Program-made: the position numbers and the translations under genes | NCBI GenBank assembly: GCA_947447095.1 | Contig: CANFIL010000001.1 | Coordinates: 1 to 33,159, forward strand | Length of the DNA stretch: 33,159 bases | Origin: Actinomycetota bacterium | GTDB taxonomy: Bacteria > Actinomycetota > Actinomycetes > S36-B12 > UBA5976 | Direction: 5' to 3' | The notes under the pieces: generated by a model | Databases searched by the model: none | What the model was told of the DNA's origin: nothing | What the model saw: only the letters and a program-made list of their open reading frames with translations | In this document: in pieces, positions 1 to 33,159 of the stretch | Numbering within the stretch: position 1 is the first letter of the stretch | How the letters are laid out: every line of letters starts with the position of its first letter

Positions 1-269
1 AGCGCCTTCAGCAGGCTCTTGTTTGTGTTTGTCTGGTCGTAGTTCTCGTTGTACACAAAAACTGCTGATGGGGCAGCCTCCATGATGAGGTCAAGTTTGA
101 AACCGACAACAATCTGAACTCGAACATCAGCGCCGAATGCTTCGTGCACATTGTCGAGTTGCTGTTGCAAAATGCTGCGACCGTCGCGAAGTGCAGTTAA
201 TGGCTTTGGAAATGGTCGACCCAAGCGGGTTCCCATGCCGGCAGCAAGAATCGTTACCTGGAGTGCCAT
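1..269 (-). CDS. Nucleotidyltransferase, N-terminal part (LicC/IPCT-like alcohol- or sugar-phosphate cytidylyltransferase fold); the rest of the gene lies outside the window
   Basis: Absent from the supplied ORF track because it runs off the window edge. Reading the minus strand from the ATG at 269..267 gives MALQVTILAAGMGTRLGRPFPKPLTALRDGRSILQQQLDNVHEAFGADVRVQIVVGFKLDLIMEAAPSAVFVYNENYDQTNTNKSLLKA, with no stop before position 1. LAAGxGTRLG...PKPL is the glycine-rich NTP-binding signature of the GlmU/RmlA/IspD/LicC fold. NxxYxxxNxxxSL is typical of the LicC-like branch. The ATG overlaps the TAA of the upstream TagF-like gene (TAATG, 271..267). This call replaces track ORF 127..333(-), which is in another frame. 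Confidence 0.65.
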   Translation of the reverse strand, partial: MALQVTILAAGMGTRLGRPFPKPLTALRDGRSILQQQLDNVHEAFGADVRVQIVVGFKLDLIMEAAPSAVFVYNENYDQTNTNKSLLKA

Positions 270-1582
270 TACTGTCCATCTTCCTTACGTGTGATGTGAG
301 GTCCCGTGCCAGTTGCGGCAAGGGATCGTGCACGGGCTAAATCTGAGGAGTGCTGACTAATCGTTTCGCGAAGCGCCGTAAAGAAGCGTTCACTACTCTG
401 ACCAGTCTGCACGTTGTCGAAGTAAAAGTCGCGTAACTGCTGACGTTCTGCAACATAGTCGTCGTGATCGATGACGTGGGCAAGAATGTCGCTGATGTGA
501 TCGATGTTGGATGTGGTCAAAACTTGAGTGGCCACGCTAATTGGGGCGTCAATTCGCAGCTGGTCGATGTTGTCTCGTCGATCGGTGAGCACAAGTGGTG
601 CTTCTGGGCGAAGGTAGAGGAAGTCGAGGCCCACGCTGGAAACGTCGGAAATGAGTACATCAACGTTGGGGAACAGCGCCAAAATATCGCCTGATTCGCG
701 CACTTCGTGTCCAGCCGAAGAGTCACGTTGATTTGCAGACTTGATCGCTTTCACGATGTGCTGGTGATTCTTTTGAATACGATCCTCGGTGGCATCGATG
801 ATGCGAGGGTGCGGCTTGTAAATGACTCGAGTGTTCGCCTGTGCCAGCGCAGCATCAATGATGCGTGGTCCCATCTTTTCCATCGAGGTGTAGTTGTTGG
901 CTTCGTCTTCGCCGGCCCACGTTGGTGCGTAAAGAATTGTGGTGCGATCTGATGCGGTAATACTTGCCTCAGGATGCTGATCAAGTTGTGGACGTCCAAT
1001 ACGTACGAGATTCTTCTCGTTGAATTCGGATAGAGCTGCACGATGACGTTGTACTGCGGCTTCACCCGCAACAAAAACGCGATCGTAGGCTTTTGCCTGA
1101 TTGCTCACCATGCAAATTTTGTCGCTCTCGCCGTGGTTGATGTGCACGTGTGCAAGCTCTCCAACGTTCAGTGACTGAAAATTCGCGACACCGTTGTTGA
1201 CGTAAACCACGGCCTTAAACGGGCTGACACGATAGAGATTCATCAAGTCGGTGAAGTTAGGTACATGCGCCAACGGCAATGTGGTTTTGCCTTCGAGTTC
1301 TTTAAAAGTGTGGATGTTGCGGACAACCAGGGCGAAAGTGAGGTCCTCAGGGTGATTTTCAAAAACTGGTAGCCACTGGGTCAATTGATAGAGCTTTGAG
1401 ACGTTATCTGGGTAATACACAGCCACATCGGCCTGTACGCCACGCTTGGGATCAAAGCCGTGGGGTCCACGAACGTACTTTTCGCGCAGGCCAATAGCGT
1501 CTAGAACAGTGGCAATACCCGATGCCACGGGCTGCGGCACTAAGGACCGTAGAGAATTTGGACTCAATTCGAGGCACTCCAA
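269..1582 (-). CDS. CDP-glycerol/ribitol glycerophosphotransferase family protein (TagF/TagB-like polyol-phosphate transferase)
   Basis: 437-aa ORF. TagF-family motifs are visible: ILYAPTWAGE, YKPHP, and the C-terminal DVLISDVSSVGLDFLYL block. The longest ORF begins with TTG at 1582, and in-frame TTG/GTG codons just downstream are alternatives, so the start is uncertain. Confidence 0.85.
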   Translation of the reverse strand: MECLELSPNSLRSLVPQPVASGIATVLDAIGLREKYVRGPHGFDPKRGVQADVAVYYPDNVSKLYQLTQWLPVFENHPEDLTFALVVRNIHTFKELEGKTTLPLAHVPNFTDLMNLYRVSPFKAVVYVNNGVANFQSLNVGELAHVHINHGESDKICMVSNQAKAYDRVFVAGEAAVQRHRAALSEFNEKNLVRIGRPQLDQHPEASITASDRTTILYAPTWAGEDEANNYTSMEKMGPRIIDAALAQANTRVIYKPHPRIIDATEDRIQKNHQHIVKAIKSANQRDSSAGHEVRESGDILALFPNVDVLISDVSSVGLDFLYLRPEAPLVLTDRRDNIDQLRIDAPISVATQVLTTSNIDHISDILAHVIDHDDYVAERQQLRDFYFDNVQTGQSSERFFTALRETISQHSSDLARARSLAATGTGPHITRKEDGQ

Positions 1583-1660
1583 GCGTTTGTAGAACCAAGT
1601 AAGCGTGGGACAATTCTATCGGGCTGAGCATTCAGGCCCTTTTTCCAAGGAAAGGCGCTC

Positions 1661-3442
1661 ATGTCGCAGTCAGAACAGCCACAACTACGCGTGATCATTG
1701 ACGATCACGCCCAGGTAGATCCTGGGGTTCTGGCCCGGCTGACTTCCCAGATTGGTCATTCTGGCAACACTGCCACCGTCATGCGCGCGCCCATCGAAAT
1801 TCTTGAGGCTGTTATTTCCGCACAATCTCATGGTCCCGTCATTGTGATTGACTCCCAGTTGGTCACAGGACAAGCCATGTTGGATGCGCTCATCCGAGGA
1901 CAGTGGAGCACGAATGCGGCTCTGGTTCGAAAAGGTGTGTCACAACATTTCGACCAAGCCTGCCGAGTCGCAAACAAACACGTTCTTAGCGTCGCATCGT
2001 CAGTTCATCGAGTAACACAGCCCAGCCACGAACAATTAGGACTTGTTCGAATTGGTTCGGGTTCACAGGTGCGTGAAGCACTCGTTGCAGCACGTGGCTA
2101 TGTCAGTGAACTTCGCAGCGCAACTGCGATGACTGACATGTTGACCGTCATCCTTGTTCGGGCGGCGCTTCCCGTTGCACCGTTAGAGCCAACTGGTATG
2201 TGCGAACGAGCAACATCGAACATAGGCGAGGTAATCGTCGAAGCAGATGCGCAAGATGATGAAGATATTCGGATGAAACGGGCATTGCGTTCGAATGACG
2301 GTTTCTATTCAACTTTTGTTTTACGAAAGCTTTCGGCACGAGTCACGATGTTGGCACTGAAGAATGGCTGGCTTCCAAATCAGATCACGTTAGCTTCGCT
2401 CGTGATTTCCGCGGTTGCGGCACTGTTCTTTGCCACTGGTAGTCACGCATTGTTCATTGCGGGCGCATTGCTGGTTCAACTGTCGATCATCGTTGACTGT
2501 TCCGATGGCGAAGTTGCGCGGTACACGGGAGTCTCGTCACAACTCGGTGCTTGGCTCGATGCGGCGACGGATCGCGTTAAAGAATATGCTCTCTACGCTG
2601 GGTTAGCTGTTGGAGCCATGAGCCATGGTGAGAATCTTTGGCGACTAGCGATGGCCTTGGTCGTATTGCAAACTGTTCGCCACTTGAGTGACTACAACTT
2701 TGTTGCAGTCCGCGGTGTTCGAGAATCGGCACTTGTTGTTGTCCCGCTTTCACAAAGTGTCGACAACGGAGTCGCGAGCGCGGGCTCATTGATGGATGCA
2801 TCAGCATCACTCAATTCACGTCGTGCGATTTATTGGCTGAAGCGAGTAATTTATCTTCCTATCGGTGAGCGATGGCTGATCATCTCAGTAGGTGCAGCGG
2901 TCGGCTCGCCTCGACTTGTTTTTAATGTTTTATGGTTTGCAGGCCTCTTTGGTTTGGCGTATGTCACCTTTGGTCGCGTCATGCGAAGTCGTCGCTGGAA
3001 GCATGCTCAGGAAATTTCAGGTTGCGAAATACTCGAGCGACAAATCGATCCGGGTTTCTTTATGAGCTGGTTCTTGGCCGACGGGTCACACCCACTTGCT
3101 GGCCGATTTGGCTGGGCGATTCCTTCAGTACTGCGACTGGTTGAGCTTGGGGTTATTGCATCTGTCTGCAGGTATCACCACATTGGGTACCTATGGCTAT
3201 TCGCTGTTGCATTTCACCATTACGACACGATGTATCGTGCGCTCGCCGGCTTTGAGTTCCCCGCGCAACTTGCTCGACTCGGTCTGGGTGTTGAGATTCG
3301 TACGGCCATGTTCGTACTGTGTGCAGTGAGTTTCACTGCTCCGCTGAATGCCGTATTACTTATTGGTGGCGTCTATTTCAGCGTGTTATTTGTTGGAATT
3401 GCATCCCGACAATGGATAGTTCAACTCACGTCCGCGAAGTAG
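1661..3442 (+). CDS. CDP-alcohol phosphatidyltransferase family membrane protein with a long N-terminal cytoplasmic extension and a C-terminal polytopic extension
   Basis: 593-aa ORF. It carries the canonical signature DCSDGEVARYTGVSSQLGAWLDAATD (nt 2495..2572), which fits D-x2-D-G-x2-A-R-x8-G-x3-D-x3-D. Hydrophobic helices lie before and after the motif. It is transcribed divergently from the TagF-like gene. Confidence 0.85.
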   Translation: MSQSEQPQLRVIIDDHAQVDPGVLARLTSQIGHSGNTATVMRAPIEILEAVISAQSHGPVIVIDSQLVTGQAMLDALIRGQWSTNAALVRKGVSQHFDQACRVANKHVLSVASSVHRVTQPSHEQLGLVRIGSGSQVREALVAARGYVSELRSATAMTDMLTVILVRAALPVAPLEPTGMCERATSNIGEVIVEADAQDDEDIRMKRALRSNDGFYSTFVLRKLSARVTMLALKNGWLPNQITLASLVISAVAALFFATGSHALFIAGALLVQLSIIVDCSDGEVARYTGVSSQLGAWLDAATDRVKEYALYAGLAVGAMSHGENLWRLAMALVVLQTVRHLSDYNFVAVRGVRESALVVVPLSQSVDNGVASAGSLMDASASLNSRRAIYWLKRVIYLPIGERWLIISVGAAVGSPRLVFNVLWFAGLFGLAYVTFGRVMRSRRWKHAQEISGCEILERQIDPGFFMSWFLADGSHPLAGRFGWAIPSVLRLVELGVIASVCRYHHIGYLWLFAVAFHHYDTMYRALAGFEFPAQLARLGLGVEIRTAMFVLCAVSFTAPLNAVLLIGGVYFSVLFVGIASRQWIVQLTSAK

Positions 3443-3467
3443 ACATTCGATACGGGATAATGAGCAG

Positions 3468-4277
3468 GTGAGCAATACCAATCGCCCTGCTAAGCCAACA
3501 GTGGCGCAAATCCGCGAGGTTACACAACCAGCAGACATTCTGAGTCGGGCCAATTCCGAGCACTGGCTCAATGATGTGTACTTGCGCAAGGTCTCGGTGT
3601 ATTTGACCCGCCATTTGGTGATGTTGAACGTTAAGCCAAACACGGTCACGATGATCATGATTGCAATTGGTAAGTTCGCCGCTCTCGCACTTTTGATTCA
3701 AGGCTTGCCAGGTGCATTCCTTGCCGCTGCTCTGGCTCAGTACCAAATGGTGTGGGATTGCAGCGATGGTGAAGTGGCGCGCTGGCAAGAGAGATATTCC
3801 CCAGCTGGCATCTTCTTGGACAAAGTTGCGCATTACACAGTTGAAGGATTGATCCCGCTGACGTTAGGCATCAGAGCTGCGGGCGGCATTTCAGTTTTTA
3901 AAGAGGCAACGGTGCAGTGGTGGCCGTGGTACGGAGCACTGTTATCCGTTGTCATTTTGTGGAATAAAGCCATGAATGATGCGGTGCATGTAGCTCGATC
4001 TCACAGTGGGTTAGAAAAACTGGAGGACGTTAAGGCTGTCAGTGCGCCACAACATTCCTTCCTGCGCTCACTACGTAACGCAACTCGCATCTTCCCATTC
4101 CAACGCATCTTCCACAGCATTGAAATGACCATGATCATTTTTGTAGCAGCAGTTGTTGACGCGTGGCGAGGGGATCTTCGCGCAACACAATTAACGCTGC
4201 TCGCGATGTTGTCACTTGCCATTGTGACGTTGATCGGTCATTTCATTTCGATCATGTCGTCTAGCAGGCTTCGATGA
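3468..4277 (+). CDS. CDP-alcohol phosphatidyltransferase family protein, variant signature (last Asp replaced by His)
   Basis: 269-aa ORF with a GTG start. The signature is DCSDGEVARWQERYSPAGIFLDKVAH (nt 3756..3833). The first three acidic positions and G/AR/G are conserved, but the fourth Asp is His (cat, 3831..3833). Multi-pass hydrophobic profile. The stop overlaps the next start (ATGA, 4274..4277). Confidence 0.85.
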   Translation: MSNTNRPAKPTVAQIREVTQPADILSRANSEHWLNDVYLRKVSVYLTRHLVMLNVKPNTVTMIMIAIGKFAALALLIQGLPGAFLAAALAQYQMVWDCSDGEVARWQERYSPAGIFLDKVAHYTVEGLIPLTLGIRAAGGISVFKEATVQWWPWYGALLSVVILWNKAMNDAVHVARSHSGLEKLEDVKAVSAPQHSFLRSLRNATRIFPFQRIFHSIEMTMIIFVAAVVDAWRGDLRATQLTLLAMLSLAIVTLIGHFISIMSSSRLR

Positions 4278-5140
4278 CTCGTTCAGTTGCTGCCGTCATC
4301 ATCACGATGGGAACGCGGCCAGTTGAATTTAAGCGCGCACTTGATTCTCTGCTAGCTCAGACTGGAATTGAACTTGACGTTGTAGTTGTAGGAAATGCCT
4401 GGGATCCTGTTGGCCTACCAGTCGGTGTGAAAAGTTTTTATTCGCCAAGTAACTTGGGAATTCCTGGCGGTAGGACTGCAGGTACGGATTTAGTTTCGGG
4501 CGATTACATGTTCTATCTGGACGATGACGCTTACCTACCGGAAACTGACACCATCAGCCGAATGCTTGATATCTTGCAGACGCGTCCTGAAATTGGGATT
4601 GTTCAGCCGCGGGCAACTGATCCTGAAACTGGACAAACCCCATCGCGCTGTGTGCCCCGTCTCATTGCGGGTGACCCAGCGCGCGCAAGTGTTGGTACCA
4701 CCTTGTGGGAAGGTGCTGGCATGCTGCTTTCGCGTGACACGTTGGCTCGTACGGGCGGTTGGGCGGACGAATTTTTCTATGCTCATGAGGGCATGGACTT
4801 ATGTTGGCGAATTTGGGATGGTGGCCAGATGTCTTGGTATGCCGCCGACATCATCACGCACCATAGTTCACAGAGTCCGACTCGTCACGCGGTGTTTTGG
4901 CATCAGACGGCTCGTAATCGGGTATGGCTTGCGAAGCGGAATTTACCTTGGCTCATCATGCCGATTTATCTTTTTGTGTGGATCTCGATAACAACTCTTC
5001 GTGCACGGAATGCAAAAAATTATGCTGCGTGGTGGAAGGGCTTTATTGAGGGCGTGCGAACAACTCCGAAGGGTCGTCGCGCCATGAAATGGTCAACTGT
5101 TTGGCGACTTACAAAAGCTGGCCGGCCACCGATTATTTAG
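4274..5140 (+). CDS. Family 2 glycosyltransferase (GT-A fold)
   Basis: 288-aa ORF. The N-terminus, AAVIITMGTRPVEFKRALDSLLAQTG..VVVVGNA, is typical of GT2, and a DxD-type motif is present (YLDDDAY). A C-terminal hydrophobic helix follows. Translationally coupled to the upstream gene. Confidence 0.85.
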   Translation: MTRSVAAVIITMGTRPVEFKRALDSLLAQTGIELDVVVVGNAWDPVGLPVGVKSFYSPSNLGIPGGRTAGTDLVSGDYMFYLDDDAYLPETDTISRMLDILQTRPEIGIVQPRATDPETGQTPSRCVPRLIAGDPARASVGTTLWEGAGMLLSRDTLARTGGWADEFFYAHEGMDLCWRIWDGGQMSWYAADIITHHSSQSPTRHAVFWHQTARNRVWLAKRNLPWLIMPIYLFVWISITTLRARNAKNYAAWWKGFIEGVRTTPKGRRAMKWSTVWRLTKAGRPPII

Positions 5141-6653
5141 TCTTGATGCGGTTGTTTCCTTCGGTACACGAGAAATCGCCAGCATTGACAGCGCCAGTGT
5201 CCGAACTTGCAGAAGGTGTTGCAATTACCACCTTGCGAGGTGCACTCCAATCAGGTCCAACCACAATCACGATTGATTTAGTGAGCGAGTTGTCCTTCTT
5301 CAACAGTTTGGTGTGCGCAGAATAAGCCAGTGAGTCGGCACCAGCTTTGAAGCGCGAGTTGTAATGCACTTCGGTTGCCGTGACTTTGATATCCGAGTTA
5401 CCTGTGCTGGTGATTTTGTACCCAAGTTTGCGAAGTTGCGTTGCCGCCTTATTCGCTAGCCCTGAGGTTTTTGTTCCATTCAAAACAATGACGTGTACGG
5501 AGTCCGCAGGTGTAATGAGTGTCGGAGTGGATGCCTTTGGTGCTGGCGATGCGCTCGCACTTGCGGAGGTGCTCGGTGTTGCCGATGCACTGTCGGAAAC
5601 CGGTGGCCATGGCTTATCGTTTTGAATTGCTTTCCACAAGTCTGCCGTCTCGCTAGTCCAATGCACATTGCCATCACCAATAAGTTCGTAAGGCGTGGTG
5701 ACAAAAGTGATGTTGGCAGGCTTGAGGTAGGAAAGTGACAACGCAAAATCCTCGAGCGCTTTCATGCTGCTCAAGTTCTTACTTGTCGTCAGAGATTCGG
5801 TCACAACATTTAACAGTCGATACATCAATGCTGGGTTCGTTAACAGATGCTTTTCTTGCATGCCACGAATCATGGAGCTGAGGAATTCTTGTTGGCGTTG
5901 AATTCGGCCAAGGTCGCTACCATCACCGATAGATTCGCGCGCACGCACGAATGCCAATGCTTGCTTGCCGCTGATTGTGCTGTATCCCGCAGGGAGATTA
6001 AGTCCACTTCCGCCTTGACCAGGTACGTATGGGTCGTACACCGGCGTTGTGAGACAGACTTTGACGCCGCCGAGAGTGTTTACAACTGACTTGAAGGCTT
6101 TGAAGTCAAGTACTAAGAATTTATCGATTGTGATTCCAGTTTGATTTTGCAAAGTCTTAATTGTGCAAACTGGGCCACCGTAAGCAAACGCAGCATTGAA
6201 CTTTGTTTGCCATGGACCCACGACGCTGCCATCACTTTGCTTGCATGGCCCGATCGAAACGAAAGAATCGCGTGGGATGGAAACAACGAGTGCAGACTTG
6301 CGGCCTTCGTAAAGATGAACGAGCAATGCTGTATCTGCGCGCGCTCCGCCAACATTGCCAAAGCCAGCACCCTGGTCAACTCGAGTATCGCTACCCATGA
6401 CGAGGAAATTTGTAGCGCTCGTGTCGCTTGGGATGTATGGTGCGGGAGTTCCGTTGAGATCGCTCTCATCCACTGTGTGAATGTTTTTATTCAAATTGTT
6501 TAAGGCGTAAACCGCGCCACCGCCGACCGCTGTGACCGTCATGATCAGCACTGAGGCAAAAGCCGTCAGGCGACGAGTCCAAGGACCAACACTCGGCGGC
6601 ACCGTAGTCGGTTGCGCGCGCCGCTTACCGCGGGCTGGTTGATTCTTGGACAT
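5133..6653 (-). CDS. LytR-CpsA-Psr (LCP) family glycopolymer-peptidoglycan ligase with C-terminal LytR_C-like domain
   Basis: 506-aa ORF. An N-terminal basic segment plus one TM helix is followed by the LCP core, FLVMGSDTR...RADTALLVHL...VVSIPRDS. A Ser/Ala/Pro linker and a C-terminal VIVLNGTKTSGLANKAATQLRKLGY module follow. The stop (5133..5135) overlaps the convergent GT2 stop (5138..5140). Confidence 0.9.
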   Translation of the reverse strand: MSKNQPARGKRRAQPTTVPPSVGPWTRRLTAFASVLIMTVTAVGGGAVYALNNLNKNIHTVDESDLNGTPAPYIPSDTSATNFLVMGSDTRVDQGAGFGNVGGARADTALLVHLYEGRKSALVVSIPRDSFVSIGPCKQSDGSVVGPWQTKFNAAFAYGGPVCTIKTLQNQTGITIDKFLVLDFKAFKSVVNTLGGVKVCLTTPVYDPYVPGQGGSGLNLPAGYSTISGKQALAFVRARESIGDGSDLGRIQRQQEFLSSMIRGMQEKHLLTNPALMYRLLNVVTESLTTSKNLSSMKALEDFALSLSYLKPANITFVTTPYELIGDGNVHWTSETADLWKAIQNDKPWPPVSDSASATPSTSASASASPAPKASTPTLITPADSVHVIVLNGTKTSGLANKAATQLRKLGYKITSTGNSDIKVTATEVHYNSRFKAGADSLAYSAHTKLLKKDNSLTKSIVIVVGPDWSAPRKVVIATPSASSDTGAVNAGDFSCTEGNNRIKTK

Positions 6654-6789
6654 CTATTGATGTTACGTCAGTTATTGGAGTGCTCCCAAAACGAATAGAG
6701 CTTCCTAACATCGCCCAAACAATCAAGTAATCCTTCGAATTCACGGCTAGATCCGCTACTTTGCAGGGTTTGTGGGGCAGAATTGAAAT

Positions 6790-8682
6790 ATGCTTCCCCG
6801 CAAATCACTTCAGCGTGCCCAGGTAGGGCTTATTGCGTTGTCGTTGTGTGGAACTTTCATCGCTTTTCAAGCCCCTGTCCAGGCTTTTCGTGGGTATGCG
6901 CCGCCCGTCCAAAATACGCAGATTTCGCTGTCAGCAGTAGCCCCACAAACTGTTAAATCTGGCAAGCAGATGGTGTTGTTCGGCGAGCATACGGTTTCGG
7001 AGTTCACGTTGGTTGGGGTGACGTGGCAGGGCCGGATTGATCCAACTTCTCGATTTGAGGTGCGAGTTCGCGAACATGGCGTCTGGTCCGATTGGCAAAG
7101 CCTGTCGTGGAGTAACGAACACGGTGCTGATGCGTCGAGTTCCGAAGCAAAAGCAGCCCGCGAAGGAACAGACCCTCTGCTCACAGCTCTTGCAACAGGT
7201 GTTGCGGTACGGGTAACTAACGAGTCTGGCACTTTGCCGACGGATGTTTCGCTGTCGTTAGTGAACTCAAATCTGACGTCACAGGATCGTGCGCTTTTAT
7301 CGTCACGTGCGGTCACCGCAACGGTGCCATCGACGGTGACATCGCCACAAGGTGCAGTTGTTCCTCGGCCGAAACTCATCACACGTGCGCAGTGGGGTGC
7401 TAATGAATCGTGGCGAAATCAAGATCCTGGGATGGGCACAAAAATCATTGCGGGTTTCTTGCATCACACTGCGAGCACAAACAGTTATTCCGCTGATCAA
7501 GGCCCGGCGCAAATGCGCAATCTGTTTTCTTACTACACCCAGAGTTTGCACTACAAGGATCTTGCATACAGCTTTTTGGTCGATAAGTACGGAAATGTGT
7601 ATGAGGGACGTTCGGGTTGTCCTCGCGTGGTGACGACTGCGTGCGATGGTCCGGCCCGACCTGCTATTGGTGCTCACACTGCGGGGATGAATCTTAATAC
7701 GTTTGCTATTTCGGCAATCGGAAATTATCACGAAGCAAGTCCAGGTACGCAAGCACTGCAAAAGATGGATGATGCGATTGCCGGGCTGATGGCTTGGAAG
7801 ATTGCTCCATACGGCCTGGATCCCAAAGCGATCGCAAACATTCCCGTGGGAAGCGATCCACATCATTTGTCACGCTATCGAGAAGGGGACATCGCGCATG
7901 TCCTGACAATTTCGGGGCATCGCGATGTTGGTCAAACGGTTTGCCCGGGGCAGTACTTATATCCAGAGTTACCTGCAATTCGAGATCGAATTTCTGCGCT
8001 ACTTACTCCCGTTGTTGCAGTTCCTAAAGCGTCACCGGCCGTCATCGCTGAAGGAGCAAGTACCTCGATCGCTATCACGTCGGTAATCGCAAGTGGAGCG
8101 GCATGGTCAATCGATGTGATTCGCGATGTGGATAGCGCTGTTGTTGGTCATGCAGAAGGTACGACAACTTCCGTTGGACCGATTTCATTTGGTTGGACTC
8201 ACCTTGATACACGTTTGAAGTTGTTGCCAAGTGGTACGTATACCGTGCGCGTGCAACAGTCAGTAGCTCCTCGAGCTGCGTCTTTGTCGCCAACGCCAAC
8301 ACCGACGGCTTCCCGATCGGCTTCTCCGACGCCTTCGACGACCCCCGTTGCACCAGTGGTGAAGACGGGCACAACCACAGTTGTTATTGCAGCTAAACCA
8401 ACTTTGCCGTCATCGCCAACCGTGACGTACCGTTCGAAAACTCGCGCCTGGCTCGTTTGGAAGGCGGCATCGAGTCTGATTCCAGTGACCTATCAATACC
8501 GTGTCCTGGACAAGCAAACGAATAAGTGGTCCGGATGGAAGATTGCCAAGGCAGCAAACTCGCCATTGACTGTCCGTAAACTCGTCAAGTTTCATGGGTA
8601 CAAAGTTCAACTGAAAGCCGTCAGTGCTGTTGGGGAATCCGTGATTCGGGAAACGTCCTACCTGCATAAGTCTGCGAAATAA
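6790..8682 (+). CDS. Secreted N-acetylmuramoyl-L-alanine amidase (amidase_2/PGRP domain) with Pro/Thr/Ser linker and Fn3-like C-terminal domain
   Basis: 630-aa ORF with a signal peptide (LIALSLCGTFIAFQAPVQA). Amidase_2 blocks are present: ITRAQWGANESWR, GFLHHTAS, YSFLVDKYGNVYEGR, GAHTAGMNLNTFAISAIGNY and ISGHRDVGQTVCPG. A PTPTPT-rich linker is followed by an Fn3-like repeat (TVTYRSKTRAWLVWKA...YQYRV...WSGWK). Confidence 0.85.
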   Translation: MLPRKSLQRAQVGLIALSLCGTFIAFQAPVQAFRGYAPPVQNTQISLSAVAPQTVKSGKQMVLFGEHTVSEFTLVGVTWQGRIDPTSRFEVRVREHGVWSDWQSLSWSNEHGADASSSEAKAAREGTDPLLTALATGVAVRVTNESGTLPTDVSLSLVNSNLTSQDRALLSSRAVTATVPSTVTSPQGAVVPRPKLITRAQWGANESWRNQDPGMGTKIIAGFLHHTASTNSYSADQGPAQMRNLFSYYTQSLHYKDLAYSFLVDKYGNVYEGRSGCPRVVTTACDGPARPAIGAHTAGMNLNTFAISAIGNYHEASPGTQALQKMDDAIAGLMAWKIAPYGLDPKAIANIPVGSDPHHLSRYREGDIAHVLTISGHRDVGQTVCPGQYLYPELPAIRDRISALLTPVVAVPKASPAVIAEGASTSIAITSVIASGAAWSIDVIRDVDSAVVGHAEGTTTSVGPISFGWTHLDTRLKLLPSGTYTVRVQQSVAPRAASLSPTPTPTASRSASPTPSTTPVAPVVKTGTTTVVIAAKPTLPSSPTVTYRSKTRAWLVWKAASSLIPVTYQYRVLDKQTNKWSGWKIAKAANSPLTVRKLVKFHGYKVQLKAVSAVGESVIRETSYLHKSAK

Positions 8683-8685
8683 AAC

Positions 8686-9390
8686 ATGTGGAATGTCATT
8701 GCGCGATCAGCACGCGCCTGCGGATCATCGCCGATGTACACATGGGTAAGTAACGTTGGGCGTATTGAACTCAGCGGAACAACTTTTCTTAACGGGGTAT
8801 CCAAGGCTGCAAACATGATGCGGGATGGACTCGATGCCGAGGCTGGCGATGACGTTTTCATCGACCTTGGTAATCATTGGCAGTCGCCGGTTTGGATTGG
8901 GGCTGCACTCAGCGTGCAAGCAGTCATTACTTCACAGCCTGAAAATGTATTGGCGGTTGTTTCACGTGACTCGGTGAATGATGCACAGGGTTCTCGCCGA
9001 ATTGTTGTCATCAGCCGTGATCCATTTGGAATGCCAGAAAAGAATCTTGATGCTGCAGTGATAAACGGATCACTTGAGGTGCGTGGTTTCGGAGATGTCT
9101 TTAGTCCGATGGGAAGCTTTCAGGATATCGATCCGGTGCTGCGAAATGCTGAAAGTGTTCGATGCCTCAGCGAGTTACGTGAAACAGCAGCTTCACTTAT
9201 TGAGTCTCACAACATCGTCACCAGTTCTCGTATTGCCGTAGCTGGAATCACAGATCTATTGGACCGCGCAATGTGGCACGTCGTTATCCCGGTTATTGCC
9301 CAATGCAGCGTTGTGTTACTTGATGGAATCGAAGATCATGCAAAGACGTGCGAAGTTGAGCAAGTCGATCGCCTCGTCGTTATTGACTAA
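8686..9390 (+). CDS. Conserved actinobacterial protein of unknown function (TIGR03089-like; resembles the N-terminal region of adenylate-forming enzymes)
   Basis: 234-aa ORF starting 3 nt after the amidase stop. The segment ELSGTTFLNGVSKAANMMRDGLDAEAGDDVFIDLGNHWQSPVWIGAALSVQAVI matches my recollection of the TIGR03089 family pattern (…NWVAKTANLL.DELD…GD.V.L.LP.HWQ…). Its position between an LCP/cell-wall block and a sugar-1-P nucleotidyltransferase is the usual actinobacterial context. The family assignment is from memory and unverified. Confidence 0.6.
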   Translation: MWNVIARSARACGSSPMYTWVSNVGRIELSGTTFLNGVSKAANMMRDGLDAEAGDDVFIDLGNHWQSPVWIGAALSVQAVITSQPENVLAVVSRDSVNDAQGSRRIVVISRDPFGMPEKNLDAAVINGSLEVRGFGDVFSPMGSFQDIDPVLRNAESVRCLSELRETAASLIESHNIVTSSRIAVAGITDLLDRAMWHVVIPVIAQCSVVLLDGIEDHAKTCEVEQVDRLVVID

Positions 9391-9407
9391 ATGAACGATG
9401 TGAAAGA

Positions 9408-10493
9408 GTGGAGTCCATGGAAGCAATCTTGTTAGTTGGTGGCCAAGGAACACGGCTTCGCCCATTAACGATTTCGACCCCAAAGCCGATGCTTCCTGTC
9501 GCAGGCTTTCCTTGTACGTCTCACCAAATCGCACTCGCAGCAAGTGCCGGCATTGATCGAATTGTGCTTGGGACTTCGTATCGCGCAGAAGTCTTTGAAG
9601 AATATTTCTCAGGTCAAGATCTTGGTGTTGAAATTCGCTACGCCGTAGAAAGCGAACCTTTAGGTACCGGTGGTGCAATTCGAAACGCTGCTGAACAACT
9701 CACATGTGGTCCTGATGATCCAGTTGTCATATTCAACGGCGATGTTTTAACAGGTTTAGACATCTCAGATCTCGTTTCGAAATGGCGTGAAGCTCGTGCA
9801 GATGTGGCTTTGTATCTCACCCGCGTCGAGGACCCTCGTGCATATGGACTTGTTCCTACCGATGCTGCGGGGCGGGTATTGGAATTCAAAGAGAAGCCAA
9901 CCACGCCAGAAGAAATCGTGACCGATCAAATTAATGCGGGATGTTATGTCTTTAAGCGAAGTGTCATCGATCGAATTCCTGCCGGCCAAGTGGTCTCGGT
10001 TGAACGCGAGACATTCCCGGAACTGCTTTCTACAGGTGCCACAGTCATTGGAGTGGTCGATGACGGCTATTGGCTAGATCTTGGAACACCTCTTGCATTT
10101 GCGCAGGGCTCTGCCGATTTAGTCCGTGGAATTGCGCCAAGCCCGCTGCTTGCAGGCCGTACTGGTGATGCTGTAATTCACGACAGTGCAGTTGTACATG
10201 ACACAGCAATCGTTTCAGGTGGCACGTACGTCGGCGCACATGTTGTTATCGGTGAAAATGCGATTGTCGATGCCAGTGTCATTTATGACGGCGTAACGAT
10301 CGGCTCAGGCGCTCGCGTTGTCCGATCAATTGTCAGTACGAACGCGAGTATTGGCTCGCAGAGTTCAATTACTGACACTGTTATTGCAGAGAATGCGTCG
10401 CTTGGGGCACATAACGAATTAAATTTCGGAGCACGAGTATTTCCTGGTGCCGAAATCTCAGATTCTGCAATCCGATTTTCGTCCGACCGCTAA
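9408..10493 (+). CDS. Sugar-1-phosphate nucleotidyltransferase with C-terminal left-handed beta-helix (mannose-1-phosphate guanylyltransferase-like)
   Basis: 361-aa ORF. The N-terminus LLVGGQGTRLRPLTISTPKPMLPV is the NDP-sugar pyrophosphorylase signature. The C-terminal third contains hexapeptide-like repeats (VVIGENAIVDASVIYDGVTIGSGARV...). The start is either GTG 9408 or ATG 9417. Confidence 0.85.
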   Translation: MESMEAILLVGGQGTRLRPLTISTPKPMLPVAGFPCTSHQIALAASAGIDRIVLGTSYRAEVFEEYFSGQDLGVEIRYAVESEPLGTGGAIRNAAEQLTCGPDDPVVIFNGDVLTGLDISDLVSKWREARADVALYLTRVEDPRAYGLVPTDAAGRVLEFKEKPTTPEEIVTDQINAGCYVFKRSVIDRIPAGQVVSVERETFPELLSTGATVIGVVDDGYWLDLGTPLAFAQGSADLVRGIAPSPLLAGRTGDAVIHDSAVVHDTAIVSGGTYVGAHVVIGENAIVDASVIYDGVTIGSGARVVRSIVSTNASIGSQSSITDTVIAENASLGAHNELNFGARVFPGAEISDSAIRFSSDR

Positions 10494-11419
10494 AACTCTT
10501 CGCGTCCCTTTTCGTCAAGATCGGCAAGATACTTCTCTAGTGAAGCTGCAAGCTCATCGCCACTGACAAGCGAACCGTCAGCAGTTGCCGTTAACTCACG
10601 GCGCGACATCATGACCGAATCATGTTGCTGCTCGAGTGCCGAAACGACTTCGCGGTTTTCTTCAACGCTTGAAATTTGTTGATCGATGTCGATGTCCATG
10701 GCTGCCGCTGCTTCGCGCAGTTCATCACGAGGTATGACCAAGCCTGTGCTTAACGCCACTTGATCAAGAAGTGCCAGTGCCGCTTTTGGATATTCTCCAC
10801 TGGCCAAATAGTGGGGTACATGTGCTGCGTATCCCATGGCAGGCATTTTCGATTGCGACAGATTCATCTCAATGAGCGCTGCGACACTTCCTGGAATTTC
10901 AACTTGCCCAACCCACGGTTGATGAATTCCAAGCAGTTCTGGATCTGACGAATGTGCTGTAATTTCCACTGGTCGAGTGTGTGGCGCAGGCCAAGGAATG
11001 GCATGCATGCCAACGGTCATGCGGACACCATAGGTACGAATCAATTCGACAATGCTTCGTACAACACTTTGCCAGCCAAGGTCTGGTTCAACACCGTGCA
11101 ACAAAAGAAATGTTGTGCCGGCCTCGTCAGTAACTTCACTCAAAGTGAGTTCCGGCAAATCCATTGACTCGTAGTGGTCTGAATCAAAAATCGTGCGGGG
11201 ACGACGTCCGCGGTAGTCGTACAACTCGTCAATATGGAAGTAAGCCACAGGACGGTTCGGCATGGTGTCCAAAATGTGCTTGACCGCTAACCGGCCACCT
11301 GCACCTGCATCCATAAAGCCCGTTAGGCCATGCACCAAAACAATGCCTGATTTCACACCATCGCTGAATTCGTGGCTAGGTGGGACAACTACTGTGTAAA
11401 GATCCCGTGCGGGGTACAT
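10490..11419 (-). CDS. PAC2 (proteasome assembly chaperone 2-like) family protein
   Basis: The ORF is open to 11473. However, the ATG at 11419 (MYPARDLYTV...) is preceded by GAGGTG about 6 nt upstream on the minus strand, so I use 11419. The VLVHGLTGFMDAGAGG motif (G-[WF]-x-DAG) and the acidic C-terminal tail are typical of actinobacterial PAC2-family proteins. The stop overlaps the convergent nucleotidyltransferase stop (10490..10493). Confidence 0.65.
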   Translation of the reverse strand: MYPARDLYTVVVPPSHEFSDGVKSGIVLVHGLTGFMDAGAGGRLAVKHILDTMPNRPVAYFHIDELYDYRGRRPRTIFDSDHYESMDLPELTLSEVTDEAGTTFLLLHGVEPDLGWQSVVRSIVELIRTYGVRMTVGMHAIPWPAPHTRPVEITAHSSDPELLGIHQPWVGQVEIPGSVAALIEMNLSQSKMPAMGYAAHVPHYLASGEYPKAALALLDQVALSTGLVIPRDELREAAAAMDIDIDQQISSVEENREVVSALEQQHDSVMMSRRELTATADGSLVSGDELAASLEKYLADLDEKGREEF

Positions 11420-11569
11420 CAATGTCACCTCATCTATGTATTGACTACTTCTATTGTTAACCGTTACTGGCAAACTTTCATTCCCACGTTACGCGGGTAT
11501 CTGTAAGCGGCTCGAAATTGCTTATTTGTGTGGGTTTGCCTAACTAGATTATCGCCAGAAACTCAGCGC

Positions 11570-12772
11570 CTAAACCGGTTGTGAGATGTGAATGTCAGTA
11601 CTTCCAGACATGTGTGAAGCATCAGTTGACGTTGCTGTTGCATTCAGCATCAGGTATCCAATGATGCCGAGGAGAGTTGCTACGGCAAGACCTGGAACGA
11701 TCCACTTGGCAGTTGGGTCTGAAGCGTCAGAAGCTGAATCATCTTTTCGTTCAATCAAACGATTGAGTTCGAATACGCCAATCACGATAAGTAAAACTGC
11801 CGCCATGAGCACGACAGATTTGACCGCTGTGAGGGGATACTGAACCACGAAAATACCGACCGCCAAAATAACCAGGCCTCGGGCAGTTGTTCCAAGCGCG
11901 GTTGTTGGCCGACTCCACATCTGTGACCAGGTGGACTTGGTAGCAGCGATCACATCGATGTTCGGGAGGATACCTCCGAGAATTGCGGTCCAAATTGCAC
12001 CGGCAAACATCAAAAGCGCGGACGGCACAATGAATGTTGGAAGAAATTCATTCCAAATTGCAGTTGAGTACGGCGCTACGCCTGGATCGCGTCCTACGAA
12101 AAGAACGCCGAACCACAGCAAGGCCGTAAAGATGGCGAGTGAGAAACCCGCGCTAAAAACTGCGATACCAATTCGACCAACGGCTTTGTTTCGGTTTGGT
12201 GAGATCGCAACAAAAAGCATGAAAAGGACGAGTGCCGCGATGGGAAGGTAGGTGCCGAGAGTGTTTGCAGTCTTAAGAACGACTTGAATCTTCATGATTG
12301 TGCCGATGACACCATCAGTAGGAACTTGAGCCTTCAACTCAGACACTGTTGGAATGTTTGCGTTCGGAAAGAATTGGTTCACCGTTTTCACCAGATGTGC
12401 AGCAACGTCGCCGTATTCAACTTGAAGCTGCTTTCCTGTAATGAGCGCCTGGCGAACTTGACCCAGAATGTTCTTAATGACAGGGCGCAGGGCATCGCTC
12501 GTGACGACAGTATTAGCCACTGAATGAATAATCGGTCGTGCTGCCTCAAGCTGTGGTGCTTGGCTCACGATCTTGTCGGTCAGTGTGTTGGTGAGCGCAT
12601 CGGTGACCTGTGGGTCCATGCGGATATTCTCAACATGTGTGATGAGCGTTGGCCCATTAAGAATATTTTTATTTAATGTTCCTGCCAGCACACCTACGGC
12701 CAGACTGATTCCACCAAGAATTAGTGCGGTACGCGATGCGATTGTGATTACGCGTGACTGTGCATTACTCAT
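11570..12772 (-). CDS. Hypothetical polytopic membrane protein
   Basis: 400-aa ORF. An N-terminal TM helix is followed by a soluble segment of about 150 aa, several hydrophobic helices and a Ser/Asp/Thr-rich tail. I recognise no family motif. Confidence 0.7.
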   Translation of the reverse strand: MSNAQSRVITIASRTALILGGISLAVGVLAGTLNKNILNGPTLITHVENIRMDPQVTDALTNTLTDKIVSQAPQLEAARPIIHSVANTVVTSDALRPVIKNILGQVRQALITGKQLQVEYGDVAAHLVKTVNQFFPNANIPTVSELKAQVPTDGVIGTIMKIQVVLKTANTLGTYLPIAALVLFMLFVAISPNRNKAVGRIGIAVFSAGFSLAIFTALLWFGVLFVGRDPGVAPYSTAIWNEFLPTFIVPSALLMFAGAIWTAILGGILPNIDVIAATKSTWSQMWSRPTTALGTTARGLVILAVGIFVVQYPLTAVKSVVLMAAVLLIVIGVFELNRLIERKDDSASDASDPTAKWIVPGLAVATLLGIIGYLMLNATATSTDASHMSGSTDIHISQPV

Positions 12773-12850
12773 TTTTGCCCCCGTTGAACTTCTCTATAAA
12801 TCGTATCGGGTGTACATCCGCGTTAAGCCATTTTGCTACTTGATCGCAAC

Positions 12851-13804
12851 CTAATTCGAAATAAGAAAAGTTTTTCCGACATGAATTGCAAGAACATCCC
12901 AGGCTTTCTTTCCTTGTTCGTCCGTCTTCCAGTCATTGGCAAAACCACAGAAAATCCATTGCGGTCGGTACGTTGCATTCCAGACAATGCCGATGGTGTT
13001 AACTCGGGATCGATTTACTGGAGGTTCGTCACCTGCGACTGTGTGGTACCAACCATTTTTTACGCCAACGTGCCATCCTGCGGGAACCCGTACTGACCCG
13101 GCGCCCCAACGCTGGGTAGGTGACACGTGAGTCATTAGGGCCTTAAGTCGTTTCGTTGACGTTGAACTTAAGAACTGTGGCGTGTCTACAAAAACTCGCT
13201 TGAGTGCCAATGCTTGATCTTGTGCATTGGTCAACGTAGTACCGAATGATTTGTGACCTTGAGTGTGCGTGAGACCAAGTTGACGTGCAGTTGTGGTGAT
13301 TGTCCGTAATCCGCCAATACGTCGAATAAGACGAATTGTTGCGTCGTTATCGGATTGCGTGATCATGGAGTCAAGGTCGTACTTTACGGATTTATAACTC
13401 AGCTTCTTGCGATCGATTTTTGAAAATACTGCGACGGCTACAAGAAATTTTGATGTAGAAGCCGATCGATACTGAATGCTTGAAGATGTCCCGTATTGAT
13501 ACTTACATTGGTGGATCAGATCAATTGCATACGCCTGAAACTTCTTGGCACGGTTTTGCTGCATCCACGTTTTCATGTAACTAGTTGAAAAGGGGTTTTG
13601 GCGCGAACAATCGAAGGCTGCTGATGCGGAAGTCGTTAGTGAAGACGTTGAGTTTGCAACGTGCATTCCAGCCGGCACGTGAGACGCAATCGTTCCTGAG
13701 ATTCGCGGCTCAGCATGAGCTTGAGGCGAAGTCGGGCTACAACCTGTCAGCGCTGCGATCGAAACTAAAGCGCTCAAAGTGAGTCCTAGAAACTTTCGCT
13801 GCAT
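12851..13804 (-). CDS. Lipoprotein with class A beta-lactamase/penicillin-binding serine hydrolase fold
   Basis: 317-aa ORF. A lipobox is present at the N-terminus (AALTGC). SxxK motif (SASTSKFLVAVAV) and SDN motif (ITQSDNDAT) are both present. The third motif reads KNG (VGVKNGW) instead of K-T/S-G. I could not find an omega-loop ExxLN-type motif. Confidence 0.8.
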   Translation of the reverse strand: MQRKFLGLTLSALVSIAALTGCSPTSPQAHAEPRISGTIASHVPAGMHVANSTSSLTTSASAAFDCSRQNPFSTSYMKTWMQQNRAKKFQAYAIDLIHQCKYQYGTSSSIQYRSASTSKFLVAVAVFSKIDRKKLSYKSVKYDLDSMITQSDNDATIRLIRRIGGLRTITTTARQLGLTHTQGHKSFGTTLTNAQDQALALKRVFVDTPQFLSSTSTKRLKALMTHVSPTQRWGAGSVRVPAGWHVGVKNGWYHTVAGDEPPVNRSRVNTIGIVWNATYRPQWIFCGFANDWKTDEQGKKAWDVLAIHVGKTFLISN

Positions 13805-13926
13805 AGTTAATTATCCGTGAGTTTGATTGACTACGTGGACACTCATCGCCGCTGTTGCATACCAATTTCATGCTGTTAACCACCGATTTACCCTGAAAAA
13901 ACTAAGTCAGTAAGATTGTGGTTGGA

Positions 13927-13999
<73 letters not shown>

Positions 14000-14012
14000 C
14001 TGTTTAATCTGA

Positions 14013-14657
14013 TCAGCTTGGTGAAACGGGCGGCTGCGGAACAAGCTTTTTCGCTTTCGCTTTACTGACACCTAAGAGTTCAAGACTGAGGGCAAGCAAA
14101 TTATCTGCGTGTTCCGGGGACGATTCACCTGTGACATGTACTCGATGCAAAATTCCGGCCAAGCAATATGCCCACAAGTACACCTGTTCTTCAAAATTGT
14201 CTTGAGCAAATCCCTCAGCTGCAGTAGCGCGTTTGAGGTCGGACATACCAATCGCACTAACGGCTTTAATAACAAAAGCGGGATTATCTAAAGTCTTATT
14301 CAAGATCTTTGCAAAAAGTGGATTCGTTTCCTTCGCTCTAAAGAGCTTTCGGCACACGCCCAACATGCTTTGCAAGTTTTCCCCCACGGGAGCTCCGTCA
14401 TAGGCCCAGAGCACCCATTCCTGCCACACTGTTTCGAGTGCCTCGCCGAAGAGCAGCTCTTTGCTCTCAAAGTAGTTGTAGATGGTTGCTGGTGAGACTT
14501 GGGCGTGAACCGCCAATTGTTCGATAGTTGCGCCCAGCCCAATCTCGGCAAGAACCTCTTGGGCGGATTTCACCAATGCAGCCCGATTTCGGGCGGTGTA
14601 GGCGGCTAGGCGCCCCCCGTTGCCCTTTGGTTGGTTTTCTGTCCCCGCCATGCTCAC
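14013..14657 (-). CDS. TetR/AcrR family transcriptional regulator
   Basis: 214-aa ORF. The N-terminal HTH region is AALVKSAQEVLAEIGLGATIEQLAVHAQVSPATIYNYFESKELLF. The start is GTG 14657 or ATG 14651. It is divergent from the LRR protein gene, and its stop lies only 13 nt after the tRNA. Confidence 0.9.
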   Translation of the reverse strand: MSMAGTENQPKGNGGRLAAYTARNRAALVKSAQEVLAEIGLGATIEQLAVHAQVSPATIYNYFESKELLFGEALETVWQEWVLWAYDGAPVGENLQSMLGVCRKLFRAKETNPLFAKILNKTLDNPAFVIKAVSAIGMSDLKRATAAEGFAQDNFEEQVYLWAYCLAGILHRVHVTGESSPEHADNLLALSLELLGVSKAKAKKLVPQPPVSPS

Positions 14658-14725
14658 AGTCTATGCGCCACGTCACCACGTTAATTCGTTTGCGCTTGCG
14701 CTTCCCTTGAGTTTTGTTATATTGA

Positions 14726-14737
14726 TTCAAATTTGAA
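14726..14737. promoter_or_regulatory. Perfect 12-bp palindrome TTCAAATTTGAA, a candidate TetR operator in the divergent promoter region
   Basis: Read directly from the sequence; it equals its own reverse complement. It lies just downstream of a possible promoter for the LRR gene (TTGCGC 14696..14701, 16-nt spacer, TATATT 14718..14723). It sits 25 nt upstream of the GTG at 14762. Confidence 0.3.
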
Positions 14738-14761
14738 GTAACACTACAAAACTGGAGAATA

Positions 14762-17700
14762 GTGATGTTTCGTTCCCTAGCCAAATCGCACACAAACGCA
14801 AAGAAGTTGCCAAGTTTCATCATTGGGATTGCGTTAGTGGCTGGAACTACAGTGGTTGCTGCAAGTCCAGCGTCGGCTGCTGGTAGAGACATCGCATGTT
14901 CTGTATCAGGAACTTTCAGCATCAACGACAACAACGTTGTGAATTCGTCCAGCAGCGATTGTTCCGGCGCAGTCGTCATTCCTGCCGACGTGACTCGTAT
15001 TGGAGCATGGGCCTTTGCCAATAGGCACATCACAAGCCTCGACTTTGAAACCGGCAGTCAGCTGGTTGCCATCGATATGTATGCCGCCGAATTCTCTGAC
15101 CTGGCTACAATTCATTTGCCAACCGGACTTCAGACCATCGGCCACGGTGCTTTTACATACGCCAAAATCACAACAATTTCGATACCAGGAACGGTTGAGA
15201 CGATTACTGGAAGCCCGTTTAATTCAACGAACCTCCAGACCGTGATATTTGAAGAACGAGTCACCCCCATCATCAATTTGAGTGTTGACACGTTCCAAGA
15301 CAGCCGCGACCTCAGTTCGGTTACTTTCAGAGGGCCAATCGAAGTGCGTGGTGGAATTCGCTCGCCGAAGAGCAAAGAAGGCCTGAAATGGGCAGGCTGG
15401 TCCAAATCTGTTGATGGTCCAGTCGTTTCGTTCCCACTGTCGATTACAGAATCTGGGGGTGCCACGTTGTACCCCGTTTGGGTCCCCCCATTCGTCGAAG
15501 TTTTTAACTGTTCTTTAGGTGGAACTTTCAGGATCGTCGATCACGTCGTAACTTCGTCGACCAATGACTGTGTCGGAGAAGTTGTGGTCCCCGCAGACGC
15601 CATTGAAATTGGCTCATGGGCTTTCTCAGGAAAAAACCTCACCAGCATGAGCTTCGCTGCTGGCAGCCAATTAACACAAATTTCAAATTACGCTTTTGAA
15701 TACTCTCAATTGTCGTCGATAACCTTGCCAGCTGGCCTAACATCCATCGGCGGTGGAGCGTTTACAAGCACGAAAATTACATCGATCGTTTTACCTTCTG
15801 GACTGAAGTCAATCGGCGACGCAGCTTTTTATGGAACGAAAATTACTTCTATTTCGATTCCGGGAAACGTCGAAACAATTAGCGGTAGCCCATTCCGAAA
15901 CAGCGATCTTGTGACTGCGACCTTTGAACCACGTATTGCTTCAAGTTTCAACTTGGCGGGCTCTACGTTTCAGAATGCGTCCAATCTGACCTCCGTTATC
16001 TTCAGCGGCCCAGTTCAAGTGAGCAATTTGGGAACCATCTCAAAAGCGGACTTTAACTGGACGGGTTGGTCAACGTCTCCGGGCGGTTCTGTGATTTCCT
16101 TCCCGTTCTCCGTCACGGATTCTGCAGGAGTGACGTTGTATCCAAAGTGGACTGCCCAAATCATCGCGACAGGTAACTGCTCGTTGGGTGGAACGTTCAG
16201 AATTGTTGATCACATAATTAAATCGTCCACTGATGATTGTGCTGGCGTGGTCTCGGTTCCTGCCGATGTGACTGAGATCGGCTACACAGCATTCTCAGGC
16301 AAGAACGTCACGAGCGTGAACATTGAGGCTGGCAGTCAGCTCACAAGAATCGCAGAGTATGCCTTCGAATTTACGCCACTCACTTCAATCAATTTGCCAA
16401 ACGGATTTAAATCAATCGGGCACGGAGCTTTTACTTTCGCAAAGCTTTCGACTATTTCGATCCCAGGAACTGTCGAAGCTATTGAAGGTTCTCCTTTTTA
16501 TGGCGCTGCCCTTGAGACTGTGGTCTTTGAACCACGCGTAGCTTCCCAGTTGTCGACGTCAAACGATGCATTCATCTACACACGCAAACTACGCTCAGTC
16601 ACATTTATGGGCCCTATCAACTTCGATAGCGCACCGTTCGGGCATACGCGTTACGCACAAGATTGGTTAGGTTGGTCTACAAGTTTGGGTGGTCCCATTG
16701 TGACGTACCCGCTTTCAGTGACAGATCCTGCTGGTGTAGTTCTTTACCCGAACGCATCACCGAGAACTTATACGGCAACCTACGATTCACGCGGTGGAAC
16801 GGAAGTGGCTCCGGGCAGCATTGTTGGTGGGGAAATCGAATTCCCTGTTTCACCTACGCGGGCGGGTTACACATTTGATGGCTGGTTTGATTCGCCCAAT
16901 TATTGGGATTGGTCTCGAGGACCAGTTACTTTGTGGGATCAAAACAATGGGGCGACTTTCTATGCAAAGTGGATCCCAGACACTCATGTGGTGAATTTCA
17001 ACTCTAAGGGTGGGTCCGCGGTTTCTGCAGGTTCGTTTGTAACCGATGGTGAAATTTCATCAGCACCGGAGGCTCCTGTTCTTGATGGCTACAGGTTGGG
17101 TGGCTGGTCTGCAACTGACGGGGGATCTGAAATCTCGTTCCCATATGCACCCGGCGGCATACAAGATGTAACTCTTTACGCGGTTTGGATTCGCAACACA
17201 CCGACAATTACTTCTGGTTCTACACCGGACTCTCAGGTAGTTAGTATTCCTGCTGGATTGACTGAGGCGGTAGTTCCGGCCACTGCGAGCTTGCCAGGAA
17301 TCAAATTTGGACTACCTGGAACAGGCGGCCAAGTCATTGCAACGGTGGCTCCGACAGTGAATCCCGCTAATGTTGCGCATACGCCATTTACAGTGAATGG
17401 CTCAACTGTAATTGTTGACATTGAGATAACCGGCGTCACTGGAGACGTCACTGTCTGTATTGACGGTGGTCCCCGAGATCACATCTATCACTACACCGGT
17501 GGAGCGTGGGTGGACCTTCCACAGCGAACCTATGTAAATGGACAGGTCTGTGGCGTCACTTCGAGTTACTCGCCATTCACGGCTGCGACCCCTCTTCCGT
17601 ACAAGCCGTACGTCATGGAGCGTCCTTCGATTTCTGGAAATGCTCAACAGGACACTTACCTGTCTTCAACGATGGGAACCTGGGCAGCTGATCCAGTCGC

Positions 17701-18556
17701 TACTAAATCGGTGCAGTGGTATCGCTGTGACAAGAATGTGTCTGCAGGTCTCACAACGTTTACTGCTGCAATGAAATGCAAGAAAATTGCTGGCGCTACG
17801 AAAGCGAGCTACAAAGTTTCTCTTGCCGACCAGGGAAAGTACCTTTCGAGTTTGGTAAAAGCTACTAACACTGTTGGGTCAGCTACGTTAACGACTAAGG
17901 CGATTCGTGTTCCTCTAGCGACGCAGCCAAAGTTGAAAACACTCGCAAAGCTCTCAGGCACTGCCGCAAAGGGCAAGCAAGTCACTTTGACTGCCGGCAA
18001 GTGGACCGCGAACCCAGTCGCCGCTACATCTCAGCAGTGGTATCGCTGTGAGAAGTCGGTTAAGGCAGGACTTGATGCATTGGCAACTGCTGCGAAGTGC
18101 ACGAAGGTCCCTGGTGCTACCGGCCTTCGATACAGGGTTGTAACCGCGGATCTGGACATGTATCTCACGGCTGTCATCACGGCAAAGAACTCGCAAGGTG
18201 TCGTTGTGATTACGGCTAAGAGCGTTCATGTACCTGGAACAAAGCCAACGTCAAAGACATCACCTTCTATTTCAGGAGCTGCTGTTTTGGATGGTGCGCT
18301 TCAAGCAACTTATGGCAAGTGGACGGCTGTTCCAGAAGCAACCACCTCGGTGCAGTGGTATCGCTGTGATGCGTCTGTTTCGGCTGGCCGTGGATCACTT
18401 TCGACTTCGAGTTGTACGAAGATTGCCGGCGCGACGGGCTCCCGATACAAGGTAACTGTCGCGGATCAAGGCAAGCGTCTCGCTGTTGAAGTTAAGGCTA
18501 AGAATTCATACGGAAATAATTCCGCACATTCAAAGTCAACTGCTCAGGTGAATTAA
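14762..18556 (+). CDS. Large secreted modular protein: signal peptide, 3 BspA-type leucine-rich-repeat modules, 2 Listeria-Bacteroides (Flg_new/InlB-B-like) repeats, and 3 C-terminal Cys-pair repeats
   Basis: 1264-aa ORF. GGAGA lies 7 nt before the ATG at 14765 (GTG 14762 is the alternative start). The signal peptide ends in ASPASAAG. LRR segments follow the pattern I-x-x-x-AF-x-x-x-x-L-x-S-I-x-LP. Flg_new-type repeats are present (YTATYDSRGGTEV...AGYTFDGWFDS..., VVNFNSKGGSAV...DGYRLGGWSATDGG...LYAVW). I found no LPXTG motif, C-terminal TM helix or lipobox. Confidence 0.9.
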   Translation: MMFRSLAKSHTNAKKLPSFIIGIALVAGTTVVAASPASAAGRDIACSVSGTFSINDNNVVNSSSSDCSGAVVIPADVTRIGAWAFANRHITSLDFETGSQLVAIDMYAAEFSDLATIHLPTGLQTIGHGAFTYAKITTISIPGTVETITGSPFNSTNLQTVIFEERVTPIINLSVDTFQDSRDLSSVTFRGPIEVRGGIRSPKSKEGLKWAGWSKSVDGPVVSFPLSITESGGATLYPVWVPPFVEVFNCSLGGTFRIVDHVVTSSTNDCVGEVVVPADAIEIGSWAFSGKNLTSMSFAAGSQLTQISNYAFEYSQLSSITLPAGLTSIGGGAFTSTKITSIVLPSGLKSIGDAAFYGTKITSISIPGNVETISGSPFRNSDLVTATFEPRIASSFNLAGSTFQNASNLTSVIFSGPVQVSNLGTISKADFNWTGWSTSPGGSVISFPFSVTDSAGVTLYPKWTAQIIATGNCSLGGTFRIVDHIIKSSTDDCAGVVSVPADVTEIGYTAFSGKNVTSVNIEAGSQLTRIAEYAFEFTPLTSINLPNGFKSIGHGAFTFAKLSTISIPGTVEAIEGSPFYGAALETVVFEPRVASQLSTSNDAFIYTRKLRSVTFMGPINFDSAPFGHTRYAQDWLGWSTSLGGPIVTYPLSVTDPAGVVLYPNASPRTYTATYDSRGGTEVAPGSIVGGEIEFPVSPTRAGYTFDGWFDSPNYWDWSRGPVTLWDQNNGATFYAKWIPDTHVVNFNSKGGSAVSAGSFVTDGEISSAPEAPVLDGYRLGGWSATDGGSEISFPYAPGGIQDVTLYAVWIRNTPTITSGSTPDSQVVSIPAGLTEAVVPATASLPGIKFGLPGTGGQVIATVAPTVNPANVAHTPFTVNGSTVIVDIEITGVTGDVTVCIDGGPRDHIYHYTGGAWVDLPQRTYVNGQVCGVTSSYSPFTAATPLPYKPYVMERPSISGNAQQDTYLSSTMGTWAADPVATKSVQWYRCDKNVSAGLTTFTAAMKCKKIAGATKASYKVSLADQGKYLSSLVKATNTVGSATLTTKAIRVPLATQPKLKTLAKLSGTAAKGKQVTLTAGKWTANPVAATSQQWYRCEKSVKAGLDALATAAKCTKVPGATGLRYRVVTADLDMYLTAVITAKNSQGVVVITAKSVHVPGTKPTSKTSPSISGAAVLDGALQATYGKWTAVPEATTSVQWYRCDASVSAGRGSLSTSSCTKIAGATGSRYKVTVADQGKRLAVEVKAKNSYGNNSAHSKSTAQVN
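14897..16765 (+). repeat. Three tandem, diverged modules of about 200-225 aa inside the LRR protein gene (14897..15508, 15509..16177, 16178..16765)
   Basis: Each module starts C-S-[VL]-[SG]-G-T-F-x-I-x-D...S-S-x-x-D-C-x-G-x-V-x-[IV]-P-A-D. Each ends W-x-G-W-S-x-S-x-x-G-P/S-x-V-x-[FY]-P-[LF]-S-[IV]-T-[ED]-x-x-G-x-x-L-Y-P. The DNA copies have diverged, and I saw no long identical stretches. Confidence 0.8.
16766..17191 (+). repeat. Two Listeria-Bacteroides-type (Flg_new-like) repeats within the LRR protein gene
   Basis: The pattern Y-x-[VA]-x-[YF]-[DN]-S-[RK]-GG-[TS]-x-V...G-Y-x-[FL]-[DG]-GW...[FL]-YA-[KV]-W occurs twice in tandem. Confidence 0.7.
17624..18553 (+). repeat. Three tandem repeats of about 100-106 aa at the C-terminus of the LRR protein (17624..17926, 17927..18244, 18245..18553)
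   Basis: The consensus is SG-x-A-x-x-G-x-x-L-x-A-x-x-G-x-W-T-A-x-P-x-A-T-x-S-x-QWYRC-x-x-x-V-x-AG...C-[KT]-K-[IV]-x-GAT-x-x-x-Y-[KR]-V-x-x-AD-x-G-K/M-Y/R-L. The exact 17-mer cagtggtatcgctgtga occurs at 17714, 18035 and 18353, a spacing of 321 and 318 nt. Confidence 0.85.
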
Positions 18557-18622
18557 GAGGTATTCAGTCACATACCAGTACGTCTGACCGAGAGGCTGTG
18601 ACGTGGTTTGACTGGATATGTT

Positions 18623-18662
18623 GTGTGGGGCGATCTGAAAATCAATTCAGATCGCCCCACAC
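18623..18662 (+). terminator. Perfect 17-bp stem / 6-nt loop hairpin downstream of the LRR protein gene (no U-tract)
   Basis: gtgtggggcgatctgaa (18623..18639), aatcaa, ttcagatcgccccacac (18646..18662). The arms are exact reverse complements. No T-run follows on either strand, so this is at best a tail-less terminator of the kind described in Actinobacteria. Confidence 0.55.
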
Positions 18663-18716
18663 GTATGTGACCTTCTGCTTATTAACCAGGTGATAGATCT
18701 GTGCCACGTTGCGCAG

Positions 18717-18748
18717 GTGTCGACGGTTCGAGTTTGTCGGGGTCAACT
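18717..18748 (+). repeat. Degenerate direct copy of the 3' half of tRNA-Lys (variable loop, T-arm, acceptor 3' strand); an att-like scar or part of a decayed tRNA
   Basis: 18719..18748 (gtcgacggttcgagTTTgtcggggTcAact) aligns without gaps to 13972..14001 (gtcgacggttcgagCCCgtcggggCcTact). There is an exact 14-mer, then an exact 7-mer in register, giving 25/30 identical on the same strand. Four of the five differences are C-to-T transitions. Confidence 0.65.
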
Positions 18749-18765
18749 CAATTAGAGTTGTAAAC

Positions 18766-20853
18766 GTGATTGCTCAGGGCTCGTCAAAGTCGGCCGTAGA
18801 ACGACTACTTCGAGGTGCGCTCGTCGCGTTTATGATCGCACTATTTTCGGGAACTATTGCCGACCAAGTAACGCGCAACTTCACTCATAGCGCCAACGTT
18901 GTGGCGGAGGTGTGGGTTACTTTTGCTGTTATCAGCGGGTATGTTTACCGAACCAAACTCCGTAGTGTTGCCCCAGGCATTGAGTACTTCGATTTAGCTG
19001 AGCGAACTAGGCACTGGGTTGGGCGAATAGCGATTCTTGCCGCTATCGCCGCAGTCGTTTTGACGACACTTCCACACGCATCGACAGTGTTTATCGTTGC
19101 CAAAGTTGTCGCAATTCTTATCGCCATCGGTGGCGCTGTGGGCTATTGGCTTGCAAGCGAAGAGCCGAAAGCTCAAATCGGTAAATCCGACATCATGCAG
19201 CGTGTGAATTCGCGCGTCCTTGGCGGCTGTGCATTTGTCGCAGCCCTACTTGCGTCAATGACTTATCGCACAAGTACCGATGATTTCTATTACGTCAATT
19301 TGTCCACATACATTTTCGACAAGGGACAGATTCCAGTACGCGACACTGTGCTCAGCGACCAATACTTCAATGGTTATGCGCGAATGTCATCGTGGGAAGT
19401 TCTGTGGGGTGTCTTTGCCCGCATCACTCACATACACGTCGCACTTCTCTTGTACGTAGTGTTTATTCCGCTGGCCGCAGCACTTTCTATTTATGTCTTA
19501 GCCAAGCTGATGGAATCAATGGGTATTCGACATCTGAATTTGGCCCTAATTGCGTCAACGATTTTCTTGGCTTTTGATGGGGTACAAGGCTTTACCTTTG
19601 GCTCGTATCAAGGACCACGTATTTGGCAAGGAAAGTCATTTTTCCTTGCAGTACTCATCCCATTGCTGTCCTTGCTGATACTGAAATTGCTTCGGTCGGG
19701 TAGCAAAGTCGACGCGATCATCCTCATTGGCGCAACGGTCGCTTCACTTGGTGCAACCACCACCACATTCATCATCGGCTTGCCGATGCTTGCTGCTGGT
19801 TTGTTCATTGCGCTGATGAATCGCAATCGAATTCAATCATTAGCTTTTTCTGCTTCCATCGCATACCTGCTTGCAACTGCTGTTTTATTCAAGAGAATGT
19901 TGGACGCGGAAAACACGACACAAGTGAGCGCTTTGGGACGTGGCGCTGGCGTAATTATTCGCACCGCAAAATACTCAACGCACGATGACATCCCACAATC
20001 ATTTGATTTGCTCACCAAACTGTCAGGTCCTACTTGGCACGCGACGCTATTCGCATTTGCAGCGGTCGTTGGGTGGATTGCGCTGCGAGGCAATTACGCA
20101 CGTCAGCTAGTTGCGCTGTATCTTGCCGCGTGGGGCTTCATCAGTAGCCCAGGCATCGTTCAGTTCTATACGGCAGCAACAGGCTCTGCTCCGATTGCCT
20201 GGCGTTACATTTGGCTCATCCCCATTCCATTGCTCGTAGGGGCGACGGCCTCTGTTTTGTATGACGGAATTTGGTACACGAGCACTTCACAAAAAATCCG
20301 CACGACGACAGCCTTAACCTGGGTTGCTTTGCTCGCGGTTCTGCCCATGACCTTGGGAACTCCGCCTTGGAAGATTGCTCCAGGATCGCGAGTGAGCGCA
20401 GACCTCACCAAGCCCGGTGTTTATCGAGTTGGCTTTGGCTATCCTCAAGCAGAAAAAGCTCTGCGTAAGGTTGCGAAGGAACATGACATCGTGTTGGCCC
20501 GCAATGGAATTAGCGCCTCTATCAATTCACGAACGACACGGTACTTCACAGTTGGGCTTCGACATGCATACGTCGAACATGCGACTAACGGTTTTAAGAA
20601 CGGTTTCCCAAAGCAGCGAATTGCACTTGCCACGTATGTTGGCAATCTCGAGGATAAGCCAACGCTTACTGATGCAAAGTTAGCCAGAGATCTGCGGCTT
20701 GTTCGCGTGAATGTGGTGTGTATTAGTAAAGAGCAAAGCCATCAAATCCCCACTTTTAAGGCACTGGGGTACATCGATAAACAAGCAAAAGTATCAAAGT
20801 CTGATGGTCGTATCTGGGTTTGGTGTGGTCGAACAAATGCATACGACAACTAG
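18766..20853 (+). CDS. Large polytopic membrane protein of unknown function with a C-terminal soluble domain of about 150 aa (possibly a GT-C-like glycosyltransferase or polymerase)
   Basis: The ORF is open from TTG 18709 (714 aa), but the first 13 codons would overlap the tRNA-like repeat. GTG 18766 (VIAQGSSKS...) is my preferred start, and it remains uncertain. There are at least 12 hydrophobic helices, followed by a hydrophilic C-terminal domain (PGVYRVGFGYPQAEKALRKVAKEHDIVLARNG...). I recognise no catalytic motif. Confidence 0.75.
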   Translation: MIAQGSSKSAVERLLRGALVAFMIALFSGTIADQVTRNFTHSANVVAEVWVTFAVISGYVYRTKLRSVAPGIEYFDLAERTRHWVGRIAILAAIAAVVLTTLPHASTVFIVAKVVAILIAIGGAVGYWLASEEPKAQIGKSDIMQRVNSRVLGGCAFVAALLASMTYRTSTDDFYYVNLSTYIFDKGQIPVRDTVLSDQYFNGYARMSSWEVLWGVFARITHIHVALLLYVVFIPLAAALSIYVLAKLMESMGIRHLNLALIASTIFLAFDGVQGFTFGSYQGPRIWQGKSFFLAVLIPLLSLLILKLLRSGSKVDAIILIGATVASLGATTTTFIIGLPMLAAGLFIALMNRNRIQSLAFSASIAYLLATAVLFKRMLDAENTTQVSALGRGAGVIIRTAKYSTHDDIPQSFDLLTKLSGPTWHATLFAFAAVVGWIALRGNYARQLVALYLAAWGFISSPGIVQFYTAATGSAPIAWRYIWLIPIPLLVGATASVLYDGIWYTSTSQKIRTTTALTWVALLAVLPMTLGTPPWKIAPGSRVSADLTKPGVYRVGFGYPQAEKALRKVAKEHDIVLARNGISASINSRTTRYFTVGLRHAYVEHATNGFKNGFPKQRIALATYVGNLEDKPTLTDAKLARDLRLVRVNVVCISKEQSHQIPTFKALGYIDKQAKVSKSDGRIWVWCGRTNAYDN

Positions 20854-20882
20854 CCGCATGCTCTTTGCGGTATTTTTACCGC

Positions 20883-21446
20883 ATGACTACTTTGTCGAAT
20901 CGACCTAATAAAGCTCTCGTTGTTATTGACGTTCAAAACGGTGTTGTATGGGATGCCTACGATCGTGACCGTATTGTCGGCAACATTGCCTCGCTTGTTG
21001 CATCAGCTCGCGCTAACAATGTTCCCGTGGTGTGGGTTCAGCACTCAGACGAGGAAATGCCAATTGGTGGCGAATACTGGCAACTTGTTCCAGAGTTGAT
21101 TCCGGTTGATGGTGAAGCGCGTGTTGAAAAGCTGTATCGCAATTCATTTGAAGCAACAACACTCGAAGATTCACTCGCAAAACTTGGTGCAGGCGAACTC
21201 ATCATTTGTGGTTCGCAAACAAACAATTGTGTTCGCCACACAATTCACGGAGCGCTTGATCGTGGTTACGACGTCACGTTGGTTGAAGACGCACACACAA
21301 CATCAGACTTCGAATGGGATCACGGCGTGATCTCAGCACTGTCGATCATTGACGAACAGAATGCCAATTGCCGTGGATTAAGTTTGCCCGGTAGAAACTG
21401 CGACATCGTCTTGTCGGACAACGCATTTAAGAAATTGGGTATTTAA
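20883..21446 (+). CDS. Isochorismatase-family cysteine hydrolase
   Basis: The ORF is open from 20820, but that would overlap the upstream gene. ATG 20883 gives MTTLSNRPNKALVVIDVQNGV..., the typical N-terminus of this family. The catalytic-Cys block is ICGSQTNNCVRHT. Confidence 0.85.
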   Translation: MTTLSNRPNKALVVIDVQNGVVWDAYDRDRIVGNIASLVASARANNVPVVWVQHSDEEMPIGGEYWQLVPELIPVDGEARVEKLYRNSFEATTLEDSLAKLGAGELIICGSQTNNCVRHTIHGALDRGYDVTLVEDAHTTSDFEWDHGVISALSIIDEQNANCRGLSLPGRNCDIVLSDNAFKKLGI

Positions 21447-21459
21447 GTAACTAGTTGAA

Positions 21460-21498
21460 ATAACAATGGGCGCTGAAAAAATCAGCGCCCATTGTTAT
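21460..21498. terminator. Bidirectional intrinsic terminator between convergent genes
   Basis: ataacaatgggcgctga (21460..21476), aaaaa, tcagcgcccattgttat (21482..21498). This is a perfect 17-bp stem. On the plus strand it is followed by the T-rich run gtggttgtttgtt. It lies between the stops at 21446(+) and 21510(-). Confidence 0.7.
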
Positions 21499-21509
21499 GT
21501 GGTTGTTTG

Positions 21510-22268
21510 TTAGTCGCGACCGTTAAGGATTGCGAGTAAGCGCAGAATTTCGGTGTAGAGCCACACGAGTGTGACGGTCAGACCAAAAGCCATGCGCCAT
21601 GATTCACGCTCTGGCATGCCCGCGGCCACAGCCTGGGTGATCATTTCGAAGTCCATGACAAGCGAGAACGTTGCCAGACCTACACCGGCAACACAGAGCA
21701 GAATGCCGAGCTGACCCATGCCGTAAAAGCCCCAGCCATCGCCGGCGCCAAAAAATGAACTGACGAATGATGCGAGAGCGATTACTAGGTAGGACACCAT
21801 GGCAATCGAGAACATCTTCATGAAACGACCATTGACGCGGATGATCTGTGACTTGTACATCGACAACATGACACCGAAGGCAACAAGTGTTCCGATAACG
21901 GCTTGCTGCGCGATGTTTTCGCCGTACGTTTCGTTGACCCAGAAACTCAATGCTCCGAGGAAGAGTCCTTCGACAGCGCCGTATGCCAAGACAAGTGCAG
22001 GAGAAACCTGCTTCTTGAATGCGTTAACGAGTCCGAGCACAAGTGCGCCGATCCACGAGAACATGAACAAGCTTGAGTTCGTCGGTGCGGTCGTCCAACC
22101 GATGTAGGCGCCAACGACAATGAGTGCAAAAACAGCCGCTGTCTTCATGATGACATCAGTCACCGTCAATTGACCTTCGACCTTAGGGCCGTTAACAATG
22201 CGGGCTAATTCTTCGTCCGAAACAACTGGCGTGTTCATCTTTGAAAAGACGGGATTACGGGAGGCCAT
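21510..22268 (-). CDS. Bax inhibitor-1/YccA family membrane protein
   Basis: The ORF is open to 22325. The ATG at 22268 (MASRNPVFSKMNTP...) is preceded by AAGGAAG on the minus strand and gives the N-terminus typical of actinobacterial BI-1/YccA proteins. Seven hydrophobic helices. Confidence 0.85.
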   Translation of the reverse strand: MASRNPVFSKMNTPVVSDEELARIVNGPKVEGQLTVTDVIMKTAAVFALIVVGAYIGWTTAPTNSSLFMFSWIGALVLGLVNAFKKQVSPALVLAYGAVEGLFLGALSFWVNETYGENIAQQAVIGTLVAFGVMLSMYKSQIIRVNGRFMKMFSIAMVSYLVIALASFVSSFFGAGDGWGFYGMGQLGILLCVAGVGLATFSLVMDFEMITQAVAAGMPERESWRMAFGLTVTLVWLYTEILRLLAILNGRD

Positions 22269-22337
22269 GTGTCTTCCTTTCAGGCACGTGTACTTGCGTA
22301 ACTTGATAATGCCCGCGCTGGGCACCTTTAAACAATG

Positions 22338-23384
22338 CTAGATCGTGGCCGTGTCAATGACGAAGCGGAAACGGACATCGCTGGCTACAACGCGGTCGTA
22401 TGCCTCGTTGATCTGGCTTGCTGAGATCACTTCAACTTCGCTGACAATGCCGTGTTCTGCGCAGAAATCAAGCATCTCTTGGGTTTCTTGGATGCCTCCG
22501 ATGCCCGAGCCAGCCAAACTGCGTTGCTGCGTCATCAATTCGCCACCGTCAATTGAGTACGGCTTTCCTGGCGCGCCGACGCAGACGAGTGTGCCCCACA
22601 TGCCCAGAGTGCGGATGAACGGCTGCAAATCGATGTCTGCCGAGACTGTGTTAATGATGATGTCGAATGAATTCTGTGCGGCTTTGAGAGCGCTTGCGTC
22701 ACTTGTGCAAATGAATGTGTGTGCACCCATGGCAAGAGCATCGTCGCGCTTACTTTCACTGTGACTCAATACAGTGACGTGAGCACCCATCGCTGCGGCA
22801 ATTTTCACACCCATGTGCCCAAGTCCGCCGAGTCCCATTACGGCCACATTCTTACCAGGGCCAGCGTTCCAATGGCGAAGCGGTGAGTACACAGTCACGC
22901 CAGCGCAAAGCAGGGGAGCCACGCCTGTGATGTCGAGTGATTCTGAAACGTGAAGAACGTGATCAGCTTTGGCCACGATGTTCTTGGAGTAGCCACCATA
23001 AGTCGGTGTAGTTCCATCCGCTTCGGTTGCGTTGTACGTCCACGTCGTGTGTGTAAGGCAGTAGTTATTCTTTCCTAATTTGCAGTTCTTGCATTCGCCG
23101 CAAGAATCAACGAAGCAACCGATGCCGGCAAGATCGCCGACTTTGAAATTCGAAACTGCTGAACCAACTTCAACAATTCGGCCCACAATTTCGTGGCCAG
23201 GAACCATTGGGAAGATTGCTGGACCCCACTCTTCACGTACTTGGTGAATGTCAGAGTGACAGATTCCCGCGTACTCGATGTCGATTGACACATCGTTCAC
23301 GCCAACTTCACGACGTTCAAATTCCCAAGCTTCTAACTTGCCACCGGCTGTCTGCGCTGCGTATCCACGAGTTGTAGTCATCAT
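22338..23384 (-). CDS. Zinc-dependent NAD(P)-alcohol dehydrogenase (cinnamyl-alcohol dehydrogenase / YahK-AdhC-like subfamily)
   Basis: 348-aa ORF. The catalytic zinc motif is GICHSDIHQVREEWG...PMVPGHEIVG. The structural zinc cluster is CGECKNCKLGKNNYC. The Rossmann motif is GLGGLGHMGVKIA. Confidence 0.9.
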   Translation of the reverse strand: MMTTTRGYAAQTAGGKLEAWEFERREVGVNDVSIDIEYAGICHSDIHQVREEWGPAIFPMVPGHEIVGRIVEVGSAVSNFKVGDLAGIGCFVDSCGECKNCKLGKNNYCLTHTTWTYNATEADGTTPTYGGYSKNIVAKADHVLHVSESLDITGVAPLLCAGVTVYSPLRHWNAGPGKNVAVMGLGGLGHMGVKIAAAMGAHVTVLSHSESKRDDALAMGAHTFICTSDASALKAAQNSFDIIINTVSADIDLQPFIRTLGMWGTLVCVGAPGKPYSIDGGELMTQQRSLAGSGIGGIQETQEMLDFCAEHGIVSEVEVISASQINEAYDRVVASDVRFRFVIDTATI

Positions 23385-23542
23385 GTCTCCTTGTTTCTCT
23401 AATGGTACGAGTTAGTGCATCAACGCGTTTACTGAGCAGTAATCGCAAGTTACGTGAGTAGAACGTAAGCGTTGTGTAAGCAAGTGGCGAAATCGTATCG
23501 CTGACGGAGATTTCTTTGGCACATTCCCTTAGATTCACAACT

Positions 23543-24364
23543 ATGTCTCATGAAACCACTCTCCGTGGAAGTCTCCTTACTGACTTGCATATCAAAGTTC
23601 CAGCAGTTACCGCCTTCTTTTGGGTAATTAAAGTTCTTGCCACAACAGTTGGTGAAACCTTCGCAGATTTTCTTAATAGCAACTTAAACATGGGGCTTAC
23701 AAAAACTTCACTCGTCATTACTGGCCTGTTGATCCTCGCCCTTGTTTTCCAGTTTCGGGCAAAAACTTACATCCCAACCATTTACTGGCTCGTAGTCATT
23801 TTGATCAGTGTCGCGGGAACTTTGATTACGGACAACCTCACCGACAATCTCGGAGTAGCTCTAAAGTCCACAACGTTGATCTTTGCAATCTGCCTGGCAA
23901 TCACTTTCGTCATTTGGCATCGCGTAGAAGGAACACTCTCAATTCACAGTGTTCGCACAACCCGCCGTGAAGCCTTCTATTGGTTGACGATTCTTTTCAC
24001 ATTCGCACTGGGTACCGCTGCCGGCGACCTTGTCAATGAAAGCTTTGCAATTGGCTACACAAAGGGCTTAGTACTTTTCGGCGCACTTATCGCAGCTTTC
24101 GCAATTGCTTACAGATTTGGCTTGAATGCCGTACTTGCCTTTTGGGCCTGCTATGTATTGACACGACCACTTGGCGCATCACTTGGCGACCTTCTTACTC
24201 AGCCAGTAATTCCTGAAGAAGACGGTGCTTTTCCAGGTCTTGGATATTCCACGTTTGCAGTCAATGCAATCTTTGCTGTGATCATCGTCGTTCTTGTTGG
24301 TTATCTGCAGATTTCAAAGGTAGATCAGATCACGCCTGACAAGTTTGCGGATGCGACCGAGTAG
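23543..24364 (+). CDS. Conserved integral membrane protein of unknown function (COG4705-like)
   Basis: The ORF is open from TTG 23516, and I prefer the ATG at 23543. The KVPAVTAFFWVIKVLATTVGETFADFL block and roughly 8 hydrophobic helices resemble the uncharacterised membrane-anchored protein family as I recall it. The family assignment is unverified. Confidence 0.7.
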   Translation: MSHETTLRGSLLTDLHIKVPAVTAFFWVIKVLATTVGETFADFLNSNLNMGLTKTSLVITGLLILALVFQFRAKTYIPTIYWLVVILISVAGTLITDNLTDNLGVALKSTTLIFAICLAITFVIWHRVEGTLSIHSVRTTRREAFYWLTILFTFALGTAAGDLVNESFAIGYTKGLVLFGALIAAFAIAYRFGLNAVLAFWACYVLTRPLGASLGDLLTQPVIPEEDGAFPGLGYSTFAVNAIFAVIIVVLVGYLQISKVDQITPDKFADATE

Positions 24365-24369
24365 TTAGT

Positions 24370-25152
24370 TCAGCGCTCTTCTTGAACAGAGTTACCCCCA
24401 TCAACGACCAATACTTGGCCGGTGATGTAGGACGCTTCACGGGAAGCAAGCCAACCTACGGCCGCCGCTACCTCTGCCGGAGTGGCCGAACGACCCATAG
24501 GTGTCTTAGCCCCGTGGCCAACTTCGCTTTCAAGTTGTGAATCAGTCTGAATCCAGCCTGGTGCCACAGCATTCACCGTAATTCCGCGAATAGCTTCGTC
24601 GACGGCGAGTGCCTTCGTAAATCCGACCATTCCAGCCTTTGACGTCGCATAAGCAACATCGTTTCTAATAGCCATGACGGGTCCCGTCACGCTTGACATC
24701 ATGATGATGCGACCGTGTGAAGACTTTCGGATTGTTGGCAGGGCTGCATGCGTCACGTAAAAGGCGGAATCTAGATTGCGCGAGAGTGAACCTCGCCATC
24801 CCGCGATCGTCATGTCAGCTGCATCTTCGGCTTCCCCGGATTCATGTTGTGGTGCAGCCATACTGGTCATGCCCGCGTTATTCACCAAGATGTCTAGCCC
24901 GCCAAGTTTGCTTACTGCGTCAGCAACCATCGAAGCCGCTTGCCCGGGAACAGTCAGATCGGCACAACTGGCAAACGCCGTCACACCTGCTGCCTTCAAT
25001 TCCTCTGCCCGCTGCAAGACTCGCTCGCTTGCGCCTGTCAGATAAACCGAGGCGCCCATCTCGGCGAGCAACTGTGCACTGACATATCCAATACCCGTTG
25101 CCGAACCAGCGCCGGTGATGAGCGCCTTGGCGCCCGTGAGGTCAAAAGCCAT
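24370..25152 (-). CDS. Short-chain dehydrogenase/reductase (FabG-like SDR)
   Basis: 260-aa ORF with the cofactor motif ALITGAGSATGIGY, an NNAG motif and the catalytic YATSKAG (YxxxK). Confidence 0.9.
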   Translation of the reverse strand: MAFDLTGAKALITGAGSATGIGYVSAQLLAEMGASVYLTGASERVLQRAEELKAAGVTAFASCADLTVPGQAASMVADAVSKLGGLDILVNNAGMTSMAAPQHESGEAEDAADMTIAGWRGSLSRNLDSAFYVTHAALPTIRKSSHGRIIMMSSVTGPVMAIRNDVAYATSKAGMVGFTKALAVDEAIRGITVNAVAPGWIQTDSQLESEVGHGAKTPMGRSATPAEVAAAVGWLASREASYITGQVLVVDGGNSVQEER

Positions 25153-25303
25153 GTGAAGTCCTAGTTGCTAATGGGGATGGTGTGACTAAGTATTGCGAAA
25201 AAGCCCGTAAATGTGGCACTAATCGCGTGCTATCTCACATGTTTCTGGGCGGTTTGCCCAAAATTGACTGGCAAGATTGGAGGTACGTCTCCAAGGAGTA
25301 GGT

Positions 25304-26692
25304 ATGTCAGCAAATAGCCCCGGTTACGCCATCACATTGCGTGTTGAACTCAGCCCAGAGTCAGCATCAACCGCAGGACTTGCTCAAGCAGTCAGCGACT
25401 GTGGCGCAAGTTTGACGGCGCTCGACGTTGTCGAATCCAGCTACGAGCGCATGGTCGTCGACGTGACCTGCGATACCTCAGATGTTGATCACGCAGACCA
25501 GGTCACCGCTGCAATTAAGGCGCTGCCCGGAGCCACCGTGCGCAACGTCAGCGACCGTACCTTCCTGTTACACCTCGGCGGAAAAATCGAAGTCAAGCCA
25601 AAGGTGCCACTTCGTACCCGAGATGACTTGTCCCGCGCGTACACCCCAGGTGTAGCCCGCGTATGTATGGCAATTGCCGAAGATCCAAAGAGTGCCCGCC
25701 ACCTCACGATCAAGCGCAACACGGTTGCAGTTGTTACCGACGGTTCTGCGGTACTTGGACTTGGCAACATCGGTCCAGCTGCTGCGCTTCCTGTGATGGA
25801 GGGTAAGGCTGCCTTGTTCAAGCAGTTTGCCGACGTGGATGCATGGCCCGTTTGCCTCGACACTCAAGACGTTGATGAAATCGTTCGCACTGTTCAGATT
25901 CTTGCTCCGCAGTATGGCGGCATCAACCTCGAAGATATTTCAGCACCACGTTGCTTCGAAGTAGAAGCACGGTTGCGCGAACTTCTCGACATCCCCGTTT
26001 TCCACGATGACCAGCACGGTACGGCAATCGTTGTACTCGCTGCATTGCAGAACGCATTAAAGATCGTGAAGAAGAAGCCAGAGGATTTGAAGATCATCCT
26101 GAGTGGAGCTGGCGCAGCCGGTACCGCAATTGCGCAGTTGCTCATGGAAACTGGCGTGAAGAACATCGTTGCTTTTGATTCCAAGGGCGCTGTCTATGAC
26201 GGTCGTCCTGGCGGCAACAGCACCAGCACCTGGATGCTTGAAAACACGAACAAAGATGAATTCAAGGGAACGCTTGGCGAGAGTCTCAAGGGCGCAGATG
26301 TATTTATTGGCGTCAGCGCACCAGACATCATCACCGAAGCCGAAGTAGCAACGATGGCTGATAAGTCAATCGTGTTCGCAATGGCTAACCCTGATCCTGA
26401 AATCGATCCGATCTTGGCCGCCAAGCACGCCGCGATTGTTGCAACGGGACGAAGCGATTATCCGAATCAAATCAATAACGTTTTGGCATTCCCTGGAATT
26501 TTCCGCGGCTTGCTGGATGCTGGCGCGTACAAGATCACGACTGCGACGTTGATCGCTGCGGCTCAAGCAATTGCAGATTGCGTAAAGCCAGAACAGCTCA
26601 ACGCCAGCTACATCGTGCCAAGCGTTTTCGACCCGCATGTCGCAACCTCTGTTGCTGCAGCCGTTCAGCGCGTTGCTGAGGCTGGCAAGTAA
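25304..26692 (+). CDS. NAD(P)-dependent malic enzyme (small type) with N-terminal ACT-like domain
   Basis: The ATG at 25304 is preceded by AAGGAG (25293..25298). Malic-enzyme blocks are present: [60 protein letters not shown] and GAGAAGTAI. About 85 N-terminal residues form an ACT-like regulatory module. Confidence 0.9.
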
Positions 26693-26707
26693 CAAATTTG
26701 TCTGAAA

Positions 26708-26746
26708 GTAAGGCTCATAGCTCAGCGGCTATGGGCCTTACCTTTT
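26708..26746 (+). terminator. Intrinsic terminator after the malic enzyme gene
   Basis: gtaaggctcatagc / gctatgggccttac forms a 14-bp stem with one G-U pair. It is followed by CTTTTG. Confidence 0.65.
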
Positions 26747-26864
26747 GAGCAAAGTGGGGTTCTCGAAAAGATCTTCACTATCCACGGGACATTCGACGCT
26801 TGACCGTTATTTAGTTGAAAGTTAAACTAAAGTAATTGAACCTTCAACTTTTCAGGAGAAACAC

Positions 26865-27407
26865 ATGGCAGATCTAGCTGCAGTAAATGGCACATGGGCA
26901 ATCGACCCATCACACTCACGTCTTGGCTTCGAAGCCCGTCACGCAGTTGTCACCAAGGTCCGCGGTCACTTCGCTGACTTCACCGGCACCGTAGTCGTAG
27001 GCGCAGACCTCGCATCATCAAGCGTTGTCGTAGACGCAAAGCTCGATTCAATCGACACTGGCTCGGCAGACCGCGATGGTCACCTCAAGAGCGCTGACTT
27101 CTTCGACACCGAGAACACCAATGTTCTTTCTTTCAAGTCAACTTCAATCAAGGCTGATGGCGACGATTACATCGTTACTGGCGACCTAACAATCAAGGAC
27201 GTCACCAAGAGCGTTGATCTCAAGGTTGAAGCAACTGGCACCGCAACCGATCCATTCGGCAACGTGCGCGCAGGCTTTGAAGGCACTGCCGAAATCAATC
27301 GCAAGGACTTCGGTCTGACCTGGAACGTTGCACTTGAAGCTGGCGGCCTATTGGTCAGCGAAAAGATCAAGTTGCAGCTCGACATCTCAGCAATCAAGCA
27401 GGCATAA
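26865..27407 (+). CDS. YceI family (polyisoprenoid-binding) protein
   Basis: 180-aa ORF. WAIDPSHSRLGFEARHAVVTKVRGHFADFTG is the characteristic YceI N-terminal block. An AGGAGA RBS lies upstream. Confidence 0.9.
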   Translation: MADLAAVNGTWAIDPSHSRLGFEARHAVVTKVRGHFADFTGTVVVGADLASSSVVVDAKLDSIDTGSADRDGHLKSADFFDTENTNVLSFKSTSIKADGDDYIVTGDLTIKDVTKSVDLKVEATGTATDPFGNVRAGFEGTAEINRKDFGLTWNVALEAGGLLVSEKIKLQLDISAIKQA

Positions 27408-27425
27408 CTTTCTGCACCAACAGCG

Positions 27426-27470
27426 AAGGCCGGCTCCCACAATCGTGGAGGTCGGCCTTTGGTGTTTCCG
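27426..27470 (+). terminator. Probable intrinsic terminator between convergent genes
   Basis: aaggccggctcccac-aatc-gtggaggtcggcctt forms a 15-position stem with one mismatch and two G-U pairs. It is followed by TTGGTGTTTCC. Confidence 0.5.
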
Positions 27471-27478
27471 GTTATTAA

Positions 27479-27697
27479 TTAACCAGCAAGTGCGTCACGG
27501 AATCGATCCATGACAGATCGGCGAGTCTGTACGTTTCCGTACTTATCTGCCTTGAATGAACGAACGATCGATGGAATCTGACCGATGCGATCTTCTGCGA
27601 TTGCATTGTTGATGTAGATCGCATAGCTGACCTGGAGATCATCCTGGCTTAGCTCTTTGACCATATTCTTGTCATCCGCTTTGTGAGCGAGACTCAT
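27479..27697 (-). CDS. Small hypothetical protein (72 aa)
   Basis: The ATG at 27697 is preceded by GGAGGAAAT on the minus strand, a strong RBS. There is no Cys and no hydrophobic segment, and I recognise no family. Confidence 0.55.
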   Translation of the reverse strand: MSLAHKADDKNMVKELSQDDLQVSYAIYINNAIAEDRIGQIPSIVRSFKADKYGNVQTRRSVMDRFRDALAG

Positions 27698-27852
27698 ATT
27701 TCCTCCAAATACGCGGGTTTTGCGTACTTTTAGTATCTCACGGCTTCGTTACCAAAAAGTTACCAAAGCCCATGCTCTGAGTGAACAGTGCTGTGAGACT
27801 GCCCACACGCGCAGCCTGAACGACCTGTGAAACGCGAGTAACATTGCTGAAC

Positions 27853-28332
27853 ATGACCGAGTCGCGCGATCACCTGACCCACATTGATGCCTCTGGCAAT
27901 GCCCACATGGTTGATGTGGCAGATCGCGATGTGACGGTTCGTACCGCAAGTGCGACAGGCCGAGTACTACTCAGCCCAAAAGTTGTTGCGATGCTTCGCG
28001 ATAATTCGGTGCCAAAGGGTGACGTTCTTGCAACGGCACGTATCGCAGGAATCATGGGGGCCAAGCGCACTCCAGATTTGATTCCGCTGTGCCACCCAAT
28101 TGCCATTCACGGTGTCAATCTCGAACTTGCCACAGAGGACTTTGGCGTTCAGATCAACGTTTCCGTTAAGACTGCAGACCGCACTGGCGTGGAAATGGAA
28201 GCACTCACCGCTGTCACCGTTGCTGCACTCACCGTCATTGACATGGTCAAGGCAATTGATCCCGGCGCGCAAATTACCGACGTTGGTGTGACTGAAAAAG
28301 ACGGCGGTCGTAACGGACTGTGGACTCGATAG
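27853..28332 (+). CDS. moaC: Cyclic pyranopterin monophosphate synthase MoaC
   Basis: LTHIDASGNAHMVDV, GDVLATARIAGIMGAKRTPDLIPLCHP and TGVEMEALTAV are characteristic MoaC blocks. I prefer the ATG at 27853 to the upstream TTG at 27844. Confidence 0.92.
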   Translation: MTESRDHLTHIDASGNAHMVDVADRDVTVRTASATGRVLLSPKVVAMLRDNSVPKGDVLATARIAGIMGAKRTPDLIPLCHPIAIHGVNLELATEDFGVQINVSVKTADRTGVEMEALTAVTVAALTVIDMVKAIDPGAQITDVGVTEKDGGRNGLWTR

Positions 28333-28336
28333 TCCT

Positions 28337-28825
28337 ATGAGTCATCGCGCGGCAGTTATTACTGCGAGTAATCGAGCTAGCCAAGGTATCTATGCAGATA
28401 CCAGTGGCGAGATCCTTCGCGACGGACTCATTGCTCTGGGCTACGACGTAGCTGAAGTAACTGTTGTCCCTGACGACGTAGAGCTCATTCAACATGCGAT
28501 CGCGAGTGCGTTGACTTCTGGAATTGACTTAGTCGTAACGACCGGCGGAACTGGTATTTCACAATTTGATCTCACGCCAGAAGCAACAGCTCCACTTATT
28601 AAGAAACTGTTACCTGGAATTCCAGAAGCACTCCGCGCCTACTCACGAGATAAAGTGCCAACGGCGGATCTGACGCGTGGCCTTGCAGGTGTTACCGATG
28701 GGACACTCATTATCAACTTGCCTGGTTCACCAGGCGGCGTCCGCGACGGCCTTGTCATTATTGAGCGCCTTGCCGGTCATGTACTTGAGCAAATTGCTGG
28801 CGTTGACCACACACCAAGTAGCTAA
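28337..28825 (+). CDS. MogA/MoaB family molybdenum cofactor biosynthesis protein (MoCF_biosynth domain)
   Basis: 162-aa ORF starting 4 nt after moaC. The motifs are VVTTGGTGISQFDLTPEA and LPGSPGG. Confidence 0.85.
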   Translation: MSHRAAVITASNRASQGIYADTSGEILRDGLIALGYDVAEVTVVPDDVELIQHAIASALTSGIDLVVTTGGTGISQFDLTPEATAPLIKKLLPGIPEALRAYSRDKVPTADLTRGLAGVTDGTLIINLPGSPGGVRDGLVIIERLAGHVLEQIAGVDHTPSS

Positions 28826-28875
28826 TTCATGACCGCTGTCTCACGCTGAGGCCAGAGGTATGACAGATTAGAAAC

Positions 28876-30147
28876 GTGAGCCTAGGTCTAGCAACGCGTT
28901 CTGCAGAGCGCCTCAAGCAACGAGAGTTGCGCAAGATGAAGCTCGTTGCGACAGGTTTCCTTTTAGGATCAGCAATCATTTTCGTCGTAGCGCGCCGCAT
29001 CGAAACTCACGGCGGACCGACCTGGGTTGCGTATGTTCGTGCAGCAGCTGAAGCCGGCATGGTTGGCGGCATTGCCGACTGGTTTGCTGTCACAGCCCTG
29101 TTTCGTCACCCTTTAGGCATTCCAATTCCACACACCGCAATCATTCCAAGACGCAAAGATGCGATCGCTGAAGGATTAAGTGAATTCGTAAGCGACAACT
29201 TTTTGAGCGAAAAAGTCGTACGCGACAAGTTATCTAGCGCACGCATTGCCCAACGCCTAGGTTCCTGGATCAGCGATCCTGCCAACGCCACAACCGTCAC
29301 CAATGAAATGGCTACCGGCATTGCATGGCTAACCGAACTTGGCGATGATGAGCAGATTGCCGCGGTTATCGAAGAACAATTTCGTCGCATTGCAAATAAC
29401 TTTGATGCCGCGACTCCGCTTGCTGCGCTAGTTGATCGCATCATTGCGAACCAGGCGTACGGCCCAGTTGTTGACCTCTTGGTTGACACCCTTGAACACC
29501 GTTTAGTCAGCGACCCACAACGTGCCCAAGATTGGTTCGACAAACAATTGCCGAAGTGGCTTCCTGGTTTTGGTAAAGACCGAGTAGGCGAGTGGGTCTA
29601 CGGACATTTGATTGATTGGACCAAAGCTGTCCGCAGTGACCTCGATCATCCGATTCGTAAATGGGTTGAGCGCGGCTTGGTTGAGCTTGCCGACAACTTA
29701 CGGGACGACGAACAACTCGGATTGCGAGTCAACGAAATCAAGATGGAACTGGTTGACCGCGGAGAAATTCGTCATACCGTTTCCGATCTGTGGATTTCTG
29801 CAAAGAACACGTTAAATGACGATGCTCAGAATCCAGTAAGCCCACTTCGCGTGAAGGCCACATCATTACTTGTTCAGTTCGGGGAAAAGCTTTCGAACGA
29901 TCCTGCTTTGCGCAACACCATTGACTCAGCGATTGAAAATGTTGCAGGACATTTAGTCGAAAGTTATCGAGATGAAATAGCGGGCATCATTACAGACACG
30001 ATTGCTCGCTGGGATGCTAACGACACTTCGCGCAAGATTGAACTTCATGTGGGAAGAGACCTGCAATTCATTCGTGTGAATGGAACTGTGGTCGGCGCCT
30101 TGGCGGGACTGCTGATTTATGCCGCAGGTCAATTAGTTGCTGGTTAG
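28876..30147 (+). CDS. DUF445 family membrane-associated protein
   Basis: 423-aa ORF with a GTG start. The GGIADWFAVTALFRHPLGIPIPHTAIIPRRKD block is the DUF445 hallmark, and a C-terminal hydrophobic helix is present. Confidence 0.85.
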   Translation: MSLGLATRSAERLKQRELRKMKLVATGFLLGSAIIFVVARRIETHGGPTWVAYVRAAAEAGMVGGIADWFAVTALFRHPLGIPIPHTAIIPRRKDAIAEGLSEFVSDNFLSEKVVRDKLSSARIAQRLGSWISDPANATTVTNEMATGIAWLTELGDDEQIAAVIEEQFRRIANNFDAATPLAALVDRIIANQAYGPVVDLLVDTLEHRLVSDPQRAQDWFDKQLPKWLPGFGKDRVGEWVYGHLIDWTKAVRSDLDHPIRKWVERGLVELADNLRDDEQLGLRVNEIKMELVDRGEIRHTVSDLWISAKNTLNDDAQNPVSPLRVKATSLLVQFGEKLSNDPALRNTIDSAIENVAGHLVESYRDEIAGIITDTIARWDANDTSRKIELHVGRDLQFIRVNGTVVGALAGLLIYAAGQLVAG

Positions 30148-31094
30148 TAAGCCGCGCGACCTAGTCGGTCACGGACAGCTTCAGCTAAACCTTCATCTTG
30201 CGGTGTGACAACGTAAATCACGTCTAGGTGCTGTTCGTCGGCAGAGCGCAATGCTGCATACAACGAGTTTGCGAATTCTTCGATCGTTGTCGGAGCAGCT
30301 AAACGAGTTACTCCAACAGGGGTCGAGATCTCGCGAAATGCGATCAATCCACCTGTGGTGAGTGAAGCCACGATCTCAGCGTTGATCAACTGAACCGAGG
30401 CTTTCGGCGAATAGTGCGAGGCCAGTGCTCCAGATACACGCGGCGCATCTGTTCCTTGTTCGGCAACAGGCAGCCCAGTGATATCAGTAATGGTCTTACG
30501 CGTGATGCCGCCTGGCCGCAAAATCACAGGCTGATCGCCAGTGGCCAGCACAATCGTTGATTCAACTCCAACGTCACATGGCCCGCCGTCCAAAATCGCC
30601 CCGTCATGCGCAGTCAGATAGTCACCGAGATCTGCGGCAACATGTTGCGCACTGGTTGGCGACACATGACCAAAGCGGTTAGCACTTGGCGCAACAACAC
30701 CGTGGATATCTCGCAGCGATAATTCATTCAACATTTTTAGTGTGAGTGAGTGAGCCGGCACTCGAACCGCAACAGTGTCTTGGCCACCAGTGATGTGATC
30801 GGTTGCACGCGTGGTTCGCGGACCAACTAATGTCAACGGTCCAGGCCAGCAGACGCGTGCTAAATCAATTGCCCACTGTGGAAGTTCGCGAATCCACAGC
30901 ATGGCCTCATCGAGCGATGCAACATGCACAATCAGTGGATGATTTGTTGGGCGGCCTTTGGCAGCGAAAACGTGAGCCACTGAATCCGGGTTTGATGCAT
31001 CTGCTGCAAGCCCGTAAACAGTTTCGGTAGGAATCGCACAAAGCGATCCACTCGCTATGACGTCAGTTGCCTCGTGAGGGTCAGTGACGATCAC
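30144..31094 (-). CDS. L-threonylcarbamoyladenylate synthase, long form (TsaC/Sua5 with C-terminal Sua5 domain)
   Basis: 316-aa ORF with a GTG start. The motifs are PTETVYGLAADA, KGRPTNHPLIVHV and VAVRVPAH. The stop overlaps the convergent DUF445 stop (30144..30147). Confidence 0.9.
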   Translation of the reverse strand: MIVTDPHEATDVIASGSLCAIPTETVYGLAADASNPDSVAHVFAAKGRPTNHPLIVHVASLDEAMLWIRELPQWAIDLARVCWPGPLTLVGPRTTRATDHITGGQDTVAVRVPAHSLTLKMLNELSLRDIHGVVAPSANRFGHVSPTSAQHVAADLGDYLTAHDGAILDGGPCDVGVESTIVLATGDQPVILRPGGITRKTITDITGLPVAEQGTDAPRVSGALASHYSPKASVQLINAEIVASLTTGGLIAFREISTPVGVTRLAAPTTIEEFANSLYAALRSADEQHLDVIYVVTPQDEGLAEAVRDRLGRAAY

Positions 31095-31097
31095 GAT

Positions 31098-32285
31098 TTA
31101 TCCCCACCAGAATGCGCATGCGATTGCGACATAAAGCGCCAGCAAGGCAGCGCCTTCAAACCACGTAGATTCGCCATCTTCGACTACGACAACAGTGATC
31201 AATGTTGCGATGACAAGCACCGCAAGCAGCATCGGCGTTAAAACCAGCGTGAATGTAGCGGCACCAACCAGTGGCGCAGCCAATGCGATCAATGGAGCCA
31301 CAATCATCGCGACCTGGACCGGAGACTGCAAAATGATTTGCAGCGCATACTCAGGTTGGTTACGTGCACACAGTTGAATACCCACGACATTTTCAACTGC
31401 ATTGCCAGCAATCGCCACGATGATCAAACCCGCGAACGTGGCATTGATGTTGAGCGAATCCATCGCCGGCGAAAGAGCTGAAACAAACCAATCTGAGACA
31501 AAGGCTGATGCAATACCTGTGACTGCGAGAATCGATACGCCGAGGGTGAGTGACCACGCTCCATGATGTTCAGTTTCACTTCGAGCTTCCATCGCCTCGG
31601 TTGATGACGTTGTCGGCCCAGCACCCGTGCGCAAAATATCTGGCAAGGACGCTGCAAACAGAGCCAACAGCAAAAGCGAAATGACGATCGTGATAACTCG
31701 CTCATGTCCAGCTGCTGGCGTATGCAATGTCGAAGTAAGCGTTGGAATTGCTAAGACCGCCACACTGAGCAGCAGCATCAATCCAAGTTGCCGGCTAGCG
31801 ACTTCGCTAAAACGTTGTCGCCCATGCTTCAATCCACCTACGACATAGGCAAGGCCGGCAACGAGAAGCACATTTGCCAGTACTGAGCCGACGATGGTGG
31901 CTTTAACGACGTCATAAAGTCCGGCCTTAAGCGCGAACATAATGACAAAAATTTCTGGAAGGTTTGCCAGAAACGATTGAAGTACGCCAGTTGCACCGGG
32001 ACCCAATTTGTCGCCGATTGCTTCCACGCATCGACCGACCAAGCTCGCAAGCGCGGCCAGAGCAATGCCGGCAACAACGAAAGCGACGATCGGACCATTG
32101 GAATTGTGAAAGACCCCAGCTGCGATCGTAGCCGCCACACAAACTGCAAGTAGTTTTCGATCACTACTACTGAATGGTCCTGATGTGCCGTGTGGCATGT
32201 GAATCACTGGCATTGCGCGACGCGACCCACGGGAACTTCTGCGTTCGGTGGTCGATGGCGTCGGATCAATGCGGCGTCTGGACAT
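31098..32285 (-). CDS. Calcium/cation:proton antiporter (CaCA/CAX family)
   Basis: Polytopic ORF with two alpha-repeat signatures, LANLPEIFV and AGNAVENVVG (GNxxE type). The start is uncertain: the longest ORF has an Arg/Ser-rich N-terminal tail. It lies 3 nt upstream of the Sua5 gene. Confidence 0.85.
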   Translation of the reverse strand: MSRRRIDPTPSTTERRSSRGSRRAMPVIHMPHGTSGPFSSSDRKLLAVCVAATIAAGVFHNSNGPIVAFVVAGIALAALASLVGRCVEAIGDKLGPGATGVLQSFLANLPEIFVIMFALKAGLYDVVKATIVGSVLANVLLVAGLAYVVGGLKHGRQRFSEVASRQLGLMLLLSVAVLAIPTLTSTLHTPAAGHERVITIVISLLLLALFAASLPDILRTGAGPTTSSTEAMEARSETEHHGAWSLTLGVSILAVTGIASAFVSDWFVSALSPAMDSLNINATFAGLIIVAIAGNAVENVVGIQLCARNQPEYALQIILQSPVQVAMIVAPLIALAAPLVGAATFTLVLTPMLLAVLVIATLITVVVVEDGESTWFEGAALLALYVAIACAFWWG

Positions 32286-32289
32286 GGCT

Positions 32290-33159
32290 TCAGTCTACTG
32301 AAACAGGAGTTGCCACTTCGATCGCTGAAATGATGCGTTCCCGCAAAACGCCTGCACGCATTGCAAAATCACGTTGGCGCTTAACGAATTCGGCTCGCCC
32401 TTCTGGAGTCTCAACCCGAATTGGCGCCACACCTAATTCGAGTAAGTCGTAGGGAGCCACCTGCATGTCCACAAGGCGTATATCTCGAGCAAGCGAAAAC
32501 GTCTCTCGAATAATTTCACTTCCAAGTAACGGGGCAAGCTGCTGTGCGTACTTGTATAAATCCATGTTTCCATGAAGGCATCCGGGTTGTTCTTGATCAA
32601 TTTGATCTATGCGGGTGAGTTGTAATGGATTAATAGGACGAGCTTCATCCGTGAAGAAACGAAATGCATCGAAGTGTGTGCAGCGTAAACCTTGTTCATT
32701 GATCGTCGCGCGGATCTCGTCTTGAGATAAACGAAGGGGCCAGGCTTCATGGCGAACGTCATTTTGACCAAGCACCATTGCCCATTCGTGTAATCCAAAG
32801 CAGCCAGAACGTGCGGGCCGCGAATGTGTCAGTGCAAGGAAGTTTCGAATCGTGGCGAAAGTTGACTGTGAATCTTTGAACCAGGTGGGGTCTATAGAAA
32901 TTACGCCATCTACAAATTCGTATCGCGCGTCGGCAAGTTCGTCAAAATCCTGCGCCGTGGCTTCCAGTGCATAACCAAACCCAGGATGCCAATTGCGAAG
33001 TTTCTTTGGACTGATCGGGTAGTACTCGAAGAGAAAGTCATCGACAGGATGTTTCTCTTGGCGGGCTCGACGAGTAAGGCGCGGAGTAATCCATGGCTCA
33101 ACGATGGAATAGTGCTCATCGCGCAGCGCGTGCCACTTTTCGAGGCGGAGCAGTTCCAT
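32290..33159 (-). CDS. Conserved actinobacterial protein; from memory, homologs are often annotated as a putative 3-methyladenine DNA glycosylase
   Basis: The 289-aa ORF has its ATG exactly at the window edge, so it may extend further. The N-terminal pattern W...R...H...V.PWITPRL.RRARQEKHPVDDFLFEYYPISPKKLRNWHPG matches my recollection of that family. The function is unverified. Confidence 0.6.
   Translation of the reverse strand: MELLRLEKWHALRDEHYSIVEPWITPRLTRRARQEKHPVDDFLFEYYPISPKKLRNWHPGFGYALEATAQDFDELADARYEFVDGVISIDPTWFKDSQSTFATIRNFLALTHSRPARSGCFGLHEWAMVLGQNDVRHEAWPLRLSQDEIRATINEQGLRCTHFDAFRFFTDEARPINPLQLTRIDQIDQEQPGCLHGNMDLYKYAQQLAPLLGSEIIRETFSLARDIRLVDMQVAPYDLLELGVAPIRVETPEGRAEFVKRQRDFAMRAGVLRERIISAIEVATPVSVD

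Follow-up and report, generated by a model that had tools for sequence, protein, structure and literature searches.

The wall-polymer genes of the locus described here, which comes from a freshwater actinobacterium, have one of their closest described counterparts in the pathway by which Bacillus subtilis 168 and Staphylococcus epidermidis make poly(glycerol phosphate) wall teichoic acid (TagO, TagA, TagB, TagD, TagF, TagGH and LCP). Common to both are a PF04464 enzyme, a TagG/TagH ABC exporter, an adjoining LCP ligase, a WecA/TagO homologue encoded elsewhere and a dedicated nucleotidyltransferase as the candidate source of the CDP-donor. Unlike that pathway, the genomes bearing our cassette lack TagA and TagD, both of which were looked for; the nucleotidyltransferase (NT) has the NTP_transf_3 (LicC/IPCT) fold, the TagF-like protein is divergent, and two integral-membrane class I CDP-alcohol phosphotransferases, CPT_L and CPT_S, are added.

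The top sequence and structure matches for both phosphotransferases are the archaeal IPCT-DIPPS (AF0263, PDB 4mnd) and AF2299 (PDB 4o6m), which use soluble CDP-alcohols and do not process lipids, with CDP-glycerol bound by AF2299 (PMC4634129). CPT_L shares with IPCT-DIPPS a two-domain layout in which a nucleotidyltransferase fold precedes the CDP-alcohol phosphotransferase membrane domain. The DG(C)DGE(I/V)AR form of the signature is shared too, and scores lie far under the NCBIfam cut-off (58 versus 580). Unlike IPCT-DIPPS, CPT_L lacks the GxGxR loop in its N-terminal domain, with a separate NT gene in the cassette; unlike both archaeal proteins, it carries a C-terminal DUF5941 extension of ~200 aa, and its genomic setting is the export and ligation of a wall polymer instead of the making of a solute.

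With the LicC/LicD phosphocholine and PntC phosphonate decoration pathways the locus shares a general scheme, in which a small head group activated with CDP or CMP is passed to a glycan; PntC is the top solved relative of the NT, with LicC also matched. Here, however, there is no LicD-type transferase, neither choline kinase nor PEP mutase was found in five cassette genomes, and the transferases are instead CDP-alcohol phosphotransferases and a TagF-type enzyme.

An uncharacterised relative is the actinomycete operon CPT_L-NT-G1P dehydrogenase-CPT_S-GT2-TagG-TagH, whose synteny has been noted (PMC13118837) and which is present in 20/20 sampled genomes of a Streptomyces-like genus (7-10 Mb). 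It has homologous CPT_L (DUF5941), CPT_S (with the same His substitution as described below), GT2, TagG, TagH and NT (hhalign probability 97.9%); our cassette differs in lacking the dehydrogenase, in an NT of another subfamily (28% identity), in the added TagF-like gene and in being optional within its genus. The literature searched yielded no experiments on the seven-gene set and no papers on DUF5941.

Organization and inheritance of the cassette

The window, i.e., the whole stretch of 33,159 nucleotides analysed, holds most of an accessory block of seven genes: GT2, CPT_S, CPT_L, TagF-like, NT, TagG and TagH (Table 1). Gene calls and domain matches bear out the six genes of the initial annotation, along with the TAATG and ATGA overlaps that translationally couple the TagF-like gene to NT and CPT_S to GT2, and the convergence of GT2 on LCP, with 3′ ends overlapping by 8 bp. 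Judging from the geometry, the promoters of both divergent units presumably lie in the intergenic stretch that separates the TagF-like gene from CPT_L, in which no match to the sigma-70 consensus was found.

Table 1. Coordinates and supporting matches of the features in the window
Feature	Position	Strand	Support
NT (NTP_transf_3), first 89 codons	3-269	-	PF12804, 34 bits
TagF-like, 437 aa, GT-B fold	269-1582	-	PF04464 Glyphos_transf 48.8 bits, cut-off 22.1
Divergent intergenic region TagF-like/CPT_L, 78 bp	1583-1660	.	Sequence
CPT_L, 593 aa	1661-3442	+	PF01066 49.8 bits, DUF5941 31.6 bits
CPT_S, 269 aa, CPT_L paralog	3468-4277	+	PF01066 32.3 bits
GT2 glycosyltransferase, 288 aa	4274-5140	+	PF00535
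LCP (LytR-CpsA-Psr), 506 aa	5133-6653	-	PF03816 149.8 bits, LytR_C, TIGR00350
Conserved core flank, three genes	6790-10493	+	Domain matches and synteny
Amidase_2 wall hydrolase, core flank	6790-8682	+	
TIGR03089 protein, core flank	8686-9390	+	TIGR03089 130.5 bits, cut-off 85
Mannose-1-phosphate guanylyltransferase, core flank	9408-10493	+	

The left edge of the window falls inside the NT gene, beyond which the initial annotation had suggested looking for its remainder and for transporter or primase genes. The remainder lies on another contig of the same assembly (C128), its continuation being 98% identical to the orthologue, and is followed there, as in orthologous loci, by TagG and TagH; the contig further carries a second GT2 gene (GT2b) and a UDP-glucose dehydrogenase. 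A WecA/TagO-type homologue is encoded outside the cassette, and cassette genomes also encode an MraY homologue.

On one side the cassette borders the core LCP gene, on the other a core block of GT2b, UDP-glucose dehydrogenase and purEK. It is present in six members of the genus (G001, G003, G005, G011, G017 and G021) and as a fragment in G015, whereas in G008, G009 and G018, which are without it, LCP directly abuts GT2b. Thus, the LCP gene does converge on GT2, as had been claimed, but it is a core gene retained in cassette-free genomes and stands outside the optional block. The core flank on its other side, which includes an NF052502 match (506 bits, cut-off 440), is syntenic at all loci of the genus, whether cassette-bearing or cassette-free.

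Gene order is kept in six further species of the genus and in one other family. Among 38 full-flank CPT_L loci from other genomes, CPT_L is accompanied by CPT_S and NT in 37 each, by GT2 in 33 (where it comes after CPT_S), by a TagF-like gene in 31, by TagG in 28 and by LCP in 26. Given this conserved order and co-occurrence, the arrangement is not due to chance. NT, CPT_L and CPT_S form the minimal core conserved everywhere; the TagF-like gene is absent from many loci, including Streptomyces-like ones, and larger versions hold several additional glycosyltransferases.

Two phosphotransferases distinct from the housekeeping lipid synthases

CPT_L has three parts: a degenerate nucleotidyltransferase-fold domain (residues ~10-200), the CDP-alcohol phosphotransferase domain, in which the DxxDGxxARx8GxxxDxxxD motif (residues 279-304) is intact, and the DUF5941 membrane extension (residues ~376-591). 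Foldseek searches with its AF2 model (pLDDT 89.6) retrieved IPCT-DIPPS (482 columns) and AF2299 as top matches, and IPCT 2xme with the N-terminal domain alone; in phmmer searches AF2299 came top with 54 bits. The same two proteins are the nearest solved relatives of CPT_S, and its only ones. In the tree the CPT_S family forms a separate clade (support 100/99), with the deep branching order of the CPTs left unresolved.

The initial annotation had named as its counter-case that both proteins were housekeeping phospholipid synthases without co-conservation; we found neither. Since PgsA (151.8 bits, cut-off 109), PIP synthase (197.9 bits, cut-off 170) and ClsA (237.2 bits, slightly under the cut-off of 240) are encoded elsewhere in the genus, CPT_L and CPT_S do not count among the housekeeping lipid synthases. 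Both score far under every curated lipid-synthase cut-off, there are four PF01066 genes per genome without the cassette versus six with it, and the pair is gained or lost jointly with the TagF-like gene (6/6 in the genus, plus one fragment). These results support the earlier proposal of two non-housekeeping phosphotransferases in a wall-polymer locus, acting either in decoration or in alternative priming or linkage, of which the chemistry is still conjectural.

CPT_S departs from the canonical motif in that a His replaces the fourth Asp (D4), giving DxxDGxxARx8GxxxDxxxH. A scan of 102 loci found this His in 93/95 CPT_S-like genes and Asp in the CPT_L-like ones. The presumed catalytic base is D4, and PIP synthase loses its activity when this residue is changed from D to N (PMC4634129); hence CPT_S may lack catalytic activity, which counts against a catalytic part for it in the pathway proposed below. 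CDP-alcohol phosphotransferases are dimers (PMC4634129), and together with the near-constant pairing of the two genes this would fit a catalytically dead CPT_S with a scaffolding or regulatory role in a heterodimer, leaving only CPT_L and the TagF-like enzyme active. We regard this as rather unlikely: the three metal-binding Asp and the remaining signature are strictly kept, a His could act as the general base, and its strict conservation, as opposed to drift, argues for a function at the D4 site.

The activated alcohol and the TagF-like enzyme

NT is a LicC/PntC/IPCT-like protein (230 aa; full-length orthologues 230-232 aa), with its family profile recovering, among solved structures, PntC (6pd1, E 1.8e-8) ahead of GlmU, LicC and IPCT. 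As no TagD is encoded in the cassette genomes, NT is the only candidate supplier of a CDP-alcohol, and it would likewise have to serve the second PF04464 enzyme, a canonical one, that G000 and G003 encode. The TagF-like protein has no sequence match to solved TagF or TarL; its AF2 model (pLDDT 83.5) nevertheless adopts a GT-B fold with TagF 3l7i and TarL 8va1 among the top Foldseek matches, and the HxHxNHGESDK, YAPTW and KPHPR blocks are invariant.

DUF5941 proteins occur in 92/294 high-quality Actinomycetes genomes, and their genes cluster across the class with NT, CPT_S, GT2 and TagGH. In 11/22 loci from the class sample NT overlaps a glycerol-1-phosphate-dehydrogenase-like gene, and some such loci encode CPT_S and TagF-like proteins 43-52% identical to those of the window; a minimal acI-type locus includes a glycerophosphodiesterase gene. 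Because of this frequent coupling, CDP-glycerol is the leading candidate for the donor. Counting against it, PntC is a phosphonate cytidylyltransferase, and the dehydrogenase is coupled to 0/13 loci with the window's NT subfamily versus 11/11 with the other one. Since a window-type NT coexists in G011 with a separate NT-dehydrogenase pair, the two subfamilies may activate different substrates; hence, for the window's pathway the alcohol is a candidate only.

A proposed wall-polymer pathway and its alternatives

We consider it probable that the cassette makes and exports a teichoic-acid-like, phosphodiester-containing wall glycopolymer, for which we infer the donor, acceptors, order of steps and structure as follows. 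NT would convert CTP and a common alcohol phosphate, with glycerol phosphate as the leading candidate, to a CDP-alcohol. The WecA/TagO homologue would provide a primer linked to polyprenyl phosphate, which GT2 would extend at the cytoplasmic face. The membrane-embedded CPT_L/CPT_S pair, being of the AF2299/DIPPS type that takes soluble CDP-alcohols, could then add alcohol-phosphate units and stand in for the missing TagA/TagB-type linkage and priming. Further units would be added or polymerised by the TagF-like enzyme, the product exported by TagGH, and the neighbouring LCP would ligate it to peptidoglycan.

Alternatively, GT2, GT2b and other glycosyltransferases might build a glycan backbone on which CPT_L, CPT_S and the TagF-like enzyme each make a single transfer, decorating it with glycerol phosphate or the phosphate of a different small alcohol. 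TagF-like enzymes are capable of such chemistry, as FtaD moves one phospho-N-methylthreonine onto a glycan (bioRxiv 10.64898/2026.02.12.704994), and the resemblance of NT to enzymes of decoration pathways, the extra glycosyltransferases of larger loci and the many loci without a TagF-like gene all point the same way. Yet three distinct CDP-alcohol transferases seem too many for one decoration, the cassette's own ABC exporter suggests a complete polymer pathway, and the PEP mutase and choline kinase searches in five cassette genomes were negative, such that we judge this unlikely. Far less plausible still is that NT, CPT_L and CPT_S make the head group of a membrane lipid, or else a soluble phosphodiester (for example a solute of the di-inositol-phosphate or glycerophospho-inositol type), and merely adjoin wall genes. 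The minimal core made up of these three genes, the kinship to DIPP synthase and AF2299 and the inositol-1-phosphate synthase in all genomes checked would suit it, but GT2 linkage is near-universal, that to TagGH and LCP frequent, and the cassette is lost as a single unit, TagF-like gene and TagGH included; moreover, the loci lack a phosphatase gene for finishing a solute, and four lipid-synthase paralogs are encoded outside the cassette. With the wall glycopolymer as the preferred product, the cassette pairs wall-polymer genes with two membrane enzymes of a kind familiar, outside such loci, from the synthesis of lipids and inositol phosphates.

An optional seven-gene block between core envelope genes

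The window comprises the initial 33,159 bases of contig C1 of G000, a 1.28-Mb MAG (153 contigs, 75% complete), and opens on the envelope genes listed below. Gene calls and domain hits recovered all six genes that the initial annotation had placed here, together with the TAATG overlap joining the TagF-like gene to the nucleotidyltransferase and the ATGA overlap at the start of the glycosyltransferase gene.

Envelope genes at the left end of the window
Gene	Coordinates	Strand	Family or remark
NT (LicC/PntC/IPCT-like nucleotidyltransferase), 5' part, cut off by the window edge	3-269	minus	PF12804 (NTP_transf_3)
TagF-like protein	269-1582	minus	PF04464
CPT_L (long CDP-alcohol phosphotransferase, 593 aa)	1661-3442	plus	PF01066 + DUF5941
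CPT_S (short CDP-alcohol phosphotransferase, 269 aa)	3468-4277	plus	PF01066
GT2 (glycosyltransferase)	4274-5140	plus	PF00535; ATGA overlap with CPT_S
LCP (LytR-CpsA-Psr ligase)	5133-6653	minus	PF03816; converges on GT2

In relatives, the genes after NT (230-232 aa) code for an ABC-2 permease (TagG) and a TagH-like ATPase, and beyond these lie a convergent membrane glycosyltransferase gene (GT2b), a UDP-glucose dehydrogenase gene and purE/purK. In G000 itself the remaining genes begin mid-NT on another contig, C128, which resumes NT at about residue 97 and continues with TagG/TagH, GT2b, UDP-glucose dehydrogenase and purE/purK; therefore, the assembly break falls inside NT. The transporter genes that the initial annotation proposed to look for to the left of the window are thus present in this genome. 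About seven codons of NT are absent between window positions 1-269 and C128:2-403, and the gene is putatively intact in this genome.

CPT_L orthologues (E below 1e-190) were found in 6 of the 24 other species of the genus (G001, G003, G005, G011, G017 and G021), and so were orthologues of the TagF-like protein, for which G015 additionally gave a contig fragment. When only species with completeness of at least 90% are counted, the cassette is present in four of eight. In the cassette-free G008, G009 and G018 the LCP gene directly abuts GT2b. Given this co-occurrence and the LCP-GT2b junction seen without the cassette, the seven genes from GT2 to TagH, spanning approximately 7 kb, are gained and lost as a single block, with LCP and GT2b being core genes outside it. 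Thus, the phosphotransferase pair is co-conserved with the TagF-like gene rather than merely adjacent to it. A mobile-element origin was set aside from the junctions, where the gene ends abut tightly on both sides with the cassette present or absent.

The downstream flank codes for an Amidase_2 hydrolase, a TIGR03089 protein and a mannose-1-phosphate guanylyltransferase (NF052502, 506 bits), a block that we take to resemble the mycobacterial Rv3264c-Rv3268 neighborhood. The stretch between the divergently transcribed TagF-like and CPT_L genes was scanned for promoters, with no consensus match. Farther along the window (14762-18556) is a gene for a predicted surface protein of 1264 aa, unusually large for a genome of ~1.3-1.7 Mb, which combines BspA-type leucine-rich repeats, Listeria-Bacteroides repeats and an Ig-like domain and lies directly upstream of a gene for a DUF6077 protein (18709-20853). 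Another DUF6077 gene, coding for a large membrane protein and adjoining a DUF3027 gene, belongs to a second variable envelope island (C23:2244-4316 in G000; loci L144:9501-11561 and L145:1460-3544). In G003 and G000 this island carries a canonical 608-aa PF04464 TagF-type enzyme and a GT4, whereas at the same position G011 has an NT-glycerol-1-phosphate-dehydrogenase pair instead.

The phosphotransferase pair and its enzymatic partners

Both phosphotransferases pass the PF01066 gathering cut-off of 22 bits (CPT_L 49.8, CPT_S 32.3), and they diverge at the class I signature D1xxD2GxxAR...GxxxD3xxxD4, whose D4 is the proposed catalytic base, with a D-to-N substitution there abolishing PIP synthase activity (PMC4634129). 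In CPT_L the signature is complete (DCSDGEVARYTGVSSQLGAWLDAATD, residues 279-304), and a wider scan of loci found Asp at D4 in each of the 88 CPT_L-like genes that it classified. In CPT_S it reads DCSDGEVARWQERYSPAGIFLDKVAH, with a His at D4 that recurred in every locus of the initial comparison and in 93 of the 95 CPT_S-like genes of the wider scan, the other two having Ala. CPT_S, which lacks the complete class I signature, is by homology a PF01066 member, though an atypical one at the catalytic base.

As the initial annotation recognized, its reading would fail if the two were housekeeping phospholipid synthases. They score far under every curated NCBIfam cut-off for PgsA, ClsA, PIP synthase and PssA (for CPT_L, 67 vs 170 with PIPSynth and 20.5 vs 109 with pgsA; for CPT_S, 32.5 vs 170 with PIPSynth), and lipid-synthase genes are found elsewhere in these genomes: cassette-free genomes have four PF01066 genes and cassette-bearing ones six, and the four others of G011 comprise a PgsA and a PIP synthase above cut-off, a ClsA-like protein (237.2 vs 240) and a PIPS-like one. 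CPT_L and CPT_S are thus not housekeeping lipid synthases. In a maximum-likelihood tree (126 columns) of both with the PgsA, ClsA, PIPS and PIPS-like proteins of the genus and the AF2299 and DIPPS segments, CPT_S forms a separate, clean clade (support 100/99). The tree does not resolve the deeper splits, which sit on long branches, for which reason we placed the two by score ranking.

The only or best solved relatives of both are the archaeal enzymes AF2299 and IPCT-DIPPS, which take soluble CDP-alcohols as substrates rather than processing lipids, AF2299 being able to accommodate CDP-glycerol (PMC4634129). The AlphaFold model of CPT_L (pLDDT 89.6) displays an alpha/beta domain (~10-200), a six-helix catalytic bundle and about six further helices that constitute DUF5941; Foldseek places IPCT-DIPPS (4mnd) at the top with 482 aligned columns, and the N-terminal domain alone matches IPCT (2xme). 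Residues 1-220 match no Pfam or NCBIfam nucleotidyltransferase model, and the first strand reads RVIIDDHAQVDPG, without the glycine loop (GxGxR). Because the nucleotidyltransferase fold is present but its sequence signature is absent, this region is, going by the model, a degenerate cytidylyltransferase-like domain, like that carried by AF2299; CPT_L scores 58 against the cut-off of 580 for the IPCT/DIPP synthase model NF041135 and does not have the active N-terminal cytidylyltransferase of that bifunctional family. The DUF5941 region (~400-590; window 2858-3442) contains polar blocks that are invariant in 47 homologues, PIGERW (400-405) and HHYDxxYR (519-526); the membrane domain may therefore have another site, for binding or catalysis, at these residues.

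The TagF-like protein matches PF04464 at 48.8 bits (cut-off 22.1), and its model adopts a GT-B fold with TagF (3l7i, E 2e-10) and TarL (8va1) among the top matches beside generic GT-B proteins. No PDB entry was matched by sequence or by profile, so its membership is supported by the Pfam match and the fold. Its family has invariant blocks, His among their residues (NHGESDK, YAPTW and KPHPR), which resemble the HG, YAPT(W/F)R and KxHP motifs of the TagF family and contain candidate equivalents of the catalytic and pyrophosphate-binding histidines of the S. epidermidis TagF. The full-length NT orthologue matches PF12804 at 56 bits, and the family profile finds PntC best, followed by GlmU, LicC and IPCT; NT thus belongs to the LicC/PntC/IPCT-like cytidylyltransferases, an assignment to a family and not to a substrate.

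A proposed wall-polymer route and its candidate alcohol

The cassette and its genomic setting share several components with the canonical wall teichoic acid pathway. Every genome checked, G000 included, has two PF00953 genes, an MraY and one of the WecA/TagO type, the latter being a candidate for the primase that the initial annotation proposed to look for; the exporter is recognizable at the family level (187 bits vs the 320-bit equivalog cut-off of the TagH model NF010066, plus the ABC-2 permease), and the ligase matches PF03816 at 149.8 bits. Unlike that pathway, TagA (PF03808) is absent from the cassette genomes G000, G011 and G003, and TagD (TIGR01518) from all five of five, the completeness behind these absences being only 75% for G000 and 98% for G011. 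Moreover, the cassette adds class I CDP-alcohol phosphotransferases, which the searchable literature does not document in any wall teichoic acid pathway. The suggestion that the two phosphotransferases mark a non-textbook route to a wall polymer is supported.

Which alcohol phosphate would be transferred was approached by comparing 22 loci from the class sample. In 11 of them NT is paired with a glycerol-1-phosphate dehydrogenase-like gene, always with another NT subfamily, homologous to (hhalign 97.9%) and 28% identical with that of the window; the window's own subfamily was coupled to the dehydrogenase in none of 13 loci. Nevertheless, the dehydrogenase-bearing loci L126, L136 and L137 have a CPT_S 48-52% identical to that of the window, and L136 and L137 a TagF-like protein 43-44% identical to it; therefore, the transferase set is common to both modes of supply, which makes glycerol phosphate the leading candidate. 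We also counted in its favor the lack of TagD in the five cassette genomes, the second, canonical PF04464 enzyme of G000 and G003, which have no other CDP-alcohol supplier, and the absence of PEP mutase and choline kinase from the five. This last absence led us to discard phosphonate or phosphocholine decoration, prompted by the similarity of NT to PntC and LicC, as the leading idea. Against glycerol phosphate, G011 has, besides the cassette NT, a second NT paired with a dehydrogenase elsewhere, suggesting that its two NTs differ in specificity, and every genome of the genus that was checked has inositol-1-phosphate synthase, so that inositol phosphate is also available. The dehydrogenase itself was dismissed as a required partner: among cassette genomes only G011 has one, with its own NT and in the other island.

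Distribution in Actinomycetes and proposed role

In 38 full-flank CPT_L loci drawn from a genome collection at species level, CPT_L occurs with CPT_S and NT in 37 each, GT2 in 33, the TagF-like gene in 31, TagG in 28 and LCP in 26. Minimal loci of the acI type combine NT, CPT_L and CPT_S with a GT2, a glycerophosphodiesterase and VanY and lack the TagF-like gene. In one such locus of a streamlined genome (L079:12356-15176) the genes after the NT/CPT_L/CPT_S core code for an uncharacterized 256-aa protein, a GT2, a glycerophosphodiester phosphodiesterase and a VanY carboxypeptidase, with no TagF-like, TagGH or LCP gene in the vicinity.

Of the 294 high-quality genomes representing the class, 92 have DUF5941, among them 20 of 20 sampled genomes (7-10 Mb) of a Streptomyces-like genus. 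There the operon reads CPT_L-NT-(glycerol-1-phosphate-dehydrogenase-like)-CPT_S-GT2-TagG-TagH and adjoins hopanoid genes, the dehydrogenase-like protein scoring 247 bits with NF002022, under the equivalog cut-off. At L122:15895-19365 it immediately precedes two genes of the squalene/phytoene-synthase family and one for an amine oxidase (hopanoid-type), probably explaining the 'crtB' neighbor in a study that records only the operon's synteny in Streptomyces (PMC13118837). Literature searches for DUF5941, for glycerol-1-phosphate dehydrogenase with Streptomyces and CDP-glycerol, and for Nanopelagicales with teichoic acids returned nothing, and the searchable literature yielded no experimental work on the CPT_L/CPT_S/NT/GT2/TagGH core. 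To this core the window contributes a dehydrogenase-free variant with a distinct NT subfamily, presence and absence within a genus, and the family-wide Asp-to-His change in CPT_S.

From the observed composition, co-inheritance, folds and motifs of the cassette, we infer the identity of the CDP-alcohol and, as its acceptor, a lipid-linked glycan. GT2 and the phosphotransferase pair would supply the linkage and priming chemistry, an idea consistent with the lack of partners of the TagA and TagB types; CPT_L, CPT_S and the TagF-like enzyme would divide the labor between them, with TagGH exporting the product and LCP ligating it. Because some loci are devoid of any TagF, the pair might perform the phosphodiester chemistry on its own. 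A more specific version, to which we give little credence, is that CPT_L and the His-bearing CPT_S form a heterodimeric membrane primase/polymerase that uses CDP-glycerol to extend a lipid-linked acceptor with glycerol-phosphate chains. With NT, GT2 and TagGH as partners, they would then constitute the long-sought LtaS-independent actinobacterial route to poly(glycerol phosphate) wall/lipoteichoic acid, with the window carrying a streamlined, optional version with another alcohol-phosphate supply. The way in which Actinobacteria, lacking LtaS, produce poly(glycerol phosphate) lipoteichoic acid has been described as an open question (PMC3196553), and the conserved core is a speculative candidate for it.

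About a third of the Actinomycetes sampled carry the core, including every Streptomyces-like genome in the sample. Teichoic-acid-type polymers influence phage adsorption, cation binding and cell-wall turnover, and to our knowledge the envelope chemistry of abundant freshwater Actinobacteria is essentially uncharted. A complete polymer module that varies between close species is the pattern expected of surface variation under pressure from phages or grazers. If class I CDP-alcohol phosphotransferases do build or prime a wall polymer, they would represent a second enzyme fold in teichoic-acid biosynthesis, and the same core could account for the poly(glycerol phosphate) polymers of Actinobacteria without LtaS.

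Follow-up and report, generated by a model that had tools for sequence, protein, structure and literature searches.

A probable relic islet at a tRNA-Lys(UUU) insertion hot spot, bordered by the displaced 3' end of the tRNA gene, in a freshwater actinobacterial lineage

Organization of the locus

The window, that is, the whole stretch of 33,159 nucleotides analysed here, contains a single called tRNA gene, tRNA-Lys(UUU) (13927-13999/14000, 68.7 bits; ARAGORN and the Rfam tRNA model), whose last 28 nt together with the following CT recur in similar form downstream on the same strand. The 4.7 kb between the two copies hold only a gene for a TetR-family regulator and a gene for a 1264-aa secreted protein, followed by a 162-nt spacer; the two-gene content claimed in an earlier note on this DNA (a TetR regulator and a giant secreted LRR protein) is thus borne out by gene calls and Pfam. 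The features of the locus are the following.

12851..13804, minus strand: beta-lactamase-like gene (Pfam Beta-lactamase2), a lineage-specific insertion 5' of the tRNA, where the native upstream block has been replaced
13927..14000, plus strand: functional tRNA-Lys(UUU) gene, the probable regenerated integration target and left border of the islet
13972..14001, plus strand: proximal 30-nt repeat copy, comprising the last variable-loop base, the T-arm, the 3' acceptor strand and the discriminator, then CT
14013..14657, minus strand: TetR-family regulator gene (Pfam TetR_N), cargo
14710..14753, no strand: palindrome in the divergent TetR/LRR intergenic region, found by repeat search; candidate TetR operator
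14762..18556, plus strand: gene for the 1264-aa secreted surface protein, cargo; the product has a signal peptide, three LRR_5 modules of BspA type and Flg_new repeats, and ends in three Ig-like repeats
18557..18718, no strand: 162-nt non-coding spacer, the distal end of the insert, with the terminator-like hairpin of the LRR gene at 18623-18662
18719..18748, plus strand: far repeat copy, the displaced 3' fragment of tRNA-Lys and right border of the insertion; non-coding, 25/30 identical to the proximal copy
18749..18765, plus strand: native spacer from the tRNA end to the DUF6077 start, conserved in an alignment that includes the empty site and a further five relatives
18766..20853, plus strand: DUF6077 polytopic membrane-protein gene, the native right flank; true start GTG 18766

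A distance of 12-13 nt separates the TetR stop codon from the end of the tRNA, in agreement with the 13 nt given previously. In a related lineage, L038, a sequence similar to the palindrome lies between divergent genes for a TetR protein and a signal-peptide protein, and the palindrome is probably the TetR operator. The C-terminal 370 aa of the surface protein are 64% identical to, and collinear with, the product of the gene upstream of DUF6077 in another relative, L007. The spacer that follows the surface-protein gene is 100% identical in L006 and L042-L044 but not alignable with L007, and may be a relic of one arm of the incoming element. Together with the far repeat and the native spacer it forms a 209-nt gap (18557-18765), which is the longest gene-free spacer of the window, as claimed earlier, once a 72-aa ORF, also called in L003, is recognized within the 436-nt gap at 27408-27843. 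The native spacer contains a -10-like TAGAGT (18753-18758). An ORF starting from TTG 18709 covers the far copy, but the closest eight homologues of its product (689-695 aa) fit the start at GTG 18766, which leaves the far copy non-coding. An envelope-glycopolymer cluster is located nearby, adjacent to the locus.

The repeat pair

The proximal copy (13972-14001) and the far copy (18719-18748) agree at 25 of 30 positions (83%). Read from the proximal to the far copy, 14 exact positions are followed by CCC>TTT, 7 exact positions, C>T, an unchanged C, T>A and an unchanged ACT. A repeat search of the window recovers this pair, with exactly the coordinates and sequences reported in the earlier note. 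The runner-up match to the tRNA 3' end on either strand of the window reaches 19/30, the best match in 300 shuffles reaches 22/30, and the binomial expectation for a match of this quality is ~1e-5 sites, a separate calculation likewise giving 0 expected. The argument that an exact 14-mer is very unlikely in 33 kb proved wrong for an all-against-all comparison, in which chance alone would give ~2 direct pairs and the window contains about five exact 14-mer pairs unrelated to this repeat.

The duplication is limited to the last 28 nt of the tRNA and the CT that follows. The fading of similarity noted upstream of about 18717 is real, the similarity stopping at 18719: the 5' 45 nt of the tRNA score 12 against the 98 nt upstream of the far copy, compared to a shuffle mean of 12.3, that is, nothing above shuffles. 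An independent tRNA or tRNA-like gene at 18669-18748, the possibility that the earlier note had set against its own reading, is rejected: neither ARAGORN nor Rfam (E <= 10) calls one, there is no similarity to the 5' part of the tRNA, and the fold z-score is -0.93.

The same locus in related lineages

The key comparison is with L008, in which one assembled contig carries an unambiguous empty site consisting of the DUF308 gene, an intact tRNA-Lys, 19 nt and the start of the DUF6077 gene. The far copy of the window is in register with the tRNA end of L008 and the bases downstream of it over 42 columns, at the same 19-nt distance from the GTG start. Because both the spacing and the downstream bases match the empty site, the far copy is the original 3' end of the tRNA, displaced by 4.7 kb. 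The arrangement in L037 also fits an empty site, but the contig begins at a k-1 boundary and is ambiguous.

In other relatives, the same gap is filled differently. Four ABC-transporter genes separate the tRNA from DUF6077 in L001, L003 and L004; in L005, the cargo is a GyrI-like gene, the stop codon of which overlaps the end of the tRNA; and in L038, the tRNA is followed by ABC genes, then a TetR gene, then a secreted-protein gene, after which the contig ends before DUF6077. The L038 TetR homologue, which the ABC module separates from the tRNA, is 67% identical to that of the window. The TetR and LRR cargo is found in the window, L006 and L042-L044, and at least the LRR gene is present in L007. 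In the DUF6077 tree, occupied and empty states are interleaved. Thus, the gap between tRNA-Lys and DUF6077, which is empty or carries other cargo in relatives, is a recurrent insertion hot spot, and the search for empty and alternative-cargo sites that the earlier note had proposed came out positive.

The tRNA-Lys gene itself is identical in four other lineages (74/74 against L001, L005 and L008), and the gene plus CT is the sole stretch that is 100% identical across the compared lineages. Decayed copies of the 30-nt block lie in register in L007 (17/30, P = 6e-4) and, marginally, in L001 (13/30, P = 0.04), whereas no displaced tRNA fragment is statistically demonstrable at the junctions of L003 and L005 or at the ABC/TetR junction of L038.

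The left border is less clean than was first pictured. The intact tRNA stands, but the native tRNA upstream block, GAGTCTCGGTAGGCT...GTGGCTTCGGCCAC.AAGC, which is conserved in L001, L005, L008 and L038, is missing from the whole window, and its place is taken by unrelated sequence and the beta-lactamase-like gene. In those same four lineages, no beta-lactamase-like gene intervenes between DUF308 and the tRNA. Simple integration does not predict this loss, so that a second event is needed.

With respect to the machinery, Pfam hits for the genes of the 33-kb window include no integrase, transposase or other recombinase (two ORFs are without any hit), in accord with the earlier statement that no integrase is present. 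Moreover, no recombinase is annotated in any cargo version seen in the relatives, and no viral contigs carrying this tRNA-Lys 3' end were found. The mechanism of recombination is therefore read from the anatomy of the locus.

Age, spread and composition of the islet

Contigs from about ten samples carry the islet at 99.8-100% identity and with no indels, and all eleven contigs that encode the identical TetR protein agree in arrangement over whatever part of the locus each one covers, a uniformity to be read with the caveat that these contigs were collected via the TetR protein itself. The LRR orthologue occupies the same place in L007, a lineage in which DUF6077 is only 85% identical. Given this uniformity across samples and the retention of the orthologue at such a distance, the variation appears to lie between species- or genus-level lineages, and the description of the surface protein as strain-variable finds no support.

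A compositional comparison with the flanks, also suggested previously, gave a divided answer. The GC content, GC3 and codon usage of the islet are indistinguishable from those of the flanks; only the tetranucleotide profile deviates (+3.5 sd), plausibly owing to the internally repetitive LRR gene. The native-like composition implies that the insertion is either old or derived from a close relative. The identity at four-fold sites with L007 is 0.374, which translates into a neutral expectation of ~55% and P(>=25/30) = 0.001; should the insertion be older than the divergence from L007, the scar is preserved better than neutral decay predicts.

Discussion

The empty site, the alternative cargoes and the in-register far copy support the earlier reading of this locus as a relic islet or cassette hot spot. 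We consider it probable that the two-gene block was inserted at tRNA-Lys, displacing the original 3' end of this tRNA to the position of the 30-nt far copy, and that the islet is an old relic at a hot spot. In this freshwater actinobacterial lineage, of the Candidatus Nanopelagicales type, the native order is the DUF308 gene, tRNA-Lys(UUU), 19 nt and the DUF6077 gene. The block would have entered by site-specific recombination inside the segment of the tRNA gene from the T-arm to the 3' end, and the incoming DNA would have restored the tRNA by bringing a 3' end of its own, as in tRNA-targeting tyrosine-integrase islands. The recombinase gene could have been lost later or could always have acted in trans. 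The present-day islet would then be an old, fixed and probably immobile relic, in which the tRNA-side remainder of the element is reduced to only 12-13 nt of non-coding DNA and the TetR protein probably regulates the divergent surface-protein gene via the conserved palindrome.

The absence of a recombinase and the condition of the left border would also fit a one-step import, which we regard as unlikely. Here, a ~5.9-kb block extending from the beta-lactamase-like gene through a new tRNA upstream region, a complete tRNA-Lys of its own and the TetR and LRR genes to the spacer would have replaced the native tRNA promoter and the 5' 45 nt of the native tRNA by illegitimate or homology-facilitated recombination. 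The 30-nt copy would be what was left of the native tRNA after this truncation rather than an att-type scar. This scenario accommodates the replacement of the upstream block shared by L001, L005, L008 and L038 with unrelated sequence and an extra gene. However, in L038, a TetR and secreted-gene module lies downstream of a tRNA-Lys that retains its native upstream block, and the beta-lactamase-like gene is missing, so that the upstream replacement and the acquisition of the TetR and secreted-gene cargo are separable events. Furthermore, the left edge of the duplicated block coincides with the boundary of the variable loop and the T-arm, a common starting point of integrase-generated tRNA fragments, and the same 30-nt block is in register in L007.

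The unexpectedly good preservation of the scar bears on a different alternative, namely that the far copy is kept by selection, as a usable site for cassettes moved in trans, as an RNA-processing tRNA-like element or as a part of the DUF6077 promoter. The far copy retains 25/30 identity, even though synonymous sites are saturated between the LRR gene and its orthologue in L007, and the copy in L007 has fallen to 17/30. Both T-stem substitutions convert G-C pairs to G-U; the heptamer TGACCTT (18669-18675) is able to pair with the altered 3' strand, GGGGTCA, in a stem that is present in the minimum-free-energy fold; and the start of DUF6077 19 nt past the tRNA in the empty site suggests co-transcription or a promoter within the tRNA. 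Against these points, the fold is matched by 35 of 200 shuffles (the z-score of -0.93 given above), the far copy has nothing tRNA-like for ARAGORN or Rfam at E <= 10, a pairing of the acceptor type arises by chance with a probability that we estimate at ~0.02-0.3, depending on the allowed range of positions, and the copies of this version are all identical and hence offer no covariation. A consensus promoter search found none. The block has decayed in L007 and L001, where it is accordingly dispensable, and a later, independent integration in the lineage of the window would yield good preservation without any function. Selection on the far copy is thus quite improbable.

We likewise give little credence to the notion that the displaced fragment is actively maintained, either as a live att site that is periodically re-created for integrase-less cassettes or as a mimic of the T-arm and acceptor that processes the DUF6077 transcript. 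If the former held, the TetR and LRR, ABC-transporter and GyrI-like cassettes would still be moved at tRNA-Lys by a recombinase encoded elsewhere; if the latter, the fragment and the complementary heptamer upstream would process the transcript of the downstream membrane-protein gene.

Finally, although the T-loop bases GGTTCGA are common to most tRNAs, so that part of the 14-mer would fit any decayed tRNA, it is very hard to credit that the far copy is a remnant of a tandemly duplicated second tRNA-Lys or a chance match, with TetR and LRR native between two tRNA loci, because the same gap is empty or carries alternative cargo in relatives, the far copy lies exactly where the single tRNA-Lys of the empty site ends and lacks likeness to the tRNA 5' 45 nt, and such matches are expected at only ~1e-5 sites.

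Under the preferred reading, insertion at tRNA-Lys with displacement of its 3' end, the islet is an ordinary case of a known kind, an additive tRNA-linked genomic island, and calls for no new mechanism. Only two points are unusual, namely the lack of a recombinase with any cargo version and the better than expected preservation of the scar. The locus displays, base by base, a hot spot anchored at tRNA-Lys(UUU) in an abundant, poorly cultured freshwater actinobacterial lineage, a single place that is seen empty, with any of three different cargoes or with one composite of them. It bears on the exchange of cassettes for surface proteins and transporters in streamlined genomes without visible mobile-element genes. 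In annotation, no gene should be assigned to the far copy, and DUF6077 should begin at GTG 18766.

Comparison with known systems

The closest formal parallel is offered by the tyrosine-integrase islands in tRNA and tmRNA genes catalogued by Islander (PMC4383910). As in these islands, the islet has an intact, regenerated tRNA at one border and a direct-repeat 3' fragment at the other, and the empty allele of a relative identifies the fragment as the original 3' end. Unlike them, it contains no integrase gene, is very small (4.7 kb, two genes), has native-like composition, and is an old insertion that is fixed in its population.

In streamlined aquatic bacteria, additive flexible genomic islands have been described in Ca. 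Actinomarinales, with tRNA-fragment repeats at fGI1 and tRNA-Ile/Glu loci (PMC7771536), in Ca. Methylopumilus, where the repeats at fGI-2 correspond to the final 20 nt of tRNA-Lys(ctt) (PMC10872708), and in Planktophila (order Nanopelagicales), where GI2-4 are additive and tRNA-flanked (PMC12817590). The locus described here shares with these the tRNA hot spot, the addition of small cassettes beside the tRNA, in the window a partial tRNA repeat at the cassette end, and the types of cargo, namely surface or envelope proteins and ABC transporters. It differs in its target, tRNA-Lys(UUU), in a lineage of ~51% GC that has relatives among the MAGs labelled Ca. Nanopelagicales, in variation that separates deeply diverged lineages with saturated synonymous sites rather than strains, and in having one clear repeat instead of an array.

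The tycheposons of Prochlorococcus are tRNA-anchored as well; successive integrations push older elements inward, with partial tRNAs between them, and degenerated remnants are scattered through the islands (bioRxiv 10.1101/2020.12.28.424599). Their hallmark tyrosine recombinase and replication module are absent from the window, so that the islet would be at best a remnant of such an element.

A further comparison is with cis-mobilizable elements (CIMEs) and the accretion arrays of ICEs and IMEs (PMC5704250; ICEberg 2.0, PMC6323972). A CIME is flanked by functional att sites, lacks a recombinase of its own and is moved by the integrase of a helper. The anatomy of the islet would be compatible with this, as it is flanked by att-type repeats and carries no recombination or transfer genes of its own. 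In contrast to a CIME, its att arm on the tRNA side is down to 12-13 nt, and no helper element is known in this lineage. The composite of ABC and TetR modules in L038 has the appearance of modules accreted at one att site.

A displaced tRNA 3′ end and an empty site

A single tRNA gene, tRNA-Lys(UUU), is present in the window (13927-14000 according to ARAGORN; 13927-13999 with 68.7 bits under the Rfam tRNA model). The 30 nt that comprise the last 28 nt of this gene and the following CT (13972-14001, GTCGACGGTTCGAGCCCGTCGGGGCCTACT) have a second copy in the same orientation at 18719-18748 (GTCGACGGTTCGAGTTTGTCGGGGTCAACT; 83% in a repeat search of the window), and the alignment consists, as initially reported, of 14 exact positions, 3 mismatches, 7 exact positions and 2 further mismatches, that is, 25/30 identities. 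Contrary to the earlier note, pairs of exact 14-mers are not unusual in a 33-kb sequence, with about 2 direct pairs expected and about 5 unrelated pairs found. The improbable part is the 25/30 match to a tRNA 3′ end specified beforehand, for which about 1e-5 sites are expected; a second estimate of the number of such sites likewise gave 0, the runner-up match on both strands of the window is 19/30, and the highest in 300 shuffles is 22/30. Apart from this statistical correction, the original observation holds, including the restriction of the duplicated part to the last 28 nt plus CT: an alignment of the 5′ 45 nt of the tRNA with the 98 nt that precede 18719 scores no higher than one with shuffled sequence. 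The far copy itself can be ruled out as a tRNA or pseudo-tRNA, given that neither ARAGORN nor Rfam (E <= 10) detected a tRNA-like feature there, the 5′ part is dissimilar, and the single-sequence fold is not significant. Nor is it coding: a listed TTG start at 18709 would place it inside the flanking gene for a DUF6077 polytopic membrane protein, but the closest eight homologues (689-695 aa) agree with the GTG start at 18766.

The closest named relatives are MAGs labelled Candidatus Nanopelagicales, and scans of metagenome and genome collections added few close relatives. Among the contigs traced through their DUF6077 homologues, one (L008) is the empty site that the earlier note had proposed to look for. 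On a single assembled contig, the DUF308 gene, which is the native left neighbour of tRNA-Lys, is followed by a conserved upstream block, the tRNA-Lys gene (1123-1196), 19 nt, and the GTG of the DUF6077 gene (1216). The junction in L008 reads ...GTCGACGGTTCGAGCCCGTCGGGGCCTACTCCATTTAGAGTTAGAGACGTG and the far junction of the window ...GTCGACGGTTCGAGTTTGTCGGGGTCAACTCAATTAGAGTTGTAAACGTG, and the start codon lies 19 nt from the tRNA end in the former and 19 nt from the far copy in the latter. It follows from the shared spacing and junction that the far copy is the former 3′ end of the native tRNA gene, still in place, and the functional tRNA-Lys now lies 4.7 kb upstream of it. A TAGAGT box is located 7 nt upstream of the DUF6077 GTG (window 18749-18768), with TAGAGT or TAGTAT in all relatives; together with the 19-nt gap of the empty site, this motif suggests either that the DUF6077 mRNA is leaderless and arises from a -10-only promoter or that the gene is co-transcribed with the tRNA. 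Consensus promoter and terminator scans around both junctions yielded nothing above chance.

A further contig (L037) shows a perfect tRNA end immediately before DUF6077; it was no longer counted as a second certain empty site, because this Logan contig begins precisely with the k-1 = 30 nt overlap and the perfect end could represent either a repeat copy or an empty site. Several Logan contigs (including L037, L049, and L051) start at, or 1 nt from, GTCGACGG (window 13972). These starts reflect a 30-nt overlap with the tRNA plus CT that is common to co-occurring lineages, and their coincidence with the left edge of the repeat is accidental; being assembly overlaps, they are not evidence of junctions.

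Cargo of the islet and of related loci

As first described, the two repeat copies bracket only two genes, for a TetR-family regulator and a leucine-rich repeat (LRR) protein, with a palindrome and a spacer filling the remainder:

14013-14657, minus strand: TetR-family gene
14710-14753: palindrome in the divergent TetR/LRR intergenic region
14762-18556: gene for a 1264-aa protein with a signal peptide, three BspA-type LRR_5 modules, Flg_new repeats, and three Ig-like C-terminal repeats
far end of the islet: 162-nt non-coding spacer containing a perfect 17-bp hairpin

The palindrome is retained in L038 (about 150-230, minus strand), where it again separates a TetR gene from a divergently oriented gene with a signal peptide; it is likely to be a TetR operator governing the secreted protein. 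In the LRR gene (window 16617-16632 and 14897-18392), three modules each measure about 610-670 nt, and three repeats at the C-terminal end about 320 nt each. Three contigs (L006, L045, and L046) end inside this gene, with the breaks probably falling at its repeats.

The expectation that other cargo would occupy the same site is borne out, since the gap between tRNA and DUF6077 is filled with different genes in L001, L003, L004, and L005.

Content of the site downstream of tRNA-Lys in related contigs (DUF6077 identity is to the window protein)
L008; DUF6077 69%; empty
L001; DUF6077 78%; four ABC-transporter genes
L003 and L004; DUF6077 67%; four ABC-transporter genes
L005; DUF6077 67%; GyrI-like gene, its stop overlapping the tRNA end
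L038; DUF6077 not on contig; ABC genes, TetR gene (67% identical to that of the window), divergent signal-peptide gene, same palindrome

In the DUF6077 tree, occupied and empty states are interleaved, so that several gains or precise losses are required. Distant DUF6077 relatives (about 46% identity) occur in other contexts without the tRNA and are therefore of no help in polarising the ancestral state. The bases 3′ of the window tRNA (CTGTTTAATCTGATCA) resemble those 3′ of the ABC module in L038 (CTGTTAATGAGATCA), a likeness that would fit successive additions on the tRNA-proximal side.

At other occupied junctions, a fixed-register comparison revealed a decayed copy of the tRNA block in L007 (17/30, P = 6e-4) and a weak signal in L001 (13/30, P = 0.04), with nothing demonstrable elsewhere; free local alignment of these junctions gave results no different from those with shuffles. 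In L005, the GyrI-like cassette ends, on the side away from the tRNA, with GTTCGGACTCTACTC (9878-9895), which resembles the tRNA end CGTCGGGGCCTACTC and may be a displaced fragment; the resemblance is not significant in a shuffle test.

Remodelling of the 5′ side of the tRNA

The block upstream of the tRNA common to L001, L005, L008, and L038 spans 45 nt (GAGTCTCGGTAGGCT...GTGGCTTCGGCCAC.AAGC) and combines promoter-like sequence with a leader hairpin. It is absent from the whole window, where the region 12773-13926 stands in its place:

12851-13804, minus strand: beta-lactamase-like gene
adjacent to it: 122 nt of unrelated sequence

Thus, the 5′ side was also remodelled in the window lineage. 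We favour a second, separate event on this side because L038 combines the TetR module with the native upstream block; the same combination speaks against the alternative, a single import of a block with its own tRNA-Lys that could have truncated the native gene.

Age of the insertion and preservation of the scar

The suggestion that the islet is strain-variable is unsupported. All 11 contigs encoding an identical TetR protein (about 10 samples) have one arrangement, as far as each reaches, with 99.8-100% identity and without indels across the islet, and the spacer and repeat region (212 nt) is identical in the 4 loci that cover it. Moreover, L007, whose DUF6077 is 85% identical, has an LRR orthologue at the same position, collinear and 64% identical over the C-terminal 370 aa. 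Foreign composition was likewise rejected: GC, GC3, and codon usage of both cargo genes are native-like, and the tetranucleotide profile of the islet, the most deviant of any 4.7-kb segment (+3.5 sd), is attributable to one dominant, internally repetitive LRR gene.

The ABC-transporter cassette (L001 5970-9946, L003 104-4080, L038 968-4944) encodes proteins 90-98% identical between lineages, compared with 69-86% for the neighbours DUF6077, DUF308, NTP_transferase, and isochorismatase. Recent horizontal transfer, suggested by these values, was rejected because four-fold sites (0.35-0.58) are saturated like those of the flanks; the cassette is therefore old and under very strong purifying selection. 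Separately, L006 is 99.4% identical to the window, and of the 55 mismatches, 41 fall in 350 nt of the malic-enzyme gene (25534-25882), mostly at every third base, a pattern resembling that of a short tract imported by recombination.

At four-fold sites, the identity of L007 to the window is 0.374, which corresponds to a Jukes-Cantor distance of 1.35. A neutral scar older than their split is expected to be about 55% identical to the tRNA, with P = 0.001 for at least 25/30; hence, if the insertion predates the split, the scar is too well preserved. The scar could be under constraint: both of its T-stem substitutions retain pairing (G-C to G-U), and TGACCTT (18669-18675) is predicted to form 7 bp with GGGGTCA (18739-18745) in the altered acceptor-side strand, with a spacing of 77 nt that is like that in a tRNA. 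The fold, however, does not reach significance (z = -0.93), and the pairing may be due to chance, with our own estimate being about 0.02 at 77 nt and about 0.3 anywhere in the spacer. Alternatively, the scar could have been re-created by later integration or conversion, or could stem from a related module that integrated independently and at a later time.

Mechanism and relationship to known tRNA-linked islands

DNA that integrates site-specifically within a tRNA gene splits this target and at the same time restores it, and the regenerated gene and the displaced fragment mark the island ends (Islander, PMC4383910). Site-specific integration of this kind would have split tRNA-Lys here, with the incoming DNA restoring the gene and both ends of the islet being marked in the same manner. 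The comparison shows that an insertion took place and what the scar is, and we infer that an integrase was involved. As the earlier note stated, the window encodes no integrase: Pfam searches of its genes detected no domain of an integrase, a transposase, or any other recombinase (two ORFs have no Pfam match), and no recombinase is annotated in any version of the cargo. A phage or other element with an attP carrying the tRNA-Lys end was sought in viral contigs, and two exact-pattern scans, with patterns of 28 nt and 20 nt, were empty. The islet is probably immobile now, considering that its non-coding DNA next to the tRNA has shrunk to 12-13 nt. The core of the earlier interpretation, namely that a relic islet lacking an integrase occupies a hot spot for cassettes, is supported.

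Comparable arrangements have been described in other microbes. In islands of Candidatus Methylopumilus, the final 20 nt of tRNA-Lys(ctt) are repeated (PMC10872708), Prochlorococcus has tycheposon arrays, and GI2-4 of Planktophila (order Nanopelagicales) have been reported to be additive and tRNA-flanked (PMC12817590). In Candidatus Actinomarinales, the cargo of tRNA-linked additive islands includes envelope genes and ABC transporters (PMC7771536). Adjoining the tRNA hot spot, the left part of the window (269-10493) contains a cell-envelope glycopolymer cluster (Glyphos_transf, two CDP-OH_P_transf, GT2, LytR_cpsA_psr, amidase, and NTP_transferase genes), a layout that recalls the tRNA-bordered envelope island of Candidatus Actinomarinales. 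Given that its anatomy is like that of the published tRNA-linked islands, we assign the locus to this known kind, of which it is a clean yet ordinary case.
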